Of a stretch of DNA of 64,000 nucleotides, positions 1-64,000 are shown piece after piece. The translations under genes were made by a program, and so were the position numbers. This stretch comes from Escherichia coli (GTDB lineage: Bacteria > Pseudomonadota > Gammaproteobacteria > Enterobacterales > Enterobacteriaceae). The DNA lies in assembly GCF_016026235.1 (NCBI RefSeq), contig NZ_CP065613.1; one strand, 5' to 3'. Positions within the stretch are counted from its first letter, which is position 1; each line of letters starts with the position of its first letter. Below the pieces are notes generated by a model. The model ran no database searches. It saw only the letters and a program-made list of their open reading frames with translations, and had not been told where the DNA came from.

Positions 1-1
1 C

Positions 2-283
2 CAGCATTACGGCCTTACACTGAATGACACACCGTTTGCCGATGAACGTGTGATTGAGCAGCATATTGAGGCAGGCATTTCACTGTGTGATGCGGTGAAT
101 TTTCTCGTGGAAAAATACGCGCTGGTGCGTACCGACCAGCCGGGATTCAGCACCTGTCCCCGCTCTCAGTTAATAAACAGTATTGATATCCTCCGGGCTC
201 GCCGGGCGACCGGCCTGATGGCCCGCGACAATTACAGAACGGTAAATAACATTACCCTGGGTAAGCATCCGGAGAAACGATGA
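2..283 (+). CDS. CbtA/YeeV/YpjF-family type IV toxin, 5' end outside the window
   Basis: Frame continues open from base 2 and reads [49 protein letters not shown]..., matching recalled YeeV/YkfI/YpjF toxins; the track ORF 50..283 is the internal-Met portion. Confidence 0.6.
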
Positions 284-768
284 AACTTTCCCTGATGCTG
301 GAAGCCAGCAGCATTAACGTGCGGACGCTGAACATGGGGCGCATTGTCGTTGACGTCGATGGTGTTAATCTCGCTGAACTGATTAACGTGGTCTGCGACA
401 ATGGTCACTCCCTTCGTGTTGTTGATGAATCTGACCGGGTCTCAACAGACTGCACGCCACCATTTGCTGCCCTGACCGGCATACGCTGCAGTACCACGCA
501 TATCACTGCAAAGGACAACGCCTGGCTGTACTCGCTGTCACACCAGACCAGTGACTTCGGTGAATCAGAATGGATTCATTTCACAGGTAGCGAATATCTG
601 TTACGTACCGATGCATGGTCGTACCCGGTTCTGCGGCTTAAACGCCTGGGCCTGTCAAGAACGTTCCGTCGTCTGGTCGTCACTCTCACCCGGCGTTATG
701 GCGTCAGTCTCATTCATCTGGACGCCGGCGCAGAATGTCTGCCGGGTTTACCCACTTTCGACTGGTAA
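280..768 (+). CDS. hypothetical protein, island-associated, immediately downstream of the toxin gene
   Basis: 162-aa ORF whose start overlaps the toxin stop by 4 nt (ATGA coupling); no motif recognised. Confidence 0.4.
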
Positions 769-787
769 TCAGGACAAAAGACACTGG

Positions 788-976
788 ATGAAATTATTAA
801 CCACAGAAACGGCGCTGGATATTCTGATTGCGTGGCTGCAGGACAATATCGACTGCGAATCGGGGATTATCTTTGACAACGATGAGGATAAAATGGATTC
901 AGCAGCACTGTTGCCCTGTATTGAGCAGGCCCGGCAGGATGTCCGTACCCTGCGTCATCTGCACCAGAACCGGTGA
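788..976 (+). CDS. small hypothetical protein (62 aa)
   Basis: Internal ATG of track ORF 551..976, beginning after the stop of the upstream ORF; acidic small protein of the kind found beside CbtA-type modules. Confidence 0.3.
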   Translation: MKLLTTETALDILIAWLQDNIDCESGIIFDNDEDKMDSAALLPCIEQARQDVRTLRHLHQNR

Positions 977-1060
977 ATCTCACTCATCATACTTCATTCC
1001 ACTGACGCCAGCCTGAACAGGGCTGGCGTTTTCATTTATCTGCAAAAAGGAATATCGATT

Positions 1061-1903
1061 ATGTCTGATATCACAGCCTCCCGTCCGGAAGTGGTCAACG
1101 GGCATACGGAAGTTATCTGCTCAACCAGTATCCACCACATTCTGGCTGTACGAAAAAGTACACTGCTGCAAATCGACACACTTATCCGGCAACTGGCTGA
1201 AATCTCAGTTCTGACGGAAAGCATTGGAGGTAAAACCACCCGGGACTGGGCCATGAAACAGAATTTTCGCTGCGGCTGCTGGCTCATGGAGAAACCTGAA
1301 ACGGCAATGAAAGCCATCACCCGCAACCTTGACCGTGAAATCTGGCGTGACCTGATGCAACGTTCCAGGATGCTTTCCTTAATGGATGCGCAGGCCCGTG
1401 ATACATGGTACCGGTCACTGGAGTACGATAATTTTCCGGAAATCAGCGAAGCGAACATTCTGAGCACATTTAAACAACTGCACCAGAATAAGGATGAGGT
1501 GTTTGAGCGGGGAGTGATCAACGTCTTCAGGGGACTGAGCTGGAATTATAAAACCAACTCTCCCTGTAAATTTGGAAGTAAAATCATTATCAACAATCTG
1601 GTGAGATGGGACCGGTGGAGATTTCATCTTATCACCGGACAACAGACTGACCGACTCGCCGATCTGGAAAGAATGCTACATCTGTTCAGCGACAAACCGA
1701 TTCCCGACAACCGGGAAAACATCACTATTCGTCTGGATGGTCACATCCAGTCCGTTCAGGGTAAAGAGCGCTATGAAGACGAAATGTTCATCATTAAATA
1801 CTTTAAGAAGGGATCTGCACACATCACTTTCAAAAGGCTGGAACTGATTGACAGAATTAACGATATAATAGCTAGGCACTTTCCTTCTGAGCTCTCAGCC
1901 TGA
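1061..1903 (+). CDS. hypothetical protein, island-associated (possibly DUF4942-like)
   Basis: 280-aa ORF with its own ATG after a short intergenic gap; family assignment is from memory of island gene order only. Confidence 0.45.
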   Translation: MSDITASRPEVVNGHTEVICSTSIHHILAVRKSTLLQIDTLIRQLAEISVLTESIGGKTTRDWAMKQNFRCGCWLMEKPETAMKAITRNLDREIWRDLMQRSRMLSLMDAQARDTWYRSLEYDNFPEISEANILSTFKQLHQNKDEVFERGVINVFRGLSWNYKTNSPCKFGSKIIINNLVRWDRWRFHLITGQQTDRLADLERMLHLFSDKPIPDNRENITIRLDGHIQSVQGKERYEDEMFIIKYFKKGSAHITFKRLELIDRINDIIARHFPSELSA

Positions 1904-2049
1904 TCCCGAATGCGATTTCCTTTCGATATCAAAAGGGATTGCGGGTATAATTGAGGGTACATTTTTAATCAAACCAAATAAATTAGATTAATATCAATAT
2001 GATAAAAGAAATTTTCGATTCCGAGTCCGGCACCACTAATTCTTAAGAA

Positions 2050-2072
2050 CCCGCCCACAAGGCGGTTTTTTG
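2050..2072 (+). terminator. Rho-independent terminator-like hairpin
   Basis: cccgcc / cacaa / ggcgg stem-loop followed by tttttt, downstream of the 1061..1903 gene. Confidence 0.5.
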
Positions 2073-2126
2073 CTTTTGGATCTGACAATAACCTTCACGA
2101 AAAAAATTAGCTTATAAAGTCTGGGG

Positions 2127-2160
2127 GAATTACTCTCGCCACGTTAACGAGAGTAATTTT
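2127..2160. terminator. hairpin downstream of gspM (candidate operon terminator)
   Basis: Inverted repeat aattactctcg / cgagagtaatt followed by tttt, located 3' of the gspM stop. Confidence 0.3.
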
Positions 2161-2183
2161 ATTGATATTAATCTCCTGATACT

Positions 2184-2720
2184 TTACCCCCGTCCAAACT
2201 CCAGCCGCTGCACATTCACCATCCCAGGCTTCTCAGCAGCACTGACATCAATTTGTGTCACCCGCAGCGCATATTTTTCATCCAGTGCGTTTAACCATTT
2301 CAGCAGGTCATTAAACACCACAGGTTCTATCCAGACCTGAATATTCTCCCCACGCTCGGCTATCCGCCTGATGACCACCGAGTGCGCGGAAGCACTGTCA
2401 CTGATGACCCGCGATACCTGCGCAGGAGTTGTTGTGGCAGATTTTCGCGCTGCAATAATATCCGGCGCGGCGTTCTTCAGTCGGGTGTTCATTGCCACCA
2501 GCTGCTGCAACATCGTCTCCTGTTGTTCTATCTGTTCGCTCAACGGCTGCCAGATGAGGACGTAATATCCGACGCTAAACAGGAACACCACCGCTGCCAG
2601 TAACATGCCCTTTTCACGCGGAGAACGCCCCGCCAGGTGTTGTGCCAGCCAGTGTTCGCCACGGCTTAACTGGCGTTCACGCCATTGCTGAAAATAGTGA
2701 ATAAATTTATCGCGTAACAT
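2184..2720 (-). CDS. gspM: type II secretion system protein M
   Basis: 178 aa with an N-terminal membrane anchor, last gene of the colinear gsp block; position and size fit GspM. Confidence 0.75.
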   Translation of the reverse strand: MLRDKFIHYFQQWRERQLSRGEHWLAQHLAGRSPREKGMLLAAVVFLFSVGYYVLIWQPLSEQIEQQETMLQQLVAMNTRLKNAAPDIIAARKSATTTPAQVSRVISDSASAHSVVIRRIAERGENIQVWIEPVVFNDLLKWLNALDEKYALRVTQIDVSAAEKPGMVNVQRLEFGRG

Positions 2721-2721
2721 G

Positions 2722-3900
2722 TTATTTCCTCCGCAACGTTACGCCGCCGGAAACCGCATCACCCTCTTTCTGTAACGCGTCCTGTTGCACAACATAATCG
2801 GTTGCCAGTGCACTACGCAGTTTGTCGAAACTGGCAAAGTTTGCTGCCCGCAACTGGAGGTGAAGCGTCTGGCGTTTTTGATCAAAGGTGAAACCACGCA
2901 TCTCGATGTCGGAAAGTGACGCTGATTTCAGGGTGCTTGCTATCGCTGACAACTCGGCGAGCAGCCGGGTATCGTCGGCCTGTGGGCGATATTTTTTCAG
3001 CGCCATCGTCACCTGAGAGCGTAAATTCACAATCCGCTTCTGCTCTGGGAACAACGTTAAGAACTGTTTCTCCGCCTGGTCGCGGCTTTGCGTCACCTGT
3101 TCGCTGACGCTCCATAACGTCACGCCCCGTTCCACTGCCAGCGCAACCAGAATCAGCAATATCGGCAGAATCATCACCCGCCAGCGCGCCCACTGTTTTC
3201 GGTAGCTGACGCGAGGCTGCCACGGCCCTGTTAGCAGGTTCCCTTCCGGTTCGCCATAAGTGGTAATGGCGGGCAGAGCCGTAACGGTCAGGCGTTCAGC
3301 ATCTGCGCCAGCCCATGCTGATAGCTCTTCCGGTGCAATGCCGACTACCGTTAGCGAAAGCGGTAAATCCTGCTCATTGAGCTGGGCGCGGAACATGACC
3401 GGAGCCAGCGCCCGCCCGGCGCTCCATCCCCGGCATTCATCGATGCGGCAGATAACCCGTTGCGCATCGCCAGCCATAAATCCACAAGGAATAGACATCC
3501 AGTCTGGCGCGACGGTAGCGCGGGTGATGCCGTTTTCCTGCAACCACTGCGCAATGTTGCGCATATGCTGTTGGTGAATCACTGCCACGGTTGCCAGTTG
3601 CTGGTCGATTTTCAACGGGGCGAAATGCAGTTCATCGATATCCTGGTTCAGCTCTTCTTCCAGTAAGGCGGGCAGAATAGTTGGTATCTGCTTGCGAGGG
3701 ACATCAGGCAGTTCAACCTGCCAGATGCTGATCCATTCGCCGGGAATGTAGAGTCGAATCGCATCAGTTTGCAGCCATTGCTGGAGCTGTTCGTCAGCAA
3801 CGTCAGGCCAGATACCGTGCTCCACGTCGGGTGTACGGCGCTGCCAGCGGACGGTATCGGAGGCGCAAAGCGGGAAAAAAATCTCAAGGATGGAACTCAC
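2722..3900 (-). CDS. gspL: type II secretion system protein L
   Basis: 392 aa with one central transmembrane segment, between gspK and gspM. Confidence 0.75.
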   Translation of the reverse strand: MSSILEIFFPLCASDTVRWQRRTPDVEHGIWPDVADEQLQQWLQTDAIRLYIPGEWISIWQVELPDVPRKQIPTILPALLEEELNQDIDELHFAPLKIDQQLATVAVIHQQHMRNIAQWLQENGITRATVAPDWMSIPCGFMAGDAQRVICRIDECRGWSAGRALAPVMFRAQLNEQDLPLSLTVVGIAPEELSAWAGADAERLTVTALPAITTYGEPEGNLLTGPWQPRVSYRKQWARWRVMILPILLILVALAVERGVTLWSVSEQVTQSRDQAEKQFLTLFPEQKRIVNLRSQVTMALKKYRPQADDTRLLAELSAIASTLKSASLSDIEMRGFTFDQKRQTLHLQLRAANFASFDKLRSALATDYVVQQDALQKEGDAVSGGVTLRRK

Positions 3901-4874
3901 TCACTTTCTCCTGTCTGATGCCAGAGAACCGAAAAGTGTTGTGGGCCCATGCGGACAATTAACGAATTCATCGTCAGTTCAATCTCATTCACGGTGATAT
4001 CTGAACGCAGCCAGAAGTAATTGCTGTCCACGCTCAGGACGGTTTTTAGCTGTTTTTTAGTACGCTCATCAACGTCAGCAAGTAGCGGCTGAGCAAGAAA
4101 CTGATCGACATCTTCCCAGCCCTTCGCCGGACGTTGTTGTAATAACGCCCGCGCCTGAACAGGGCTTAACCACGGGTCAAACAGCGCCTCAAGAATCACA
4201 CTTTGCGTGACGTCTAAGGTATTGATGTTGATTTGCTGGCGGGTCATCGGCAGCGCACAGACCAGCGGTTTCAGTTTTTGATAAAGTCCGGCGTCCATTC
4301 CCTGTACCACGCGCATCTCACTGATATCAGCCAGCGGTTGATTGGCGGCGTAGAAAGGCACCGAGCGGGCGAGATACTCGCTGTCTTCACGGCCCAGACG
4401 TGTCTGCACGCTGCGGTCCTCGTCAATAAACTCCCACAGGCTTTCGGCTATCAGTTCGGCCCGATAAGCAGGCACATCCAGGCGCGAGATCAGGGCAATC
4501 AACTGTTGTACCTCAAGCGGACGCGACGCCGTTGTCGGCTGAGCAAGGGCATTCAGGTTAAAGCAAGCCTGTGCGTCACGCAGGGTGACCGCAATTTGCC
4601 CCTGCGGCAGAGGGAAGAAACGAGGGCCGGATGCCCACGGCTGTGCCAGATGCACGCGCTTTTCATTTTTCAGGCTCAGACTGAGCGCGCTCAGCGCCAG
4701 GCTTTCCGCACTGGCGCTGTACCACAGCGCCTGCTGGTACTCCTGCTGGCTGCGCGTTCGCCCAAGTTGTTGCTGCATCCGCCCGGAAAGCGTGATGGTT
4801 ACCAGCATCATAACCGCCAGCAATACCAGCACCACGACCAGTGCCATTCCGCGTTTTGGTGGTGAGGTGATCAT
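3897..4874 (-). CDS. gspK: type II secretion system minor pseudopilin K
   Basis: 325 aa with N-terminal hydrophobic segment MALVVVLVLLAVMMLVTI; its stop overlaps the gspL start by 4 nt. Confidence 0.75.
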   Translation of the reverse strand: MITSPPKRGMALVVVLVLLAVMMLVTITLSGRMQQQLGRTRSQQEYQQALWYSASAESLALSALSLSLKNEKRVHLAQPWASGPRFFPLPQGQIAVTLRDAQACFNLNALAQPTTASRPLEVQQLIALISRLDVPAYRAELIAESLWEFIDEDRSVQTRLGREDSEYLARSVPFYAANQPLADISEMRVVQGMDAGLYQKLKPLVCALPMTRQQININTLDVTQSVILEALFDPWLSPVQARALLQQRPAKGWEDVDQFLAQPLLADVDERTKKQLKTVLSVDSNYFWLRSDITVNEIELTMNSLIVRMGPQHFSVLWHQTGESE

Positions 4875-4876
4875 GA

Positions 4877-5476
4877 TTATTGCGGCCCGCGTAACAACCA
4901 GATGCGTTCAATCTCGCCCCATTGCGGCGAATGCAGAGTCATGCGCACTGCCACAGGGATCGCCTGTACTGACGACCAGCTCTCCTGCCAGCGCGTACCA
5001 TCATAGAACTGCAAACGGAGCGAATCCGCCGGAATCAACTTTTGCATTGTCGGCTTCACGCTGCCTGCGGCATCGGTCAGCGGCCAGGCTAACCGTTCGA
5101 GATAACCGTCATGAATGCGGTAACCGACGGTGAGCAGATTGCTGCGTGGCAGACGCATCAACGGGTTAACCACACCGCCGCGCACAAAACGCATTCCTTC
5201 ACTCTCAGACGCCAGCACGCCAGCGCCAGCCAGTAAAGCTGGTTCACGCTGGCCCTGATCGCCTCTTACCGGACGCGGCATCATTTGGGTCAGATCGTGG
5301 GTCAGAAAACTCATCGTTTGCTGCATGAGGTTTAGTTTTTGATCGTGATCGGCGACGGCGCTATTCACGCGCGTGACGCCGTTAGTCACCTGCTGCGCCA
5401 TCAGTGCCAGCGAGGCAAAAATGGCAATTGCCACCAACATTTCCAGTAACGTGAAACCAGCGCGAGTCCTTCTCAC
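4877..5476 (-). CDS. gspJ: type II secretion system minor pseudopilin J
   Basis: N-terminus RAGFTLLEMLVAIAIFA is a prepilin-peptidase (type IV pilin-like) signal. Confidence 0.8.
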   Translation of the reverse strand: MRRTRAGFTLLEMLVAIAIFASLALMAQQVTNGVTRVNSAVADHDQKLNLMQQTMSFLTHDLTQMMPRPVRGDQGQREPALLAGAGVLASESEGMRFVRGGVVNPLMRLPRSNLLTVGYRIHDGYLERLAWPLTDAAGSVKPTMQKLIPADSLRLQFYDGTRWQESWSSVQAIPVAVRMTLHSPQWGEIERIWLLRGPQ

Positions 5477-5844
5477 TGTTGGCCTCCCACGGCGCTAAAC
5501 CAGGCGCGTCGTGACTGAATCACCGACGAAAAGTCTTCGTGACGGCTGACTTCAATATCCACCGCCTGGAGCAGCGCGTTGCCTGTATTCAATGGGATTG
5601 TTCGCCAGTACCAGCGGCTTCCTGCCATATCGCTCTCGCCCTGATGCCTGACCGCCCGCTGCTCACGGGTCATCAGGTAGAGCAGCGCAGTCTGGTTTTC
5701 AGCTACCCAGCCCGCTACCGTTTTTTCCTCAAGAACGTGCTGATTACTCAGCGCACCGCTGGCAATCTGTAACACCGCCGTGGCAGCCAGCGCAAAAATC
5801 GCCAGCGCGAGCATCACTTCCAGCAAGGTAAATCCGCGCTTCAT
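5473..5844 (-). CDS. gspI: type II secretion system minor pseudopilin I
   Basis: N-terminus MKRGFTLLEVMLALAIFA, prepilin-type leader; 123 aa. Confidence 0.8.
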   Translation of the reverse strand: MKRGFTLLEVMLALAIFALAATAVLQIASGALSNQHVLEEKTVAGWVAENQTALLYLMTREQRAVRHQGESDMAGSRWYWRTIPLNTGNALLQAVDIEVSRHEDFSSVIQSRRAWFSAVGGQQ

Positions 5845-6404
5845 GGCATCCTCTCATCACATTGATTGAGGGATAACGCGCCATCGTGTGCCAGTTTTAC
5901 CGCCCAACATGCGTTTTGCGCCGCCGAGTAGAAGCGCAGCGTAAACGGCGAGACGGGTTCAAAAGGCGAAAAACGGATCTGCGGCGTCTTCTTTTTCGCC
6001 TCTTTTTGCAGCTCCAGTTCAATATCGTGCAGCGTCAGGCGGCGACGTTGCAGCTCCAGCGCATATTCCTTCTGCCAGATATCACTTCCGGGTTGTAACA
6101 GCATCTGCACCTGTTTCGGCACCGTAACCTGTGCTGATAACCGGGTCGCAGAAACGGGCAACCACTGCCCCTGACGACGCTGCATAAACTGGTAGCCAGG
6201 CGGGTCGATTAGCACACCGAGTGTTTTCCCTTCGATCACTGCCCTGTCCTTAAACTGCGCAAAGCGAGTCAGAAAATCCTGCGCCGCTTTTTTCGCGGGC
6301 GATTCAGAATCGGTCGCAAAAGTCTGTACCACGCCCGCACTGGCAAGGCCGATAAGGAAAATCACCAGCATGATTTCCAGAAGTGTGAATCCGCGTTCAG
6401 GCAC
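5841..6404 (-). CDS. gspH: type II secretion system minor pseudopilin H
   Basis: N-terminus ERGFTLLEIMLVIFLIG, prepilin-type leader; 187 aa. Confidence 0.8.
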   Translation of the reverse strand: MPERGFTLLEIMLVIFLIGLASAGVVQTFATDSESPAKKAAQDFLTRFAQFKDRAVIEGKTLGVLIDPPGYQFMQRRQGQWLPVSATRLSAQVTVPKQVQMLLQPGSDIWQKEYALELQRRRLTLHDIELELQKEAKKKTPQIRFSPFEPVSPFTLRFYSAAQNACWAVKLAHDGALSLNQCDERMP

Positions 6405-6407
6405 TGC

Positions 6408-6863
6408 TTACTGAAACTCCTGCAAATTCCAGTTACCGATATCTGCGCCAGCGCCTTCCCCGTTTTCCTGACCATCCGCCCCCAGGGTATAAACATCAAA
6501 CAGCCCTTTTTCACCCGGACTGAGATACTGATAATCATTGCCCCACGGATCCTTTGGCAGTCGTTTAATGTATCCACCAGTACGGTAGTTGCGGGCGTCT
6601 GCCATATTGGCTGGCTGCTGGATCAGCGCCTCAAGCCCCTGCTCGGTAGTTGGATAACGCCCGTTATCCAGTCGGTACATATCCAGTGCGTTTTCCAGCG
6701 CCACGATATCGCTGATGGCTTTTTGCCGATCGGCTTTCTCTTTGTTGCCCAACAGGTTAGGCACCACCAGACTTGCCAGGACGCCAAGAATAACAATCAC
6801 CACCATCACTTCCAGCAGGGTAAAACCTGCCCGTGGTTTTTGTGTGCGGGATAACGAATTCAT
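6408..6863 (-). CDS. gspG: type II secretion system major pseudopilin G
   Basis: RAGFTLLEVMVVIVILGVLASLVVPNL prepilin leader with conserved Glu; start placed at the internal Met (track ORF extends to 6890). Confidence 0.8.
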   Translation of the reverse strand: MNSLSRTQKPRAGFTLLEVMVVIVILGVLASLVVPNLLGNKEKADRQKAISDIVALENALDMYRLDNGRYPTTEQGLEALIQQPANMADARNYRTGGYIKRLPKDPWGNDYQYLSPGEKGLFDVYTLGADGQENGEGAGADIGNWNLQEFQ

Positions 6864-6879
6864 GTGATAACTCCGTAAA

Positions 6880-8103
6880 TTACATTCCAACCATATTGTT
6901 CAGTTGCAGCATCGGCTCGAGGATGGCGATGACGATAAACAACACCACGCCCGCCATCATCACCACCAGCGCAGGCTCAAACAGCCCCAACGCCAGCCCC
7001 ACCTGGGTATCAAATTCCCGTTCCTGGTTAACAGCGGCCTGCTCAAGCATGGTTTCCAGTTCGCCGCTCTGTTCGCCGGAGGCGATCATGTACAGCATCA
7101 TCGGCGGGAACAGGCGCAACTCCGCCAGCGCGGCGCGCAGACTGCTTCCTTCGCGGACGCGATCTGCCGCCAGCAGTAGTTGTTGTTCGACATAGCGATT
7201 TGCCGACACAGCGGCAGCGGTCTGAATGCCTTCCAGTAGCGGAACACTGCTGGCGGTGAGGATGCTTAAGGTGCGGGAAAACCGCGCCGTATTCAGCCCG
7301 CGCGCAACACGCCCCGTCACAGGCAGGCGCAGCACGGTTTTGTCCCAGCGCAGGCGCATCGCAGGATTTTTAAGTAGCCGTTGCCCCAGCACCAGAAGCC
7401 CCAGCAAACCCGCCAGCCAGTAAACGCCGCTGGCCTGTAACGCGTCGCTCATGGCAATAAGCGTGCGGGTTGAGGCGGGTAGCGCGTGTCCGAGATGATC
7501 AAACTGTTCGATGATTTTCGGCACCACTGCCGTCAGCAAAATAGTGACTACGCCCGTTGCCACCACCAGCAGAACCAGCGGATAGAGCATGGCCTGCAAT
7601 AGACGTGATTTCAGGCGCTGTCGCTGTTCGGTGTAATCTGCCAGGCGATTGAGCACCACGTCGAGATGCCCAGATTTTTCTCCGGCAGCAACCATCGAAC
7701 AAAACAGAGAATCAAAGACGCGGGGATGTTCGCGCAGGCTGTCCGACAGGGTGTAACCTTCCTGAATCCGGCTGCGCAGCGCCATTCCGAGGCTTTTTAC
7801 ATGCAGTTTTTCACTTTGCTCACTGACCGCCTGTAAGCAGGTTTCCAGCGGCATTGCTGCCTGTACCAGCGTTGCCAGTTGGCGCGTGAACAGCGCAAGA
7901 TCTGCCGCCGCCACGCGACGATGTGCGTGCCGCCGACGCTGCAACATCCCCCCTGACGAAGTATTCATCCGGGCTTCAATATGCACGGGGATAAGCTCTT
8001 TACCGCGCAACAACTGGCGGGCATGACGCGCGGAATCCGCCTCAATCATACCTTTGGTTTTGCGACCATTACGCTCCAGCGCCTGATAGTAAAACAGTGC
8101 CAT
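6880..8103 (-). CDS. gspF: type II secretion system inner-membrane platform protein F
   Basis: 407-aa polytopic membrane protein in the canonical position between gspE and gspG. Confidence 0.8.
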   Translation of the reverse strand: MALFYYQALERNGRKTKGMIEADSARHARQLLRGKELIPVHIEARMNTSSGGMLQRRRHAHRRVAAADLALFTRQLATLVQAAMPLETCLQAVSEQSEKLHVKSLGMALRSRIQEGYTLSDSLREHPRVFDSLFCSMVAAGEKSGHLDVVLNRLADYTEQRQRLKSRLLQAMLYPLVLLVVATGVVTILLTAVVPKIIEQFDHLGHALPASTRTLIAMSDALQASGVYWLAGLLGLLVLGQRLLKNPAMRLRWDKTVLRLPVTGRVARGLNTARFSRTLSILTASSVPLLEGIQTAAAVSANRYVEQQLLLAADRVREGSSLRAALAELRLFPPMMLYMIASGEQSGELETMLEQAAVNQEREFDTQVGLALGLFEPALVVMMAGVVLFIVIAILEPMLQLNNMVGM

Positions 8104-9596
8104 TACGCCTCCATGGTTACCCGCAGAACTTCATCGAGAGAGGTTTCTCCGGCGAGCACTTTCTCAATGCCGTTGCTGCGGATACCCGCAGAGTGTTGTC
8201 GGACATAACGTTCCAGCTCCAGCTCCCCGGCCTGACGGTGGATCAAATCACGCAATGTGGCATCCACCACGATCAGCTCATGGATGGCAGTCCGTCCGCG
8301 AAAACCTTTGTGATTACAGGCGGGACAGCCCTGTGGATGGTACAGAGTGACGGTACGGGCGTCGGTAATTCCCAGCAGGCGTTTTTCTTCGTCAGTGGCT
8401 GGTGCGGGCTGGCGGCAGTCGGGACACAGCGTGCGAACCAGTCGCTGCGCCATCACGCCCGTCAGACTGGAAGAGAGCAGGAAAGGCTCCACGCCCATAT
8501 CCTGCAAACGTGTGATCGCCCCCACCGCTGTGTTGGTATGCAGCGTGGAAAGGACCAGGTGTCCGGTAAGTGAAGCCTGGACGGCGATTTCTGCGGTTTC
8601 GGTATCGCGGATTTCACCGACCATCACCACATCTGGGTCCTGACGCAAAATCGCGCGCAGCCCACGGGCAAAGGTCATGCCGACGCGGGTGTTAACCTGC
8701 GTCTGACCGATCCCTTCAATCATGTATTCGATGGGATCTTCAACCGTGAGAATGTTGCGCGAATGGTTGTTCAGCTCCTGCAATCCGGCGTACAGCGTGG
8801 TGCTTTTGCCGGAACCCGTCGGCCCCGTCACCAGAAAGATGCCGTGCGGTTTGTGTAACAGCTGGCGCAACTGCGCGGTCAGTTGCTGGCTAAGCCCCAG
8901 ACGCTCCAGCGTCAGGCGGGCCTGGTTTTTGTCCAGCAGTCGCAGCACCACGCGCTCGCCCCAGGCAGAAGGCATGGTGGAGACACGCACGTCAATCGCC
9001 CGGCCGCCCAGCAACAGCGCAATACGTCCATCCTGCGGCACGCGCTTTTCGGCAATGTCCAGCCGCGCCATCACCTTGATACGCGATACCAGCAGCGAGG
9101 CCAGTTTGCGCCCCGGGCGCAGCATTTCATGTAATGTGCCGTCAACACGAAAACGGATCACCAGACTCTTTTCAAATGTCTCGATGTGAATATCCGAAGC
9201 GCCTTCTTTAATCGCCTCTGCCAGCATAGCGTTGATCAGTTTGATGATTGGCGCGTCGTCGTCGCTTTCCAGCAGATCTTCCGTTTCCGGCAGTTCTTCG
9301 GCGAGGGTAAAAAAATCCTCAGCAGAACCGAGATCTTCCATCAACTGGCGAGCTTCGGAAGAGTCCCGCTGCCAGACCGCATTCAGCCGCTGTTCAAATT
9401 CGGCCTCGTCGATTTGCCGCAGCGTAAAGGGCGCGTTCAGCCCCCGCTGCAGCTCCTGCAAAACAGAGAGCGATAGCGGATGAACGTGGAGGATCTCCAG
9501 CGACGCTTCGCACCATGCCACCAGGCTAAACCGACGGCTGAAACTGTAGGGCAGACGCACGGTGTTGGCGGTGGTTTCCTGTGCTACAGGCACCAT
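8103..9596 (-). CDS. gspE: type II secretion system ATPase E
   Basis: Walker [10 protein letters not shown] and a C-terminal CPDC...CPAC tetracysteine motif; 497 aa. Confidence 0.85.
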
Positions 9597-21320: not shown

Positions 21321-21355
21321 AGCCCCGACAATAAAACTTGCCGGGGCTTTTTTTG
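21321..21355 (+). terminator. plus-strand-oriented Rho-independent terminator in the glcB-glcA intergenic region
   Basis: agccccg / 13-nt loop / cggggct followed by ttttttt on the plus strand; no annotated plus-strand gene upstream. Confidence 0.4.
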
Positions 21356-21361
21356 ACGCTA

Positions 21362-23533
21362 TTAATGACTTTCTTTTTCGCGTAAACGCCAGGCGTGTAA
21401 TAACGGTTCGGTATAGCCGTTTGGCTGTTTCACGCCGAGGAAGATCAAATCGCTGGCAGCTTTAAAAGCACACGAGTTAGCGAAATTCCCCGCCATCGGA
21501 CGATAAGCCGGATCGTCAGCGTTTTGCTGATCAACCACTTTCGCCATATTCTCCAGCGACGCCTGCACCTGTTCTTTGGTCAGAATACCGTGACGTAACC
21601 AGTTGGCGATATGCTGGCTGGAGATACGCAGCGTTGCGCGGTCTTCCATCAGCGCCACATTGTGAATATCCGGCACTTTTGAACAACCAATCCCCTGCTC
21701 CACCCAGCGCACCACGTACCCCAGAATCCCCTGCACGTTGTTATCCAGCTCTTGTTGGATCTCTTCCACCGACCAGTTAGCATTTTCAGCCACCGGAATA
21801 GTCAGCAGATCGTCCAGCAGCGGTTCAAATTCAGCATTGAACTCGGTCTGGGCAATGTTGGCTTGCACGCTCTGTACGTTGGTTTGGTGGTAGTGCAGCG
21901 CATGGAGCGTAGCAGCGGTTGGTGACGGAACCCAGGCTGTGTTTGCCCCTGCACGCAGTTGGTCGCCCTTCTGGCTGTACATGTCTGCCATCAGGTCCGG
22001 CATTGCCCACATGCCTTTACCGATTTGCGCTTTACCGCGCAGCCCACAGAACAGGCCGGAAAGCACGTTATTACGTTCGTAGGCTTTGATCCAAGGCGTC
22101 GATTTCATCTGGTTTTTACGCAGCATCGGGCCAGCTTCCATCACCGAATGCATTTCATCGCCGGTACGGTCGAGGAAACCGGTATTGATGAACGCCACGC
22201 GGTTGCGCGCCTGAGCGATACAGCTACGCAAGTTCAGCGAGGTCCGACGTTCTTCATCCATAATGCCCATTTTCAGGGTATTCGGTGCCATACCGAGCAT
22301 TGTCTCAATGCGGGTAAACAGTTTGTTGGCGAACGCCACTTCCTGCGGACCGTGCATTTTCGGTTTCACAATATAGACGCTGCCAGTGCGCGAGTTTTTC
22401 TGCACTTTTAAATCATAGAGGGCAATCGCGCCAGTCATGACGCCATCAAGAATGCCTTCCGGGATTTCATTGCCTTCGCTGTCCCAAATCACAGGAATGG
22501 TCATCAAATGACCCACGTTGCGGATAAACAGCAACGAGCGTCCGTGCAGAGAAATTTCAGAGCCATCGGCGGCGGTGTACTGACGATCATCATTCAGTTT
22601 ACGCACGATTTGCCGACCGTTTTTCTCCATTTTCTCTTGCAGAGTCCCCTGCATCAGGCCCAGCAGATTGCGGTACAGCAGGATTTTATCTTCCGCATCA
22701 ACCGCCGCGACCGAATCTTCGCAGTCGAGAATGGTACTGATGGCCGCTTCGACGATAACATCGTTGATGTGCGCCGGATCGTCTTTGCCAATCCGCCCGT
22801 TGGCATCAATTTGCAGTTCAATATGCAGGCCGTTATTTTTCAGCAAAATGCAGGTCAGCGCAGCGGCATCGCCACGGTAACCGACAAACTGCGCCGGGGT
22901 ACGTAACGTGGTTTCTTTACCATTTTTCAACTGGATGCGTAATTGTTTATCGACCACCTTAAACGCCACCACATCCTGATAGCTGCCGTTTTCCAGCGGT
23001 AGAGATTCATCGAGGAAACGCCGAACCCAGGCGATAACCTGCTCACCGCGTTGCGGATCGTAGCCGCTGACCATCGCCCCTTCCTGCGGGATGATGTCGC
23101 TGCCGTATAACGCATCGTACAGTGAGCCCCAGCGAGCGTTCGCCGCGTTCAGCGCGTAGCGGGCGTTCATTGCCGGAACCACCAGCTGTGGCCCCGCCTG
23201 GCTGGTGATTTCGCTGTCGATGCCCGTGGTTTCCACCGTCACGCGCTCCGGTTGCGGCACCAGGTAGCCCAGTTCACGCAGGAAAGATTTATAGGCCGCT
23301 TTATCTTTTACCGGCCCCGGATTACTGCGATGCCACTCATCAAGCGCCGCCTGAATGCGATCGCGCTCTGCCAGCAACTGACGATTTTCTGGTGCCAGAT
23401 CGTGAACGATCTCATCAACATTGTGCCAGAATGCGGCAGCGTCCAGTTCCACGCCCGGCAAAACTTCTTCATCCACAAAACGTTTAAAATTGGCGTCAAT
23501 GCGTAAACGGCCCTGGGTTATGGTTTGACTCAT
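21362..23533 (-). CDS. glcB: malate synthase G
   Basis: 723 aa matching recalled GlcB (N-terminus [27 protein letters not shown]). Confidence 0.9.
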
Positions 23534-23554
23534 TGTTTATCTCCTCGTTTTCGC

Positions 23555-23959
23555 TTATTTCGCCAACACCGCTGCTGCCGCTTTCGCGACCTGCGCATCC
23601 TGTGCTCCGGTTAAACCAGAAACGCCCACGGCACCAATAATTTGCCCATCAACAACAACCGGTACGCCGCCTTCCAGCGACGTTAATAACGGCGCAGTCA
23701 CGAACGCGGTACGTCCGTTGTTCACCATCTCTTCATAGCCCTTAGTTTCACGACGCCCCAGCGCGGCGGTACGCGCTTTCTCCTGGGAGATGTAAGCCGC
23801 AATCGGCGCGCAATCGTCCATGCGACTTAACGCCAGCAGATGACCGCCGTCATCGGCAACAGCAATGGAAACAGACCAGTTATTTTTCTGCGCCTCTTCC
23901 TGACCTGCGGCAATAATTGCACTCGCCATTTGCTGGCTAAGAATGACTTTAGTTTTCAT
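23555..23959 (-). CDS. glcG: GlcG protein
   Basis: Small ORF between glcF and glcB; start placed at the internal Met (track ORF runs to 23977). Confidence 0.75.
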   Translation of the reverse strand: MKTKVILSQQMASAIIAAGQEEAQKNNWSVSIAVADDGGHLLALSRMDDCAPIAAYISQEKARTAALGRRETKGYEEMVNNGRTAFVTAPLLTSLEGGVPVVVDGQIIGAVGVSGLTGAQDAQVAKAAAAVLAK

Positions 23960-23963
23960 TTTT

Positions 23964-25187
23964 TTATTCCTTTTCAAGGGCTTGTTCTACAATTTCAATC
24001 CAGTGACGCACAGAGGTACGACCGGCGCTCGCCAGATGCGTCTGGCAACCAATGTTGGCGGTGACGATCATTTCCGGTTTGCCGCTTTCCAGCGCATTCA
24101 TTTTGTTATCCCGCAGCTGGCGTGCCAGATCGGGATGCGTTAACGCATATGTTCCTGCTGAACCGCAGCACAGATGGCTGTCGGGAACGTCCGTTAAGGT
24201 AAATCCAAGACGAAGCAACACTTTTTCCACTTCGCCGTTCAGCTTTTGCGCATGTTGTAGGGTACACGGGCAGTGGAAGGCCAGTTTTTTATCGCCGCGA
24301 ATTGCCAGTTTTTCCAGCGGTTCCTCGCGCAGAAGCTCGACTAAATCGACCGCCAGTTCACTGACTTGACGCGCTTTATCGGCATATAACGCATCGTTTT
24401 TCAGCATCTGCCCATACTCTTTGACAAACGCGCCGCAACCGCTGGCGGTTTGCAAAATTGCCTCGGCACCTGCTTCAATCGCGGGCCACCAGGCATCAAT
24501 ATTATTGCGCGCCCGTGCCAGCCCTTTCTCCTGCGCATTAAGATGATAGTCCACCGCGCCACAACAGCCTGCTTCGTTAGCTGGCATGACGCTGATCCCC
24601 AGACGATCCAGCACTCGCGCAGTTGCCGCGTTGGTGTTGGGCGAAAGCGTAGGCTGGGCGCAGCCTTCCAGCATTAAAACCCGACGCTTATGGCGCAGCG
24701 GCGGACGCGGTTTAGCTTTCACCGTTTCAGCAGGCAGTTTTGCTCTGACCTGTTCCGGTAAAAACGGTCGCAGCACCAGCCCTACCTGCGTCAGCGCACG
24801 GAAGACCGCCGGACGCGGCACTACCTGGCGCAATCCTTCGCGCAGTATTCGCTCCGGCAGTGGGCGTTTTACTTTCTGCTCGACAATATCACGCCCGATA
24901 TCCAGCAAATTGTGATAGCGCACACCAGAAGGACAGGTGGTTTCACAATTGCGGCAAGTGAGGCAGCGATCGAGATGCTCCTGTGTTTTAAGCGTGACTT
25001 CGTTGCCTTCCAGCACCTGTTTAATCAGATAGATGCGCCCGCGCGGCCCGTCCAGTTCATCGCCCAGAAGCTGATAGGTTGGGCAGGTTGCGGTACAAAA
25101 TCCGCAGTGAACACAGGCGCGCAGGATGCTGTCGGCTTCCAGCGCGCGCGCGTTCTGCCGCATCTCTTCAGTTAATTGGGTTTGCAT
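23964..25187 (-). CDS. glcF: glycolate oxidase iron-sulfur subunit
   Basis: Two CxxCxxCxxxCP clusters; start placed at MQTQLTEEMRQ, which has a Shine-Dalgarno (gaggag) upstream. The track ORF carries a 49-codon N-terminal extension. Confidence 0.85.
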   Translation of the reverse strand: MQTQLTEEMRQNARALEADSILRACVHCGFCTATCPTYQLLGDELDGPRGRIYLIKQVLEGNEVTLKTQEHLDRCLTCRNCETTCPSGVRYHNLLDIGRDIVEQKVKRPLPERILREGLRQVVPRPAVFRALTQVGLVLRPFLPEQVRAKLPAETVKAKPRPPLRHKRRVLMLEGCAQPTLSPNTNAATARVLDRLGISVMPANEAGCCGAVDYHLNAQEKGLARARNNIDAWWPAIEAGAEAILQTASGCGAFVKEYGQMLKNDALYADKARQVSELAVDLVELLREEPLEKLAIRGDKKLAFHCPCTLQHAQKLNGEVEKVLLRLGFTLTDVPDSHLCCGSAGTYALTHPDLARQLRDNKMNALESGKPEMIVTANIGCQTHLASAGRTSVRHWIEIVEQALEKE

Positions 25188-25197
25188 AGCCTGCTCC

Positions 25198-26250
25198 TCA
25201 AAGTTCCGCGTACATGCGACCGGGGTTAAACACGCCGCAAGGGTCGAGCTGCTGTTTAAGCTGCTGGTGATAGCGGAATAAAGGAGCCGATAGCGGGGCA
25301 AAGCCACCATCTCCGGCACTAAAGCGGGTCGCATGACCGCCAGCGTTGCGGGCGATGCGATGGATTTGATTGTCCTCGGCTGTCGATTTCAGCCAGCGTA
25401 ACGCCCCGCCCCAGTCGATCAGTTGCTCGCTGGGTAAATCCATCATCGGCGCATCGCTGGGTAATGAAATGCGCCATAAGGTACCTGGTAACGAGAAGAA
25501 CGGCAGTTGTTGTTCACGCAATTGCTGCCAGAACTGACCCGCCACCTCTTCGCCACCCAGCAGTTCACGCGCTGCTTTTACCGATCCTTCGCCGCCCTCA
25601 AGGCGGATCCACAACGCATTGTCGAAGTAACATAAGCCACTAATGGGTAATGGCTGGAGTTGCCACTCGGCGATTTCACTCATGGCTTCTTGCAGGCTGA
25701 TTTCCCGACGCAGGCTCAGGGAGGCGCGCGGTCGCGGTAACACTTTCATTGAGATTTCAGTGAGCACGCCAAGACAACCGTAGCTTCCGGCCATTAACCG
25801 TGAGAGATCGTATCCGGCAACGTTTTTCATCACTTCGCCACCAAAACGCAGATGTTTTCCAGTGCCGGTAATGATGCGCGTGCCGAGGACAAAATCGCGG
25901 ACCGAACCGCTCCACGGGCGACGCGGCCCCGCCAGCCCGCAGGCGACCATCCCGCCCCAGGTGGCTTCTTCACCATAATGCGGCGGCTCGCAGGGAAGCA
26001 TTTGTCCGGCGCTCTCCAGCGCCGCTTCAATCGCCACCAGCGGCGTTCCGGCACGAGCGGTTATCACCAGCTCGGTCGGGTCGTAATTAACAATGCCGCG
26101 ATGACAACGCACATCCAGCGTTTGCCCGGTGACTGGGCGACCTAAAAAGGCTTTGCTATTGCTGCCCTGAATCACCAGCGGCGTTTTATCGCTAATTGCC
26201 TGATTCACCTGCTCCAGCAGCGCCTGACTGTAATCACACTCGCGTAGCAT
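25198..26250 (-). CDS. glcE: glycolate oxidase FAD-binding subunit
   Basis: 350 aa; start overlaps the glcD stop by 1 nt. Confidence 0.85.
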   Translation of the reverse strand: MLRECDYSQALLEQVNQAISDKTPLVIQGSNSKAFLGRPVTGQTLDVRCHRGIVNYDPTELVITARAGTPLVAIEAALESAGQMLPCEPPHYGEEATWGGMVACGLAGPRRPWSGSVRDFVLGTRIITGTGKHLRFGGEVMKNVAGYDLSRLMAGSYGCLGVLTEISMKVLPRPRASLSLRREISLQEAMSEIAEWQLQPLPISGLCYFDNALWIRLEGGEGSVKAARELLGGEEVAGQFWQQLREQQLPFFSLPGTLWRISLPSDAPMMDLPSEQLIDWGGALRWLKSTAEDNQIHRIARNAGGHATRFSAGDGGFAPLSAPLFRYHQQLKQQLDPCGVFNPGRMYAEL

Positions 26251-27749
26251 CAGAAGCGCTCCAGTTCAGGAAAAGGTAAATGACCGTGATGCACATGCAT
26301 GGCACCAAATTCAGCACAGCGGTGTAGCGTGGGAATGTTTTTCCCAGGGTTCAGCAAACCATCGGGGTCAAACGCCGCCTTGACCGCATGGAAGGTCGTG
26401 ATTTCACCGCTGTTGAACTGGGCGCACATTTGATTGATTTTTTCTCGCCCGATGCCATGTTCCCCACTGATGCTGCCGCCAACTTCAACGCAGAGTTCGA
26501 GGATCTTCCCGCCCAGCTCTTCCGCGCGGGCAAATTCACCGGGTTCGTTGGCATCGAAAAGGATTAACGGGTGCATGTTGCCATCTCCGGCATGAAAGAC
26601 GTTGGCAACACGTAAATCATATTGCTGCGATAAACGGGCAATGCCTTCCAGTACGCCAGGCAGGGCATGGCGCGGGATGGTGCCATCCATGCAGTAGTAA
26701 TCCGGGGAGATACGTCCTACCGCTGGGAACGCATTTTTGCGACCGGCCCAGAAACGTACGCGCTCTGCTTCGTCCTGTGCCAGACGGACGTCAGTCGCGC
26801 CCGCTTTCAACAAGATGTCGTTGACCCGCTCGCAGTCTTCCTGTACGTCAGACTCCACGCCGTCCAGCTCGCATAACAAAATCGCTTCGGCGTCGACGGG
26901 ATAACCGGCATGAATAAAATCTTCCGCCGCGCGGATCGACAGGTTATCCATCATCTCCAGCCCGCCGGGGATAATGCCATTGGCGATGATGTCACCAACC
27001 GCAAGTCCGGCTTTTTCTACCGAGTCAAAGCTTGCTAACAGAACCCGCGCCACGGGCGGCTTCGGCAGCAGTTTTACCGTCACTTCGGTGGTCACGCCGA
27101 GCATACCTTCCGATCCGGTGAACAACGCCAGCAGGTCAAAACCAGGCGAATCCAGCGCATCCGATCCCAGCGTCAGTGCCTCGCCATCCAGCGTTTGCAC
27201 TTCAATTTTCAGCAGGTTATGTACGGTCAGACCATATTTCAGGCAGTGGACGCCGCCGGCATTTTCTGCCACGTTGCCGCCAATGGAACAGGCGATTTGT
27301 GAGGAAGGGTCCGGTGCGTAGTAGAGATTATGCGGTGCAACGGCCTGGGAGATCGCCAGGTTACGCACGCCTGGCTGCACGCGCGCGCGGCGACCAACGG
27401 GGTTAATGTCGAGGATCTTTTTAAAGCGCGCCATCACCAACAACACACCTTTTTCCAGCGGCAGCGCGCCACCAGAAAGCCCGGTGCCTGCACCACGGGT
27501 CACCACCGGTACACGCAGGCGATGGCAGACAGCCAGAATCGCTGTCACCTGTTCCATTTGCTTAGGCAGAACAACCAGTAATGGACGCGTGCGATACGCG
27601 CTCAACCCGTCACACTCGTAAGGAATGATCTCCTCATCGGTATGCAGGATCTCAAGTCCAGGGACATGCTCACGCAGTGCCATCAGTACCGATGTGCGGT
27701 CGACATCGGGTAAAGCGCCATCAAGACGCTCTTCGTACAAGATGCTCAT
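26250..27749 (-). CDS. glcD: glycolate oxidase subunit GlcD
   Basis: 499-aa FAD-linked oxidase, first gene of the operon. Confidence 0.9.
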   Translation of the reverse strand: MSILYEERLDGALPDVDRTSVLMALREHVPGLEILHTDEEIIPYECDGLSAYRTRPLLVVLPKQMEQVTAILAVCHRLRVPVVTRGAGTGLSGGALPLEKGVLLVMARFKKILDINPVGRRARVQPGVRNLAISQAVAPHNLYYAPDPSSQIACSIGGNVAENAGGVHCLKYGLTVHNLLKIEVQTLDGEALTLGSDALDSPGFDLLALFTGSEGMLGVTTEVTVKLLPKPPVARVLLASFDSVEKAGLAVGDIIANGIIPGGLEMMDNLSIRAAEDFIHAGYPVDAEAILLCELDGVESDVQEDCERVNDILLKAGATDVRLAQDEAERVRFWAGRKNAFPAVGRISPDYYCMDGTIPRHALPGVLEGIARLSQQYDLRVANVFHAGDGNMHPLILFDANEPGEFARAEELGGKILELCVEVGGSISGEHGIGREKINQMCAQFNSGEITTFHAVKAAFDPDGLLNPGKNIPTLHRCAEFGAMHVHHGHLPFPELERF

Positions 27750-27999
27750 GAGTAGGCTTCGCTTTGTTATGTTGTGTGGCAGCTGATTTTTGCGCGCTGC
27801 TTCTGTGAACAGTTATTAAGCGGGCTTTTCGTTTTCGTCTATCTCTTTAGCTACCGGTCAGACCATTTTTTTTCCAGCTCTGTGACCTTGTCTTGGTTAA
27901 GTTAATGTTAAATTTATGTAACATAATCACTTGCGTGATGTGCGTGTTTTGCGAGTTAAGAACAGAAAAATTGGTCCTACCTGTGCACGAGGTCTGGGA
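27750..27999. promoter_or_regulatory. divergent glcD / glcC promoter-operator region
   Basis: Non-coding spacer between divergently oriented glcD and glcC; individual sites not resolved. Confidence 0.4.
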
Positions 28000-28764
28000 A
28001 TGAAAGATGAACGTCGCCCTATTTGCGAAGTGGTTGCAGAGAGTATCGAACGGTTAATTATCGACGGCGTACTGAAGGTCGGTCAGCCGCTTCCCTCGGA
28101 ACGTCGACTGTGTGAAAAGCTCGGCTTCTCACGCTCCGCACTGCGTGAAGGGCTGACCGTGCTGCGCGGGCGCGGGATTATTGAAACGGCGCAGGGTCGC
28201 GATTCTCGTGTCGCACGGCTTAATCGGGTGCAGGACACCAGCCCGCTAATTCATCTGTTCAGCACGCAGCCGCGAACGCTGTACGATCTGCTTGATGTTC
28301 GCGCATTGCTGGAGGGCGAATCGGCAAGGCTGGCGGCAACGCTGGGAACGCAGGCTGATTTTGTTGTGATAACCCGCTGTTATGAAAAAATGCTCGCCGC
28401 CAGTGAGAACAACAAAGAGATTTCGCTGATCGAACATGCGCAGTTGGATCACGCTTTCCATCTCGCCATTTGTCAGGCTTCTCACAATCAGGTGCTGGTG
28501 TTTACGCTGCAATCATTGACCGATCTGATGTTTAATTCAGTGTTTGCCAGCGTAAATAATCTCTACCATCGACCACAGCAAAAAAAGCAGATCGATCGCC
28601 AGCATGCGCGGATCTACAACGCGGTGTTGCAGCGGCTGCCGCACGTCGCCCAGCGCGCAGCACGCGATCATGTGCGGACCGTGAAAAAGAATCTCCACGA
28701 TATCGAGCTGGAAGGCCACCATTTGATTCGCTCGGCGGTGCCGCTGGAGATGAACCAGAGTTAG
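28000..28764 (+). CDS. glcC: GntR/FadR-family transcriptional activator of the glc operon
   Basis: Start at MKDERRPICEVVAESIER; the track ORF begins at an upstream TTG. Confidence 0.85.
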   Translation: MKDERRPICEVVAESIERLIIDGVLKVGQPLPSERRLCEKLGFSRSALREGLTVLRGRGIIETAQGRDSRVARLNRVQDTSPLIHLFSTQPRTLYDLLDVRALLEGESARLAATLGTQADFVVITRCYEKMLAASENNKEISLIEHAQLDHAFHLAICQASHNQVLVFTLQSLTDLMFNSVFASVNNLYHRPQQKKQIDRQHARIYNAVLQRLPHVAQRAARDHVRTVKKNLHDIELEGHHLIRSAVPLEMNQS

Positions 28765-28770
28765 CTGGTA

Positions 28771-29913
28771 TTAAATTTGCTTTTCATACAATCGGTAACG
28801 CTTGTACGGCTCCGCCCCAATGCGTTCCAGCATGTTATTCATGCCTGTATTGGTTTCGAGGATCCATGACATCTCCAGCGCATCGATCTTCCGGCGGGCA
28901 AACGGATCGCGTAAGGCTTCAATCAATAACAGCGCAATCACCGGGCCGATGCGGCTGAACTGATACTCGTCGCGCACGCCCATCAGCGGTACTCGCGCAG
29001 TTCGCACACCGCTGACTTTCAAACGCCACAGCAATTTTGCCCAGCCGAAGGGAAAGAGCGATCCGTTCAGATCGGCAATCGCCTCGTTGATGTTCGGCAA
29101 GCCGACAATAAACGCGCAGGGTGCAGAATCAATCTCAGCGATATAGATCATATCGTCCGGCACCAGATATTTAAGTTGATCGCCCATGGTCGCGAATTCA
29201 TGTTCGGTAAACGGCACAAATCCCCAGTTGTGCTGCCAGCCAGAGTTGAAAATCTCACGCAGGATCTGCATTTCTTCGGCAAACCGCTGACGATTGATGC
29301 AGCGAATGGTCACCTTTTTGCGCACCTGATCCATCAGTTTTTTTAGCGCCGGAGAGAAAGTGAGATCGGTTCGCTGCATCCACCACGCCAGTAAATCAAT
29401 GCCTTTGTGATAACCCAGTTGTTCAATATGCGCGGCATACCACGGTTTGCCGTGTGGCATCATCGCACAGGGTGGTGTGTCAAAACCTTCAATCAGTAAT
29501 CCGCTTTCCTGATTGATATTCAGGCTGAAAGGACCGCTGATCTTACTTGCACCTTGTGACTTCAACCACGCTTCCGCTGCGCCAAACAACGCGGCAAAAA
29601 CCTGCGGATCATCAATGGCGTCAATCATGCCGAAATGACCGGTATCTTCACCGTAACGCTCACGGTGCAAGGTATCTATTTGCGCGGTAATACGCCCAAC
29701 TATCTGCCCCGCTTTTTTTGCCACCCACGCCTGCCAGATGATATGGTCCGTCCCCGGATTTTTCGCAGACAAATGCTCGTTGCGTTCAATGAATAAAGGG
29801 GGTATCCAGTTTGGATCGTCGGGATAAAGTAATGACGGAAAAGCGATAAATGCCTTAAGGTCATTTTTATTAATTACTTTTTCAATTTTAATCATCAGCA
29901 GATCGCATTCCAT
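28771..29913 (-). CDS. yghO: YghO-family protein, putative GNAT-like N-acyltransferase
   Basis: 380-aa ORF convergent with glcC and divergent from the FAAL operon; the acyltransferase assignment is inferred, not motif-proven. Confidence 0.55.
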   Translation of the reverse strand: MECDLLMIKIEKVINKNDLKAFIAFPSLLYPDDPNWIPPLFIERNEHLSAKNPGTDHIIWQAWVAKKAGQIVGRITAQIDTLHRERYGEDTGHFGMIDAIDDPQVFAALFGAAEAWLKSQGASKISGPFSLNINQESGLLIEGFDTPPCAMMPHGKPWYAAHIEQLGYHKGIDLLAWWMQRTDLTFSPALKKLMDQVRKKVTIRCINRQRFAEEMQILREIFNSGWQHNWGFVPFTEHEFATMGDQLKYLVPDDMIYIAEIDSAPCAFIVGLPNINEAIADLNGSLFPFGWAKLLWRLKVSGVRTARVPLMGVRDEYQFSRIGPVIALLLIEALRDPFARRKIDALEMSWILETNTGMNNMLERIGAEPYKRYRLYEKQI

Positions 29914-30283
29914 AGTTCTGTGGGTAACAAATAATTAACGGTGACAAACAGGTTGCAACAGCAACGAATGGCACCTTAATAATCAACCCAATGAATACAA
30001 ACGACGAATAAATAGTATTTATTAATGATTACGATAAGGTCAAAGACTACACAGAAGCGCCACAATGCCTTTTGTCGATTTAAGGCGACCGGACAAGGCT
30101 TCTTCTTAATATATTCATAAATTAAATATCATTCACAATAAAAACAAAAAACTTAAACTCATTATTTAAATCAATGTTCATTTTCACACCGATGAAAATA
30201 CTATCTCATTTATCTTTTATGCCTATATAATCCACCGCATTATTGTCATTTTATTTTTGATATCCAATTTTTTCGTGGTGTAT
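29914..30283. promoter_or_regulatory. AT-rich divergent promoter region between yghO and the FAAL operon
   Basis: About 370 bp of very AT-rich DNA with A/T tracts between two divergent genes. Confidence 0.35.
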
Positions 30284-32005
30284 ATGTCTAATAAAATCTT
30301 TACGCATTCCCTACCTATGCGCTATGCCGATTTTCCAACGCTGGTTGATGCTTTGGACTACGCCGCTCTGAGTAGCGCCGGAATGAATTTTTATGACAGA
30401 CGTTGCCAACTTGAAGATCAACTGGAATATCAGACGTTAAAAACGCGTGCCGAAGCTGGTGCGAAGCGGTTGTTATCGCTGAACCTGAAAAAAGGCGAAC
30501 GCGTGGCGCTGATTGCCGAAACGAGTAGCGGGTTCGTAGAGGCTTTTTTTGCCTGTCAGTATGCTGGCTTAGTCGCCGTCCCGTTGGCGATTCCAATGGG
30601 CGTCGGTCAGCGGGATTCCTGGAGCGCCAAACTCCAGGGTTTACTGGCAAGTTGCCAGCCCGCAGCCATTATCACTGGTGATGAGTGGTTGCCACTGGTC
30701 AATGCCGCGACGCATAACAACCCCGAATTACATGTTTTAAGCCACGCCTGGTTTAAGGCATTACCGGAAGCCGATGTTGCGCTCCAGCGTCCAGTTCCGA
30801 ACGATATCGCCTACCTCCAGTACACCTCCGGCAGCACCCGTTTTCCCCGTGGCGTCATTATCACCCATCGCGAAGTGATGGCTAATCTACGTGCTATAAG
30901 CCACGATGGCATTAAATTACGCCCTGGCGACCGCTGCGTCTCCTGGCTGCCTTTCTACCATGATATGGGACTGGTCGGCTTTCTCCTGACCCCCGTCGCC
31001 ACGCAACTTTCAGTAGATTATTTGCGCACTCAGGATTTTGCCATGCGTCCTTTGCAATGGCTTAAATTGATCAGTAAAAATCGCGGCACCATTTCCGTTG
31101 CGCCGCCGTTTGGCTATGAATTGTGCCAGCGCCGCGTGAATGAAAAAGATCTCGCTGAACTGGATCTTTCCTGCTGGCGCGTCGCTGGTATTGGTGCAGA
31201 ACCCATCTCCGCAGAACAACTCCATCAATTCGCTGAATGTTTCCGTCAGGTTAACTTTGACAATAAAACTTTCATGCCGTGCTACGGACTGGCAGAAAAT
31301 GCGCTGGCTGTCAGCTTCTCTGATGAAGCCTCCGGGGTTGTGGTTAACGAAGTGGATCGCGACATCCTCGAATATCAGGGTAAAGCCGTCGCGCCGGGTG
31401 CAGAGACACGCGCCGTATCGACTTTCGTCAACTGCGGCAAAGCGTTGCCGGAACATGGTATTGAAATCCGCAATGAAGCAGGTATGCCGGTCGCGGAACG
31501 TGTGGTAGGCCATATTTGCATCTCCGGTCCCAGTCTGATGAGCGGTTACTTTGGCGACCAGGCTTCGCAAGACGAGATTGCCGCGACGGGCTGGTTAGAC
31601 ACCGGCGACCTCGGTTATCTGCTGGACGGTTATCTGTATGTCACCGGACGCATTAAAGATCTGATTATTATTCGTGGCCGTAATATCTGGCCGCAGGATA
31701 TTGAATATATTGCGGAACAGGAACCGGAAATTCATTCTGGCGATGCGATTGCTTTTGTTACCGCCCAGGAAAAAATCATTTTGCAGATCCAGTGTCGGAT
31801 CAGCGATGAAGAACGTCGCGGACAGCTTATCCACGCGCTGGCAGCACGGATCCAAAGCGAATTTGGCGTAACAGCGGCTATCGATCTGTTGCCGCCCCAC
31901 AGCATTCCCCGAACGTCCTCCGGCAAGCCTGCCCGTGCGGAAGCGAAAAAACGTTATCAGAAGGCTTATGCTGCAAGCCTTCATGTGCAGGAATCCCTGG
32001 CATGA
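30284..32005 (+). CDS. fatty-acyl-AMP ligase / acyl-ACP synthetase-like adenylating enzyme
   Basis: Adenylation motifs YLQYTSGSTRFPRGV and GWLDTGDLGYL; about 573 aa from the internal ATG (track ORF starts at TTG 30257). Confidence 0.75.
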   Translation: MSNKIFTHSLPMRYADFPTLVDALDYAALSSAGMNFYDRRCQLEDQLEYQTLKTRAEAGAKRLLSLNLKKGERVALIAETSSGFVEAFFACQYAGLVAVPLAIPMGVGQRDSWSAKLQGLLASCQPAAIITGDEWLPLVNAATHNNPELHVLSHAWFKALPEADVALQRPVPNDIAYLQYTSGSTRFPRGVIITHREVMANLRAISHDGIKLRPGDRCVSWLPFYHDMGLVGFLLTPVATQLSVDYLRTQDFAMRPLQWLKLISKNRGTISVAPPFGYELCQRRVNEKDLAELDLSCWRVAGIGAEPISAEQLHQFAECFRQVNFDNKTFMPCYGLAENALAVSFSDEASGVVVNEVDRDILEYQGKAVAPGAETRAVSTFVNCGKALPEHGIEIRNEAGMPVAERVVGHICISGPSLMSGYFGDQASQDEIAATGWLDTGDLGYLLDGYLYVTGRIKDLIIIRGRNIWPQDIEYIAEQEPEIHSGDAIAFVTAQEKIILQIQCRISDEERRGQLIHALAARIQSEFGVTAAIDLLPPHSIPRTSSGKPARAEAKKRYQKAYAASLHVQESLA

Positions 32006-32916
32006 ATCAAACTGTCGCGGTGACGGGCGCTACCGGTTTTATCGGTAAATATATTATCGATAACCTGCTCGCCCGCGGCTTTCACGTTCGCGCATTGACG
32101 CGTACTGCCCGCGCTCACGTCAATGACAATCTCACCTGGGTGCGCGGTTCGCTGGAAGATACTCATTCACTTAGCGAACTGGTTGCCGGAGCCAGTGCGG
32201 TGGTCCATTGCGCTGGGCAAGTGCGCGGACACAAAGAAGAGATTTTTACCCACTGTAACGTTGACGGCAGCCTGCACCTGATGCAAGCGGCAAAAGAGAG
32301 CGGCTTTTGCCAACGTTTTCTGTTTATCTCTTCGCTGGCGGCGCGCCATCCCGAGCTCTCCTGGTACGCAAATTCCAAACACGTCGCCGAACAACGGCTG
32401 ACTGCAATGGCTGACGAAATTACGCTGGGCGTTTTTCGCCCGACAGCCGTGTATGGTCCCGGCGATAAAGAGTTAAAACCGCTGTTTGACTGGATGCTGC
32501 GCGGCCTGCTGCCACGACTTGGTGCACCAGATACACAGCTCTCTTTCCTGCACGTCACCGATTTTGCGCAAGCAGTGGGTCAGTGGTTAAGCGCCGAAAC
32601 TGTACAGACGCAAACCTATGAATTATGCGATGGCGTCGCTGGCGGCTATGACTGGCAACGCATACAGCAACTTGCCGCCAACGTCCGTTGCGGTTCCGTG
32701 CGAATGGTTGGTATTCCTCTGCCGGTACTCACCTGCCTTGCGGATATCAGTACCGCGTTGAGTCGCCTGGCAGGTAAAGAACCTATGCTGACCCGCTCGA
32801 AAATTCGTGAATTAACCCACGCCGACTGGTCGGCAAGTAATAACCGTATTTCTGAAGATATTAATTGGTTTCCCGGGATTAGCCTGGAACACGCATTACG
32901 CAACGGGCTATTTTGA
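32002..32916 (+). CDS. NAD(P)-dependent epimerase/dehydratase-family (extended SDR) reductase
   Basis: N-terminal Rossmann motif VAVTGATGFIGKYI; start overlaps the upstream stop by 4 nt. Confidence 0.7.
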   Translation: MNQTVAVTGATGFIGKYIIDNLLARGFHVRALTRTARAHVNDNLTWVRGSLEDTHSLSELVAGASAVVHCAGQVRGHKEEIFTHCNVDGSLHLMQAAKESGFCQRFLFISSLAARHPELSWYANSKHVAEQRLTAMADEITLGVFRPTAVYGPGDKELKPLFDWMLRGLLPRLGAPDTQLSFLHVTDFAQAVGQWLSAETVQTQTYELCDGVAGGYDWQRIQQLAANVRCGSVRMVGIPLPVLTCLADISTALSRLAGKEPMLTRSKIRELTHADWSASNNRISEDINWFPGISLEHALRNGLF

Positions 32917-32947
32917 TTGTCTTGTTTAAAGGTGTGTTAACGTTTCT

Positions 32948-33196
32948 ATGGTAAATCGTGAAATAGTAATGGATTACATCCTTTCCTGTTTACAGGATTT
33001 GGTCGAAAACGGTGTGGAAATTAAGCCCGACAGCGATCTCGTCAACGATCTTGGCCTGGAGTCGATCAAAGTGATGGATCTCTTAATGATGCTGGAAGAC
33101 AGATTCGATATTTCCATTCCTATTAATATTCTGCTGGATGTCAAAACCCCTGCGCAATTAATGGAAACTCTACTTCCATGGCTGGAGAATAAATAA
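32948..33196 (+). CDS. acyl carrier protein
   Basis: 82 aa with the phosphopantetheine-attachment signature DLGLESIKVMDL. Confidence 0.7.
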   Translation: MVNREIVMDYILSCLQDLVENGVEIKPDSDLVNDLGLESIKVMDLLMMLEDRFDISIPINILLDVKTPAQLMETLLPWLENK

Positions 33197-34368
33197 TGGG
33201 GCTATACGATAAATATGCGCGCCTTGCTGGCGAGCGACTGCAATTTAGTGACAACGGGTTAACACCGTTTGGCACCTGTATTGATGAAGTGTATTCCGCC
33301 ACCGAAGGCCGGATCGGCAATAAAAAAGTGATTCTGGCCGGGACCAATAATTATCTCGGTTTAACCTTTAATCATGATGCCATCAGCGAAGGTCAGGCAG
33401 CGTTAGCGGCCCAAGGCACCGGCACCACCGGTTCTCGTATGGCAAACGGCAGTTATGCGCCGCACCTGGCGTTAGAGAAAGAGATTGCCGAGTTTTTCAA
33501 TCGCCCTACCGCTATCGTTTTTTCAACCGGTTATACCGCTAATTTAGGCGTCATCAGCGCACTTGCCGACCATAACGCCGTGGTGTTACTGGATGCCGAC
33601 AGCCACGCCAGTATTTATGACGCCTGTTCTCTCGGTGGCGCGGAAATTATTCGTTTCCGCCATAACGATGCTAAAGATCTGGAACGGCGCATGGTTCGCC
33701 TCGGTGAACGGGCGAAAGAGGCGATTATCATCGTTGAGGGCATCTACAGCATGCTCGGTGACGTTGCGCCGCTGGCGGAAATTGTTGATATCAAACGTCG
33801 TCTCGGTGGTTATTTGATTGTCGATGAAGCGCATTCGTTTGGCGTGTTAGGCGCAACAGGGCGCGGACTGGCTGAAGCTGTCGGCGTTGAAGATGATGTG
33901 GATATTATCGTTGGTACTTTCAGTAAAAGTCTGGCCTCGATTGGCGGTTTTGCTGTCGGTTCGGAAGCGATGGAAGTGCTGCGCTACGGCAGCCGCCCGT
34001 ATATTTTTACCGCCTCTCCTTCTCCGTCCTGCATTGCGACCGTGCGCTCGTCGTTAAGAACTATTGCCACACAACCAGAGCTGCGGCAAAAGCTGATGGA
34101 TAACGCCAACCATCTGTATGACGGTCTGCAAAAACTGGGTTATGAGTTAAGTTCACATATTAGCCCGGTAGTGCCAGTAATAATCGGTTCGAAAGAGGAA
34201 GGTTTACGCATCTGGCGCGAGCTTATCTCGCTGGGCGTGTATGTGAATCTTATCCTGCCGCCTGCCGCGCCTGCAGGCATCACGCTGCTGCGCTGTAGCG
34301 TAAATGCTGCCCACAGTCGTGAGCAAATCGATGCCATCATTCAGGCATTTGCTACTCTGAAGCAGTAA
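33196..34368 (+). CDS. PLP-dependent alpha-oxoamine synthase (BioF/Kbl/serine palmitoyltransferase family)
   Basis: 390 aa with the conserved PLP-lysine context GTFSKSLASIGGF and a DEAHSFG motif; start overlaps the ACP stop by 1 nt. Confidence 0.75.
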   Translation: MGLYDKYARLAGERLQFSDNGLTPFGTCIDEVYSATEGRIGNKKVILAGTNNYLGLTFNHDAISEGQAALAAQGTGTTGSRMANGSYAPHLALEKEIAEFFNRPTAIVFSTGYTANLGVISALADHNAVVLLDADSHASIYDACSLGGAEIIRFRHNDAKDLERRMVRLGERAKEAIIIVEGIYSMLGDVAPLAEIVDIKRRLGGYLIVDEAHSFGVLGATGRGLAEAVGVEDDVDIIVGTFSKSLASIGGFAVGSEAMEVLRYGSRPYIFTASPSPSCIATVRSSLRTIATQPELRQKLMDNANHLYDGLQKLGYELSSHISPVVPVIIGSKEEGLRIWRELISLGVYVNLILPPAAPAGITLLRCSVNAAHSREQIDAIIQAFATLKQ

Positions 34369-34373
34369 TGTGA

Positions 34374-34406
34374 GCCCGCCGTGGTGTTTGCGCCACGGCG
34401 GGTTTA
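34374..34406. terminator. bidirectional terminator hairpin between convergent operons
   Basis: cccgccgtggtg / tttg / cgccacggcggg perfect stem followed by ttt, between the AOS stop and the convergent permease gene. Confidence 0.55.
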
Positions 34407-35483
34407 ATGTTGTCTGTCATACCAATACACCAGGCTCAACGCCACCAACACAAACGCTACCGGTAAACCGAGCGCGGTAACAGGTGCGCTTAACGCAAAT
34501 AGCAATCCCAGATTAACCATGATTTGATAGCTGATCCAGGTGAGTAAGCCCACGATGACGCCTACAGCGAGACGGCTACCCATCCCAGGCGAACGCGGGG
34601 CAGTAAAGGTAAACGGCACAGCCAGCAAAATCATCGCCAGGGTCAGGATGGGTTGCCCCAGTTTTTCCCACAGTGCAAGGCGGTATTCGCTGCTGGGTTG
34701 CCCGGTTTCCTGCAAATAATGGATGTAATGATTAAGCTGACGGACAGAAAAAGTATTCCCCGGCATTGATAACTCTTCAAGATTCATACTGGTGAAGGCC
34801 GATTGCCAGGCAAGATTATCTAATGTTTCCAGCGTTTCTTTGCCATTCAGCCATTTTTTATGATTCACACCATGCAGGACCCACGTTTTGTCGTCTTTAA
34901 TGGTGGCACTGCGTGCATAAATGTAGGATTCAAGCGAGAGATCGTCGGGATAATGAAATATCTCCACGCCCACCGGCTGGCCCTGCTCGTTCAGCGATTT
35001 CACCGTCACAAATTCATTACCACGCCTGGCCCACAGCATATTGCCGGTAATGTCATCGTCCTCCCCCAACGCGGTGGCGGTCGATTTGATTTGCAGCGCC
35101 TGTTGCTGCAATGGCGACGCCACCCACTCATCTATCGCGCCTAACGAAACAGTCCACAATATCCCGGCAACCAGCGCCACCAGTGCAATACGGAAGATAG
35201 AAAACCCCGTGCTGCGAATGGCGGTAAGCTCACTGTTTTTCGATAACTGCCCCAGGCCAACAATCCCTCCCAATAAGGCGATAAACGGCGAAAGTTCGAC
35301 CAGTGTGCGCGGTAAGGTCATTAGCACCACCAGCACCGCCTGAGTCCAGCGATAACCGCCCGGGCTGACATCATCCAGTTCGTTAATCAGGTTGAAGGTG
35401 GTAAAAAGCGGCAGCAATAGCCCTGCGGCGGCGGCAAAACCGAGAAAGAGATGACGGATTAAATAGCGACTGAAAACATTCAT
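34404..35483 (-). CDS. LptG-like permease (YjgP/YjgQ family), paralog
   Basis: Start at MNVFSRYLIRHLF gives a 4-nt ATGA overlap with the upstream gene; six predicted TM segments around a large periplasmic loop. Confidence 0.6.
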   Translation of the reverse strand: MNVFSRYLIRHLFLGFAAAAGLLLPLFTTFNLINELDDVSPGGYRWTQAVLVVLMTLPRTLVELSPFIALLGGIVGLGQLSKNSELTAIRSTGFSIFRIALVALVAGILWTVSLGAIDEWVASPLQQQALQIKSTATALGEDDDITGNMLWARRGNEFVTVKSLNEQGQPVGVEIFHYPDDLSLESYIYARSATIKDDKTWVLHGVNHKKWLNGKETLETLDNLAWQSAFTSMNLEELSMPGNTFSVRQLNHYIHYLQETGQPSSEYRLALWEKLGQPILTLAMILLAVPFTFTAPRSPGMGSRLAVGVIVGLLTWISYQIMVNLGLLFALSAPVTALGLPVAFVLVALSLVYWYDRQH

Positions 35484-36550
35484 CGGGAAAATTTCTGCAG
35501 CAAAGAGAAGTCGCGTGCGACCAGCATCAGCAGGCCCATTAGCATGAGTCCGGGTACTAACCACAAACCAGGAATGAGGGGAATCGCGCCGTTAGCCACC
35601 AGCGTACGGCAGACGTCGCCGCCATAAAAAATGGCAATAAACAGCAACGTCAGTGGCAATAATGTTGAAAATCGCCCTTGCCGCGGTTTTACCCGACTTA
35701 ATGAAATGGCCAGCAGCGCCATCAACAATGCTGTCAGGCCACGGCTTTGCCGCCATTGCAGTTCGGCATGATCGGCAGGAAATACAGAGCGTGCCAGCTC
35801 CGTGACCGATTTTGCTTTGCGTTTGACGTTAGGGCTTTGATCCAGCGGATTCAGATGTAATTGCAGATTACGGTAGATCTGTTCATTGTCGTCACGCCCC
35901 TGATGATCGAGAAGATAGGCAGTGCCGTTGTGCAACATAACGGTCGGTTTCTCGGGTGATGGGTCAACCACATCAACCGAACGGGCGCGGAAAATGCGGG
36001 TTCGATTGGCAGTAGAAGTATAAATCAGCGCGTCAGTCAGGCGATTATTATCCTGATCAACCGTCTGCGAAAGGATCATTCGTCCGTTATCGTTAGTGTT
36101 AAATTTCTTTGCCCGCAACTGGCGAACATCCAGCTCCGACTGCGACTGCTGCTCCAGTTGATAAATCTGCGCATAAGCCCACGGACGACCATACATCGAC
36201 AGAAGGGTGACAAAAATACTTAGCGGTATCGCCAGATAAAGAACGGCTTTGTACAAGCGTCCCGGACTGCCCCCCGCCGCAGAGATAGCGGTAATTTCCG
36301 AGTCGGTATACATCTGCCCTAGCGTCACGCCAACTGACACATACAGACCAACAGGTAACAACATCTCCAGTGCAATCAGCACTTTGTAGAAAACGATATC
36401 CAGCACAACATCAAGAGCTAATGTCCCATTTGCCGCTTCGGTCAGATAACGCTGTGCGGAGTAGCTGGCGAAAATAAAGATCAGAAAACCGACGATAATC
36501 AGCACCAGACGGCGCGTACCACGCATGATGTAGTGTTCAACCAGCTTCAT
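35480..36550 (-). CDS. LptF-like permease (YjgP/YjgQ family), paralog
   Basis: 356 aa with the same architecture as the neighbour; TM1-loop region GQMYTDSEITAISAAG resembles recalled LptF (YTESEITVMHACG). Confidence 0.6.
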   Translation of the reverse strand: MKLVEHYIMRGTRRLVLIIVGFLIFIFASYSAQRYLTEAANGTLALDVVLDIVFYKVLIALEMLLPVGLYVSVGVTLGQMYTDSEITAISAAGGSPGRLYKAVLYLAIPLSIFVTLLSMYGRPWAYAQIYQLEQQSQSELDVRQLRAKKFNTNDNGRMILSQTVDQDNNRLTDALIYTSTANRTRIFRARSVDVVDPSPEKPTVMLHNGTAYLLDHQGRDDNEQIYRNLQLHLNPLDQSPNVKRKAKSVTELARSVFPADHAELQWRQSRGLTALLMALLAISLSRVKPRQGRFSTLLPLTLLFIAIFYGGDVCRTLVANGAIPLIPGLWLVPGLMLMGLLMLVARDFSLLQKFSR

Positions 36551-36580
36551 CTCACTAACGCCCTCAATCCTTTGAATTTT

Positions 36581-37144
36581 TTATTCATTGATCAGTTTCT
36601 GCGCCAGCGCAATGACATGATCTACCTCTTCCGGCGTCAGGCTGCCGTCCTTTGCCCACTGAATTTGCCCGGTTTTATTCAGCACCAGAATGGTTGAACT
36701 CTGCTCCGGCAAGCGCCAGGCAACGCGTCCCTGTCCATTGCCGTCAATAACGAATTGCGCCCACGGATAGCGGCGTTTATTTTTTTCGATTTTGCCAACG
36801 ACAAAATAGCCAGTACCAAAGATGGCATCATCAGTGTTCACAATGGTGGTGGGCTGAAAACGATCCTGTGGAAAGTTTGCCGCTTCAACCGCTTTAATTA
36901 ACAGTGAGTTCTTCTTCTTCGCTGACTTACGCCCGGCGATATACTGGATAATGCGGACTTTTCCCGCCAATTGTGTGCTGTTCCACTTTTGGTAGTGAAT
37001 TTCGTCGTCGCTATTCAGAAGCAGCTCGCCGCCTTCCTGAATATAAACAGGGGTAACCGTTTTGCCAGTGACGAAATTGTGTGCCTGCACACCCGGGGCT
37101 AAGAGCATGATAATCAGCGCAATAATCAAACGAGATGACATCAT
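36581..37144 (-). CDS. periplasmic protein with signal peptide (YtfJ-like)
   Basis: Signal peptide MMSSRLIIALIIMLLAPGVQA; resemblance to YtfJ is from memory only. Confidence 0.45.
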   Translation of the reverse strand: MMSSRLIIALIIMLLAPGVQAHNFVTGKTVTPVYIQEGGELLLNSDDEIHYQKWNSTQLAGKVRIIQYIAGRKSAKKKNSLLIKAVEAANFPQDRFQPTTIVNTDDAIFGTGYFVVGKIEKNKRRYPWAQFVIDGNGQGRVAWRLPEQSSTILVLNKTGQIQWAKDGSLTPEEVDHVIALAQKLINE

Positions 37145-37152
37145 TGCTCCGG

Positions 37153-37977
37153 TTATAGCGGAAAACGCGAAATCAGCAGCTCTAAGCGCTGGCGAATATC
37201 GCTATCCAGCGCCACCGGTGCATCATACGACTGGCGGTTTTCCATATCATCCGCCACCATGTCGTCGTGTTTATCCCCCATCAGGCCATTAATGGCGGCG
37301 AGGAAACGGGAAATCTGTAACGCCTCTTTATTTTCAGGATCAAGCGATCTTAAGGTGTCGTAATAAGAAACCTGCTGGCTGATGATTTTTCGCACATCAT
37401 GAAATTCCCTGCCGGTTAGTCGCGGTTTGGCAATTATCTCTTTCAGGGCATGCATTTGCTTTTGCCGATAGGCAATAAAACCGCTTACGCTTTCTAACTG
37501 GCTATGGCGTAATGAATAGTTCACCAACGACCAGACCGGAGAGCTTAAATAAATTCGTAACAGGTTGCCGTAATACGACACAATATTTTTCTTACCGTTA
37601 CGAAATCCGTCCTGAAAACGTCCCAGAAAAACGGTCGTTTTGCCGAATAAAAATCTGGCCTGATGCTTTTTTAAATACAGCCGTTGTGCAAAACGTAGAT
37701 GCTTGTAGCGCGCTCGCATGTATTTAAACTGTTTACGCTCGTCTGTCGTCAGCTCATCGCCTTTGGCTTGTTTGCGAATTAAACGAAGTAATTCCTGACG
37801 ATCAACGCCATTGAGCCAGAATTGCAGGCATAACGCGTAATTATCATGGATGATTTCGGTGGTACAACATAGTGCGATAGTCGGCGGCAAACTGACCTGG
37901 GCATCAACAACATCATCTTCCTCAATCGCAACAAATAGATGCTCGCTCGCCTCAAGCGGGAAATATTTTCTCATCAT
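37153..37977 (-). CDS. hypothetical cytoplasmic protein (274 aa)
   Basis: ORF whose start overlaps the flippase stop by 1 nt; no recognisable motif. Confidence 0.45.
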   Translation of the reverse strand: MMRKYFPLEASEHLFVAIEEDDVVDAQVSLPPTIALCCTTEIIHDNYALCLQFWLNGVDRQELLRLIRKQAKGDELTTDERKQFKYMRARYKHLRFAQRLYLKKHQARFLFGKTTVFLGRFQDGFRNGKKNIVSYYGNLLRIYLSSPVWSLVNYSLRHSQLESVSGFIAYRQKQMHALKEIIAKPRLTGREFHDVRKIISQQVSYYDTLRSLDPENKEALQISRFLAAINGLMGDKHDDMVADDMENRQSYDAPVALDSDIRQRLELLISRFPL

Positions 37978-39326
37978 CAGGATTTCTCTCCGGCTGCGTT
38001 ATAAAGCAAGGAATGGCGCTGAAAAAAAGCCTTTAAGATCGGAATTAGCGAAAGCACCACATCCAGACATTGACCGCCGAAATAAGCAAACGCTGCTCCC
38101 AGCACGCCAAACAGATGACAGAACATGAACAGCAATACGATGTAGCCGATTGAGGCGATGGTTTGCGCCACGAGAAAAGCGCGCTGTTTTCCCGCCATCA
38201 ATAGCAATGACTCCTGAGGGAAGCCCAGCATCGAGATCACAATTGCGCCCAGCATCACCTGAATCAGGTCATACGCTTCGAGATACTTAACGCCAAACAC
38301 CAGCGAAATGAGCGGCTTGCCGACGATCAACACCGCGAGCGCCACCAGAATACCGATTCCGCCCGCCAGTAAACCGGACTTCACACCTAACAACCACGGT
38401 CTGGTGGTGCGCGGATCTAAACGCATCACCTCTGGGTAAAAACTTTTACCCAGCAAACCCGCTGGCGTTCCGGCGGCGTCGAAGAATGTCATGGCGATTT
38501 TAAATAACCCGGCGACAGCGGGTCCTAACACGATCCCCACCAACACTGTGCTGCACGAGTTACGCGCCGACCAGATGGAGTGGGCAATGTTGGTTGACCA
38601 GACAAAACTCCACGCGCCTTTAATGTGTCGGGCAGACTCAAACAGATTCAATTTGAAGGCGTTATGGATATTTCTGCGGCGTAATTCGCGCGCGGCAAAC
38701 CACCAGTACATGGTGCCGCCAACCAGATTCGACACGTACCAGGCAATAACAAAACCCGCAAAACCAAAGTCAAAATACCAGGCTGCGACGCTCCCCGCTG
38801 CGCGCAGAAAAGGTTTCGTCGCCTGCTGTACAGCAATCAAATCAAAGCGATCTACCGCACGCAGAATGCCGGTCGGCGTGGAGGAAGCCATTGAAGGAAT
38901 GAGCGTGCAATACAGCGCTGCCAGCCAAAAGCTTTGGTCATCCAGACCTAATGAATGGGAAAGAAAAGGGAGTAAGGCAATGCCGCCGACAATCGCCACC
39001 GCGCCGCTGACGATATCCAGCGAGAAGGAAAATGAGACGACATTGCGAAATTGCTGCGGATTATTGTTGGTTAATGCTGGTGTTCCGTACTGAACCACCA
39101 GCTGCCATGTCTGAAACTTAATAAAATCGCTGATCGACTTGGCGTACGATTGCACAATCACCAGTACGCCAAACATGGCGGGCGTCATCCCTTTACCGGC
39201 ACACGAGAGCGCCAACAGACCCAGCAAGGCGCTCACGACATTACTGGAGCCTAACCAGGCGCTATTGCGAATAATGGTGCGAAACGCGCCATCTGCAAAC
39301 CAATGTTTGATGTTAAAACCCGCCAA
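37977..39326 (-). CDS. yghQ: MOP-superfamily (Wzx-like) polysaccharide/lipid flippase
   Basis: 449-aa protein with about 12 hydrophobic segments. Confidence 0.65.
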   Translation of the reverse strand: MAGFNIKHWFADGAFRTIIRNSAWLGSSNVVSALLGLLALSCAGKGMTPAMFGVLVIVQSYAKSISDFIKFQTWQLVVQYGTPALTNNNPQQFRNVVSFSFSLDIVSGAVAIVGGIALLPFLSHSLGLDDQSFWLAALYCTLIPSMASSTPTGILRAVDRFDLIAVQQATKPFLRAAGSVAAWYFDFGFAGFVIAWYVSNLVGGTMYWWFAARELRRRNIHNAFKLNLFESARHIKGAWSFVWSTNIAHSIWSARNSCSTVLVGIVLGPAVAGLFKIAMTFFDAAGTPAGLLGKSFYPEVMRLDPRTTRPWLLGVKSGLLAGGIGILVALAVLIVGKPLISLVFGVKYLEAYDLIQVMLGAIVISMLGFPQESLLLMAGKQRAFLVAQTIASIGYIVLLFMFCHLFGVLGAAFAYFGGQCLDVVLSLIPILKAFFQRHSLLYNAAGEKS

Positions 39327-39371
39327 TTCAGCCTGACCTTATCGTTGATAGTAAAAAGTATCCCGCCAGCC

Positions 39372-40130
39372 TTAAGTTAAACTTCGGCGGTCAGAAACGA
39401 TGGCAACCAGAGAAACCGCCTTCTGTGCCTGTTCCAGCACTTCGCTGTAGGGCGCTCTGGAATCAATCTCAAGAATTTTTGTGCCGTTATAGCCAATCGT
39501 CGACATAACACTGATTTTGTCCTGCAGCTCGGCATAGTCATGGTCAGGCTTGCGGGAGATGGCAGTCTCAATATCAATGCCCAGGCGAATAATTAATTCC
39601 GGGCGATATTGCGCCATTTGTTGGTATAAACGCCGTTCGCGCTGCGCCAGAAACATGCTGATTTTCCCGGTCGCACGTTCGACGCCAATCCCCGGTCCGT
39701 CATAATAAAAGCCCGAAATTTCAGCCTGCGGGAAGCGATCGCTGACCACCAGAACGCCACTTTGCGCCAGTCGCTGAACCTTGCGTAGATTCGCCATTCT
39801 TCGCAGCGAGAAGCAGTACATAATCACCGCCGCCCATAGCGCCGGAGATTTGGTTTTCATGCTTTGGGTTTTCGAGGATTTGGCCGCCAGTCGCCGTTCC
39901 AGCCAGACGCCAACCAACGGCAATCGTTTGATTTTGTCGCCGTCTTCGCCGGAGAGCAGCCCCAAATAGCGGCGCTCGGTTTGCCAGTGTTGTTGCAGCG
40001 ATTTCACCAGGTCGGTGGTCAGTGTGGATTTACCGGTGCCATCACACCCGACCACCGCAATCAGCCCCGGAATGTAGTTGGGCTGCGGCGCGGTTGTACT
40101 AATAACAGTTTGTGTTTGTAGTGCATCCAT
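39372..40130 (-). CDS. yghR: P-loop NTPase, kinase-like
   Basis: Walker A VGCDGTGKST; shares DRFPQ and SRKPDH motifs with two neighbouring paralogs. Confidence 0.65.
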   Translation of the reverse strand: MDALQTQTVISTTAPQPNYIPGLIAVVGCDGTGKSTLTTDLVKSLQQHWQTERRYLGLLSGEDGDKIKRLPLVGVWLERRLAAKSSKTQSMKTKSPALWAAVIMYCFSLRRMANLRKVQRLAQSGVLVVSDRFPQAEISGFYYDGPGIGVERATGKISMFLAQRERRLYQQMAQYRPELIIRLGIDIETAISRKPDHDYAELQDKISVMSTIGYNGTKILEIDSRAPYSEVLEQAQKAVSLVAIVSDRRSLT

Positions 40131-40161
40131 TCGTTAAATCATCCCCTATCCATTTTGGTGA

Positions 40162-40875
40162 TCAAGAAAGCGCGGCGTGAATTGCGCGTAGTGACGCTTG
40201 CAGAATTTCATCGGCTGGTTGCCGACCATCCAGTTCAAGGATCTTTGCGCCATTGAATGTCAATTGCGGCGTAACGGCGATTTTTTCCTGTAACGCTGCC
40301 AGTTGGTGGTCAGGTTTACGCGCAAACGCGGTTTGTTCATCAATGCCAAGACGAATCAACAATACGGGTAAATAAGACGCCATCCATTGGTACAGCTTCA
40401 ACTCGCGCTGCCTTAACATTTTTATCCAACCGTTACCGCCCGTGGTTTTTGCCAATTGCGGGCCATCAAAGCGAAAACCCGGCACTTCAACCTGCGGGTA
40501 GCGGTCGGTGATGAGCAGATGGCCTTGCTGGCTTCTACACAACATTTTGCGAAACTTGTACGCCCGCCAGCAGGAAAGCAGATAGATAACCAGCGCAGTA
40601 ATATTGCCAGGCGGTGTTGAGGGCTTTTCGTGCACATGTGCCGCTTTACTTCGCAGATAACGCCCAAAAGGTGCGCCAATAACAGGGAGCTGTGAAATCC
40701 ATTCGCCAATTCGCCCGGACGATTGCCCGAGATAAATGCGTTCTGTTGGCATTCTTGCTGCCAGTTCATTTACCAGGCTTGCCGTGAGGGTCGATTTACC
40801 TGAACCATCACATCCTACAATGGCAATAACACGCACTGGCGTGGAATTAATTATTGACATATTACGTTGATTCAC
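40162..40875 (-). CDS. yghS: P-loop NTPase, kinase-like
   Basis: Walker A VGCDGSGKST, plus DRYPQ and ARKPDH motifs. Confidence 0.65.
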   Translation of the reverse strand: MNQRNMSIINSTPVRVIAIVGCDGSGKSTLTASLVNELAARMPTERIYLGQSSGRIGEWISQLPVIGAPFGRYLRSKAAHVHEKPSTPPGNITALVIYLLSCWRAYKFRKMLCRSQQGHLLITDRYPQVEVPGFRFDGPQLAKTTGGNGWIKMLRQRELKLYQWMASYLPVLLIRLGIDEQTAFARKPDHQLAALQEKIAVTPQLTFNGAKILELDGRQPADEILQASLRAIHAALS

Positions 40876-41048
40876 GAAAAACCCGGCAGTAAATAATGTA
40901 TTGAATATTACGTGGTCCGTGCTCAGAATATCCGTTCAACCTTATTGTGACAATGGTTAATTGTGACATTGACCTGAATTACGCTTTCATAAAAACATAT
41001 TAACCAAATAAATATTTTGGATGGATATTTAAATTTAAGGATATATTC

Positions 41049-41741
41049 ATGCAGTCAATAACACCTCCATTAATTGCCGTTATTGGTAGCGATGGTTCAG
41101 GCAAGTCAACGGTGTGTGAACATCTCATTACCGTTGTCGAAAAATATGGTGCTGCCGAAAGAGTTCATTTAGGAAAACAAGCCGGAAATGTCGGTCGTGC
41201 AGTGACAAAATTACCGTTGATGGGAAAATCCTTACATAAAACAATTGAACGAAATCAGGTGAAAACAGCAAAAAAATTGCCAGGACCAGTTCCGGCGCTG
41301 GTAATTACAGCGTTTGTCGCCCGTCGCTTACTGCGCTTTCGTCATATGCTTGCCTGTCGTCGTCGCGGGTTAATTGTTCTAACCGACCGTTATCCTCAGG
41401 ACCAAATTCCTGGCGCTTACGATGGTACGGTGTTCCCACCTAACGTTGAAGGTGGTCGTTTTGTCTCATGGCTGGCAAGCCAGGAACGTAAAGCGTTTCA
41501 CTGGATGGCGAGCCATAAGCCTGATCTGGTCATCAAACTCAATGTCGATCTAGACGTGGCCTGCGCGCGTAAGCCTGACCACAAAAGGGAATCGCTGGCA
41601 AGAAAGATAGCCATAACGCCACAGTTAACCTTTGGTGGTGCACAACTGGTTGATATCGACGCCAATCAGCCACTGGAACAGGTGTTAGTTGATGCAGAAA
41701 AAGCGATTACGGATTTTATGACCGCGCGTGGTTATCACTAG
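41049..41741 (+). CDS. yghT: P-loop NTPase, kinase-like
   Basis: Walker [10 protein letters not shown], plus DRYPQ and ARKPDH motifs; divergent from yghS. Confidence 0.65.
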
Positions 41742-41751
41742 CCAAAAATGG

Positions 41752-41782
41752 AAATGCCCGATCGCCAGGACCGGGCATTTTC
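41752..41782. terminator. bidirectional terminator hairpin between yghT and pitB
   Basis: aatgcccg / 11-nt loop / cgggcatttt between two convergent genes. Confidence 0.5.
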
Positions 41783-41789
41783 AGGAAGG

Positions 41790-43301
41790 TTAAATCAACT
41801 GCAATGCTATCCAGTACAGCCCACCAGAAAGAAAAATCGCCGCCGGTAAAGTAAATACCCACGCCATCAGGATGCTGGTTACCGTTTTACGCTGTAACCC
41901 ACCGCCGTCCACCACCATCGTCCCTGCAACTGCAGACGAGAGGACGTGTGTTGTGGAGACGGGCATCCCAATATAACTGGCAAGACCGATAGACACTGCC
42001 GCCGTCATTTGTGCCGCCATGCCTTGCGCATACGTCATGCCGCGCTTACCAATCTTCTCACCGATGGTCATCGCTACACGACGCCAGCCAATCATGGTGC
42101 CAATGCCGAGCGCCAGTGCTACCGCCATGATGATCCACACCGGAGCGTACTCAATGGTGCTTAACATATCGCTGCGAAGTTTTTTCAGCAGGTTCTGGTC
42201 TTCTTTACTGACGCCTGGCGGTTTCGCCAGCTTCGCGGAGGTATCAGAGATGCACAGCATAATGCACAGCATAATGCGGCGCAGCTGGCTGCGCTGACTC
42301 ACGCTTAACGGCTCGTAACTTTCCATATTGCCTGGCAGCATCGTTTTAACGCGCGCAATCGCATCAAAGGTATTTGCCGGATGACAGTGAAACTCCGTCA
42401 CTTGCGCGCCATCAGTAGATGCCGCAGGCAATGGAGGTTCCATCGTAATCAACTTCTGCGGCAGTTCAGGATGCTGTTGCAGGTAGTGTTCGAAGTTGGT
42501 GACGGCATCGCGGGTACGGGTAATTTCATAGCCGGACGCGTTCATATTGACGACGAAGCCAGCAGGGGCAATCCCCACCAATACCAGCATCACCAGGCCG
42601 ATCCCTTTCTGCCCGTCGTTAGCGCCGTGCGAAAACGCCACGCCCGCAGCGGAAACAATCAGCGCAATACGCGTCCAGAATGGCGGCTTACGTTTGCCTT
42701 TTTTCTTTTTGCGATCTTCCGGAATGCGGTGAATACGGTCACGCTTTTTCGTTCCGCTCCAGTAGCGTCGCAGCAGGAATATCAGGCCTCCCGCAATGAC
42801 CAGGCCGACGATAGGGGAAACAATCAGCGAGGAGAAAATTTTGGTCACTTCACGCAGGTTTAACGCATCCATCACCGATGAGCCGGTTAACAGCGCGTTG
42901 GTTAAACCGATGCCGATAATCGCACCAATCAAGGTGTGCGAACTGGAGGCCGGTAAACCAAAGAACCACGTTCCCAGGTTCCAGATAATCGCCGCCAGCA
43001 GCATGGAAAAGACCATCGCCAGACCGTGAGTTGACCCCATATTCAGCAGCAAATCGGTTGGTAACATATGGACAATGGCATAGGCAACGCTAAGTCCGCC
43101 CAATAACACGCCAAAAAAGTTAAAAAATGCCGCCATCACCACAGCAAGTTGTGGTTGCATGGCACGAGTATAAATAACGGTTGCCACCGCATTCGCCGTA
43201 TCATGAAAACCATTGATTGCTTCGTAGAACAACACAAATGCCAGAGCAAGTAATAACAAAAGCCCTGTGTATATATCAAGGCCAACAAATAAATTTAGCA
43301 T
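41790..43301 (-). CDS. pitB: low-affinity inorganic phosphate transporter
   Basis: 503-aa PiT-family polytopic protein in the position of pitB; contains an in-frame 12-bp tandem duplication (see findings). Confidence 0.8.
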
Positions 43302-43543
43302 ATATTAGATTACGCCATTTTGAATTTACGAACGGACGCATTATCAGTGACTTTAACGGTGTGGGCAAAGTGAAATATCATTTTTTAACGATAAAAAGAG
43401 TGTTATTTCTTGTGTATCAGACAATAAGCATTCATTAAAAATCTTTAGAAATAATTAGAACACAGGCATTCTGCTGGTTAATGTATTCACATATGAAATG
43501 AATAAATATTTGAATATATAAATATTGAATATTTTGATTAATC

Positions 43544-43576
43544 CCCGTACTGACTATTCTTCATAATCAGTACGGG
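43544..43576 (-). terminator. candidate Rho-independent terminator of gss
   Basis: cccgtactga / 13-nt loop / tcagtacggg hairpin just 3' of the gss stop. Confidence 0.4.
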
Positions 43577-43592
43577 ATTGCTACAACATGTA

Positions 43593-45452
43593 TTACTCTT
43601 TCACCACAATTAACGGTTCAATATCACTCTCTTTTTTAATAACCAGTGATTCATCACCGCGCAAACACGTCCCACCGTAGTTGCCGCCAACGGTGAAGGT
43701 ACATACCTGAATGTATTTACCGTCCACTTTCGGCAAACACCACAGTTGCTGATAGATGTTTTTCTGCTCGGCAAATTTACCGCTGGTTTTGTCCAGCACC
43801 TCTTCATGATGGCTGACCAGGTCGATATTGCTACCACAGCGACCGGCAATCGGTTTCACTGCGTAACCTGTTTTCACCAATTCATCATTAACAGTGAAAT
43901 CGGTATCCAGCAGGTAACGATGGTGCGGGAACAGCGACCAGAGGATCGGCAGAATCGCTTTGTTGCCGGGGATCACCGTCCACAGCGGCTCAAAGACCAG
44001 CACTTCCGGGCGCAGCAATACGTCGATAAGACGCACTTCGTTTTGCGGATGACCGGTACGGATTGGCACCGCAGCAAACTCACGGTCGCTAACTTCACGA
44101 ATCTGATCAAACGCGGTTTCCCACGCCCAGGTTTTCCACACGCAGTTAACCAGCCGTCCTTCCCCATCAATCAGTTGCCCGGCAGCATCCCAGCCCAGTT
44201 CATCCAGCCCGCGCAAGATACGCGTTTCAAAGCCCGCCAGGTGCAGCGCCTGCTCCATAAACTGCGCGTGATAGTTTTCCTCGATATCTTTGTCCTGCAT
44301 GATATGGACAAACGGACGTGCACGACTGTGTTTCCAGGCACCAGCCAGTTCGTTAATCAGCCCTTCCGCCGGATTGAAGCCGTTGCCTTTATAGCCCTGC
44401 TCCGCCCAACGTTCGAGGATCAAGCCCGCTTCGGTATGACAGGAGGCGGAGTCGGCGTTGTATTCGTAAACCTTCAGGCCACGCTCATCCATGCAGAAAT
44501 CCATACGACCAGTGATCATATGGTGACGGCGACGCTGCCAGGAGAGACGCAAACGTGGCCAGAGGATTTTCGGAATGTCGAACAGCGCCAGCAGGTTGTC
44601 ATCTTTCAGCACCTTGTCGGTTGCGTGAAGATACATCAGGTGCAGCTCGTTGGTGGCTTTAATCAGCTCCTGCTCGGCGCTCTCGGTAATGGTGTAGTAA
44701 TGATACGGATCCTGATTGATCACCTGACCGTTGGCCTGCACATAGGCGTTTTGCAGCGGATCTTTTTCATCCAGCCATTTACCGTCAAACTGGCCTTTGT
44801 TTTCCAGACGCGCTCCGCTGATTTTCAGCAGCTCGCCTGCAATTTCCGGCTGCGGTAAGCTGTATTCAGTATCTTCCGTCTGGATCATCCAGCCCAGAAT
44901 GGTGGTGTCATCAAAAGTGTCTTTAAGGGTATAGCAGCCGTTTTCGACCACCATTTCCAGTTCGCGCGTCCACTGTTGCCCTTGCGGCAACGGGGAATGA
45001 ATCACGTTCTGTTCCGCAATACGGACTTTGTTGCCATGCAATTGGGTAATGATGGCGACATGGCCAGTGTCTTTAAATTCACCGCCTTTATCCCAGATAA
45101 GAAGCGCACCCGCGACCGGCGCACGCGGCGAGCCGTTAGGAAATGCCTGCAATGGCAGTATGTTGTCATTAACCACTTCACGCAGGAAGCGCAGCGAGAA
45201 AATCTCCCACGCCATACCCACGTCAGTGAAGACCACACCGTAATTCAGAAAGAGAAAACGGCGAGCAAATTCAACGCATTGCCATTTGTGGCCCATATAT
45301 TCGTCGTCGATATAGCTACGGAATACGGCGTCATCTTCGTATTCCTGCGGATCGAGAGAACTGTAATCTGAAGAGTAGATTGCTACCCCACCTGGGGCGT
45401 AGCCCAATAATGTCCCGAACGGGGCATCCTGGCTGGTCGTTCCTTTGCTCAT
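43593..45452 (-). CDS. gss: bifunctional glutathionylspermidine synthetase/amidase
   Basis: N-terminus MSKGTTSQDAPFGTLLGYAPGGVAIYSSDYSSLDPQEYEDD matches recalled Gss; start placed at the second Met. Confidence 0.9.
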   Translation of the reverse strand: MSKGTTSQDAPFGTLLGYAPGGVAIYSSDYSSLDPQEYEDDAVFRSYIDDEYMGHKWQCVEFARRFLFLNYGVVFTDVGMAWEIFSLRFLREVVNDNILPLQAFPNGSPRAPVAGALLIWDKGGEFKDTGHVAIITQLHGNKVRIAEQNVIHSPLPQGQQWTRELEMVVENGCYTLKDTFDDTTILGWMIQTEDTEYSLPQPEIAGELLKISGARLENKGQFDGKWLDEKDPLQNAYVQANGQVINQDPYHYYTITESAEQELIKATNELHLMYLHATDKVLKDDNLLALFDIPKILWPRLRLSWQRRRHHMITGRMDFCMDERGLKVYEYNADSASCHTEAGLILERWAEQGYKGNGFNPAEGLINELAGAWKHSRARPFVHIMQDKDIEENYHAQFMEQALHLAGFETRILRGLDELGWDAAGQLIDGEGRLVNCVWKTWAWETAFDQIREVSDREFAAVPIRTGHPQNEVRLIDVLLRPEVLVFEPLWTVIPGNKAILPILWSLFPHHRYLLDTDFTVNDELVKTGYAVKPIAGRCGSNIDLVSHHEEVLDKTSGKFAEQKNIYQQLWCLPKVDGKYIQVCTFTVGGNYGGTCLRGDESLVIKKESDIEPLIVVKE

Positions 45453-45656
45453 CACTTTACCTTTAACAATACAACCTAAGCAGTTGGCGTAATTGTTGTG
45501 CTCTGATTACCTGCTCAGCGACATTAACCGGACAGAGGTCAGACTAATCATACACCTCATCGCAGCGGCTGGCGCAAAGGGTTAAAAAATTCACATTCTG
45601 TACAGCAAGTGACCTGCTACACTGCTTCAACACTACCACTCAGAAGGCAACTCACT

Positions 45657-46523
45657 ATGACAGACAATACTTATCAGCCCGCGAAAGTCTGGACGTGGGA
45701 TAAATCCGCTGGCGGCGCGTTCGCCAATATCAATCGCCCGGTTTCTGGTCCGACGCATGAAAAAACGCTGCCCGTTGGCAAACATCCATTGCAACTTTAT
45801 TCGCTGGGAACGCCGAACGGTCAGAAAGTAACGATTATGCTTGAGGAGCTGCTGGCGCTGGGCGTTACTGGTGCAGAGTACGACGCCTGGCTGATACGCA
45901 TAGGCGATGGCGATCAATTCTCCAGCGGCTTTGTCGAAGTGAACCCAAACTCGAAGATCCCGGCGCTGCGCGATCATACGCATAATCCGCCGATCCGCGT
46001 GTTTGAGTCTGGTTCGATCCTGCTTTATCTGGCAGAAAAATTTGGCTACTTCTTGCCGCAGGATCTGGCTAAACGTACTGAAGCAATGAACTGGCTGTTC
46101 TGGCTACAGGGTGCCGCGCCGTTCCTCGGCGGTGGTTTTGGTCACTTTTACCATTACGCGCCGGTGAAAATTGAGTACGCCATCAATCGCTTTACCATGG
46201 AAGCCAAACGTCTGCTCGACGTGCTGGATAAGCAACTGGCGCAGCATAAGTTTGTTGCGGGCGATGAGTACACCATTGCGGATATGGCGATTTGGCCGTG
46301 GTTTGGCAATGTGGTATTAGGCGGCGTATATGATGCCGCAGAGTTTCTTGATGCGGGCAGTTATAAGCATGTGCAACGCTGGGCAAAAGAAGTGGGCGAA
46401 CGTCCGGCGGTGAAACGTGGGCGTATTGTTAACCGCAGCAACGGGCCGCTGAACGAGCAGTTGCATGAGCGCCATGACGCCAGTGATTTTGAGACGAATA
46501 CGGAAGATAAGCGTCAGGGGTAA
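45657..46523 (+). CDS. yghU: glutathione S-transferase-like protein YghU
   Basis: Start at MTDNTYQPAKVWTWDKSAGGAFANINRP (288 aa); the track ORF is longer upstream. Confidence 0.85.
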   Translation: MTDNTYQPAKVWTWDKSAGGAFANINRPVSGPTHEKTLPVGKHPLQLYSLGTPNGQKVTIMLEELLALGVTGAEYDAWLIRIGDGDQFSSGFVEVNPNSKIPALRDHTHNPPIRVFESGSILLYLAEKFGYFLPQDLAKRTEAMNWLFWLQGAAPFLGGGFGHFYHYAPVKIEYAINRFTMEAKRLLDVLDKQLAQHKFVAGDEYTIADMAIWPWFGNVVLGGVYDAAEFLDAGSYKHVQRWAKEVGERPAVKRGRIVNRSNGPLNEQLHERHDASDFETNTEDKRQG

Positions 46524-46550
46524 GGGTTAGCGTTCGTCGCAGCAAGCCAT

Positions 46551-46640
46551 CCAGGCCGGATAAGGCGTTCACGCCGCATCCGGCAATCGAGCACAATGCC
46601 TGATGCGACGCTGCCGCGTCTTATCAGACCTACGAAAGCT
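46551..46640. repeat. REP elements
   Basis: ggccggataaggcgttcacgccgcatccggca and gcctgatgcgacgctgccgcgtcttatcag palindromic units between yghU and hybG. Confidence 0.8.
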
Positions 46641-46645
46641 AATCA

Positions 46646-46894
46646 TCACGCGCTGGTAATGTCGTAATCCATTTGGCGCAGTGCGTCTAATGTGGCTTTG
46701 GCTTCATCTTCGTCGATGATGCTCATGGCAAATCCGACGTGTACCAGCACCCACTGGCCCAGTAGATCGGCAGGGTTACCTTCACAAATCAGGGCGATAT
46801 TCACGTCGCGCTTGATACCACATACTTCAACCTGCGCAAGCTGGTGAATATCTTCACCGACAGCCAGCACCTGGCCTGGAACGCCAATACACAT
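46646..46894 (-). CDS. hybG: hydrogenase maturation factor, HypC family
   Basis: 82 aa beginning MCIGVP. Confidence 0.85.
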
Positions 46895-46906
46895 TGTTAA
46901 CTCCGG

Positions 46907-47248
46907 TTATTCAACTTCAATACTTTTGACGATCAGCGAATCGCCGGTATCGACACGCAACCGCTCGCCATGACAGAGCGGACACTGCGCATCGTGCTGA
47001 TGAATCTCCACCACCTGGCTGCAATCCCAGCACCAGGCCTGGGCGGGTTTATAGATGATATGTAAATCGCACCCTTGCGCCACCGTTCCGTGGCAGACAA
47101 TTTCAAAACTAAAACGGACGGCGCTCTCCTCAACGCAGGAGAGCGCGCCAATTTCCAGCCACACGGCGGTGACGCGCTTAACATCGTGCTGCTCCGCCTG
47201 CCGCTGGATAATTTCAACGGCGCTCTGGCAAAGCGACAACTCATGCAT
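46907..47248 (-). CDS. hybF: hydrogenase nickel-incorporation protein, HypA family
   Basis: MHELSLCQSAVEII start and CWDC...CPLC zinc motif; internal start used. Confidence 0.85.
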   Translation of the reverse strand: MHELSLCQSAVEIIQRQAEQHDVKRVTAVWLEIGALSCVEESAVRFSFEIVCHGTVAQGCDLHIIYKPAQAWCWDCSQVVEIHQHDAQCPLCHGERLRVDTGDSLIVKSIEVE

Positions 47249-47729
47249 TTTCGCCACTCCTGCGACCAAACAGCAGGGCGCGACGCCCTGCGTGTGGTAC
47301 ATCCGGATTGGTGACCGGCAGCGAAAGGATCATTCGTGCGCAGTCATCCGTCAGGCGTTGGCCCTCTTCAATCGACATACTGTGCGAAAGCGGTGACATC
47401 AGCGAACAGGAGAGGTATTGCGAAACACCGTCCAGTTCGCCAACGGTAAAGGTCATGGTGCCATACGGCAGTTGCAGACCGATTTTTTCACTCACTTTGC
47501 GCAGCGGCCATAGTTGCTCCGGGCCGGGGAAGATAACTGCACTCAGCATCCACGGGGTGATCACACACCCCGTCCACTGACCTTCGAACAGCGTAAAATC
47601 AGAAACATACACCGGCATTGAAGGATGCAGAAAAGAGAGATCGTGCATCGAACGCCGGGCAATTTCTTCAAACGCTGCCTGTACTTGCGCCTTCGGGGAG
47701 GTCTGGAAACCTGCTATCTCTTCAGTCAT
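47241..47729 (-). CDS. hybE: hydrogenase-2 operon chaperone HybE
   Basis: Start at MTEEIAGFQTSPKAQ; overlaps hybD and hybF by 8 nt each. Confidence 0.8.
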   Translation of the reverse strand: MTEEIAGFQTSPKAQVQAAFEEIARRSMHDLSFLHPSMPVYVSDFTLFEGQWTGCVITPWMLSAVIFPGPEQLWPLRKVSEKIGLQLPYGTMTFTVGELDGVSQYLSCSLMSPLSHSMSIEEGQRLTDDCARMILSLPVTNPDVPHAGRRALLFGRRSGENA

Positions 47730-48216
47730 GAATCGCCTCCCGTGGGATGGCTTCCACGCCAGATTCACGCAGCGCAGCCAGAACCTGCTCAAGCGCAGGT
47801 TCAATCATTGCTTCAACCGTCGGCGTTAAGCCGATGTGTGGCTCCAGCGATTCCGGAATTACGCCGACCAGGGTCAGCTTTTTCGGAAACTCGCCGGTGA
47901 AGCGCAGGGCCGACAAGACGTCGGCCAGGCCAAGCTGATGCGGAGAGATTTTGTTGGTAAACAACGCCGGAACTTCTTCATCCCGCAGGATCATCATCGT
48001 TCCCGGCGCGCTCTTCTTCGACACAATGGCATCCGCAATAATCAGATGATCGCGATTTGCCATGTCGCCAAGCAGCTCCATTCCCGCCGTGCCGCCATCG
48101 AGGATCTCAACATAATCCGGCAGAATGTATCGTTGCTCTAACGCTTCGACAATCCGCACACCGATGGCTTCATCGGTCAGCAAAATATTGCCGACCCCTA
48201 AGACTAAAATACGCAT
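47722..48216 (-). CDS. hybD: hydrogenase-2 maturation endopeptidase
   Basis: 164 aa beginning MRILVLGVGNILLTDEAIGVR; start overlaps the hybC stop by 1 nt. Confidence 0.85.
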   Translation of the reverse strand: MRILVLGVGNILLTDEAIGVRIVEALEQRYILPDYVEILDGGTAGMELLGDMANRDHLIIADAIVSKKSAPGTMMILRDEEVPALFTNKISPHQLGLADVLSALRFTGEFPKKLTLVGVIPESLEPHIGLTPTVEAMIEPALEQVLAALRESGVEAIPREAIHD

Positions 48217-49919
48217 TACAGAACCTTCACTGAAACCACTTCGTTGCCGTCAGCATCCACTACGTGTACCGCACAGGCCATGCACGGGTCGAAGGAGTGA
48301 ATGGTACGCACCACTTCCAGCGGTTTATTCGGATCGGCAACCGGTGTACCCACCAGCGACTGCTCGTAAGGACCGACGTCATCATTGAAGTTACGCGGGC
48401 CAGAGTTCCAGGTTGATGGAACAACTGCCTGGTAGTTGCTGATGATACCGTCTTTGATCACCATCCAGTGAGAGAGCATACCGCGCGGCGCTTCGAGGAA
48501 GCCAACACCTTTGAACTCACCCGTTGCCGGAATGTTCGGCTTCACAAAGGTGGTGTGATCGCCTTTGCCGATATTGGTGATCAGTGCACTGTATTGGTTT
48601 TGCAGGATATCCTGCAATTCACAGCAGTGAACGGTACGACCAATAATACGGCCCAGCGTGGAGTGCAGCTGTGCCACTTCCAGCGTGTTGCCAGTCAGTT
48701 TCTGATAAATCGCAACGATTTCATTCAGTTTGTTCTGGGTAGATTCGCGACCTGCCGCCAGTTTCACCAGCATATTAGCCAGCGGACCCACTTCTACCGT
48801 TTTGCCGTAGAAAGTCGGCGATTTCACCCAGGAATATTTACCGTCGTCAGACCAACCGTCGTAAGCCGGAATGGTGGTACCTTCCCACGGTGCCTGCGGC
48901 GCTTCGTCTTTATACCAGGAGTGCTTCGCGCTTTCCTGAATGCCTTTGATCAGGTATTCATCGGAATGAGAAGTGATCGGACGATACGAGGACAGATCCG
49001 CATTCTCAATGTAGCCGCCCGGGAACAGGAAGCTGCCGTTTTTACTGTCGGTCGGGAATTCCGGCACGCTCAGGTAGTTCACCGCACCTTTACCGCGCGT
49101 CAGCCATTCCGGGTAGAACGCGGCAATAACTGCGGTATCAACCTTATAAACCTGTTCAACAAAGTCGCTCAGCTTGTCGATGAAAGACTTGATGTACATC
49201 AGGCGCTCAAGGTTCAGCACGCCCAAACCGTCGAGGTTGATCGGGTTCGCGACACCACCTACCGCCAGGTTCTGAATGTGCGGCGTTTTACCGCCCAGCA
49301 GCGCCACGACGCGGTTAGCGTCACGCTGGCACTCCAGCGCCTGCAGGTAGTGCGCTACCGCAATCAGGTTCACTTCCGGCGGCAGTTTCATCGCCGGGTG
49401 ACCCCAGTAGCCATTGGCGAAAATACCCAACTGACCGCTGGCAACCAGATCTTTGATCTTGTTCTGAACTTTAGTGAACTCTTCCGGACTGTTCAGATGC
49501 CAGGTCGAAACGCCTTTCAGCATTTCGGAGGCTTTGGTTGGGTCAGCTTGCAGTGCAGAAGTGATGTCCACCCAGTCCAGCGCCGAAAGCTGATAGAAAT
49601 GAACGATATGGTCATGCGTGGTGTGCGCAGCCAGAATGATGTTACGGATGTATTGCGCGTTAACCGGAACGTCGATATTCAGCGCACTTTCTGCCGCACG
49701 AACGGAAGACAGCGCGTGAGTGGTAGTACATACGCCACAGATACGTTGCACAATCATCCATGCATCGCGCGGATCGCGGTTTTTCACGATCTCTTCCATG
49801 CCGCGCCACATGGTACCGGAAGCCCATGCTTTCGAAACGACGCCATTTTCGATTTCGCAATCGATGCGTAAATGCCCCTCAATACGGGTTACCGGATCAA
49901 TAGTAATTCTCTGGCTCAT
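48216..49919 (-). CDS. hybC: [NiFe] hydrogenase-2 large subunit
   Basis: 567 aa with N-terminal RICGVCTTTH and C-terminal DPCMACAVH nickel-binding motifs. Confidence 0.9.
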   Translation of the reverse strand: MSQRITIDPVTRIEGHLRIDCEIENGVVSKAWASGTMWRGMEEIVKNRDPRDAWMIVQRICGVCTTTHALSSVRAAESALNIDVPVNAQYIRNIILAAHTTHDHIVHFYQLSALDWVDITSALQADPTKASEMLKGVSTWHLNSPEEFTKVQNKIKDLVASGQLGIFANGYWGHPAMKLPPEVNLIAVAHYLQALECQRDANRVVALLGGKTPHIQNLAVGGVANPINLDGLGVLNLERLMYIKSFIDKLSDFVEQVYKVDTAVIAAFYPEWLTRGKGAVNYLSVPEFPTDSKNGSFLFPGGYIENADLSSYRPITSHSDEYLIKGIQESAKHSWYKDEAPQAPWEGTTIPAYDGWSDDGKYSWVKSPTFYGKTVEVGPLANMLVKLAAGRESTQNKLNEIVAIYQKLTGNTLEVAQLHSTLGRIIGRTVHCCELQDILQNQYSALITNIGKGDHTTFVKPNIPATGEFKGVGFLEAPRGMLSHWMVIKDGIISNYQAVVPSTWNSGPRNFNDDVGPYEQSLVGTPVADPNKPLEVVRTIHSFDPCMACAVHVVDADGNEVVSVKVL

Positions 49920-51094
49920 GCTTTGCTCGCCTCATGACGATTATGATCGTTTTGTTTTAAAGGAGGAAGTATCGGCAGTAGACGAATGAGTACGATGTAA
50001 GCGCAAATCTCAATAGCCACAAAACCAATAGAAATCAACAGTTCTTCCCAGGTCGGGAAGTAGGCGTAACCGCCGCCCGGGTTGAATGCCACCAGCGAAT
50101 AGGTCAGACGCCAGGTTGCACAACCTAACAGTGCGCTCAGTGCTGACAGGAACAGCATGCGGGAATCATTACGCAGCTTCGCCACACGCAGAACGACCAG
50201 CGGGAAGAGCATCAGCAGGACTTCAATCCAGAACATCACGGAGTAGAAGTCACCGGCAAACGCTAACGACAGCTTGTCGCGATAGATAAGCTCGCCAAAG
50301 CGCAGCACGATGAAAATCGCCAGCAACACACTGATGGTGTTGGTCAGCTTGACGAACAGGCTCTTTTCATCCGGACCGTTGCCACGCAGACCCGCCTGCA
50401 CCAGTGAACCTTCAAAGATGACAATCGAGAAGCCCATGATGAACGCCGTCAGCAGCGAGAACAGCGGCAACATTTCATAGCTCTGCCACAGCGGATGCAC
50501 CTTGTAGCCCGCCGAGATCATCAGCGACCCCATTGAAGACTGGTGCATGGTCGGCAGCAGCGCACCGAGCGCGATGATGAAGAACATCACCTTGTTCAGA
50601 CGCTGTAGCGACACCTTCCAGCCCAGACGTTCAAACAGTGCCGGAGCAAACTCCAGAGCCATCACGCCGATGTAGATGGTCATACAGACCGCCGTCTCGA
50701 ACAGTACCGAGTTCACGTTGAAGTGACCCGGAATGTAGAAGTACGGCAGGTTCCAGTAGCGACCCACGTCGATAGTGATCGACAAGCCACCCAGTGAGTA
50801 ACCAAACAGACTCGCCAACAGCGCCGGACGCACCAGCGGATGGTATTGCCCACGGTTAAAGACGTATACCGCCCACGCCAGCGCCCAGCCGCCACAGGCA
50901 AAGCCGGTGCCGATCAGCAGGTCAAACGCGATCCACACGCCCCACGGAAAGCCGCCGTTCAGGTCGGAGACAGAGCCCAGACCGAACACCAGACGCTTCA
51001 CAATCAGGAGCATACAGATGACGATTAACGGTCCAAAAATCATGACCGGTTTACTGATGATTTTGCCGCCCAGCGGTTGTGGATCATGACTCAT
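49916..51094 (-). CDS. hybB: hydrogenase-2 integral membrane subunit
   Basis: 392-aa polytopic membrane protein; coupled 4-nt overlap with hybC. Confidence 0.85.
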
Positions 51095-52070
51095 GATCGT
51101 CTCCTCCGTCGTGATGGTCGTTTTTGGTGTTGCGACGAACCAGCACGGTTAAGCCCGCCAGCACAGCCAGTGGTAGCATCATGCCTTTATACAGGGTGTG
51201 TTGAATATTTTCGGAACGCGCACCGGTAGAAAGATCGTCCAGTTTCGGCAGGTCGAGATTTTCATAAGGCACACCCGTCAGTACCAGAACCTGAGTACCG
51301 CCGCCCTCTTTCTCGCCGTACAGATGCGGATAATATTTCGGCACCGTATGCAGGTAAGTGTCGCCAGATTTCAGCGTCTGACGCGGATAGTGGTATTCGC
51401 TGCCAGGCTTCAGCGCCAGACGTTTTTTCGCCTCCGCCATCAGCTCTTCACGCGTACCAAAAATCACCGCGCCCGCCGGGCACACTTCTACGCAGCCAGG
51501 CAGACCGCCTTTATCGAGACGTTCCACACCTTTCTGGTTGCACAGCTCGCACTTATGTAGCGCACCAAACGGGTTGTTGTAGTCGTACTTCGGCACGTTG
51601 TACGGACAGGCGACCATGCAGTAACGGCAACCGGTGCACACGTCTTTGTCGTAATGGACAATGCCGGTTTTCGGATCTTTTTTCAGCGCAGAGACTGGGC
51701 ACACAGAGACACAGTTCGGATCGACGCAGTGCATACACTGTTTCTTAATGTACGCGTAGCCATTCTCCTCCTGGTCTTTGTTGACCCCTGTGCCGCTGGT
51801 CCACACCTGAATGATGTTATTGGTATACGGCGACAGTTTGTCGTTGTTCGACCAGGTCTGTTCCCCTTGCGGGTTACGTTCAGGGAAGTTGATATCCTGA
51901 CACTTGGTGACGCAAGCCTGGCAGCCTACGCACAAGGTCGAGTCGTACAACATCCCCAGCGATCCCGGAATTGGCGGGCGGTTTTCAGCAGCCGCATGAC
52001 TGACAGACGGCAGCGCGCCCGTCAGCAATGCCCCGCAGGAGGCTGCTTTAATAAAATTACGTCTGTTCAC
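51084..52070 (-). CDS. hybA: hydrogenase-2 iron-sulfur ferredoxin-type subunit
   Basis: Twin-arginine signal [11 protein letters not shown] and multiple CxxCxxCxxxCP ferredoxin clusters. Confidence 0.9.
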
Positions 52071-52072
52071 GG

Positions 52073-53191
52073 TTATTCTCCCCGTGAGTCAGCTTTATCT
52101 TTCTTTTGCTGACGACCCAGTTCACGCACCGCCATCACGCTGACACCGGCAACCAGCCCAACCACACCGCCGAGCAAACCAATAGCGCCTGCAGAGACGT
52201 TGCCGCCCTCTTTAGCGTTAACATCCGGTTTCTGTGAACGCGGAGTCTGATTTTCGACGTTGGCAAGCTGATGGATGCCTTTATGGAAGCCGATACCTTC
52301 TTCGTTACAGCCATAGCACGGGTGACCAATTGCCACCGGCCACACGCCGCCAACGTCGCAGAATTGCAGCGTTGAGCAGTTGCCGTAAGTTTCTGGCCCT
52401 TTACAGCCGAGGTGGTACAAGCACCAGCCTTCGCGGTGGCCTTCATCACCGAACTCTTTGGCAAAACGACCAGCATCGAAGTGCGGGCGACGTTCGCAGT
52501 GTTCGTGAATCAGACGGCCATAGGCGAAGGTCGGACGGTTTTTGTCATCCAGTTTCGGCGGTTTGCCGTAAGTGATGATGTGCGCAACGGTCGCGAGGAA
52601 GTTGTGCGGGTTCGGCGGGCAGCCCGGAATGTTGATAACGGTTTTGCCTGGCAGAACTTCTTGCAGGCTGACTGCGCCAGTTGGGTTAACTCCAGCTGCG
52701 GCAACACCGCCCCACGCAGAGCAGGAACCGATAGCGATAATGGCTGCTGCGCCTTCCGCCGCTTTGCGGATGTGATCCACAATCGGCTCACCGGCAACCA
52801 TGCAATAAATACCGTTATCTTTTAATGGGATGGAACCATCCACCACTAACACATACTGCCCTTTGTACTTCTCGAGAGCGTTATGTTTGTTCTCTTCGAC
52901 CTGATGACCGAAGGCGGCGGAAAGCACTTCGTGATACTCCAGAGAGATAGTCTCCAGCACGAGGTTTTCTACCGTTGGATGCGTTGCACGAAGCAGAGAT
53001 TCCGTACAACCGGTGCACTCCTGCGCGCCAATCCAGATAACTGGCGGACGCTGCGGGTTAGTAACCGATTCGGCCATCTCAGCAGCGGCTTTGCTACTTA
53101 ACCCCATGGTGGCGGCTAATGCTGCACAAAGCTTCATGAAATCACGACGGTTAATGCCGTGAGAATGGATGAGGGTGTTATCTCCAGTCAT
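52073..53191 (-). CDS. hybO: [NiFe] hydrogenase-2 small subunit
   Basis: Twin-arginine signal [15 protein letters not shown]; 372 aa. Confidence 0.9.
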
Positions 53192-53379
53192 TTATAGTTA
53201 TTCCGTTGCGAAGACCTGGCATATATTTTGCCTCAATCGCAAAATCAATAATGCGATCGATGCGCCATTTACCACACATTTATTATGGTTATCGATATCA
53301 TGATACTGCGGCGGGGCGCTAAAACGAAGGGAAGAAGCATTAGTGTAATTAATTAAAGCAAGATAATACGTATGTTTGA

Positions 53380-53667
53380 TCAATTTTCGAGGCGATAACC
53401 GGCCATAAAAAAGCGCAACGTAGAACAGGAATTATTCTCACGAAAGAAATCCATTACCATCTCTTTATCCAGTCCATAGCGGCGCGTCAGAATACCCGCT
53501 TCCCAGGCGCTAAGCTGGCGATCTCCGGTCTTTTCGTACATCCGGTGTGAGTAGCCTAATACAAAACCGCGTTTATAATCGGCACAGAATTTTGTCACAT
53601 TAACCGCACTGTCGGCATGCGTTGCTTTTAATCCCGCCATTAAGCCTTTACCAAAATGGTTATTCAT
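53380..53667 (-). CDS. yghW: small uncharacterised protein YghW
   Basis: 95-aa ORF upstream of the hyb operon. Confidence 0.65.
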
Positions 53668-53785
53668 CGTTCACCTCATTCGCTATATATCGTCATATAT
53701 AGCGATATTTTAGGCAAAGAACGACTTTTGCGCACGCTATTTTTTCATGCTTGTTTAAGACGTAATCCCGTAAGAGATAAACCTA

Positions 53786-54673
53786 TCAGGAGAGATATTT
53801 ATCGAACCATTTCAGTGTCCTTTGCCAGGCAAGATCGGCGGCAGATTTGTCATAACGGGGCGTGGAATCATTATGGAATCCGTGATTAACCCCCGGATAG
53901 ATATACGCCTCATAAACCTTATTATTGGCTTTCAACGCCGCCTCGTAAGCAGGCCAGCCCTCGTTGATTCGGGTGTCCAGTTCCGCGAAGTGGAGTAGTA
54001 AAGGCGCTTCAATCTTCGCCACATCGGCAGTGGGTGCCTGGCGACCATAAAACGGCACCGCGCAGGCCAGTTCCGGATACGCGACAGCCGCCGCGTTCGA
54101 TACGCCACCGCCATAGCAAAATCCGGTAATACCCACTTTGCCTGTCGCTTGCGGATAGCGTTGCATAAACTCAATTGCGGCAAAGAAATCATTCATCAGT
54201 TTGGTTGGATCAACCTGCTGTTGCAGCTCACGACCTTTATCATCATTTCCCGGATAACCTCCAACGGAACTTAAGCCGTCAGGTGCCAGGGCGATATACC
54301 CCGCCTTCGCCACTCGCCGTGCCACATCTTCGATATACGGATTCAGTCCACGATTCTCATGCACCACCACCACGGCTGGCGTTTTGCCGCTCATTTTTGC
54401 GGGTTTCACCAGATAACCCCGTACCTCGCCGTGACCATTTGGCGAAGGATACGTGATGTACTCAGCAACAATCTCCGGGTCGGTAAACTCTACCTGAGTC
54501 GCCAGCGCATAATTTGGCTTGAGCAAATCAAACAACGCTAATGCCGTCATCCCGCCCACCGCATACTTCGCCGCAAGGTTGAGGAACTCACGTTTCGAGA
54601 TTTTCCCGTGAGCGTAATAGTCGTAGTAATCCAACAACTCTTGTGGGAAATCTTTGGCGGTTAAACGCGGCAT
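53786..54673 (-). CDS. yghX: dienelactone hydrolase-family protein, apparently intact
   Basis: GFCYGG nucleophile-elbow motif and an uninterrupted reading frame; start placed at MPRLTAKDF. Confidence 0.7.
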   Translation of the reverse strand: MPRLTAKDFPQELLDYYDYYAHGKISKREFLNLAAKYAVGGMTALALFDLLKPNYALATQVEFTDPEIVAEYITYPSPNGHGEVRGYLVKPAKMSGKTPAVVVVHENRGLNPYIEDVARRVAKAGYIALAPDGLSSVGGYPGNDDKGRELQQQVDPTKLMNDFFAAIEFMQRYPQATGKVGITGFCYGGGVSNAAAVAYPELACAVPFYGRQAPTADVAKIEAPLLLHFAELDTRINEGWPAYEAALKANNKVYEAYIYPGVNHGFHNDSTPRYDKSAADLAWQRTLKWFDKYLS

Positions 54674-54829
54674 CGTTGCACTCCTCAACTGGTGTTTTTT
54701 TAAGCAAAGCATAAGCACGTGTTTTCGCCCAGTTTTTCGTCACTCTGTGAGCCAGACTACGGGATACGCGCTGGCGAATCGCTAAACTAGAAACATTGTT
54801 TCGAAATTGAACGGTGGAAAGGAGAGGTC

Positions 54830-55870
54830 ATGGTCTGGTTAGCGAATCCCGAACGTTACGGGCAGATGCAATACCGCTATTGCGGAAAAAGCGGTTTACG
54901 CCTGCCCGCGTTATCGCTCGGTTTATGGCACAATTTCGGTCACATTAACGCGCTGAAATCACAGCGTGCGATCCTGCGTAAAGCGTTTGATTTGGGCATT
55001 ACGCACTTTGATTTAGCCAACAATTACGGGCCGCCTCCAGGAAGCGCAGAAGAGAACTTTGGTCGCCTGCTGCGGGAGGATTTTGCCGCTTATCGCGATG
55101 AACTGATTATCTCTACCAAGGCTGGCTACGATATGTGGCCCGGCCCTTACGGCTCTGGCGGTTCACGTAAATACCTGCTTGCCAGCCTCGACCAAAGCCT
55201 GAAGCGTATGGGGCTTGAGTATGTCGATATCTTTTACTCTCATCGCGTCGATGAAAATACGCCGATGGAAGAAACCGCCTCTGCGCTGGCTCATGCGGTA
55301 CAAAGCGGTAAGGCGCTGTATGTCGGGATCTCCTCTTACTCGCCAGAGCGGACGCAAAAAATGGTCGAGTTGCTGCACGAGTGGAAAATTCCGCTGTTAA
55401 TTCATCAACCTTCGTACAATTTACTAAACCGCTGGGTGGATAAAAGCGGCCTGCTGGATACCCTGCAAAATAACGGCGTGGGCTGCATTGCCTTTACTCC
55501 TCTGGCTCAGGGATTGCTGACCGGAAAATATCTCAACGGCATTCCTGAAGATTCACGGATGCATCGTGAAGGGAATAAAGTTCGTGGCCTGACGCCGAAA
55601 ATGCTCACCGAAGCCAACCTCAACAGCCTGCGCTTATTGAATAAAATGGCACAGCAGCGTGGACAATCAATGGCGCAAATGGCGTTAAGCTGGTTGCTGA
55701 AAGATGATCGCGTGACGTCGGTATTGATTGGTGCCAGCCGCGCGGAGCAACTTGAGGAGAACGTGCAGGCGCTGAATAATCTGACATTTAGCACCGAGGA
55801 GCTGGCGCAGATTGATCAGCATATCGCCGATGGCGAGCTGAATCTGTGGCAGGCGTCTTCCGATAAATGA
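54830..55870 (+). CDS. yghZ: aldo-keto reductase (L-glyceraldehyde 3-phosphate reductase)
   Basis: 346-aa AKR-family protein. Confidence 0.85.
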   Translation: MVWLANPERYGQMQYRYCGKSGLRLPALSLGLWHNFGHINALKSQRAILRKAFDLGITHFDLANNYGPPPGSAEENFGRLLREDFAAYRDELIISTKAGYDMWPGPYGSGGSRKYLLASLDQSLKRMGLEYVDIFYSHRVDENTPMEETASALAHAVQSGKALYVGISSYSPERTQKMVELLHEWKIPLLIHQPSYNLLNRWVDKSGLLDTLQNNGVGCIAFTPLAQGLLTGKYLNGIPEDSRMHREGNKVRGLTPKMLTEANLNSLRLLNKMAQQRGQSMAQMALSWLLKDDRVTSVLIGASRAEQLEENVQALNNLTFSTEELAQIDQHIADGELNLWQASSDK

Positions 55871-55909
55871 CCTGTTAATTACGGGCGCGAGAACCGCGCC
55901 CGAATCAGA

Positions 55910-56473
<564 letters not shown>

Positions 56474-56594
56474 TCAACATATCCGTTAAACCTTTGTCGC
56501 ATAATTCTGAGGTTTAGGGATCTTCCTGGTTCCCTTATCAACGCATCGAGAGCGTCTACCCTTAAAGGACGTTGAACCTGAAGGGAGAAAAACG

Positions 56595-57479
56595 ATGTCT
56601 CATTTAAAAGACCCGACCACGCAGTATTACACTGGTGAATATCCCAAACAGAAACAACCGACGCCAGGCATCCAGGCGAAGATGACACCGGTACCGGATT
56701 GCGGCGAGAAAACCTATGTTGGTAGCGGTCGCCTGAAAGATCGTAAAGCACTGGTGACAGGGGGCGATTCCGGAATAGGTCGCGCTGCCGCCATCGCTTA
56801 CGCGCGTGAAGGGGCTGACGTGGCGATCAGTTATCTTCCCGTGGAAGAAGAAGACGCTCAGGATGTGAAAAAGATCATTGAAGAATGCGGTCGCAAAGCC
56901 GTTCTGCTGCCAGGCGATTTAAGCGATGAGAAGTTTGCCCGTTCGTTGGTTCACGAAGCGCATAAGGCGTTAGGCGGGCTGGATATTATGGCGCTGGTCG
57001 CCGGGAAACAGGTTGCCATTCCTGATATTGCAGACCTCACCAGCGAACAGTTTCAAAAGACCTTTGCCATTAACGTTTTCGCGCTGTTCTGGCTAACCCA
57101 GGAAGCGATCCCCCTGCTACCGAAAGGTGCAAGTATCATCACCACTTCGTCAATCCAGGCATACCAGCCAAGTCCGCATTTACTGGACTATGCGGCTACG
57201 AAGGCGGCGATTCTGAACTACAGCCGTGGCCTGGCAAAACAGGTCGCGGAGAAAGGTATTCGGGTGAATATTGTCGCGCCAGGCCCTATCTGGACGGCAC
57301 TACAAATTTCCGGCGGACAAACGCAGGATAAGATCCCGCAGTTTGGTCAGAAAACGCCGATGAAGCGTGCGGGGCAACCGGCGGAACTGGCCCCAGTATA
57401 TGTTTATCTGGCAAGTCAGGAGTCGAGCTACGTCACCGCAGAAGTGCACGGTGTGTGCGGCGGCGAGCATTTAGGTTAA
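56595..57479 (+). CDS. yghA: short-chain dehydrogenase/reductase
   Basis: Glycine-rich cofactor motif [12 protein letters not shown]; 294 aa. Confidence 0.85.
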
Positions 57480-57484
57480 AAAAT

Positions 57485-57510
57485 GCCCGGTTGTGAAAAG
57501 CAACCGGGCA
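57485..57510 (+). terminator. candidate terminator hairpin after yghA
   Basis: gcccggttg / tgaaaag / caaccgggc; weak T tract. Confidence 0.35.
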
Positions 57511-57534
57511 TCATTGTGAATTCACTCTTACCTG

Positions 57535-57745
57535 ATGTGGCGAAAACGCCTTATCCGCCTACAAACGCATGAAGATTCAACATGTTGCAATAGATTTTGT
57601 AGGCCTGATAAGCGTAGCGCATCAGGCATTGAGCACCTAATGCCGGATGCGGCGTGAACGCCTTATCCGGCCTACAAACGCACGAAGATTCAACATGTTG
57701 CAATAGATTTTGTAGGCCTGATGAGCGTAACGCATCAGGCAATTC
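57535..57745. repeat. REP/BIME array with two copies of an 85-bp composite unit
   Basis: cgccttatccggcctacaaacgca.gaagattcaacatgttgcaatagattttgtaggcctgat.agcgta.cgcatcaggc occurs twice, flanking a canonical REP (tgccggatgcggcgtgaacgccttatccggcctac). Confidence 0.85.
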
Positions 57746-57749
57746 TACT

Positions 57750-58175
57750 TTACTTCGCTTTGGCGGTTTCTTCGCCGACCAGACCTATCTTCAGGTAACC
57801 CGCCTGATGCAGCGTATCCATTACCTTCATCAACGTCTCGTAATCGACGGTTTTGTCCGCTCGGAAGAAGATGGTGGTGTCTTTCTTACCTTCGGTTAAC
57901 GCATTCAACGCCGTAATCATTGTTTCATCGGTGACCGGATCGTTACCGATAAACATCGAGTTGTCTGCCTTCACCGACAGATAAACCGGTTTTTCCGGGC
58001 GCGGCTGCGGCGTGCTGGTAGAAGCAGGTAAGTTCACCTTCACATCTACCGTCGCTAACGGTGCCGCCACCATAAAGATAATCAGCAGAACCAACATCAC
58101 GTCGATAAACGGCGTCACGTTGATATCATGCATTTCGCCGTTATCATCGAGGTTTTCGTTAAGATGCATTGCCAT
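57750..58175 (-). CDS. exbD: TonB-system biopolymer transport protein ExbD
   Basis: 141 aa matching recalled ExbD. Confidence 0.9.
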   Translation of the reverse strand: MAMHLNENLDDNGEMHDINVTPFIDVMLVLLIIFMVAAPLATVDVKVNLPASTSTPQPRPEKPVYLSVKADNSMFIGNDPVTDETMITALNALTEGKKDTTIFFRADKTVDYETLMKVMDTLHQAGYLKIGLVGEETAKAK

Positions 58176-58181
58176 CGGACA

Positions 58182-58916
58182 TTATCCTGCACGTAATTTT
58201 TGTGCGACACGAACCGGATGCGCAGCGGCGCTGGCTTCCAGATCCAGGTCACGGCTTTGCAGCAACAATACCTGCGCTGCGACATCACCCAGCATCGCTT
58301 TAAAGCCGCCAATCTGACGCGCGAATACGTTATAGATAACGACCGCCGGAATCGCTGCCACCAGACCGATTGCCGTTGCTAACAGAGCTTCTGCGATACC
58401 CGGCGCAACGACTGCCAGGTTAGTGGTCTGCGTTTGCGCGATACCAATAAAGCTGTTCATGATGCCCCAGACCGTACCAAACAGACCAACGAACGGCGAA
58501 ATCGCGCCGATGGTTGCCAGATAGCCGTTACCGCGGCCCATTTGACGACCTACTGCGGCGACCCGACGCTCCAGACGGAAGCTGGTACGTTCTTTAATAC
58601 CTTCGTTATCGTCGCTGCCTTCTGACAGTTCCAGCTCATTCTGCGCTTCATTGAGCAAATGCAGGCTTAAGCTTTTGCTACCAAAATCAGCGGCGATATC
58701 GTTGGCCTGGTTTAAGGAACGCGCTTCAGCCAGCAGTTGCTGCTCGCGCTTAAGGCGACGCTTCTGATTGAAGAACTCTACGCTCTTACTGAAGAAGATT
58801 GCCCAGGTGACTACGGAGGCCAAAATAAGCCCAATCATCACGCACTTAACGACAATATCGGCGTGCTGATACATACCCCAGACGGAAAGGTCCGTCTGCA
58901 TTAAATTATTACCCAC
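58182..58916 (-). CDS. exbB: TonB-system biopolymer transport protein ExbB
   Basis: 244 aa (MGNNLMQTDLSVWGMYQHADIVVKCVMIGL). Confidence 0.9.
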   Translation of the reverse strand: MGNNLMQTDLSVWGMYQHADIVVKCVMIGLILASVVTWAIFFSKSVEFFNQKRRLKREQQLLAEARSLNQANDIAADFGSKSLSLHLLNEAQNELELSEGSDDNEGIKERTSFRLERRVAAVGRQMGRGNGYLATIGAISPFVGLFGTVWGIMNSFIGIAQTQTTNLAVVAPGIAEALLATAIGLVAAIPAVVIYNVFARQIGGFKAMLGDVAAQVLLLQSRDLDLEASAAAHPVRVAQKLRAG

Positions 58917-58949
58917 TGTGTATCTCCAGGACGCAAGTCACAAAATCTG

Positions 58950-58998
58950 CGCATAATAATATCAAAACGACGTCGAATTGATAGTCGTTCTCATTACT
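58950..58998 (-). promoter_or_regulatory. candidate Fur-box-like AT-rich operator upstream of exbB
   Basis: gcataataatatcaaaac...gaattgatagtcgttctcattac partially resembles the GATAATGATAATCATTATC consensus. Confidence 0.25.
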
Positions 58999-59133
58999 AT
59001 TTGCATACTGCCGTACCTTTGCTTTCTTTTCCTTGCGTTTACGCAGTAAAAAAGTCACCAGCACGCCATTTGCGAAAATTTTCTGCTTTATGCCAATTCT
59101 TCAGGATGCGCCCGCGAATATTCATGCTAGTTT

Positions 59134-59149
59134 AGACATCCAGACGTAT
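59134..59149 (+). promoter_or_regulatory. two tandem MetJ met-box-like octamers upstream of metC
   Basis: agacatcc + agacgtat, adjacent 8-mers close to the AGACGTCT consensus, about 20 bp upstream of the metC ATG. Confidence 0.45.
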
Positions 59150-59167
59150 AAAAACAGGAATCCCGAC

Positions 59168-60355
59168 ATGGCGGACAAAAAGCTTGATACTCAACTGGTG
59201 AATGCAGGACGCAGCAAAAAATACACTCTCGGCGCGGTAAATAGCGTGATTCAGCGCGCTTCTTCGCTGGTATTTGAGAGTATGGAAGCCAAAAAGCACG
59301 CGACGCGCAATCGCGCCAATGGCGAGTTGTTCTATGGACGGCGCGGAACGTTAACCCATTTTTCCTTACAACAAGCGATGTGTGAACTGGAAGGTGGCGC
59401 AGGCTGCGCGCTATTTCCCTGCGGGGCGGCAGCGGTTGCTAATTCGATTCTTGCTTTTGTCGAACAGGGCGATCATGTGTTGATGACCAACACCGCCTAT
59501 GAACCGAGTCAGGATTTCTGTAGCAAAATCCTCAGCAAACTGGGCGTAACGACATCGTGGTTTGATCCGCTGATTGGTGCCGATATCGTTAAGCATCTGC
59601 AGCCAAACACTAAAATCGTGTTTCTGGAATCGCCGGGTTCCATCACTATGGAAGTCCACGACGTTCCGGCGATTGTTGCCGCCGTGCGCAGTGTGGTGCC
59701 GGATGCCATCATTATGATCGACAACACCTGGGCAGCCGGTGTGCTGTTTAAGGCGCTGGATTTTGGCATCGATGTTTCTATTCAAGCCGCCACCAAATAT
59801 CTGGTTGGGCATTCAGATGCGATGATTGGCACTGCCGTGTGCAATGCCCGTTGCTGGGAGCAGCTACGGGAAAATGCCTATCTGATGGGCCAGATGGTCG
59901 ATGCCGATACCGCCTATATAACCAGCCGTGGCCTGCGCACATTAGGTGTGCGTTTGCGTCAACATCATGAAAGCAGTCTGAAAGTGGCTGAATGGCTGGC
60001 AGAACATCCGCAAGTTGCGCGAGTTAACCACCCTGCTCTGCCTGGCAGTAAAGGACACGAATTCTGGAAACGAGACTTTACAGGCAGCAGCGGGCTATTT
60101 TCCTTTGTGCTTAAGAAAAAACTCAATGATGAAGAGCTGGCGAACTATCTGGATAACTTCAGTTTATTCAGCATGGCCTACTCGTGGGGCGGGTATGAAT
60201 CGTTGATCCTGGCAAATCAACCAGAACATATCGCCGCCATTCGCCCACAAGGCGAGATCGATTTTAGCGGGACCTTGATTCGCCTGCATATTGGTCTGGA
60301 AGATGTCGACGATCTGATTGCCGATCTGGACGCCGGTTTTGCGCGGATTGTATAA
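59168..60355 (+). CDS. metC: cystathionine beta-lyase
   Basis: Start at [20 protein letters not shown] (395 aa); the track ORF has a 45-codon upstream extension. Confidence 0.9.
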
Positions 60356-60494
60356 CATTGCCACTTTTGGACAATTTTGCAGACATTTTATTGTGAAAAG
60401 TCTTAAATTGTTGCGTCCGGGATCAAGGCGTCCCGGACGATTCAGGAGTACAATAGGCAGATAAAGGCTTAAACGCTGTTCCACAGGAAAGTCC

Positions 60495-61154
60495 ATGGCT
60501 GTTATTCAAGATATCATCGCTGCGCTCTGGCAACACGACTTTGCCGCGCTGGCGGATCCTCATATTGTTAGCGTTGTTTACTTTGTCATGTTTGCCACGC
60601 TGTTTTTAGAAAACGGCCTGCTGCCCGCCTCATTTTTGCCAGGCGACAGCTTGTTGATACTGGCAGGCGCATTGATTGCCCAGGGGGTTATGGATTTTCT
60701 GCCTACGATTGCGATTCTGACCGCCGCAGCAAGTCTGGGCTGCTGGCTAAGTTATATTCAGGGGCGCTGGTTAGGGAATACCAAAACGGTGAAAGGCTGG
60801 CTGGCACAGCTTCCTGCTAAATATCATCAGCGCGCCACCTGCATGTTTGACCGCCACGGTCTGCTGGCGCTGCTGGCTGGACGTTTTCTTGCATTTGTCC
60901 GTACGCTGCTGCCAACCATGGCGGGAATTTCCGGTCTGCCAAACCGCCGTTTCCAGTTTTTCAACTGGTTAAGCGGATTGCTGTGGGTCAGCGTGGTAAC
61001 CAGTTTCGGCTATGCCTTAAGTATGATTCCGTTCGTTAAACGCCATGAAGATCAGGTAATGACGTTCCTGATGATCCTGCCAATTGCCTTGTTAACCGCT
61101 GGCTTGTTAGGCACGCTGTTTGTGGTGATTAAAAAAAAATACTGTAACGCCTGA
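60495..61154 (+). CDS. yghB: DedA-family inner membrane protein
   Basis: 219-aa polytopic protein. Confidence 0.85.
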
Positions 61155-61193
61155 CGATTTTCCCCGTTCCCGGCTGCTGTACCGGGAACGTAT

Positions 61194-62150
61194 TTAATTC
61201 CCCTGCATCGCCCGCATTCTTGCCGCATCTTCCCCCGGCGTCACACCGAAGTAACGTTTAAACTCACGGCTAAATTGCGATGCGCTTTCATAGCCGACGC
61301 GCATCGCTGCTGCGCTGGCCTTCATGCCGTCATGGATGATCATCATCCGCGCCTTATGCAGACGGTAATTCTTCAAATACTGCAACGGCGAGGTGCTGGT
61401 GACAGACTTAAAATTATGGTGGAACGCCGATACGCTCATATTGGCTTCTGCCGCCAGTTGCTCGACGCTCAGGTTTTCGGTGTATTTATTCTCAATCCGT
61501 TTCAGCACGCGGCTAATCAGACTGAAGTGAGTCTGGCGACTGACCAGCGCCAGTAACGCGCCGCCGCAAGGTCCGGTCAGCACGTAGTACAGAATTTCGC
61601 GGATGATCTGTTTGCCGAGAATACGCGCATCCAGTGGTCGCTCCATCACGTCGAGTAACCGCTCCGCCGCGCATAAAATCTCTTCTGATAACGTGGCGGA
61701 GTTAATCCCGCTGGCTGCCATCGACGGCTGGAAATGCTCATCTTCGCCAATGTCCATCAACAGTTCCTGTAACTGCAAAATATCGACATTGAGACGCAAC
61801 CCTGCCAGCGGCACCTCTGACGTGGCATAGGTTTCGCACTCAAACGGCAACGGCACCGTCAGCAGCAGGTATTCATTGGCATCATAACGAAACACGCGTT
61901 CATTGATATAACCGATTTTATGTCCGGAAAAGAGAATTATGATGCCAGGCTCGTACATCACCGGTGTACGTGCGAAAGGCGTCTCGCCATACAACAAACG
62001 CACATCGGGCAACAGTTCTGACAAACTATTTTCTTTATTTTTCAGTTTATTAACTTTATCCGCCAGCAAGCGGCAAATCTCTTCACGTTTCATATCGCGT
62101 AATTTCTTAGGAATAATGCGGCAATTTGATTGTGCGCAATTTTGTAGCAT
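61194..62150 (-). CDS. yqhC: AraC-family transcriptional regulator of yqhD-dkgA
   Basis: Start at [16 protein letters not shown] (318 aa); C-terminal AraC-type helix-turn-helix region. Confidence 0.85.
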
Positions 62151-62286
62151 TTCTCCAGCACTCTGGAGAAATAGGCAAGACATTGGCAGAAATGAGCATT
62201 GAGAGCCAGGGCGCTGGCGATCACAATGAAAAACATCAGGCGGATCGTTCTCTGCCCTCATATTGGCCCAGCAAAGGGAGCAAGTA
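62151..62286. promoter_or_regulatory. divergent yqhC / yqhD promoter region
   Basis: Short spacer between the two divergent starts. Confidence 0.4.
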
Positions 62287-63450
62287 ATGAACAACTTTAA
62301 TCTGCACACCCCAACCCGCATTCTGTTTGGTAAAGGCGCAATCGCTGGTTTACGCGAACAAATTCCTCACGATGCTCGCGTATTGATTACCTACGGCGGC
62401 GGCAGCGTGAAAAAAACCGGCGTTCTCGATCAAGTTCTGGATGCCCTGAAAGGCATGGACGTGCTGGAATTTGGCGGTATTGAGCCAAACCCGGCTTATG
62501 AAACGCTGATGAACGCCGTGAAACTGGTTCGCGAACAGAAAGTGACTTTCCTGCTGGCGGTTGGCGGCGGTTCTGTACTGGACGGCACCAAATTTATCGC
62601 CGCAGCGGCTAACTATCCGGAAAATATCGATCCGTGGCACATTCTGCAAACGGGCGGTAAAGAGATTAAAAGCGCCATCCCGATGGGCTGTGTGCTGACG
62701 CTGCCAGCAACCGGTTCAGAATCCAACGCCGGTGCGGTGATCTCCCGTAAAACCACAGGCGATAAGCAGGCGTTCCATTCTGCCCATGTTCAGCCGGTAT
62801 TTGCCGTGCTCGATCCGGTTTATACCTACACCCTGCCGCCGCGTCAGGTGGCTAACGGCGTAGTGGACGCCTTTGTACACACCGTGGAACAGTATGTTAC
62901 CAAACCGGTTGATGCCAAAATTCAGGACCGTTTCGCAGAAGGCATTTTGCTGACGCTGATCGAAGATGGTCCGAAAGCCCTGAAAGAGCCAGAAAACTAC
63001 GATGTGCGCGCCAACGTCATGTGGGCGGCGACTCAGGCGCTGAACGGTTTGATTGGCGCAGGCGTACCGCAGGACTGGGCAACGCATATGCTGGGCCACG
63101 AACTGACTGCGATGCACGGTCTGGATCACGCGCAAACACTGGCTATCGTCCTGCCTGCACTGTGGAATGAAAAACGCGATACCAAGCGCGCTAAGCTGCT
63201 GCAATATGCTGAACGCGTCTGGAACATCACTGAAGGTTCCGACGATGAGCGTATTGACGCCGCGATTGCCGCAACCCGCAATTTCTTTGAGCAATTAGGC
63301 GTGCCTACCCACCTCTCCGACTACGGTCTGGACGGCAGCTCCATCCCGGCTTTGCTGAAAAAACTGGAAGAGCACGGCATGACCCAACTGGGCGAAAATC
63401 ATGACATTACGCTGGATGTCAGCCGCCGTATATACGAAGCCGCCCGCTAA
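62287..63450 (+). CDS. yqhD: NADPH-dependent aldehyde reductase (iron-type alcohol dehydrogenase family)
   Basis: Start at [22 protein letters not shown] (387 aa). Confidence 0.9.
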
Positions 63451-63554
63451 GCTTTTTACGCCTCAAACTTTCGTTTTCGGGCATTTCGTCCAGACTTAAG
63501 TTCACAACACCTCACCGGAGCCTGCTCCGGTGAGTTCATATAAAGGAGGAACGT

Positions 63555-64000: not shown

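Follow-up and report, generated by a model that had tools for sequence, protein, structure and literature searches.

The stretch of DNA analysed here (64,000 nucleotides, hereafter the window) is from a non-K-12 E. coli chromosome and carries yghR, yghS and yghT within a complete sphingolipid island; in this region it is 99-100% identical to the annotated E. coli genes of these names. The sequence-only reading had proposed three divergently arranged genes encoding proteins of 252, 237 and 230 aa, and the open reading frames were found exactly where it had placed them:

39372..40130, minus strand: yghR, 252 aa, P-loop kinase paralog with the thymidylate kinase (TMK) fold, R orthogroup; assigned from its open reading frame, RefSeq name, motifs and orthologs in 80 loci
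40162..40875, minus strand: yghS, 237 aa, GTG start, TMK-fold P-loop kinase paralog, S orthogroup; first gene of the minus-strand operon
40876..41048, no strand: yghS/yghT divergent intergenic region, with a sigma-70-like site at 40953-40925 (minus strand) upstream of yghS, from a consensus scan
41049..41741, plus strand: yghT, 230 aa, TMK-fold P-loop kinase paralog, T orthogroup, divergent; assigned from its open reading frame, motifs and conserved position beside S-R in most loci
41752..41780, no strand: 12-bp hairpin between the convergent genes yghT and pitB

The yghS and yghR genes share one orientation and are separated by 31 nt, and the divergent yghS and yghT genes are separated by 173 nt. 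The consensus scan returned promoter-like sites, including the sigma-70-like site upstream of yghS, in numbers not above shuffle expectation. In K-12, a FlhDC SELEX peak has been reported between yghS and yghT (PMC9962212). The E. coli genes yghS-yghR-yghQ-hyp274-ytfJ'-lptF2-lptG2 all lie in one orientation, with gaps of at most 45 nt or overlaps. The terminator scan detected only two notable hairpins, both intergenic, one beyond yghT (listed above) and a strong terminator at the end of lptG2 (34371-34406), and no strong terminator inside the run from yghS to lptG2. Besides the triad, the island contains yghO (bCerS), aasR, cerR, acpR, spt, lptG2 and lptF2, a ytfJ-like gene, hyp274 and yghQ:

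37977..39326, minus strand: yghQ, full-length 449-aa MOP-family flippase (weak family match), 45 nt downstream of yghR
37153..37977, minus strand: hyp274, conserved protein of unassigned fold; its start overlaps the yghQ stop
36581..37144, minus strand: YtfJ-family periplasmic protein (TIGR01626, 213 bits, above cut-off)
35480..36550, minus strand: lptF2, lptF paralog (TIGR04407, 318 bits)
34404..35483, minus strand: lptG2, lptG paralog (TIGR04408, 305 bits; RefSeq coordinates); last gene of the minus-strand operon
33196..34368, plus strand: spt, serine palmitoyltransferase (annotation)
32948..33196, plus strand: acpR, specialised acyl carrier protein (annotation; PMC9386255)
32002..32916, plus strand: cerR/epi, NAD-dependent reductase of the ceramide pathway (annotation; PMC9386255)
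30257..32005, plus strand: aasR, acyl-AcpR synthetase (fatty acyl-AMP ligase) (annotation; PMC9386255)
28771..29913, minus strand: yghO, N-acyltransferase taken as the bacterial ceramide synthase, ortholog of CC_1154 (annotation; PMC9386255)

The spt ortholog of E. coli BL21, ECD_02854, has been assayed and yghO/ECD_02850 has been equated with CC_1154 (PMC9386255), and sphingolipid transport in Caulobacter requires LptF2/G2 (bioRxiv 10.64898/2026.04.12.717747). In K-12, the middle of the island has been lost via an IS5-associated deletion. The flippase gene yghQ was found together with the triad in 59 loci and hyp274 together with the kinases in 54, some of them without spt nearby, and the ytfJ-like gene is found beside the triad in Enterobacterales loci only. 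Hyp274 has invariant His, Arg, Lys and Asp residues and gave no significant match in Pfam, NCBIfam or PDB sequences; assignment to CHAD or another known domain was rejected (CHAD came from a single member only, i-E 0.089), as was the possibility that it is the split-off NTP_transf_5-like N-domain of 500-aa relatives (hhalign probability 0.5%). Annotation and family scans revealed no cytidylyltransferase, CDP-alcohol transferase or glycosyltransferase in the E. coli island. The cluster likewise encodes no CpgA-D type enzyme, which leaves the three kinases and hyp274 as the only candidate head-group enzymes there.

Full-length alignment gave 42% identity between YghR and YghS and 33% between YghR and YghT, with 56 invariant columns, far beyond chance, that include G[CS]DG[TS]GKST, DR[FY]PQ and [AS]RKPDH; the three proteins are old paralogs of one another. 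These Walker A, DR(F/Y)PQ and (A/S)RKPDH motifs had already been recognised as common to all three, and they proved to be conserved across 223 orthologs drawn from 80 loci in many proteobacterial orders. Residues present at 95-100% in all three orthogroups are, in YghS numbering, G21, D23, G24, G26, K27, S28, T29, G50, G54, P64, G67, R104, D124, R125, P127, Q128, D137, G138, E158, R186, K187, P188, D189, H190 and K198. Since the K/S/T of the P-loop, the DR and the RK(PDH) residues are 97-100% conserved within each orthogroup, YghR, YghS and YghT all look catalytically competent as judged from their sequences. Among 30 group-specific residues, 18 fall at YghS positions 48-84, the counterpart of the acceptor-binding (NMP) segment of TMK, which favours diverged acceptor specificity among the three.

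A YghRST profile built from 144 sequences matches TMK chains with E ~1e-7, the P-loop, DRY and beta4/LID blocks being collinear, and the proteins have the three-dimensional fold of TMK. The TMK motif set (P-loop GxxxxGK[ST], DR[YH] and a basic LID after beta4) is present, with GxDGxGKST, DR[FY] and RK(PDH) in the aligned positions. Whole-protein scores against TIGR00041 are 32.4, 22.1 and 24.6 bits, below the cut-off of 83.25, and the best i-E values for PF02223 are 0.05-0.08. The TMP-binding region of TMK is replaced by a family-specific stretch around residues 50-90 of YghS, for which model confidence is low (pLDDT 59-65). YghRST are a previously undescribed family inside the known thymidylate kinase/deoxynucleoside kinase fold. 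The fold comparison called for by the sequence-only reading places them nearest to kinases of soluble small molecules, which bears out its view of kinase-like P-loop proteins; with a TMK-like kinase fold and motifs kept across orthologs, neither placement in a non-kinase P-loop family nor loss of the motifs was encountered. No match to DAGK_cat (GGDG) was returned for YghRST by Pfam or NCBIfam, and a role as anti-phage defence P-loop proteins was rejected because PADLOC gave only P-loop noise (E 2e-4 or worse over ~30 residues).

The earlier guess that these genes belong to a lipid pathway is strongly backed by synteny with sphingolipid genes. In all 37 Enterobacterales loci with enough flank, spt, acpR, cerR and aasR lie at most 10 kb from the triad; among 23 loci outside this order, 18 contain the triad and 11 have spt within 10 kb. 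Linkage to the sphingolipid cluster (spt/acpR/aasR/cerR/bCerS) therefore extends across taxa and the triad order is conserved: T(-)S(+)R(+) recurs in Enterobacterales, Xanthomonadales and Betaproteobacteria, and the same genes are present in other orientations in sphingomonads and a myxobacterial MAG. Relatives in AFDB occur in Sphingobium, Novosphingobium, Zymomonas, Gluconobacter, Acetobacter and Azotobacter, several of which have been named as carriers of sphingolipid genes (PMC9386255, PMC11324152). However, the kinase, hyp274 and a YghQ-type flippase also occur without spt within 8-10 kb (L088, L059, L060 and L077), which counts against a sphingolipid role. Among 5,426 complete E. coli genomes, the triad is present in ~85% and the aasR-spt block in ~75%.

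Non-enteric islands add further genes. In some of them (e.g. L051 and L076) the T gene is co-oriented with a gene similar to that for LmtA, the lipid A 1-phosphate O-methyltransferase (E 6e-34), with a 1-nt overlap in L076, and the genes flanking the triad there include two for lipid-phosphate phosphatases of the PAP2 type, similar to LpxE, LpxF or PgpB, and one for an acyl hydroxylase resembling OlsC/LpxO. The S and R genes are separated by a median of ~30 nt and overlap in 8 of 70 pairs. They are fused in two Nitrotoga genomes and in the P0121 architecture (5 contigs, inside an spt cluster); T-R (P0122) and T-T (P0124) fusions were also observed. These natural fusions favour physical or functional coupling. 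An AlphaFold model of a linked T-linker-S-linker-R chain, made from a shallow alignment (14 paired rows), contained well-folded domains with no confident packing between them (pTM 0.39) and so lends no support to a heterotrimer.

In this context, the most likely substrate of YghRST is not a nucleotide but the head group of the E. coli sphingolipid. Our preferred reading, to which we give a probability of roughly 0.55, is that YghR, YghS and YghT are soluble cytoplasmic ATP-dependent head-group kinases of a phosphorylated ceramide and a fixed module of the Enterobacterales-type sphingolipid cluster. It draws on the fold, catalytic motifs, paralogy, conserved synteny and fusions, and on the E. 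coli cluster encoding no other head-group enzyme; synteny points to ceramide phosphorylation as the candidate function, and we infer that the lipid is the acceptor, how many phosphates it receives and where, and in what order the steps run. The acceptor may be ceramide itself, an already phosphorylated ceramide, a sphingoid base or a soluble precursor. Ceramide would be made by Spt, AcpR, AasR, YghO and CerR at the inner face of the inner membrane, and the three kinases would then place phosphoryl groups on its head group, either on different hydroxyls or in successive steps on a growing phosphate ester, with S and R as a coupled pair and T acting separately. The MOP flippase YghQ would flip the anionic product, and the LptF2/LptG2 paralogs would pass it to the Lpt bridge and on to the outer membrane. 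A bolder version, which we regard as rather unlikely, is that a kinase cascade or multi-site set generates a multiply phosphorylated, lipid-A-like ceramide (a C1 pyro- or triphosphate ester, or phosphates on several hydroxyls) that is exported by the flippase and LptF2/G2 and trimmed or methylated in some taxa by PAP2 and LmtA-like enzymes.

No membrane-binding element was identified in YghRST, which speaks against an acceptor that is itself a lipid. It is possible, if doubtful, that what the kinases phosphorylate is instead a soluble precursor of the head group, for instance a hydroxy-acid (e.g. glycerate), a sugar or a nucleotide-linked intermediate, and that another protein transfers the activated group to ceramide. 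Hyp274, a constant neighbour with its invariant residues, could be this transferase, and the acceptors in the nearest folds are all soluble small molecules. The head group in Caulobacter is phosphoglycerate, whose supplying enzyme is, according to the authors, still to be identified, and a tartronate-semialdehyde/2-hydroxy-3-oxopropionate reductase-like gene, the product of which would make glycerate, adjoins the triad in 5 loci, although this is just 5 of ~80. Fused NTase-like and glycosyltransferase domains in distant relatives point the same way. Against this reading, the E. coli island has neither a cytidylyltransferase nor a CDP-alcohol transferase nor a glycosyltransferase, and the phosphates on which the products of the neighbouring LmtA-like and PAP2 genes work are bound to lipid.

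We consider it improbable that YghRST are regulatory ATP-binding subunits or NTPases with a part in powering or regulating the flipping or export of lipid by YghQ or LptF2/G2. In size they resemble ABC nucleotide-binding domains, relatives are labelled in some sources as components of ABC ATPases, and the constantly adjacent MOP flippase is fused to a kinase domain in one architecture (P0223). However, a motif scan of all three proteins found neither the ABC signature [LIVMFY]SGG[QEK], as the sequence-only reading had noted, nor a classical hhhhD[ED] Walker B, and the fold is that of TMK rather than an ABC or RecA-like ATPase, so that an ABC or transport ATPase was rejected; in addition, YghRST have invariant DR and LID motifs of the kind typically found where a phosphoryl group is transferred to an acceptor, MOP flippases do not run on ATP, and Caulobacter LptF2/G2 work with the housekeeping LptB. 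A true (d)NMP or thymidylate kinase identity for YghRST, as in the RefSeq annotation of yghS and yghT (PGAP name 'dTMP kinase') and in keeping with TMKs as their best sequence and fold matches, is very improbable and was rejected, given the low family scores, the replaced TMP-binding segment, strict synteny with sphingolipid genes and none with nucleotide metabolism genes, and three copies kept together across orders.

The 'dTMP kinase' label is a propagating misannotation of long-standing E. coli 'y-genes' that have been studied almost only in K-12, where the pathway was removed by the IS5-associated deletion. The literature searched contained no functional study of yghR, yghS or yghT, which appear only in lists and screens, and no report of a sphingolipid from the native E. 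coli cluster. If the triad makes the head group, the structure of the E. coli sphingolipid, a new class of lipid kinase and a second route, besides the phosphoglycerate of Caulobacter, to anionic outer-membrane sphingolipids all become directly testable. This would matter for the barrier function of the outer membrane, for the way hosts sense bacterial sphingolipids and for polymyxin susceptibility, to which sphingolipids are linked in Caulobacter (PMC11324152). A multiply phosphorylated ceramide would mean an anionic, lipid-A-like sphingolipid in the majority of E. coli strains and in many further Proteobacteria, with head-group chemistry and a lipid-kinase family not previously described.

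The closest functional analogy is CpgB (CCNA_01218) of Caulobacter, also the product of a sphingolipid-cluster gene, which carries out the first head-group step by converting ceramide to ceramide 1-phosphate and belongs to the DAG-kinase/LCB5 type, recognisable by its GGDG motif (PMC10331486). YghRST, as P-loop proteins with the TMK fold, are unrelated to it in fold, and homology was rejected, no P-loop kinase having been described in the 17-gene Caulobacter cluster. The Caulobacter head-group genes encode DAGK-like, Tam41-like, CDP-alcohol transferase and nucleotidyltransferase proteins, so that one kinase is followed there by cytidylyl- and phosphoglycerate transferases, whereas in the E. 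coli-type cluster there are three kinases and no such transferase. The triad is not simply a replacement for CpgB, because YghRST relatives occur in Zymomonas and Azotobacter, which are credited with Cpg-type genes (Olea-Ozuna et al.), and mutual exclusion of the two systems was dropped for the same reason.

Compared with Tmk, YghRST score far under the family cut-offs, differ in the acceptor-side segment (YghS ~50-90), add invariant LGxxxG, LPxxG, PQ after DR, DG and RKPDH, and are found among sphingolipid or envelope-lipid genes rather than those of nucleotide metabolism; Tmk-fold enzymes usually act on a soluble nucleotide, which counts against a lipid acceptor. There is no significant sequence match to the dNK family (e.g. 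2jas, 2ocp), and YghRST have DRxPQ rather than ERS. More distant relatives, found in Wzx/Wzy exopolysaccharide clusters, are fused to NTP_transf_5-like, GT4 or flippase domains, so that the acceptor may originally have been a sugar-type molecule, either lipid-linked or soluble. In the ~500-aa NTP_transf_5-like kinase fusions, the C-terminal domain shows homology to YghRST (E 1e-30 to 1e-46), with the T group nearest. These proteins are likewise next to or fused with MOP flippases but differ in having a further, nucleotidyltransferase-like domain at the N terminus and in lying among polysaccharide instead of sphingolipid genes. LpxK, also a P-loop kinase, has as its substrate a membrane lipid (lipid A, at the 4' position) bound for the Lpt pathway. 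It belongs to a separate P-loop family with its own architecture, and NCBIfam scans of YghRST returned no LpxK model. The non-enteric YghRST islands recall the lipid A phosphate-remodelling set of LpxE/F, LpxT, LmtA and LpxO in their LmtA-, LpxE/F- and LpxO/OlsC-like genes, and they have LptF/G paralogs as well.

ORF calling returned yghR, yghS and yghT (together, the triad) with exactly the location, lengths and divergent layout that the sequence-only reading had claimed for them, in a region that is E. coli but not K-12-like. The gene order is as follows.

Genes of the window around the triad, in order along the sequence
glc operon, followed by yghO (minus strand; annotation)
aasR (fatty acyl-AMP ligase), cerR/epi (NAD-dependent reductase), acpR (acyl carrier protein) and spt (serine palmitoyltransferase), plus strand; annotation
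lptG2 and lptF2 (paralogs of lptG and lptF), a YtfJ-family gene and hyp274 (37153-37977, conserved 274-aa protein), minus strand; annotation
yghQ, minus strand; full-length flippase of the MOP family, 449 aa
yghR, 39372-40130, minus strand; 252 aa, ORF call
yghS, 40162-40875, minus strand; 237 aa, ORF call
yghT, 41049-41741, plus strand, divergent; 230 aa, ORF call
pitB and gss, beyond yghT; annotation

The window DNA is 99-100% identical to the annotated yghR, yghS and yghT of E. coli chromosomes. Full-length identity is 42% between the window's YghR and YghS and 33% between YghR and YghT, and alignment of the three proteins reveals 56 invariant columns, among them the shared motifs recognised earlier: G(C/S)DG(T/S)GKST (Walker A), DR(F/Y)PQ and (A/S)RKPDH. 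The conservation across orthologs on which the earlier kinase reading depended was also found. In all three orthogroups (T, S and R; 223 orthologs), the residues kept at 95-100% are G21, D23, G24, G26, K27, S28 and T29 of the P-loop, together with G50, G54, P64, G67, R104, D124, R125, P127, Q128, D137, G138, E158, R186-H190 and K198 (YghS numbering). Since the catalytic residues are retained to this extent in each orthogroup, all three proteins look catalytically competent. Residues that are fixed within one group yet differ between groups fall largely (18/30) at YghS 48-84, the counterpart of the acceptor-binding part of thymidylate kinase (TMK), which is the pattern expected if the paralogs differ in acceptor.

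In a fold comparison of the kind proposed with the sequence-only reading, a profile of 144 family members detected TMK chains in the PDB at E about 1e-7, with three collinear blocks comprising the P-loop, 'vitDRYP' against 'vvCDRYa', and 'kPdLvirLnvdletAlaRK' against 'kPDvvfyLnvppnyAqnR'. Modelling YghS with AlphaFold on the 144-member alignment gave a pLDDT of 82.6 and a pTM of 0.77, with low confidence only at residues 50-90. In agreement with the earlier reading, a motif scan found no ABC signature in the three proteins, nor a Walker B motif. The profile match, the model and the lack of ABC features together identify them as P-loop phosphotransferases of the TMK/deoxynucleoside kinase (dNK) fold. 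The earlier interpretation, of small-molecule or nucleotide kinases that could belong to a lipid pathway, is upheld in part, the kinase fold being supported by the profile and the model and the sphingolipid context by synteny.

From yghS to lptG2, intergenic gaps on the minus strand are 45 nt or less, or genes overlap, and strong hairpins occur only at the ends of this unit (34371-34406 and 41752-41780), so that it is probably a single operon, judging from the gene layout. The hairpin at 34371-34406 (16 bp, GC-rich) sits right at the junction of the convergent genes spt and lptG2 and is probably a bidirectional terminator dividing the island's two operons. The five genes from yghO (ECD_02850) to spt (ECD_02854) of E. 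coli BL21 are orthologs of Caulobacter ceramide-synthesis genes, and E. coli Spt, AcpR and AasR have been assayed (Padilla-Gómez et al., PMC9386255). In K-12 MG1655 (L084, 3129043-3132408, compared with window 28771-39326), an IS5 element separates yghO from a yghQ that has lost its 5' end and encodes 355 rather than 449 aa, and aasR, cerR, acpR, spt, lptG2, lptF2, the ytfJ-like gene and hyp274 are missing, so that yghRST of this standard laboratory strain are orphaned from the pathway. At a coverage of at least 80%, the triad is present in 4,604 and the aasR-spt block in 4,067 of 5,426 complete E. coli genomes.

Scanning one genome per species yielded 80 loci, which were annotated with the window's proteins. 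The order T(-), S(+), R(+) recurs in Enterobacterales, Carnimonas, Xanthomonadales and several Betaproteobacteria, while sphingomonads (L060, L077) and a myxobacterial MAG (L073) have the same genes in other orientations. Where at least 6 kb was available on both sides, the full triad was accompanied within 10 kb by spt, acpR, cerR and aasR at 37/37 Enterobacterales loci; the 23 loci from other taxa contained the triad in 18, spt in 11, a yghQ-type flippase in 16 and hyp274 in 13. Unbiased clustering of all neighbouring ORFs revealed an OlsC/LpxO-like acyl 2-hydroxylase directly after yghR (25 loci), PAP2 lipid-phosphate phosphatases near the triad (LpxE-like in 14 loci, LpxF/PgpB-like in 7) and, between T and S at 5 loci, an LmtA-like methyltransferase (E 6e-34 against lipid A 1-phosphate O-methyltransferase) that overlaps T by one base in L076. 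In non-enteric sphingolipid islands (L051 5656-12150, L076 4956-11040, also L055, L057 and L067), the triad is interleaved with the LmtA-like gene, two PAP2 genes, the hydroxylase gene and a gene for a 169-aa periplasmic protein, and an RND pump and outer-membrane factor adjoin. This non-enteric set is a lipid-A-style remodelling set joined to a sphingolipid. At 19 loci, 17 enteric and 2 other, the cluster is accompanied by a small, divergent gene for a DgkA-like protein (Pfam DAGK_prokar, without a match in NCBIfam; for example L002 2194-2553 and L003 12359-12730), which is absent from this position in E. coli. Because E. coli DgkA phosphorylates ceramide in vitro, the DgkA-like protein could be a source of ceramide 1-phosphate.

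hyp274 accompanies the kinases at 54 loci, some without spt nearby. It had no match in Pfam, NCBIfam or PDB sequences, and no relative of known function was detected; its invariant residues are D22, R60, R88, K92, R95, H105, Q122, D123, F192, H193, R196, N230, G231, G234, H237, D238 and Y251. This protein may be the missing transferase or a partner that binds phosphate. A module of kinase, hyp274 and YghQ-type flippase occurs without nearby spt in L088, L059, L060 and L077. In L088 (8001-12745), a T-R fusion of 509 aa adjoins hyp274, a YghQ ortholog, a histidine-phosphatase-family gene and rml genes, and spt is absent from the surrounding 8 kb, so the core module is not always linked to ceramide genes. 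A large set of distant homologs, whose genes directly follow the flippase gene in Wzx/Wzy exopolysaccharide clusters (e.g. L085 5721-12048), are fused to an N-terminal NTP_transf_5-like domain (P0163, P0169, P0176 and similar, about 500 aa), which is preceded by a MOP flippase in P0223 (978 aa) and replaced by a GT4 glycosyltransferase in P0257 (669 aa). In view of this polysaccharide context, the acceptor of the ancestral kinase may have been something other than a sphingolipid.

S and R are separated by a median of about 30 nt, overlap in 8/70 pairs and form single-ORF fusions in two Nitrotoga genomes and in P0121 (five contigs, inside an spt cluster); T-R (P0122) and T-T (P0124) fusions also occur. 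In a weak test, an AlphaFold model of an artificial T-linker-S-linker-R chain (14 paired rows, a shallow alignment, without PAE), each domain folded, but the pTM of 0.39 lends no support to a fixed heterotrimer. We propose, with a probability of roughly 0.55, that the three kinases transfer phosphate to the head group of ceramide on the cytoplasmic side, YghS and YghR being coupled in their action and YghT working on its own, and that YghQ would then flip the anionic product for export by way of LptF2/G2. With the TMK/dNK fold, the acceptor can be either a hydroxyl (dNKs) or a phosphate monoester (TMK), so that multi-site and successive phosphorylation by the three kinases are both chemically plausible.

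In the main, less probable alternative, the substrate of the kinases would be a soluble precursor of the head group, subsequently transferred by hyp274 or another enzyme. The soluble-substrate habit of the fold hints at this, as does a 2-hydroxy-3-oxopropionate (tartronate semialdehyde) reductase-like gene adjoining the triad at five loci from Lysobacterales or Gammaproteobacteria MAGs (L055, L059, L061, L065 and L066, the first three with two T-type copies), a possible hint of a glycerate-containing head group. It is unlikely that these proteins, which lack ABC features, serve as NTPases in transport or regulation, and no defence-system model matched them. That they are true dTMP kinases is highly improbable, as no curated model classifies them as such: NCBIfam dTMP kinase matches were all below threshold (22-32 bits against a cut-off of 83.25), and Pfam gave P-loop-level matches and Thymidylate_kin at i-E 0.05 or worse only. 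RefSeq records (H1-H13, PGAP) nevertheless name yghS and yghT 'dTMP kinase' at about one third of the model cut-off. This label is a propagating over-annotation that also dominates the family's UniProt/AFDB entries; the uncharacterised relatives found by Foldseek against AFDB (Sphingobium, Novosphingobium, Zymomonas, Gluconobacter, Acetobacter, Commensalibacter and Azotobacter) are all auto-named 'thymidylate kinase' or 'ATP-binding protein'. No curated family covers YghR, YghS and YghT, which constitute a new, uncharacterised family inside a known fold.

Synteny attaches this family to the sphingolipid pathway. Our literature search found no report of a native E. coli sphingolipid, nor of any yghRST function. 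In Caulobacter, sphingolipid export requires LptF2/LptG2, which use LptB (bioRxiv 10.64898/2026.04.12.717747). Caulobacter head-group synthesis starts with CpgB, a ceramide kinase of the DAG-kinase type (PMC10331486), and further involves a CDP-alcohol transferase, the cytidylyltransferase CpgD, a CofC-like nucleotidyltransferase and a protein resembling Tam41. Unlike YghRST, none of these enzymes has the P-loop TMK fold. The E. coli island contains no counterpart of any of them, and the candidates for head-group chemistry in an E. coli-type island are the three kinases and hyp274 only.

Follow-up and report, generated by a model that had tools for sequence, protein, structure and literature searches.

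A direct repeat between the divergent yghS and yghT genes of Escherichia coli and a predicted sigma-70 promoter that overlaps one of its copies

Proteins that bind tandemly repeated DNA words typically use sites with periods of 10-11 or 21-22 bp, near integral numbers of helical turns, and the tandem direct-repeat sites of response regulators of the PhoB, OmpR and ArcA type have a period of 10-11 bp. Among short interrupted palindromes bound by helix-turn-helix proteins, the operators of phage 434 repressor read ACAA-N6-TTGT, and the MlrA site contains two TTGTACAA words. Sites of the cAMP receptor protein (CRP) read TGTGA-N6-TCACA, usually match this core at 8 or more of 10 positions, and are centred at -41.5, -61.5, -71.5 or the like from the transcription start. 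Sigma-70 promoters pair a -35 TTGACA with a -10 TATAAT, 16-18 bp away, and transcription begins 5-9 bp past the -10. These systems form the background against which we have analysed a pair of identical 9-mers located between the divergent yghS and yghT genes of Escherichia coli, in a stretch of 64,000 nucleotides (GCF_016026235.1, NZ_CP065613.1) that is called the window below and whose coordinates are used throughout. The pair had been taken in a first-pass annotation for the candidate operator of a locus-specific regulator, with some resemblance to a CRP half-site. We propose another reading, to which we give about an even chance: the functional element would be the core sigma-70 promoter of the yghS operon, on the minus strand, and the exact repeat would be largely incidental.

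The gap between yghS and yghT is 173 bp long and has a GC content of 31%, compared with an average of 52% for the window. On one side lies yghS (40162-40875, minus strand, GTG start), which encodes a P-loop kinase-like protein and heads a co-directional cluster of seven genes in the order yghS, yghR, yghQ, a hypothetical gene, a YtfJ-family gene and the LptF-like and LptG-like genes; the hypothetical gene encodes a 274-aa protein with no match in Pfam or NCBIfam. On the other side lies yghT (41049-41741, plus strand), a paralogue of yghS (36% identity) and of yghR (33% identity). The placement of the repeat between these two divergent genes, as first annotated, is borne out by the RefSeq annotation of K-12 and of strain P15-385. 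As for published data, overexpression of SlyA raised yghS 3.1-fold and two data sets on the H-NS regulon include the gene (PMC5797941), and a FlhDC genomic SELEX peak has been assigned to the yghS/yghT spacer (PMC9962212). The FlhDC sequence proposed in the latter study (CAGGCCGGAAATGTCGGTCGT GCAGTGACAAAATTACCGTTGAT) maps to coding sequence of yghT (about 41181-41224) and not to the intergenic DNA. In the literature searched, none of the papers that mention yghS or yghT reports a factor bound at the repeat; a search of published text for the repeat word returned primers and coding sequences only, a match to the 434 hex gene being irrelevant, and the Cappable-seq, ROSE, SMRT-Cappable-seq and Kim 2012 data searched contain no transcription start mapped for either gene.

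The gap is part of a larger island, which is intact in most E. coli and which in non-K-12 E. coli corresponds to about 28763-41741 of the window (7888-20866 of L016). Next to the yghS cluster stands a group of genes for a fatty acyl-AMP ligase, an NAD-dependent epimerase/dehydratase, an acyl carrier protein and a serine palmitoyltransferase (spt), after which comes yghO. The island also contains the LptG-like and LptF-like permeases, the YtfJ-family protein, the 274-aa protein, yghQ (flippase-like) and yghR, yghS and yghT, which are three paralogous P-loop kinase-like genes. In K-12, an IS5 and a truncated yghQ stand in place of the intact island. The gene set recalls the sphingolipid/ceramide clusters of bacteria, for example that of Caulobacter. 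In Klebsiella (L021), Mangrovibacter (L022) and Serratia (L023), the genes that come after yghT encode an aminotransferase of class I/II (spt-like, 390 aa) and an 86-aa carrier protein; the presence of spt-like and carrier genes directly after yghT ties yghRST to the lipid cluster and not to pitB. The 173-bp gap is thus probably the control region of a lipid-related island.

Some additional observations were made on the genes around the gap. A 16-base word, ATGCACAGCATAATGC, is repeated at offset 12 in pitB (42250-42277, minus strand), yielding a four-residue tandem duplication (IMLC IMLC) and a PitB open reading frame of 503 aa, compared with the 499-500 residues annotated or called at other loci. 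Many YghT orthologues in the databases (P0024, P0031, P0089 and others) are entered as 241-244 aa long versus 230 aa in E. coli; at the loci fetched, these proteins begin at the position of the E. coli start (for example with MESIKPP in Citrobacter), and the additional residues must therefore lie elsewhere than at the N-terminus. A 262-bp contig of an assembly labelled Nocardioides malaquae (L013) shows 99% protein identity to the end of E. coli yghT and very likely reflects assembly contamination.

The repeat word itself, ATTGTGACA, is found twice without mismatch on the plus strand, at 40944-40952 (copy 1) and 40960-40968 (copy 2), and no further occurrence was found on either strand when the whole window was searched. 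The first-pass annotation had correctly recognised two identical 9-mers, but it placed the start at 40945, one base off, and gave a spacing of 15 bp where the copies are 16 bp apart, both start to start and centre to centre. With their flanking bases, the copies read ATTGTGACAAT and ATTGTGACATT, and the K-12 repeat, at an estimated 3,133,790-3,133,840 of U00096.3, is identical to that of the window, which comes from a non-K-12 strain. Copy 1 and the next two bases make up an 11-bp palindrome, ATTGT-G-ACAAT. Because the units are nearly self-complementary in this way, the direct repeat is simultaneously an imperfect inverted repeat, TGACAAT-GGTTA-ATTGTGA, centred at 40957, a feature that the first-pass annotation had not noted. 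The repeat hardly stands out against chance. Direct pairs of at least 9 bases at offsets of 9-30 occur 17 times in the window versus 5.0 +/- 2.3 times in dinucleotide shuffles, indicating that real sequence is generally rich in such pairs, and a pair of this kind was present in 4.0% of 20,000 shuffles of the 31% GC intergenic region alone, a figure that is uncorrected for the many intergenic regions of the window. The repeat is therefore mildly unusual at most.

Conservation within E. coli does not help to interpret the site. Of 5,426 complete E. coli genomes, about 4,685 carry the locus, and the 40-mer that bears the repeat is identical in 96.3% of these, compared with 98.9% for the left flanking 40-mer and 84.5% for the right one. 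The repeat is thus kept among strains, which the first-pass annotation had considered a relevant check, but its flanks are about as invariant and strain conservation is uninformative. The one strain variant inspected, TTGACC to TTAACC at 40971, falls outside the 9-mers. In E. coli JNEC-KY203, an IS1 is inserted immediately left of copy 1, at a position equivalent to about 40939/40940 of the window. This insertion parts the repeat and yghT from yghS and from the predicted -10 box described below, and would represent a natural promoter-disruption allele.

The divergent arrangement of yghR-yghS and yghT is also found in other Escherichia species, Citrobacter, Hafnia, Pseudocitrobacter, Shimwellia and Pluralibacter, and it recurs too in Sodalis, Erwinia, Klebsiella, Serratia and Mangrovibacter; across the taxa with this arrangement, YghT identity ranges from 97% down to about 68%. 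We aligned versions of the region, about 170 bp long, from 13 taxa and scored identity to E. coli over the 10 non-Escherichia taxa. Relative to a mean of 0.52 for the region, the top two 8-mers, GTGACAAT (40947-40954) and CAGAATAT (40924-40931), are tied at 0.86. GTGACAAT, which combines the six 3' bases of copy 1 with two more, is invariant in all 14 block-bearing sequences aligned. Another conserved block, TTAATTGT (40957-40964, identity 0.75), covers the end of the spacer and the 5' part of copy 2. When all 165 possible 9-mers are ranked by conservation, copy 1 comes 23rd and copy 2 62nd. The first three bases of copy 1 are kept in 0, 5 and 3 of the 10 non-Escherichia taxa and the last four bases of copy 2 in 4, 4, 5 and 0, copy 2 being conserved in its 5' part (ATTGT) only. 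E. albertii, E. whittamii and Hafnia show TGTGGC as the 3' part of copy 2, the C. freundii group TGTCGT and Pseudocitrobacter TGTCAG; C. amalonaticus and Sodalis have lost copy 2 and kept GTGACAA at copy 1. Outside Escherichia, nine lineages have copy 1, and TGT is retained at the copy-2 position in seven of them. The conserved blocks do not coincide with the frame of the 9-mers, and the repeat unit is therefore not the unit under selection. From the alignment, it appears clear that part of the site is under purifying selection across genera. The original proposal that the spacer is regulatory DNA thus holds for a shared divergent control region, partly conserved across genera, but not for the 9-mer as its conserved unit.

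The position of the conserved blocks suggests a promoter. GTGACAAT (reverse complement ATTGTCAC), the conserved core of copy 1, would supply the -35 element TTGTCA (40948-40953, minus strand; 5/6 to TTGACA), five of whose six bases lie inside copy 1. The predicted -10 element, TATTCT (40925-40930, minus strand; 4/6 with A2 and T6), would be located seventeen bp downstream, inside CAGAATAT, so that both hexamers are contained in the two best conserved 8-mers of the region. Sigma-70 RNA polymerase would start near 40918, giving a 43-nt leader to the yghS GTG, and would transcribe yghS, yghR, yghQ and the genes behind. Relative to this predicted start, copy 1 extends from -34 to -26, copy 2 from -50 to -42 and TTAATTGT from -39 to -46. 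The conserved 5' part of copy 2 (TAATTGT) may provide polymerase with an A/T-rich contact upstream, or form one half of an operator that overlaps the promoter, and the identity of copy 2 with copy 1 would be largely incidental, helped by near self-complementary units in a region of 31% GC. We infer the use of the promoter, its start position and any role of copy 2 from the sequence, its conservation, the hexamer matches and the conserved spacing.

Several results bear on this predicted promoter. TTGTCA-17-TATTCT was the sole promoter-like match of a consensus scan over 40780-41140. A second scan used a position matrix of our own, the scores of which are rough because its hexamer frequencies come from general knowledge. 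Ten of the taxa scanned with it keep the block, namely E. coli, E. whittamii, E. albertii, two Citrobacter, Hafnia, two Pseudocitrobacter, Shimwellia and Sodalis, and in each of them the same promoter was the top minus-strand match. Between the hexamers, the spacer is 17 bp long in nine of these taxa and 16 bp in Shimwellia, its sequence diverges, and the -10 element ends 47-54 nt ahead of the yghS start in all ten. On a rough count, each strand offers some 720 possible hexamer pairs, of which only about 9 would have their members within the two blocks. As to the score, the observed matrix value is attained in 9% of region shuffles, and 1.6 matches to the consensus are expected by chance: promoter-like matches are cheap in an AT-rich region, and it is thus positional conservation, not the match as such, that argues for the promoter. 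C. amalonaticus and Sodalis keep copy 1 and the promoter without copy 2, suggesting that the left element works alone. Klebsiella, Serratia and Mangrovibacter are devoid of the block and show a different, proximal promoter-like site instead, which suggests that the block and the distal promoter come and go together. The SlyA and H-NS reports (PMC5797941) also count for the promoter, since yghS is reported there to be transcribed and regulated.

The sequence hints at more than a promoter. No taxon with the block has replaced the non-consensus T of TTGTCA, and this invariant base and the upstream A/T block together suggest more than polymerase contacts; likewise, the conservation of TTAATTGT and of TGT at the copy-2 position in 7 of 9 lineages hints at an extra constraint, for example a bound protein. 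On the plus strand, too, weaker promoters can be made out in the same blocks, namely TTGAAT-17-CAGAAT in E. coli and GTGACA-17-TAGTAT or GTGACA-17-TATTTT in Citrobacter and Hafnia.

Other candidate promoters are present in the gap. The proximal site, 27-29 nt from the yghS start, is TTGAAC-16-TACAAT in both Klebsiella and Serratia, and Mangrovibacter has TTTTCA-17-TATAAT. Sodalis has both the distal promoter and TTGAAC-16-TACAAT, and the block ATTGTAT, in the area of the proximal -10, is widely conserved. The E. coli counterpart of the proximal TACAAT is TTCAAT (40900-40905, minus strand), possibly the -10 element of a second, weaker yghS promoter. The likely yghT promoter lies at 40990-41018 on the plus strand, with a -10 element TATTTT (41013-41018) and an aligned but poor -35, TAAAAA (40990-40995). 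Shimwellia, Pluralibacter and Erwinia carry TTGAGG-17-TATTTT about 30 nt ahead of the yghT start codon, and AATATTTT (41011-41018) has an identity of 0.70. The repeat copies are centred at -77 and -61 from a yghT start predicted near 41025 and may thus play a role in yghT activation, a role that the geometry permits and nothing else supports.

The main rival to the yghS promoter, and one that can coexist with it because an operator is compatible with a -35 element at the same place, is a palindromic operator of the approximate form TGACAAT-N5-ATTGTSA, through which a dimer of a helix-turn-helix protein, the gene of which lies elsewhere, would control one or both divergent genes by repression or activation. 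We consider this operator possible but doubtful. The imperfect inverted repeat spans 19 bp (40948-40966), and its centre would lie near -39 relative to the yghS promoter and at about -68 relative to that of yghT. Its arms are symmetric at 6 of 7 positions, the inner five (ACAAT/ATTGT) being perfect, and it is the sole close match (1 mismatch) to TGACAAT-N5-ATTGTCA in the window. The inner arms are perfect in six lineages (Escherichia, C. freundii, L028, Hafnia), around 5-bp spacers that read GGTTA, GCCTA, GGGTA and GACTA, and reach 4/5 in three others (Pseudocitrobacter, L025 and Shimwellia), and C. freundii and Pseudocitrobacter, with TGTC in the right arm, come closer to full symmetry. Conservation of the two arms is 0.82 and 0.78, relative to the regional mean of 0.52, and that of the outer parts of the repeat 0.60 and 0.42. 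Conservation of the non-consensus T of TTGTCA also favours an operator, and the TTAATTGT/TGT pattern fits its right arm as well as it fits an A/T-rich polymerase contact. However, C. amalonaticus and Sodalis have kept the left arm and lost the right one, and the left arm is fully accounted for as a -35 box. Moreover, the island contains no regulator gene for such an operator, the window contains no second copy of the motif above chance, including in the other divergent region of the island (29906-30275), and the literature searched reports no factor bound at the palindrome. The consensus sequences of sigma-54, sigma-E, Fur, ArcA, PhoB, BasR, DnaA, LacI, IHF and of GntR-type and LysR-type regulators are not known to fit the site convincingly, a comparison to which we attach no weight. 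It would also have to be asked whether the site does anything at all: repeats of this size are common and promoter-like matches are expected by chance in AT-rich DNA, so that the repeat and the blocks could in principle reflect chance and slow drift in a short intergenic region. We find this improbable, given that GTGACAAT and CAGAATAT stand at 0.86 versus 0.52, with their spacing preserved, across taxa whose YghT proteins are 71-86% identical.

Readings in which the 9-mer, the TGTGA word or a transcript of the palindrome is the active element fare worse. If the site were a direct-repeat operator, each 9-mer would be bound head-to-tail by one regulator subunit; the repeat is indeed exact in E. 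coli, GTGAC recurs at 16-bp spacing in Shimwellia and TGTG does likewise in Hafnia, L025, L028 and E. albertii. Yet the 9-mer is not the conserved register, as the ranks of its two copies indicate (23rd and 62nd of 165), copy 2 is lost in two lineages that retain copy 1, the repeat is statistically unremarkable, and a 16-bp period, about 1.5 helical turns, places the copies on nearly opposite faces of the helix, all of which makes this reading very unlikely. The only DNA-binding protein annotated within 20 kb on either side is GlcC, of the glycolate operon, about 12 kb away. With no cognate regulator gene nearby, and with a 9-mer that is not the conserved unit, the operator of a locus-specific regulator that was first suggested is not supported. 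YghO was considered as a local regulator and rejected, having no Pfam or NCBIfam match; one paper treats it as an acetyltransferase candidate only. Binding of cAMP-CRP to one or both TGTGA words, with activation of yghT or yghS, could be envisaged from the presence of two perfect half-sites and from the position of the candidate site starting at 40946, whose centre would lie near -71.5 of the yghT start (near -55.5 for the other candidate, the start itself being a prediction). As partner half-sites, the two words have TTAAT and CCTGA, each of which shares just 2 of 5 positions with TCACA, giving each candidate 7/10 for the core, and a partner score of at least 2 is reached by 34 of the 84 TGTGA words in the window, which is chance level. 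The window holds 23 sites with two or fewer mismatches to TGTGA-N6-TCACA (shuffle mean, 26.4), and neither candidate is one of them; the second TGTGA varies across taxa, the partner half-sites are never near TCACA in any taxon, and yghS/yghT is not listed as a CRP target in the main-text tables of the literature searched. The half-site resemblance therefore dissolves on inspection of its partners and of its second, non-conserved word, and a CRP site is highly improbable. We judge it just as far-fetched that the palindrome folds into a functional hairpin within a long leader RNA of yghT, made from the plus-strand TTGAAT-17-CAGAAT with a start near 40938. The plus-strand RNA folds at -8.4 kcal/mol (z = -2.6), and several substitutions, A-to-G at 40966 among them, would preserve G-U pairing in the plus-strand transcript alone, but covariation over 14 sequences is at background (76.6% paired versus 75.8% in shuffles, with a score reached by 159 of 500 shuffles), the conserved stem is a 5-bp A/U-rich one only, Rfam gave no match (best E-values about 0.4, far under the gathering scores) and the plus-strand upstream promoter that the leader requires is weak and itself predicted.

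What the analysis brings is one predicted promoter, and perhaps one operator, for an unstudied divergent control region. Its value lies in the context: in non-K-12 strains the yghS cluster adjoins genes that resemble those of a sphingolipid-type pathway, and the expression data point to H-NS silencing and SlyA counter-silencing. It is tempting to speculate that TGACAAT-N5-ATTGTSA would be the operator of a trans-acting regulator, overlapping the -35 element and switching an H-NS-silenced island for lipid biosynthesis and export, although we regard this scenario as rather unlikely. For studies of the island, the bases of the predicted core promoter show where reporter fusions and point mutations belong, and experiments are better not built around CRP or around the 9-mer repeat as a unit.

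How then does the site compare with known systems? Like CRP sites, it carries the TGTGA word, twice and upstream of divergent promoters, but the words are direct, not inverted, and there is no second half-site. Like the sites of the PhoB, OmpR and ArcA type, it has two identical direct words, and the minus-strand word contains TGTCA as in pho boxes; unlike them, it has a period of 16 bp, one conserved copy and no two-component system at the locus. With the operators of the 434 and MlrA type, it shares inverted arms around a variable centre, ACAAT-N5-ATTGT (ACAA-N7-TTGT), that overlap a predicted -35 element. It departs from the 434 operators by a spacing that is one base off, and from both types in that no XRE-type or MerR-type regulator is linked to the locus and the right arm is dispensable in two lineages. 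The predicted yghS promoter has features of an ordinary sigma-70 promoter, with a TTGTCA that matches at 5/6, a 17-bp spacer of drifting sequence, a TATTCT that matches at 4/6 and a distance of 43 nt to the start codon; what sets the yghS site apart from such a promoter is its upstream A/T block and its invariant non-consensus base.

Follow-up and report, generated by a model that had tools for sequence, protein, structure and literature searches.

A 12-bp in-frame tandem duplication in pitB that marks one rare lineage of Escherichia coli

The window, by which is meant the whole 64,000-nucleotide stretch of E. coli DNA analyzed here, carries pitB on its minus strand at positions 41790..43301 (503 codons and a stop). 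The upstream neighbor is gss, encoding glutathionylspermidine synthetase/amidase (43593..45455, minus strand), and the downstream neighbor is the convergent yghT (41049..41741, plus strand); both are placed by the open reading frame list and by the annotation of orthologous loci. The order gss-pitB-yghT is the same in the window and in K-12, and the orthologues in K-12 and in the closest genomes are annotated as pitB by PGAP. The open reading frame scores 925.5 bits against the NCBIfam PitA model (cut-off 800) and 314.9 bits against PF01384 (PHO4; cut-off 33.7), with residues 30-492 matching profile positions 1-350 of 350. An AlphaFold2 model of the protein is matched to the transporter TmPiT (6L85_A) with E = 1.1e-11, a probability of 1.00, and a TM-score (target) of 0.65, and the PitB sequence itself matches 6L85 with E = 7e-18. 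The PiT signatures are present as GFHDTANAV (residues 31-39) and a ten-residue motif (residues 224-233), and D34, H225, G226, D229, and K232 are invariant across 49 homologues. These profile, synteny, and fold matches, together with near-identity to the K-12 gene, confirm that the gene is pitB, as a preliminary description made from the letters of the window had proposed. Judged from its sequence, the product is expected to be a low-affinity metal-phosphate/H+ symporter of the PiT/PHO4 family and a paralogue of PitA, with which PitB shares 81% identity.

Within pitB, the 12-bp unit gcacagcataat occurs twice in tandem, at 42252-42263 and 42264-42275, and the plus strand of the window at this site reads ...gag atgcacagcata atgcacagcata atgc ggcg... 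Positions 42252-42275 correspond to gene nucleotides 1027-1050 in codon phase 0, i.e. to codons 343-350 of the minus-strand open reading frame (ATT ATG CTG TGC, twice), which encode IMLC-IMLC; pairwise protein alignment places the extra IMLC after residue 342. The perfect period-12 run extends over 28 nt (42250..42277, minus strand) and reads GCAT TATGCTGT GCAT TATGCTGT GCAT on the coding strand, comprising two full 12-nt copies and a 4-nt microhomology, for which Tandem Repeats Finder (TRF) reports 2.3 copies with 100% matches and 0 indels. The interval 42252-42275 is one valid phase among those of this run. The pitB repeat is the only perfect tandem duplication with a period of at least 10 in the 64-kb window, and a mononucleotide shuffle control of the window yielded 0.08 perfect duplications with periods of 10-30.

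K-12 PitB (b2987, 499 aa; WP_000933250.1 in strain RV308) lies at the same locus, is colinear with the window protein, and has the same PHO4 domain and signatures. It differs in that a single IMLC follows residue 342 and residue 357 is Leu, whereas the window allele has IMLC twice and Pro at the equivalent position. The K-12 coding sequence is 1500 nt, in agreement with the length of 499 aa given in the preliminary description. When one repeat copy is removed, window pitB aligns with K-12 pitB without gaps, and thus the length difference lies exactly at the repeat; the duplicated IMLC fully accounts for 503 versus 499 aa, and the in-frame duplication stands as it was first described, in sequence, in the TRF result, and in codon phase. 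In this gap-free alignment, 27 of the 1500 nucleotides differ, 23 of them synonymously and 4 nonsynonymously, which points to purifying selection on pitB across the species.

The distribution of the duplication was examined with a 200-nt query centered on the repeat, which was searched against 5,426 complete E. coli genomes. The duplication is present in none of the 5,067 full-length matches, every one of which spans 188 bases and contains one copy, and 358 genomes give no match to the repeat-containing part of pitB. The sole record at ≥99%, strain X14-3, was discarded as a carrier because its match is truncated to 56 bases and contains neither the duplication site nor position 42220. The closest complete genome, FDAARGOS_943, differs from the window by 12 SNPs and one indel over the 20 kb from 36000 to 56000, and this single indel is the 12 bp. 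The exact 503-aa window protein is publicly deposited under the NCBI name PitB (EHD3362198.1, HAI2281826.1, and others) and is encoded by 12-17 contigs, drawn from assemblies and sequencing runs that are independent of one another; these contigs match the window without a single difference over lengths of up to 21.5 kb. When either residue at position 361 (see below) is counted, approximately 30-36 public contigs carry the duplication; all belong to one clonal background, and every one has exactly two copies.

The duplication is rare, lineage-specific, and inherited by descent within one E. coli lineage. The suggestion that it is strain-specific holds in that the reference gene lacks it, in K-12 and in all 5,067 complete genomes, and has to be widened from a strain to a lineage. 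A metagenome match to the 24-nt duplicated sequence (L008, Ga0315276_10151881, 780-920) was rejected; only the 28-nt repeat is common to both sequences, and the match lies in an unrelated 560-aa open reading frame with a long HSAQ/HNAQ and PTGTG low-complexity array. A search of the literature for reports of an in-frame duplication in pitB yielded nothing relevant.

The sequence of the ancestor, as represented by FDAARGOS_943, reads GCAT TATGCTGT GCAT on the coding strand, i.e. a 4-nt direct repeat brackets the 12-nt unit. In this sequence, GCATTATGCTGTGCAT, GCAT is found at both ends of the unit, and the 16 nt consist of the unit plus the microhomology. The copies are perfect and arranged head to tail, a close relative has a single copy, and the microhomology brackets the unit in the ancestor, which together form the classic signature of slipped-strand duplication and support the slippage origin suggested in the preliminary description. 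A nascent strand ending in the second GCAT would have re-paired with the first GCAT, 12 nt upstream, and the unit would then have been copied twice, a step deduced from the junction. With a unit of 12 nt that keeps the codon phase, the product is a full-length PitB in which IMLC is repeated. The most plausible history is a single and fairly recent microhomology-mediated (slipped-strand) duplication of 12 bp, then inheritance by descent, with the lineage later gaining the substitution L361P in the loop that closes the lengthened helix. A structural cause or hotspot for the slippage was considered and rejected: any hairpins are weak (about -4.7 kcal/mol), and repeats of at least 4 nt occur in pitB at 11 sites with a spacing of 12 and at 225 comparable sites with spacings of 6-30. 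The repeat site is not a hotspot, which agrees with the lack of independent recurrence among approximately 5,000 genomes.

The second change, which the preliminary description does not mention, concerns codon 361 (42219..42221, minus strand; codon 357 in K-12), which is CCG (Pro) in the window owing to a SNP at 42220 and is CTG (Leu) in K-12, strain 203740, and FDAARGOS_943. The codon lies 11 codons downstream of the duplication, at a distance of 30 nt. In a search with a 64-nt query that leaves out the repeat, the window base at 42220 is found in 0 of 4,967 full-length complete-genome matches, the best of which is 63/64. Additionally, three hypothetical PitB proteins were looked up by exact sequence. 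The ancestral allele, without the duplication and with Leu (P0016), is present on at least 1000 contigs, and the duplicated allele with Leu (P0017, 503 aa; e.g. EFK2886286.1, HBD0183474.1) is present on 11-19 contigs, whereas Pro without the duplication is absent among the public proteins covered by this exact-sequence look-up. P0017 has the same duplication and haplotype as the window and differs in having Leu rather than Pro at 361. Over 10-21.5 kb, 2-3 SNPs separate its contigs from the window; one of them is always 42220, and 38515 is another on every contig that includes it. These two positions, both nonsynonymous, are the only SNPs that separate the window subclade from the duplicated Leu haplotype L012 over 10 kb. 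Position 38515 lies in a gene for a yghQ-like polysaccharide flippase (449 aa, 37977-39338, minus strand), in which the change is A275V (GCC->GTC).

Since the intermediate with the duplication and Leu is on record and Pro alone is not, the duplication arose first and only once, and the change from Leu to Pro followed in the same lineage. The duplicated Leu allele is, by the same sequences, the direct precursor of the window allele. Neighboring run accessions differ in allele (Leu in SRR13627083 and SRR13627094, Pro in SRR13627086), which suggests, as far as accession numbers can tell, that a single sampled population contains both alleles.

TmPiT (6L85) is the only solved homologue and shares the PiT membrane-core fold with PitB. 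In the alignment of the two, PitB residue 249 corresponds to chain residue 277 and PitB residue 388 to chain residue 286, whereas residues 250-387 are unaligned; this region is wholly absent from TmPiT and has no solved counterpart. The region (residues ~250-387; 42141..42554, minus strand) is a soluble insert of five helices specific to PitA and PitB. AlphaFold2 models, built from 48-49 diverse homologues with a mean pLDDT of 87-88 and a pTM of 0.89-0.90, place its helices at residues 257-276, 279-287, 308-321, 334-358, and 366-383. The fourth helix, with the duplication at its middle, spans residues 334-355 in the model of the ancestor and 334-358 in that of the duplicated allele and is approximately one turn longer in the latter. 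The local pLDDT decreases from 92-97 in the ancestor to 76-87 in the duplicated allele, a weak indication only, as AlphaFold2 does not predict the effects of mutations. The loop that immediately follows the lengthened helix contains residue 361, a position that is variable among 49 PitA-type proteins.

The loops at residues 182-207 (13 Lys and Arg) and 405-423 (5 Lys and Arg) are assigned to the cytoplasm by the positive-inside rule, and the insert domain at residues 250-387 is therefore predicted to be periplasmic. Two published observations fit this placement: the N and C termini of TmPiT are extracellular (PMC7413737), and E. coli PitA is described as having an "unusually long L7" loop on the extracellular side (PMC3126765). 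Human PiT2 retains phosphate transport when a large soluble domain outside the core is deleted (PMC3126765), a precedent for transport that does not require a non-core domain. The dispensable domain of PiT2 is the intracellular L6, whereas the insert of PitA and PitB is the long L7 on the outer side, and the analogy therefore lends no more than indirect support to tolerance of an insertion here.

The segment surrounding the duplication is conserved in length. Residues 336-360 show 100% occupancy in 49 PitA-type proteins (31-84% identity), and extra residues at the insertion point occur in the window protein only and in 0 of the 48 other homologues; the one nearby length change is a 5-residue insert just after the Cys position in a distant homologue (P0182). 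R341, which precedes the insertion segment, is nearly invariant (44/49), and the segment shows amphipathic periodicity. With 4 residues inserted, the half of the helix downstream of them is rotated by ~40 degrees, and the hydrophobic pattern of the site recurs. Ancestral PitB contains only two cysteines, both in the insert: C306, in the His-Cys-His motif FHCHP (window ~42384-42386), and C346. Among 48 homologues, 9 have both, 4 have C346 only, none has C306 only, and 35 have neither. The duplication adds a third cysteine (350) at i+4, one helical turn from Cys346 (346 and 350 both lie within window 42252-42266), and a putative disulfide or metal site formed by C306 and C346 or C350 is conceivable from these sequences.

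With respect to the role of the gene, K-12 PitB is described as a functional transporter if expressed but as normally silent or repressed (PMC6469041, a secondary source). The same source states that PitB is normally non-functional in wild-type K-12 and that pitB is repressed by the PHO regulon, whereas another secondary source reports that pitB is expressed under phosphate stress (PMC3649669); the two conflict on the direction of regulation by phosphate. Natural in-frame deletion alleles of pitB are found among public proteins (P0019-P0093). They include del159-213 (444 aa, on dozens of contigs), del166-234 (430 aa), which removes the signature at residues 224-233, del322-356 (464 aa), which spans the duplication site, and del348-370 and del348-372, which start 2 residues after it, as well as del66-100, del104-126, and others. 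Several of these deletions remove transmembrane helices or the C-terminal PiT signature, and pitB appears to be recurrently inactivated in nature. The window allele resembles these alleles in being an in-frame length polymorphism of natural isolates. However, the deletion alleles lose 23-69 residues and many are clearly inactivated, whereas the window allele gains 4 and retains every conserved element. The 358 of 5,426 genomes without a match, the many in-frame deletion alleles, and the non-functional state of PitB in wild-type K-12 indicate that pitB is a dispensable and normally weakly expressed paralogue of pitA.

Because the conserved core for PiT transport does not include the insert, and because pitB is dispensable and weakly expressed, the duplication is probably near-neutral or mildly impairing, a slippage event of single origin that drifts in one rare E. 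coli lineage, and a strong phenotype would not be expected from it. Counting against this reading are the purifying pattern of pitB as a whole, the fixed length of the segment among homologues, the lowered local pLDDT, and the nearness of the SNP at 42220 to the duplication.

A less likely but substantial alternative is loss of function, in which the 4-residue insertion misfolds the insert domain or destabilizes PitB; the allele would then belong to the recurrent decay of pitB in E. coli, with L361P as a further degenerative hit under relaxed selection. The insertion could do more harm than a site outside the core would imply, as judged from the length-conserved segment, in which none of the 48 other homologues has extra residues, and from the nearly invariant R341 that adjoins it. 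The local decrease in pLDDT, the natural occurrence of clearly inactivating in-frame deletions in the same part of the gene (del322-356, del348-370, and del348-372 among them), the 358 genomes without this part of pitB, and the nonsynonymous nature of the second hit, which introduces a proline, point in the same direction. However, all 503 codons are in an intact frame, the insertion repeats the hydrophobic pattern with a downstream rotation of only ~40 degrees, and the modeled helix is still continuous in an unchanged overall fold (pTM 0.90). Additionally, the functional PiT transporter TmPiT lacks the insert domain altogether, position 361 is family-variable and lies in a loop, and the allele has persisted long enough for diversification.

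An adaptive change, in which the longer helix or the extra cysteine near FHCHP alters a regulatory or metal-related function and L361P compensates, is improbable. The SNP at 42220 lies 30 nt from the duplication and is one of only two that define the subclade, which hints at a non-random link; the chance of one of two subclade SNPs over 10-21 kb falling within +/-50 nt is ~1%, although this statistic is post hoc and involves two SNPs only. Proline, a helix terminator, stands at the C-terminal end of the lengthened helix, and the two native cysteines co-occur across homologues, but this co-occurrence is limited to close enterobacterial relatives. The other SNP likewise changes an amino acid (A275V), in the unrelated gene for the yghQ-like flippase, which fits ordinary clonal drift. 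The duplication is found in no other lineage and shows no sign of recurrent selection, and pitB is reported to be poorly expressed or cryptic. Very improbable is the more specific proposal that the duplication and L361P form a two-step remodeling of the insert domain that alters metal-phosphate recognition or its regulation. Here the second cysteine, one turn from Cys346, may lie opposite FHCHP, and L361P may re-terminate helix 4; if this were true, natural genetics would point to a function for the insert domain of PitA and PitB.

The K-12 phnE gene offers a precedent for a short duplication gained and lost by slippage in a phosphorus-uptake transporter gene, since an 8-bp duplication there underlies the cryptic phn operon (PMC6469041). 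The phnE duplication causes a frameshift that silences the gene, and it reverts easily when selected for, whereas the 12-bp unit of window pitB is in frame, and neither reversion nor copy-number variation is seen among its carriers. This precedent for a slippage switch and the presence of a tandem repeat within a transporter gene would favor a contingency repeat that makes pitB phase-variable, with the gene turned on or off according to copy number. This reading was rejected and has next to no probability, as a 12-nt in-frame unit inside the open reading frame can change in number with no effect on the frame, no more than 2 copies are present, and close relatives are invariant, with 2 copies in all carriers and 1 in all other genomes. 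A sequencing or assembly artefact in a single genome, toward which the 0 complete RefSeq genomes with the duplication might point, can be dismissed, because the identical duplication is present in the independent NCBI assemblies GCA_012807895.1, GCA_050054195.1, GCA_031665325.1, and GCA_018228405.1 and in Logan assemblies of the runs SRR1118464, SRR30892832, SRR13627083/86/94, and SRR11606891.

The probable near-neutral or mildly impairing duplication is of limited importance beyond strain typing; it is an ordinary slippage polymorphism rather than a new system, in a gene and protein family that are well known, as is the mutational mechanism, and the identical protein has been deposited before. 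With or without L361P, the duplication can serve as a clean marker, rare and of single origin, for one E. coli lineage and for a subclade of it. The ancestral, duplicated Leu, and duplicated Pro alleles also form a natural test of how well a helix insertion is tolerated in the 135-residue insert domain of PitA and PitB. Alongside the many in-frame deletion alleles, the duplication shows that pitB in natural E. coli is a paralogue that is often altered and can be dispensed with.

Several other features of the window were observed. The stretch at 14279-18856 (minus strand) contains an intact open reading frame of 1525 aa resembling sslE/yghJ, and a row of T2SS-like genes occupies 1-13950. Colinearity with FDAARGOS_943 stops at window position 18451, where a Mu-like prophage (mom, com, tail, and head genes) lies in the sslE/yghJ-like gene of that genome; the remnant is annotated there as "incomplete, missing C-terminus". 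Between the yghQ-like gene and the glc operon, window ~24000-37000 contains a lipid-synthesis and export-like island, which we take to be absent or degenerate in K-12. By annotation transferred from FDAARGOS_943 (L016 4292-11952), the island comprises genes for serine palmitoyltransferase (spt), an acyl carrier protein, an NAD-dependent epimerase, and a fatty acyl-AMP ligase, as well as a second lptF/lptG pair and a YtfJ-family protein. TRF also reports an intergenic REP/BIME-like repeat at 13973-14274 (133-nt unit, 2.3 copies, 95% matches), a 30-nt unit in 2.1 copies at 18630-18691 inside the 5' end of the 1525-aa open reading frame, an imperfect 12-nt unit in 2 copies at 28322-28345, and an AT-rich 15-nt unit in 2 copies at 43502-43532 in the pitB-gss intergenic region.

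Follow-up and report, generated by a model that had tools for sequence, protein, structure and literature searches.

The window, by which is meant the whole 64,000-nucleotide stretch of Escherichia coli DNA that was analysed, carries on its minus strand an uninterrupted reading frame for the gene yghX. From the ORF listing and a reading of the sequence, this frame corresponds exactly to an ATG-to-stop coding sequence of 888 nt (Table 1), and its DNA is identical to the RefSeq-annotated yghX of strain FDAARGOS_943 (WP_001137768.1). It is adjoined on the same strand by yghW and hybO. An earlier note on this DNA had described here a continuous frame of the dienelactone hydrolase (DLH) family with a GFCYGG motif, and such a frame is indeed present. 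The protein matches two profiles, each over its whole length and far above chance level. Its residues 84-294 match the Pfam DLH profile PF01738 (217 positions; 164.8 bits, cutoff 21, E-value 2.7e-48), and the NCBIfam profile NF041440 'YghX family hydrolase' is matched over its 292 positions (587.3 bits, cutoff 460, E-value 4.6e-177).

The mechanical ORF of yghX extends further upstream to a GTG codon at position 54718, giving 310 amino acids. However, the ATG at 54671-54673 is to be preferred as the start, as it is preceded by a Shine-Dalgarno sequence, is the start used by RefSeq in the identical FDAARGOS_943 allele, is the same Met with which homologues from other genera begin and is also the start of YqhI, a small protein which has been detected in K-12.

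Table 1. Features of yghX and its adjoining genes in the window.
Feature	Position	Strand	Basis or remark
hybO	52073-53191	-	adjoins yghX with yghW
yghW	53380-53667	-	adjoins yghX with hybO
yghX CDS, intact	53786-54673	-	295 codons and TGA stop; ORF listing, NF041440 match
Shine-Dalgarno GAGGAG	54681-54686	-	7 nt upstream of the ATG; read from the sequence
N-terminal export-signal-like region, codons 1-58	54500-54673	-	Pfam PF23678 match, alignment of relatives
K27 codon of S-K-R-E-F-L	54593-54595	-	
R28 codon of S-K-R-E-F-L	54590-54592	-	
Codon 37 (TAT), site of the K-12 2-bp deletion	54563-54565	-	TA or AT missing; alignment with K-12
Catalytic alpha/beta-hydrolase (DLH) domain, codons 59-295	53789-54499	-	PF01738 match to residues 84-294; likeness to 4ZV9
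CC of codon 157 (ACC), site of the K-12 1-bp deletion	54204-54205	-	one C missing; alignment with K-12
GFCYGG nucleophile motif, residues 184-189	54107-54124	-	catalytic Cys186 at 54116-54118
Asp233 codon, triad acid	53975-53977	-	aligns with ClcD Asp171
His264 codon, triad base	53882-53884	-	aligns with ClcD His202

The spacer between yghX and yghW also contains a perfect AT-rich palindrome with 11-bp arms, TCGCTATATAT-CGTC-ATATATAGCGA (positions 53680-53705), which lies approximately 13 nt upstream of the yghW start. With the gene strand showing no T-run after it, the palindrome resembles an operator more than a terminator.

In silico analysis indicates that YghX has the fold and the active site of the DLH family. 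The AlphaFold model of the window protein (mean pLDDT 95.6, pTM 0.92) displays the alpha/beta-hydrolase fold, superimposing on the crystal structure 4ZV9 with a TM-score of 0.98 (rmsd 1.1 Å) and on PDB 1DIN with a TM-score of 0.84. The former, 'EcoDLH', is the YghX of E. coli O157:H7 Sakai, that is the same gene, with a protein approximately 98% identical and two substitutions over residues 59-294. Residues 1-59, although encoded by the window gene, are missing from the construct that was crystallised, and there is otherwise no substantive difference. The latter is ClcD, a Pseudomonas dienelactone hydrolase (carboxymethylenebutenolidase, EC 3.1.1.45), which shares the fold but is only about 25% identical to YghX and has no N-terminal extension. 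YghX possesses a nucleophile Cys in a G-x-C-x-G-G elbow together with an Asp and a His, the arrangement by which the family is recognised; these residues (Cys186, Asp233 and His264) align with ClcD residues 123, 171 and 202, which we take to be the catalytic triad of that enzyme. Among 30 relatives, down to 35% identity, Asp233 is invariant, while Cys186 and His264 are each conserved in at least 90%.

With regard to substrate, ClcD is part of a chlorocatechol pathway, whereas no genes of such a pathway flank yghX, and YghX is unlikely to have dienelactone as its natural substrate. The literature found on its activity is limited to a report that the purified E. coli protein has no phosphotriesterase activity and that its active-site Cys is oxidised or modified in the crystal (bioRxiv 10.1101/2025.10.30.685675); no natural substrate or enzymatic activity was described there or elsewhere in that literature. 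The gene neighbourhoods of three distant homologues (P0122, P0126 and P0140) were also considered as a clue to function and were set aside, these being on short contigs with no shared neighbours.

The earlier note gave yghX as broken in K-12, which proved correct. In the genome of K-12 MG1655 (NC_000913.3), positions 3146856-3147691 are annotated as the pseudogene yghX (b4658), the 5′ end of which is overlapped by a CDS of its own for 47 amino acids, yqhI (b4755). The locus, formerly annotated as yghX/yghY fragments, occupies the same place as in the window, between gpr and yghW and upstream of hyb. Pairwise alignment of the two, the check which that note had proposed, gave nine substitutions and two frame-shifting deletions in K-12, one of 2 bp at codon 37 and one of 1 bp at codon 157, so that K-12 does not have the same intact frame. 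The 2-bp deletion shifts the frame into a stop at codon 48, and the 1-bp deletion brings it back into register, so that the stretch between them is read in the wrong frame and holds many stops. When the three bases are re-inserted in silico, the K-12 protein becomes identical to that of the window, all nine substitutions being synonymous. The loss in K-12 is therefore a recent one, and the window retains the ancestral state.

As to the order of events, K-12 lost the gene through the 2-bp deletion at codon 37, with the 1-bp deletion probably following in an already dead yghX. Strain H1827/12 (L004 428-1313) argues for this order, as it has the K-12 haplotype with the 2-bp deletion only and hence represents an intermediate allele. 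That the window carries the intact and ancestral form of a gene for a DLH-family YghX hydrolase, lost from K-12 by these deletions, can be regarded as almost certain.

The yghX locus was found in 5,425 of 5,426 complete E. coli genomes, in which the junctions of the deletions were counted by exact matches only. The K-12 type of the 2-bp-deletion junction (80 nt) occurs in 1,247 genomes and the same junction with one extra SNP (strain 550 type) in a further 254, so that on this exact-match basis the 2-bp lesion is present in at least 1,501 of the 5,426 genomes (at least 27.7%), with approximately 72% being without it. Exact matches to the 1-bp-deletion junction number 1,197 (22.1%) and those to the intact allele at that site 3,186; by subtraction, some 300 complete genomes have the 2-bp deletion only. 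Intact yghX is the majority as well as the ancestral state in E. coli, with the broken haplotype making up about a quarter. Carriers of the deletions extend beyond laboratory K-12 to many isolates from cattle, rivers, poultry and patients, and RefSeq flags their broken copies as 'frameshifted'. The possibility that the lesion is a trait of the whole K-12-related strain group was rejected, the BL21(DE3) copy being intact. The intact gene is already known, being routinely annotated by RefSeq (with the K-12 copy marked as a pseudogene) and represented by the crystal structure 4ZV9.

The gene is also under purifying selection, judging from its pattern of substitution. Comparison of the window gene with a divergent intact allele gave 15 synonymous and two non-synonymous codon differences, and the protein is 85-92% identical in Citrobacter, Pseudescherichia, Enterobacter, Kosakonia, and Leclercia. 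This bears on the question of whether yghX, with its frame intact, could nevertheless be silent or already non-functional in this strain and in the course of decay. Such decay would agree with there being no substrate or phenotype on record for YghX, with the loss of the gene without obvious cost in approximately 28% of sequenced E. coli and with its use as a neutral integration site in K-12 derivatives. However, it sits poorly with substitutions that are mostly synonymous (15 against two in the above comparison, and nine against none with K-12), with a triad in which every residue is intact and with the level of protein conservation across enterobacterial genera. In addition, the same promoter and ribosome-binding region yields detectable YqhI in K-12, this protein being made from the same start as yghX and having been detected by epitope tagging (PMC6001520). 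Decay is considered very improbable. From the intact triad, the purifying selection and the translated start we infer that the YghX of the window is functional.

The earlier note went on to suggest that this strain keeps a functional hydrolase beside the hydrogenase operon. The gene is intact and adjacent to hyb, as was stated; its function is inferred as above, and the observation is not a new one. No functional link between yghX and the hyb operon was found in the analysis.

YqhI of K-12 (47 amino acids, MPRLTAKDFPQELLDYYDYYAHGKISKREFLNLAAKCGRRDDGISVV) consists of YghX residues 1-36 followed by 11 out-of-frame residues, its gene (L001 4598-4741) being equivalent to positions 54566-54673 of the window plus a frameshifted tail. 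It is the only product of the K-12 locus, in contrast to the full YghX of 295 amino acids encoded in the window. YqhI is the translated stump of a broken yghX and does not come from an independent small-protein gene, and any function sought for its product should be judged with this origin in mind.

The 'pseudogene yghX' is a widely used neutral chromosomal integration site in K-12 derivatives, appearing in many engineering papers. In one case a gene was inserted at 'the pseudogene yghX locus' of BL21(DE3) (PMC12617950). In that strain yghX is intact (888 nt; L014 4291-5178, NC_012971.2 3014290-3015177) and is not flagged as a pseudogene, its product differing from that of the window by two amino acids, and the insertion therefore disrupts an intact gene. 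The label of pseudogene does not transfer from K-12 to other hosts.

The part of YghX that is not represented in the crystal structure is its N-terminus, which reads MPRLTAKDFPQELLDYYDYYAHGKISKREFLNLAAKYAVGGMTALALFDLLKPNYALA and then TQ. It contains in order a helix (LLDYYDYYAH), the motif S-K-R-E-F-L, a hydrophobic stretch and an A-L-A directly before T59, and its residues 1-36 are covered by the Pfam domain 'YqhI-like' (PF23678). Tat signal peptides have the consensus S-R-R-x-F-L-K (PMC7317946), of which the S-K-R-E-F-L of YghX has only the second Arg of the pair. YghX resembles these peptides in a weakly hydrophobic stretch rich in Gly, Ala, and Thr, and in having a basic K52, a proline and an A-x-A. 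The h-region, NLAAKYAVGGMTALALFDLL, has a mean hydropathy of 1.16 with an uncharged core of only 12 residues between K36 and D49, and it is followed by KPNYALA before TQ; the weakly hydrophobic h-region and A-x-A c-region of a Tat signal are thus both found. Unlike the consensus, the first Arg is replaced by Lys in Enterobacteriaceae, and upstream of the motif there is a conserved and confidently modelled helix.

The N-terminal extension is present in 78 of 150 cluster representatives. At the motif position, 65 of the 78 have RRxF(L/I/M), nine have KR and four have neither; the E. coli sequence is KREFL, and KR was found in all enterobacterial sequences examined. In the alignment of relatives R28 is invariant, position 27 is Arg in at least 90% and a conserved A-x-A column precedes the catalytic domain. 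Across relatives the hydrophobic stretch keeps its composition (Ala, Gly, Ser, Thr, and Leu) and not its sequence, and insertions fall exactly after the A-x-A column. In several relatives this stretch ends in a lipobox (LAAC), which is followed by an Ala/Thr/Pro-rich linker of 20-95 residues before the catalytic domain, while others have a short canonical Tat signal in place of the YghX N-terminal region. Variation of this kind is typical of an export signal and not of a packed domain. With the TIGR01409 TAT_signal_seq profile (cutoff 16.7), relative P0156 passes (17.4) and P0128 is just below (16.4), and the window N-terminus gave no match at E-values up to 1.

Taken together, these features suggest that YghX is probably an exported periplasmic hydrolase with a Tat-type signal, the front part of which is unusually conserved and structured, and this is the reading we favour, with moderate confidence. 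It would draw on the twin Arg found in most relatives, the invariant R28 and the conserved A-x-A column, on the lipobox with linker or canonical Tat signal that replaces the region in some relatives, on the TIGR01409 scores of P0156 and P0128 and on the crystallised soluble protein being without residues 1-59. Residues 1-58 would accordingly represent a Tat-type export signal with Lys-Arg for Arg-Arg in Enterobacteriaceae, which would be cut after Ala-Leu-Ala58, and the mature enzyme would act in the periplasm, where its Cys would attack an ester, lactone or thioester substrate. For the E. coli protein, the points against export by Tat are its KR motif, its failure to match TIGR01409 and the confident helices in its residues 1-60, together with the shortness of its uncharged core.

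The structural model of this region was not as expected. A floppy signal peptide had been anticipated in the full-length AlphaFold model; instead, residues 1-60 are modelled with a pLDDT of 90-93 as helices at 11-21, 27-37, 44-51, and 55-58, the two most confident of which are spanned by YqhI. Residues 1-68 folded alone again gave the first three helices (pLDDT 82.9, with residues 11-30 at 93-94), and the confidence of the model therefore comes from the segment itself. If the model is correct, such helices would not be usual in a signal peptide that is to be discarded. The YDxYxH helix, which lies upstream of the motif, is kept in 60 of 74 relatives, a conservation which is likewise unusual for the n-region of a signal peptide.

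These helices, in a full-length model with a pTM of 0.92, together with the conservation of the one upstream of the motif, the KR motif itself and the lack of a TIGR01409 match, would fit a cytoplasmic YghX in which the first 58 or so residues form a folded helical domain (serving, for example, as a lid, in dimerisation or in binding a partner) and the Arg pair is structural. This would not explain why relatives should show a lipobox and linker or a short canonical Tat signal in this region, why insertions sit exactly after the A-x-A column or why only the composition of the hydrophobic stretch is conserved, and residues 1-59 are not needed by the catalytic domain for its stability or crystallisation. 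A cytoplasmic location is considered unlikely, though it is the stronger of the alternatives to Tat export.

It may also be that YghX is exported or anchored by other means than Tat, being either Sec-routed or held by an uncleaved N-terminal membrane anchor. The KR in every enterobacterial sequence examined would agree with this, as would the report that Lys substitutions are poorly tolerated by Tat (PMC7317946). Nevertheless, with a hydropathy of approximately 1.2 and the charged residues K36 and D49, the h-region would make a weak anchor or Sec signal. The c-region has in K52 a basic residue of the Sec-avoidance kind, and a natural KR Tat signal is reportedly found in Salmonella TtrB, both of which also count against this reading. 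A route of this type is regarded as improbable, and less likely than the cytoplasmic location.

Returning to Tat export, YghX-like proteins were not mentioned in the literature on dienelactone hydrolase with twin-arginine, nor in a survey of P. aeruginosa Tat substrates. Substrate lists were built on K-12, in which yghX is broken, and the protein could have been overlooked for this reason. The prospects are about even that YghX is such an overlooked Tat substrate with a natural Lys-Arg motif, that PF23678 is a conserved structured extension of its Tat signal and that YqhI is merely what is translated of this broken signal peptide. If so, the PF23678 module would travel with the RR motif across distant lineages, lipoprotein versions included, which would suggest a dedicated role for the extension, examples being self-masking or the docking of a chaperone ahead of export. 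As a lead, possible export of YghX by Tat is a modest one, and it is the sole point here with some novelty. On the whole, an intact ancestral yghX, its loss from K-12 and a proposed exported enzyme very probably form the best explanation of the locus.

A number of other features were observed in the window. Its closest complete genome is that of FDAARGOS_943, which is 99.9% identical over positions 2014-64000. That strain has a Mu-like prophage of approximately 34 kb in sslE, at a site corresponding to positions 18451-18454 of the window (L008 13817 / L015 15613). The window is without this prophage, and its sslE is therefore not interrupted there. The first 18 kb, for which the best collinear match was 95.5% identical, had been considered as a divergent recombinant block; this was rejected, as identity to FDAARGOS_943 is 99.93% over positions 2014-18454 when the prophage is left out. 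Positions 1-2013 have no match in FDAARGOS_943, the match ending inside the tRNA-Phe gene of that strain. No complete tRNA was detected by ARAGORN in positions 1-3000, and the ORFs in positions 1-2013 (162 and 280 amino acids) resemble the distal part of a genomic island associated with tRNA-Phe.

The stretch between yghO and yghS, at approximately 30300-40150, has the appearance of an island for the synthesis and export of lipids. Its gene content, read across from the annotation of FDAARGOS_943, includes genes coding for spt (serine palmitoyltransferase), an acyl carrier protein, a fatty acyl-AMP ligase, an epimerase/dehydratase, second copies of lptF and lptG, a YtfJ-family protein and an 'LPS biosynthesis' protein. 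The gene yghA (56595-57479, plus strand) has an intact frame of 294 amino acids in the window; in the otherwise near-identical FDAARGOS_943 it is marked by RefSeq as a pseudogene with an internal stop. Finally, between yghA and exbD (positions 57534-57741) there are two adjacent copies of an element of approximately 96 nt, about 93% alike, which look like REP-type repeats.

Follow-up and report, generated by a model that had tools for sequence, protein, structure and literature searches.

The spacer between the convergent genes yghA and exbD of Escherichia coli is occupied by a repeated palindromic sequence, and the question raised by this locus is what such a repeat is, how it came to lie between two transcription units and what it does to their transcripts. 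REP elements and the BIMEs that they compose have been known since 1984. In the window (the whole 64-kb stretch of DNA that was analysed), yghA ends on the + strand with a TAA stop at 57477-57479 and exbD on the - strand with a TAA stop at 57750-57752, leaving a spacer of 270 bp inside which the array extends over 57531-57741. The segment 57400-57900 (501 nt), which served as the query for strain comparison, is 100% identical to FDAARGOS_943, in whose annotation yghA and exbD are the genes that flank the array. A preliminary description had reported a composite REP array between the convergent yghA and exbD at 57535-57745; the repeat is real, lies at the place given, and is the element catalogued in K-12 as REP222 (PMC10100675). 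The array is therefore already known, with published Northern data, and the preliminary description was a correct observation of an ordinary, already named element. We consider it likely that this REP222 BIME, composed of two BIME-1-like modules, is an insertion of ~233 bp before a terminator shared by the two transcription units, and that it acts in the decay of exbBD and yghA RNA. As a discovery the locus carries little weight; the practical gains concern the status of two open reading frames, the true terminator, the content of the exbBD 3'UTR and the polymorphism of the spacer, and the allele frequencies, the split bidirectional terminator and the IS621 insertions are mildly useful new points.

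To describe the repeat, we combined a repeat search with a global alignment of the units. The search found a direct repeat of 72 nt (57557-57628 against 57670-57741, 96% identical, offset 113 nt) with a leftward extension of 27 nt (57531-57557 against 57643-57669, 85% identical, offset 112 nt), and in the global alignment the full units, 57531-57628 (98 nt) and 57643-57741 (99 nt), are identical at 91 of 99 positions with one indel. The array thus defined consists of two tandem modules with a period of 112/113. A 30-mer taken from the unit has exactly two occurrences in the 64-kb window and none in 100 shuffles; Tandem Repeats Finder reported nothing on the array, probably because only ~1.9 copies are present, and its silence is uninformative. 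Within each module, a Y-type REP is followed by a 36-nt L linker with an IHF-like core and then by an inverted, short Z-type REP, and the two modules are joined by a 13-nt head-to-head linker. The unit had been given as 85 bp long, occurring twice and flanking a canonical REP. Two units do exist, but the repeated unit measures 98/99 nt in the global alignment, and the canonical REP at 57642-57675 is itself the first element of the second unit; because a degenerate Y copy (57531-57562) also heads the first unit, the REPs number four in total. The inverted repeats CCTACAAA...TTTGTAGG that had been noticed are present in the repeat search and correspond to the CTAC/GTAG feet of REPs in opposite orientation.

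Read along the + strand, the array is preceded by the left flank of the insertion (CATTGTGAATTCACTCTTA, 57512-57530), delimited from the allele alignment and the sequences; from ~57518 on, this flank is missing in the empty allele described below and is homologous, yet diverged, in the one-module alleles. REP 1 (57531-57562, + strand, CCTGATGTGGCGAAAACGCCTTATCCGCCTAC) is a degenerate Y-type unit with 85% identity to its canonical counterpart at 57643-57669, from which it differs by 5 substitutions and one deletion, and its hairpin is weakened to -8.8/-9.6 kcal/mol, as against about -21 for the canonical Y. There follow the first L-type tail-to-tail linker (57563-57598, + strand, 36 nt), which contains the palindrome CAACATGTTG and the IHF-like core ATTCAACATGTTG at 57575-57587, and REP 2 (57599-57628, - strand, GTAGGCCTGATAAGCGTAGCGCATCAGGCA), an inverted short Z-type unit with folding energies of -12.9/-13.2 kcal/mol. 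The reverse complement of 57599-57627 is the published short Z REP GCCTGATGCGCTACGCTTATCAGGCCTAC (PMC11208160). The head-to-head linker that joins the modules (TTGAGCACCTAAT, 57629-57641) is similar to both the 'l' linker of naRNA4/REP325 and that of another REP pair in the window, at 46554-46630. The second module begins with REP 3 (57642-57675, + strand, GCCGGATGCGGCGTGAACGCCTTATCCGGCCTAC; -21.3/-20.9 kcal/mol), a canonical Y-type unit whose 34 nt all agree with the E. coli REP consensus given in PMC12306157, and continues with the second L-type linker (57676-57711, + strand, 36 nt, IHF-like core at 57688-57700) and REP 4 (57712-57741, - strand, GTAGGCCTGATGAGCGTAACGCATCAGGCA; -13.4/-13.9 kcal/mol), again of the short Z type. 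In the exbD mRNA, the stem of REP 4 begins 9 nt past the stop codon, after the spacer AGTAGAATT.

All four units fold on either strand, with energies from -8.8 to -21.3 kcal/mol, as expected of the palindrome of 20-40 nt that characterises a REP or palindromic unit (PU), and the conserved GTAG/CTAC foot is present throughout, with CCTAC ending at 57562 and 57675 and GTAGG starting at 57599 and 57712. The array is extragenic, lying between the stop codons of yghA and exbD, and the 501-nt query has a median of 33 matches per E. coli genome. By palindrome, foot tetranucleotide, Y and Z consensus, extragenic position and high repetition, the units are REPs. The spacer as a whole folds far better than its shuffles on both strands (z = -6.4 and -7.7). 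In global RNA folds the REPs pair across the modules into one long hairpin, a predicted structure that is a possible alternative to the local REP hairpins, and these models support no specific structure. A promoter inside the array was considered and rejected, the stretch 57480-57749 containing no promoter-like site.

In the published scheme, a BIME-1 combines Y with Z1 around a long conserved L linker, frequently with an IHF site, and occurs in single copy (Ton-Hoang 2012, PMC3333891); a BIME-2 combines Y with Z2 around a short S linker and occurs in tandem copies joined by s, l or r linkers, and atypical BIMEs are chimeras in multiple copies (PMC3333891). Each module taken alone, with its Y(+), 36-nt L-type linker with IHF-like core and inverted short Z(-), resembles a BIME-1 (RIP/RIB), and the one-module alleles of other strains (L002, L011, L012) look like a textbook single BIME-1. 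Unlike a BIME-1, the array of the window, shared with ~66% of genomes, has two tandem modules, and its first Y REP is degenerate. Its likeness to a BIME-2 is confined to the tandem arrangement and the head-to-head linker, whereas the tail-to-tail linker is of the 36-nt L type and not a short S, and the Z is the short form. Because two modules with a BIME-2-like head-to-head linker depart from the single copy of a BIME-1, the array, judged on its sequence, appears to be a duplicated BIME-1-like module that is best filed as an atypical BIME. The short Z would be Z1, to judge from the Rfam alignment, in which the Z of naRNA4 is 7 nt longer; the naRNA4 unit has been called Z2 (PMC4550694).

The Rfam alignment also bears on how far the array can be equated with a known RNA. 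The Z-linker-Y core at 57602-57672 (- strand) matches the naRNA4 model (RF02564) with 68.1 bits, above the gathering score of 59.5, and with the linker aligned. In this the array resembles naRNA4/REP325, but its Z is without 7 nt of the model's Z2 and the locus is a different one; the model, built on a Y-linker-Z2 pair of REP325, responds in practice to any two REPs arranged as Y-linker-Z, and the match does not imply a REP325 product. The nucleoid-condensing role of naRNA4 was itself not reproduced, and its function is disputed (bioRxiv 10.64898/2026.03.23.713779).

Comparison of the spacer across strains, which the preliminary description had proposed as a check, confirmed the repeat and revealed it to be polymorphic, with 0, 1 or 2 modules in the 5,426 complete E. 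coli genomes compared. Of these, 3,606 cover the 501-nt query to 80% or more, and the central L-Z-linker-Y-L junction is at least 99% identical in ~3,590, which are two-module alleles (~66%). In 1,575 genomes (29%) the site is empty: the spacer is reduced to 38 bp, in which a terminator hairpin and CATTTTTATTT run directly into the exbD stop, and the U-tract is kept. One-module alleles account for <1%; 16 genomes resemble one of them, L002, at 95% identity or more, and further one-module types occur in EC42405 and EC931, the latter being exactly module 1 of the window. The one-module alleles share the insertion point and the flanks, and their L linkers diverge from each other far more than the flanking genes do. 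Outside E. coli, Escherichia sp. MOD1-EC7003 carries the empty allele with an identical junction. A scan of genome contigs for the hairpin pattern returned one Escherichia locus and four unrelated chance matches, so that a single outgroup underlies the polarity assigned to the insertion. The simplest reading of these alleles is that an element, now ~233 bp long, inserted between the exbD stop and the terminator hairpin and was later duplicated. Such an insertion would have split a symmetric bidirectional terminator and moved the + strand U-tract off its hairpin. The element is dispensable, and since 29% of strains are without it, any role that it has is at most modulatory and non-essential. 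In the strains with diverged one-module alleles (L002, L011), the 3' haplotype of exbD is nearer to that of MOD1-EC7003 (L010) than to that of K-12, which suggests, at the level of sequence, either a divergent lineage or recombination at the locus.

This pattern lends itself to another interpretation, in which the array is mainly a selfish or neutral mobile repeat that arrived by a single insertion and was duplicated by TnpA-REP (RAYT), slippage or recombination, with any effects on RNA being incidental. A largely neutral, selfish origin is a serious reading, to which we give somewhat less than an even chance. Polymorphism in both presence and copy number (1,575 empty sites, ~3,600 two-module alleles and a few with one module) is what such a repeat would leave, as is the divergence of the one-module alleles, whose differences among themselves and from the window greatly exceed those of the flanking genes. 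The first Y REP is decaying, with -8.8 kcal/mol against -21.3 for the canonical Y, and BIMEs are known to vary in copy number, with cleavage and recombination by TnpA-REP observed in vitro (PMC3333891). Against this stands the fact that the two-module allele is in the majority and highly conserved, some 3,590 genomes being at least 99% identical over the central junction; moreover, a selfish origin is compatible with effects on RNA at the locus and not opposed to them. The reading that we prefer, that of a REP222 BIME acting in exbBD and yghA RNA decay, depends on where the two transcripts end and on how their REP-containing remnants decay.

The terminator that the two units share is not a REP. 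At 57483-57511, directly to the left of the insertion, lies a hairpin formed by a perfect 11-nt inverted repeat (ATGCCCGGTTG-loop-CAACCGGGCAT), which folds with -22.0 kcal/mol on the + strand and -20.5 on the - strand and is found in every allele, including the empty one. An A6 run upstream of the hairpin on the + strand provides the U-run of the - strand transcript, and on the + strand only 3 U occur in the 8 nt past the hairpin. In stationary-phase K-12, this hairpin is recorded as the bidirectional terminator of exbB:exbD:yghA (Table S16, bioRxiv 10.64898/2026.03.23.713779), with a dG of -22, 6 A upstream, 3 U downstream and an overlap of 37 nt between the convergent 3' ends (bioRxiv 10.64898/2026.03.23.713779). 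It thus belongs with the bidirectional terminators of the SEnd-seq class, and where the site is empty it is flanked by an A-tract as well as a U-tract; it departs from them in that the hairpin adjoins a REP array without being part of it and that in the filled allele the + strand U-tract is displaced by ~233 nt. The features of an intrinsic terminator were found in the hairpin 57483-57511 alone, with the + strand U-tract only in the empty allele. A consensus terminator scan detected no terminator in the array and also missed this hairpin, a threshold artefact in that an extra G-U pair on the - strand leaves 4 of 8 U in the tail. The array had been described as probably a terminator or mRNA-stability element; the spacer does hold a bidirectional terminator, but the recorded element is the adjacent non-REP hairpin and not the REPs. 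Because this terminator lies beyond the array for exbBD, the exbBD transcripts that reach it carry all four REPs, and the exbBD 3'UTR contains the whole array. The A-run before the hairpin (57480-57485) has 6 A in the window as opposed to 7 in K-12 and most of the other alleles compared, so that in this strain the exbBD terminator has one U fewer in its tail.

Whether the REPs might themselves be the main terminator or attenuator of the locus, acting partly via Rho as REP325 does and preventing collision or antisense read-through, has to be weighed here. REP325 is a partially Rho-dependent attenuator, and 78 REPs coincide with bidirectional terminators, REP222 being flagged among them (bioRxiv 10.64898/2026.03.23.713779); on the + strand, moreover, the hairpin is without a U-tract, so something downstream must stop the read-through from yghA. 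The position of the recorded ends points the other way, the 37-nt overlap of the convergent 3' ends lying at the non-REP hairpin and not inside the array. The sequence of the array offers no U-tracts behind the REP hairpins, the terminator scan found nothing there, and exbBD transcripts must cross the entire array to arrive at their mapped end. We therefore regard the array as an unlikely candidate for the main terminator, and return to RNA decay as the preferred role.

The stability part of that earlier proposal has published support at this very locus. The genes exbB, exbD and yghA are assigned to REP222, listed as 'REP222a-d, REPv222e' with 5 REPs (PMC10100675, Tables 1 and 2), and all three are among the 50 transcripts most increased by ATP depletion induced with fluoride (NaF) (PMC10100675). 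K-12 REP222, an entry of the EcoCyc/EcoGene catalogue, occupies the same locus with the same architecture, and its spacer, at about 3150547-3150817 of NC_000913.3, departs from that of the window at three sites, of which two lie in REP stems and the third is an A of the A-run. Where the catalogue has 5 REPs, we see four REP hairpins; given that the annotated REP222 overlaps the terminator by 27 nt, the fifth (variant e) is probably the non-REP terminator hairpin. On Northern blots, full-length yghA mRNA of ~1,000 nt has a half-life of 2.8 min and is outlived by an intermediate of ~300 nt with a half-life of 6.2 min (PMC10100675). With NaF, or when the degradosome scaffold of RNase E is deleted, the half-lives of both RNAs exceed 16 min, and both are also stabilised in rne-ts at 44 C (PMC10100675). 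REP-containing RNA of this array therefore persists as a ~300-nt intermediate that is longer-lived than full-length yghA, and its clearance needs RNase E and the degradosome (PMC10100675).

The identity of the intermediate has to be read with the probe in mind. The oligonucleotide used, yghA_REP (TGCCTGATGCGCTACGCTCATCAGGCCTA; PMC10100675), pairs with + strand RNA of the final Z REP in the K-12 array; since it is nearly palindromic and fits a common Z REP, RNA from the exbBD 3'UTR or from elsewhere in the genome could give a signal as well. The segment from the exbD stop to the terminator on the opposite strand is likewise ~270 nt long, close to the ~300 nt of the intermediate. The ~1,000 nt of the "full-length" species fits termination at the hairpin better than read-through into the array, which would give ~1,200 nt.

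From these observations we propose the following course of events. By separating the hairpin from its downstream U-tract, the insertion would make yghA termination leaky, so that some yghA transcripts would extend into the array. In the classical account of REPs, the best supported one here, their stem-loops would be barriers to 3'-to-5' exonucleases on the RNA and would shield the upstream mRNA, and the REP-containing decay intermediates would need RhlB/PNPase and poly(A) for their clearance. An influence on translation is also conceivable: a REP situated less than 16 nt behind a stop codon is reported to lower translation of the gene before it (Liang et al. 2015, quoted in PMC12306157), and REP 4, 9 nt past the exbD stop, lies within this range. 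At the empty site, the exbD stop is followed at 5 nt by the terminator hairpin itself, and because both distances (5 nt empty, 9 nt filled) are below 16 nt, the effect on translation may not differ between the alleles and is possibly equal. Any effect of REP222 on the expression of exbD and yghA is extrapolated from other REPs and from decay intermediates. Against such an effect, genes with and without terminal REPs show no genome-wide difference in half-life; convergent pairs with a REP show higher expression (bioRxiv 10.64898/2026.03.23.713779). From REP325, it has been argued that REPs are context-dependent, dual elements of the 3'UTR, acting as partly Rho-dependent attenuators and as stabilisers (bioRxiv 10.64898/2026.03.23.713779).

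The array could also act on DNA and not on RNA. It would then be an architectural site, in which gyrase-binding REPs and two IHF sites at a distance of 113 bp form a topological buffer between the convergent units, and we consider this rather improbable as its main role. Both L linkers carry ATTCAACATGTTG, which has one mismatch to the IHF core WATCAANNNNTTR, the L linker of a BIME-1 has been described as an IHF site, and REPs as binding sites of gyrase and Pol I (PMC3333891); by Topo-Seq, gyrase cleavage is enriched at BIME-2, mainly in the Y REPs. Accordance with the consensus alone is weak evidence for the two candidate IHF sites, near-matches of one-mismatch quality occurring ~1.2 times per kb in the window, and the text of Prieto 2012 (IHF ChIP) does not mention REPs. 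The gyrase enrichment, furthermore, was reported for BIME-2 and not for elements with an L linker, IHF-occupied sites correlate negatively with gyrase sites, and the element is missing from 29% of strains. IHF binding at L and gyrase binding at Y are thus roles known at the level of the family, which may extend to this copy. As a component of the preferred reading, in which the array acts chiefly through RNA decay, the two L linkers would probably bind IHF when on DNA.

That the allelic series (empty with a symmetric terminator, one module, two modules, disrupted by IS621) could tune the expression of the TonB-energising ExbBD complex and of YghA between lineages is a speculative extension, and we hold it to be doubtful. 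If it does so, the series would be a natural experiment on a REP array in a 3'UTR and on a bidirectional terminator whose U-tract has been displaced. The polymorphism itself (0, 1 or 2 modules, with or without IS621) could be used for strain typing or for testing the effects of REPs on an iron-uptake operon.

The two open reading frames that the array creates are mechanical. One, of 63 aa (57551-57742, - strand), lies wholly inside the array, and the other, of 81 aa (57654-57899, + strand), starts in the array and runs antisense into exbD; neither is a gene, and both had already been called spurious in the preliminary description, a judgement borne out here by the lack of a Pfam match for either, by the RefSeq genomes listed, which annotate no CDS between yghA and exbD, and by the fact that the DNA is missing in 29% of genomes. 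That they encode small proteins is scarcely credible: the frames are open over 63 and 81 codons and RefSeq still lists a similar ORF of REP origin, yahH, but the sequence is repeat-derived, matches no family and is unannotated in the RefSeq genomes listed, the frames are destroyed or missing in the empty, one-module and IS621 alleles, and the 81-aa frame runs antisense through exbD. We rejected coding potential for both ORFs, which had no Pfam match, and they should stay out of gene annotation. In the case of yahH, the REP array lies in the yahG-yahI spacer (L013/L014; STE15 and F11) and shares the short Z unit, with a short tail-to-tail linker; RefSeq enters it in STE15 as 'protein YahH', a partial CDS flagged as a pseudogene, and has no annotation for it in F11.

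The array is also a target of IS621. Both Z REPs hold the natural IS621 target ATCAGGCCTAC on the - strand (57599-57609 and 57712-57722), and in at least two strains, E29 (L004/L017) and O177:H21 (L016), the first Z REP is interrupted by IS621 precisely at GTAG|GCC, in agreement with the bridge-RNA target described in the literature and with its CT core. On either side of IS621 in E29, the remainder of the two-module array is intact. Strain W2-5 has a perfect match to the same junction between IS621 and the Z REP; the junction query is not specific to this locus, since IS621-REP junctions elsewhere match it too well.

Two other REP arrays are present in the window. At 46554-46630 there is a Y-linker-Z pair with the long form of Z, which scores 84.8 bits against the Rfam naRNA4 model, above the pair in the array itself, and whose head-to-head linker, AATCGAGCACAAT, resembles 57629-57641. 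A further BIME array, at 13974-14275, has three Y REPs (13974, 14108 and 14241) with a 133-nt period, which alternate with diverged inverted units (GTAGGCACGATAAGC.../GTAGGCCCGATAAGC...) around a different long linker, and one of its units carries the IS621 variant target GTAGGCCCGAT at 14182. Among the Rfam matches above the gathering score are also C0719 RNA (21085-21306, 295 bits) and ES173 sRNA (63453-63516, 99 bits), both unrelated to the array.

What the first reader, a model, noticed from the sequence alone, without database searches (positions are those of the whole stretch)
58950..59149. exbB-metC divergent spacer carries candidate Fur and MetJ operators
A Fur-box-like AT-rich element lies upstream of exbB and two tandem met-box-like octamers lie just upstream of metC. 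Both regulations are established for these genes; the sites here are assigned by eye.
Basis: partly seen in the sequence, partly recalled or inferred. Interest (0 to 1): 0.2.

Follow-up and report, generated by a model that had tools for sequence, protein, structure and literature searches.

The report
Known Fur and MetJ operators, exbB-metC spacer
The gap between the divergent E. coli genes exbB and metC carries a real iron-repressor (Fur) site and a real methionine-repressor (MetJ) site, both already published, so the finding is correct but ordinary.

Summary
The window is E. coli. The 251-bp exbB-metC spacer (58917..59167) is 100% identical to K-12 and present in 5422 of 5426 complete genomes.

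Both claimed operators are real, score well above threshold, and coincide with published sites.
- MetJ: two tandem met boxes, AGACATCC and AGACGTAT, at 59134..59149. They score 18.92 bits with the published matrix (threshold 12.58). This is the only qualifying site in the 64 kb and matches the published K-12 metC operator exactly.
- Fur: ATTGATAGTCGTTCTCATT at 58977..58995. It scores 20.0 bits with a matrix I built from 17 other K-12 Fur sites, the top hit of the window (next 13.7). Its centre, 58986, equals the gel-shift-confirmed site of Chen et al. 2007.

Both are the most conserved blocks of the spacer across Enterobacteriaceae (identity 0.97 and 0.93, against 0.3-0.5 in the unconstrained stretches).

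One correction. The AT-rich stretch where the finding starts (58950..58968) is not a Fur box (0.2 bits). Its substitution pattern is that of an extended -10 element, TGnTATnAT, for exbB.

One extra. An unassigned conserved dyad, TTGCG-N4-CGCAG (59033..59046), sits at a fixed distance from exbB and under a published weak FNR ChIP-seq peak.

Verdict: confirmed, already known, low interest.

The parts
58182..58916 (-). exbB coding sequence (GTG start at 58916), 244 aa; the Fur-repressed gene
   Evidence: ORF list. Annotated as exbB in K-12 NC_000913.3 at 3151250..3151984.
58953..58967 (-). Candidate extended -10 of the exbB promoter (inferred). On the - strand it reads TTTTGaTATtAT, with the hexamer at 58961..58956 and an inferred +1 near 58949. 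This is the AT-rich run at the left edge of the finding.
   Evidence: The Fur matrix gives 0.2 bits here. Across 19 Enterobacteriaceae, TTTTG, TAT and AT are invariant 19/19, while the two positions that are free in a TGnTATnAT element vary. A sigma70 ChIP-seq peak at U00096.2 3150014, window 58924, lies nearby. No TSS data could be obtained.
58977..58995 (.). Main Fur box ATTGATAGTCGTTCTCATT (9-1-9 dyad, centre 58986), about -28..-46 of the inferred exbB promoter
   Evidence: 20.0 bits, the top hit in the 64 kb. The centre equals Chen 2007 coordinate 3150076, -70 from the exbB start, 19.1 bits, gel-shift positive. Identity is 0.97 across 18 other Enterobacteriaceae. The box is essentially invariant, ATTGATAGTnGTTmTCATT, in almost all Enterobacterales loci that keep the metC-exbB arrangement; two Pantoea loci and Xenorhabdus/Photorhabdus differ in the first one or two bases.
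58989..59007 (.). Weak second Fur box, 12 bp from the main one. Together with it, this spans the 31-bp Fur cluster 58977..59007.
   Evidence: 4.9 bits. Chen 2007 reports 3 walkers over 31 bp. ChIP-exo Fur sites in MG1655 (3150091..3150113, window 59001..59023) and W3110 (3150725..3150737, window 59001..59013) overlap its upstream edge.
59029..59053 (.). Unassigned conserved dyad ('block B'): TTCCTTGCG-TTTA-CGCAGTAAAA, core 59033..59046, centre 59039.5
   Evidence: Identity 0.81 against 0.3-0.5 in the flanks. The exact TGCG-N4-CGCA is found in 21 of 28 Enterobacteriaceae-type spacers, always 117-120 nt from the exbB start, while the distance to metC varies from 109 to 154. The FNR ChIP-seq approximate peak centre, 3150130, is window 59040. 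The FNR-type matrix gives only 7.3 bits, a score reached by chance about once per kb.
59125..59133 (+). Candidate extended -10 of the metC promoter (inferred): TGcTAGTTT, inferred +1 near 59140
   Evidence: The column pattern is T17 G18 n(free) T17 A17 r T19 y T18 across 19 genomes. No TSS data could be obtained.
59134..59149 (.). MetJ operator: two tandem met boxes, AGACATCC (59134..59141) and AGACGTAT (59142..59149), about -6..+10 of the inferred metC promoter
   Evidence: 8.96 + 9.96 = 18.92 bits, the only qualifying site in the window. It is identical to the published K-12 operator. MetJ gel shift on this intergenic DNA is reported, as is SAM-dependent binding of two dimers. Identity is 0.93 across Enterobacteriaceae.
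59168..60355 (+). metC coding sequence (ATG at 59168), 395 aa; the MetJ-repressed gene
   Evidence: ORF list and translation. K-12 annotation places metC at 3152236..3153423.

Best explanation
The spacer holds two independent, back-to-back promoter-operator units, both already described for E. coli K-12.

(1) exbBD unit. Fe2+-Fur dimers bind a cluster centred on the 19-bp dyad at 58977..58995 and extending to about 59007. This lies over the -35 region and upstream part of an extended -10 promoter whose hexamer is at 58961..58956 on the minus strand. Binding therefore excludes RNA polymerase when iron is sufficient and releases exbBD when iron is scarce.

(2) metC unit. Two MetJ dimers carrying S-adenosylmethionine bind cooperatively to the two contiguous 8-bp met boxes at 59134..59149. 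These begin directly after the metC extended -10 and cover the inferred start point, so they block initiation when methionine and SAM are plentiful.

The two operators are 138 bp apart and do not cross-regulate.

What is shown: the identity, score, position and conservation of the sites (here), and protein binding and regulation (literature). What is inferred: the exact -10, -35 and +1 positions, and hence the occlusion geometry.
For: Sequence identity:
- The spacer is 100% identical to K-12 and O157:H7 and is found in 5422 of 5426 complete E. coli genomes.

Fur:
- A matrix built by EM from 17 footprinted or gel-shifted K-12 sites, with exbB excluded, has the consensus AATGATAATnATTATCATT.
- It gives 20.0 bits at 58977..58995, rank 1 in the window, with the next best at 13.7. 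This is within the leave-one-out range of validated sites.
- Chen et al. report the same coordinate, 19.1 bits and a positive gel shift, and a negative shift for the exbD 'box'.
- Fur ChIP-exo peaks in MG1655 and W3110 lie at 59001..59023.
- exbB and exbD are derepressed in fur deletion mutants of all nine strains tested.

MetJ:
- The published matrix reproduces 18.92 bits, and the published operator string and distance are identical.
- A gel shift on this intergenic DNA is reported, and exbB is not MetJ-regulated in vivo.
- Two dimers bind an 18-bp metC duplex with an EC50 of 96 nM with SAM against 2900 nM without.

Conservation and promoters:
- The Fur box (identity 0.97) and the met boxes (0.93) are the best-conserved blocks of the spacer, and both are intact in the most divergent E. 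coli spacer.
- Both candidate -10 elements show invariant TG and TA..T positions with free 'n' positions.
Against: - No transcription start data could be retrieved. The simple promoter scan found nothing, and my hexamer scoring is not above shuffled controls. The occlusion geometry therefore rests on conservation patterns only.
- The ChIP-exo Fur intervals (59001..59023) abut the main box rather than centre on it.
- The classical-consensus match is only 13/19.
- The metC repression ratio itself is given only in a figure I could not read.
Confidence: 0.93

Rival explanations
1. The AT-rich run at the left edge of the finding (58950..58968, CGCATAATAATATCAAAAC) is the Fur operator of exbB.
For: It is AT-rich (0.71), lies upstream of exbB, is conserved (0.88), and superficially resembles GATAAT repeats.
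Against: The Fur matrix gives 0.2 bits, and it is not among the best matches to the classical consensus. The published site is centred at 58986, not here. Its substitution pattern (invariant TTTTG, TAT and AT; free -13 and -9 positions) is that of an extended -10.
Confidence: 0.04
2. The matches are chance resemblances in an AT-rich spacer, with no operator function at these exact positions.
For: Consensus counting is weak: 13/19, with 20 equal or better places in the window. Short octamers recur by chance.
Against: Both are the unique top-scoring sites in 64 kb, and 0 of 5000 simulated spacers reach either score. The positions are identical to published bound sites. Both are near-invariant across genera while the flanks diverge to 0.3-0.5 identity.
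Confidence: 0.01
3. The spacer is one shared bidirectional control region in which each repressor affects both divergent genes.
For: The promoters are divergent in a short 251-bp spacer. MetJ shifts the whole intergenic fragment, which is also the exbB upstream fragment.
Against: [quoted passage not shown] The operators are 138 bp apart, each next to its own -10. Met boxes are absent from Erwinia, Pantoea, Dickeya and Yersinia spacers, which keep the Fur box.
Confidence: 0.04
4. A third regulator also acts here. The conserved dyad TTGCG-N4-CGCAG (59033..59046) would be an upstream operator of the exbB promoter, bound by FNR or by an as yet unassigned dimeric factor, possibly linked to the reported anaerobic control of exbB.
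For: Conservation is 0.81 against 0.3-0.5 in the flanks. The spacing to exbB and the Fur box is fixed at 117-120 nt, while the spacing to metC is variable. The arms are conserved and the centre is partly free. The FNR ChIP-seq approximate peak centre is window 59040 and the summit 59060, and there is an earlier FNR ChIP-chip peak. exbB is reported to be more repressed anaerobically.
Against: The FNR-type score of 7.3 bits is at chance level, about 1 per kb, and the published PatSer ln p is only -5.72. The original study found no motif and no FNR-dependent expression change. The peak was called by 2 of 3 ChIP-seq peak callers only. The non-FNR bases (GCG rather than GAT) are themselves conserved, which argues for another protein. 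No regulon partner site was found in the loci held.
Confidence: 0.35

Closest known systems
E. coli K-12 exbB Fur binding-site cluster (Chen et al. 2007, NAR 35:6762, PMC2189734; first noted by Eick-Helmerich & Braun 1989)
   Same: Same DNA. The centre at U00096.2 3150076 is window 58986, -70 from the exbB start. The score is 19.1 bits in their matrix and 20.0 in mine. The three-walker cluster spans 31 bp, 58977..59007.
   Different: Nothing differs in sequence. The ChIP-exo intervals (PMC10164565) sit about 6-28 bp further upstream than the main box.
E. coli K-12 metC MetJ operator (Augustus & Spicer 2011, PMC3228920; described as the shortest natural MetJ operator in PMC2650099)
   Same: The 16-bp string agacatccagacgtat, the two boxes, the 18.92 bits and the 18 nt to the start codon are all identical.
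   Different: Nothing differs.
Canonical Fur-repressed promoters such as fepA-fes, fhuA, cirA and tonB
   Same: A 9-1-9 dyad overlapping core promoter elements, with overlapping secondary sites at 6- or 12-bp offsets.
   Different: The exbB box has G at two positions where the matrix consensus has A (ATTGATAGTCGTTCTCATT against AATGATAATnATTATCATT). Its score is mid-to-low in the range: rank 12 of 18.
FNR/CRP-family 5-4-5 dyads (TTGAT-N4-ATCAA), for block B only
   Same: The same 5-4-5 architecture, TTG...CA retained, and an FNR ChIP peak centred on it.
   Different: Only 5 of 10 consensus bases match, the score is at chance level, and no FNR-dependent expression has been reported.

Membership tests
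Fur operator (Fur box, 19-bp 9-1-9 dyad) | Information-matrix score within the range of experimentally validated E. coli Fur sites | tested here: met
   20.0 bits (19.8 with the fixed-alignment matrix). The leave-one-out scores of 17 validated sites have a median of 21.4 and a minimum of 7.7. exbB was never in the training set.
Fur operator (Fur box, 19-bp 9-1-9 dyad) | Score exceeds the genomic and compositional background | tested here: met
   Rank 1 of 63,982 positions in the window, with the next best at 13.7 bits. 0 of 5000 Markov-1 spacers reach it.
Fur operator (Fur box, 19-bp 9-1-9 dyad) | Overlaps the core promoter of the repressed gene | tested here: inconclusive
   The box covers about -28..-46 of an extended -10 promoter inferred from conservation. 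No TSS data were obtained, and the promoter scans are not significant.
Fur operator (Fur box, 19-bp 9-1-9 dyad) | Direct Fur binding and Fur/iron-dependent expression | not testable with these tools
   From the literature only: positive gel shift (PMC2189734); ChIP-exo in MG1655 and W3110, and derepression of exbB/exbD in fur deletion mutants of nine strains (PMC10164565).
Fur operator (Fur box, 19-bp 9-1-9 dyad) | Conserved in orthologous promoters | tested here: met
   ATTGATAGTnGTTmTCATT is present in almost all Enterobacterales loci that keep the metC-exbB arrangement. The exceptions are two Pantoea loci and Xenorhabdus/Photorhabdus, which differ in the first one or two bases. Identity is 0.97.
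MetJ operator (tandem met boxes, consensus AGACGTCT) | At least two contiguous 8-bp boxes, each at least one quarter of the consensus score, with a total at least equal to the consensus score (12.58 bits) | tested here: met
   8.96 + 9.96 = 18.92 bits. The neighbouring octamers are negative (-9.43 and -8.70), so there are exactly two boxes.
MetJ operator (tandem met boxes, consensus AGACGTCT) | Located close upstream of a methionine-pathway gene (typically within about 75 bp of the start codon) | tested here: met
   18 nt before the metC ATG.
MetJ operator (tandem met boxes, consensus AGACGTCT) | SAM-dependent MetJ binding and MetJ-dependent repression | not testable with these tools
   From the literature: gel shift and reporter assay (PMC3228920); two dimers on the metC duplex, EC50 96 nM with SAM against 2900 nM without (PMC2650099).
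MetJ operator (tandem met boxes, consensus AGACGTCT) | Conserved in orthologous promoters | tested here: met
   Present in nearly all Enterobacteriaceae sampled (identity 0.93) and absent from Erwiniaceae, Dickeya and Yersinia, as the published survey also found.
FNR site (TTGAT-N4-ATCAA), considered for block B at 59033..59046 | Matrix or consensus match above background | tested here: not met
   7.3 bits, with 63 equal or better positions in 64 kb. The training median is 12.6. The published PatSer ln p is -5.72.
FNR site (TTGAT-N4-ATCAA), considered for block B at 59033..59046 | In vivo FNR occupancy and FNR-dependent expression | not testable with these tools
   From the literature: ChIP-seq approximate centre at window 59040, called by 2 of 3 peak callers, plus an earlier ChIP-chip peak; no FNR-dependent expression change.

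The most novel reading that the evidence does not exclude
The conserved dyad TTGCG-N4-CGCAG at 59033..59046 is a functional third operator of the exbBD promoter. It is positionally locked about 53 bp (five helical turns) upstream of the Fur box. It would be bound either weakly by FNR or by a regulator not yet assigned to this locus, adding an oxygen- or other signal-dependent layer to TonB-system expression in Enterobacteriaceae.
Probability: 0.3. Interest if true: 0.3.

Novelty: already known. Interest (0 to 1): 0.1.

Why it matters
It matters little beyond annotation quality. Both operators are textbook-level and already in the literature for K-12. The useful outputs are exact coordinates for the window, a correction (the AT-rich run at the left edge is the exbB extended -10, not the Fur box), and a demonstration that matrix scoring plus phylogenetic footprinting recovers the published sites cleanly. 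The one item with some forward value is the unassigned conserved dyad between the two operators. It coincides with a published weak FNR ChIP-seq peak and could explain the reported oxygen effect on exbB.

Tried and rejected
- Rfam scan of the spacer and its flanks: no RNA family.
- Simple promoter/terminator scan: nothing found. My own hexamer scoring was not above shuffled controls, so promoters were assigned from conservation patterns instead.
- Transcription start data: the classic papers (PMC177240, PMC210325, PMC322971, PMC4288677, PMC4167408) are not held. Supplements of PMC3415461, PMC4161252 and PMC4782308 had no usable rows. Supplement look-ups are now exhausted.
- Classical 19-bp consensus counting: too unspecific.
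- Block B compared from memory with PurR, IscR type 2, MetR, CpxR, PhoP, LexA, EvgA and mar-box patterns: none fits in spacing or orientation. These comparisons rest on my own knowledge and were not computed.
- Block B as an FNR site: the score is at chance level.
- Search for a block-B-like dyad in 13 other K-12 Fur-regulated promoter loci: none found.
- YeiE, a LysR-type factor linked to iron homeostasis (PMC6237786): exbB is not mentioned in the main text, and the idea is untested.
- An in-frame N-terminal extension of metC from TTG 59033: rejected, because the indels in relatives are not multiples of three.

Full report
**Locus**

The window is Escherichia coli. The 401 bases around the finding are 100% identical to K-12 and O157:H7 strains and occur in 5422 of 5426 complete genomes. 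exbB runs on the minus strand from 58916 (GTG) to 58182. metC starts at ATG 59168 on the plus strand. The spacer is therefore 58917..59167, 251 bp, as in K-12, where exbB is 3151250..3151984 and metC starts at 3152236 in NC_000913.3. Anchoring on the exbB start gives window = U00096.2 coordinate - 3,091,090. I used this to place published coordinates. Rfam finds no RNA family here.

**MetJ**

Augustus & Spicer (PMC3228920) publish a met-box weight matrix and thresholds: each box must score at least one quarter of the consensus, and the site total must at least equal the consensus, 12.58 bits.
- Applied to the window, the matrix gives AGACATCC (59134..59141, 8.96 bits) and AGACGTAT (59142..59149, 9.96 bits). 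The octamers on either side are strongly negative.
- The total is 18.92 bits. This is the only site in 64 kb that passes the thresholds, and none of 5000 Markov-1 simulated spacers reaches it.
- Their Table S1 lists, for K-12 metC, exactly 'agacatccagacgtat': 2 boxes, 18.92 bits, 18 nt from the start.
- They also report a MetJ gel shift on this intergenic DNA and state that exbB, which shares it, is not MetJ-regulated in vivo.
- A second paper calls metC the shortest natural MetJ operator. It binds two dimers, with an EC50 of 96 nM with SAM against 2900 nM without.

**Fur**

No published matrix was available as numbers, so I built one. I fetched 17 K-12 Fur sites that Chen et al. (PMC2189734) list as footprinted or otherwise supported, leaving exbB out. 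I then ran a palindromic EM for a 19-mer.
- The result has the consensus AATGATAATnATTATCATT and 20.9 bits, and it aligns on their coordinates for most sites.
- Scanning the window, the best hit of all 63,982 positions is ATTGATAGTCGTTCTCATT at 58977..58995, with 20.0 bits. The next best anywhere is 13.7 bits. None of 5000 simulated spacers reaches it.
- Leave-one-out scores of the training sites have a median of 21.4 and a minimum of 7.7, so exbB is an ordinary validated-strength site.
- Its centre, 58986, equals Chen's coordinate 3150076: -70 from the exbB start, 19.1 bits, 3 walkers over 31 bp, gel-shift positive. The consensus-predicted exbD 'box' was negative.
- A weak second box (4.9 bits) at 58989..59007 completes a 31-bp cluster.
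- Fur ChIP-exo intervals in MG1655 (3150091..3150113) and W3110 (3150725..3150737; exbB start 3150640) both map to 59001..59023, at the upstream edge of that cluster.
- exbB and exbD belong to the Fur core regulon and are derepressed in fur deletion mutants of all nine strains tested.
- Counting matches to the classical consensus is much less informative. The best is 13/19 at 58980..58998, and 20 window positions score as well.

**The AT-rich run at the left edge of the finding**

The stretch 58948..58968 scores 0.2 bits with the Fur matrix, so it is not the Fur box. Read on the exbB strand it is TTTTGATATTAT.
- In 19 Enterobacteriaceae spacers, TTTTG, TAT and AT are invariant. The base after TG and the fourth hexamer base vary freely. 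This is the signature of an extended -10 element, TGnTATnAT.
- With the hexamer at 58961..58956, the inferred start is near 58949. The main Fur box then covers about -28..-46.
- A published sigma70 ChIP-seq peak (3150014, window 58924) is nearby.

On the metC side the same pattern is seen. TG is conserved, the next base is free, and TArTyT is conserved at 59125..59133. This implies a start near 59140, so the met boxes span about -6..+10.

These promoter assignments are inferences. I could not retrieve mapped start sites, and hexamer scoring is not significant.

**Phylogenetic footprint**

A scan of one genome per species with ExbB returned 80 loci. metC is found divergently upstream of exbB in most of the Enterobacterales loci.
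- The Fur box ATTGATAGTnGTTmTCATT is essentially invariant from Escherichia to Serratia, about 70 nt from the exbB start in Enterobacteriaceae. In Yersinia and Providencia it is a slightly stronger variant, ATTGATAGTAATTATCATT. Xenorhabdus and Photorhabdus have TTTGATAGTAATTATCATT, and two Pantoea loci differ in the first two bases.
- Met boxes are kept in nearly all Enterobacteriaceae but are absent from Erwinia, Pantoea, Dickeya and Yersinia. Serratia has different boxes further upstream. This agrees with the published count of 81 of 119 Enterobacterales metC genes with met boxes.
- In an alignment of 19 Enterobacteriaceae spacers, identity to the window is 0.97 for the Fur box and 0.93 for the met boxes. 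It is 0.88 for the exbB -10 block and 0.3-0.5 in the unconstrained stretches.
- The most divergent E. coli spacer (95% identity) keeps all of these elements intact.

**An extra, unassigned element**

A third conserved block appears at 59029..59053. It is TTCCTTGCG-TTTA-CGCAGTAAAA, a dyad centred at 59039.5, with identity 0.81.
- The exact core TGCG-N4-CGCA is present in 21 of 28 Enterobacteriaceae-type spacers. It is always 117-120 nt from the exbB start, although its distance to metC ranges from 109 to 154. This ties it to the exbB side.
- Two independent studies report FNR ChIP signal in this spacer. Grainger et al. found a ChIP-chip peak at 3150195 with no motif. Myers et al. found a ChIP-seq approximate centre at 3150130, window 59040, and a summit at 3150150, window 59060. 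That peak was called by 2 of 3 ChIP-seq peak callers, has a PWM ln p of only -5.72, and comes with no FNR-dependent expression change. The authors suggest that Fur masks FNR regulation at this operon.
- An FNR-type matrix built from Grainger's sites gives 7.3 bits on the dyad. It is the best in the spacer, but a score reached about once per kb by chance.
- The non-FNR bases of the arms are themselves conserved.

I therefore leave the binder open: weak FNR site or another dimeric factor. No similar dyad occurs in the other Fur promoter fragments held.

**Verdict**

Everything claimed is already published for K-12, so the novelty is 'already known' and the interest is low. The only additions are the reassignment of the AT-rich run to the exbB extended -10 and the unassigned conserved dyad.

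Noticed in passing
window 59029..59053 (core 59033..59046): Conserved dyad TTGCG-N4-CGCAG with TTC/AAAA flanks, unassigned. It lies at a fixed 117-120 nt from the exbB start across Enterobacteriaceae and coincides with the published FNR ChIP-seq approximate peak centre (window 59040). The FNR-matrix score is only at chance level.
   Followed up: partly
window 59074..59091: A moderately conserved A/T tract (identity 0.68) containing the perfect 10-bp palindrome GAAAATTTTC, about 50-65 nt upstream of the inferred metC start. It could be an UP-like element or a bending site. It does not fit the MetR TGAA-N5-TTCA spacing (that comparison is from memory).
   Followed up: no
RefSeq records hit by window 58850..59250 (e.g. 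NC_007779.1 3149906..3150640; NZ_CP027437.1): PGAP/RefSeq names the exbB product 'tol-pal system-associated acyl-CoA thioesterase', while NC_000913.3 names the same protein 'Ton complex subunit ExbB'. This looks like a propagated misnaming.
   Followed up: no
window 53278..53296 and 53366..53389 (upstream of hybO, which is 52073..53191 on the minus strand): The second-best Fur-matrix hit of the window (ATTTATTATGGTTATCGAT, 13.7 bits) lies in the hybO upstream region. The FNR 24-mer published by Grainger et al. lies at 53366..53389. Published Fur ChIP-exo also lists a hybO intergenic peak.
   Followed up: partly
L035 (Kluyvera), L037 (Pseudocitrobacter), L059 (Mangrovibacter): about 98-104 nt upstream of the exbB start: These genera carry a strong CRP/FNR-like dyad between the Fur box and block B (e.g. 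ATTGACCTAAATCACA, 16.3 bits with the FNR-type matrix). E. coli lacks it, so this is a lineage-specific extra site.
   Followed up: no
L061-L081 (Serratia, Yersinia, Rouxiella, Providencia, Xenorhabdus, Photorhabdus): The distance from the metC start to the part of exbB that aligns with E. coli ExbB is 470-770 bp. This is consistent with the long N-terminal ExbB extension described for Serratia. The Fur box is still present, often with a strong second box 6 bp away (up to 18.4 bits). Serratia has met boxes at a different position, 60-73 nt from the metC ATG.
   Followed up: partly
window 59033..59167: The metC reading frame stays open for 45 codons upstream of the ATG, back to a TTG at 59033. 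Indels in relatives are not multiples of three, so this is not a conserved extension.
   Followed up: yes
window 60491..60514 (start of yghB): The published FNR ChIP-chip motif GTCCATGGCTGTTATTCAAGATAT overlaps the yghB start codon (60495). The yqhC/yqhD spacer further on also has published FNR and Fur (W3110) ChIP peaks.
   Followed up: no
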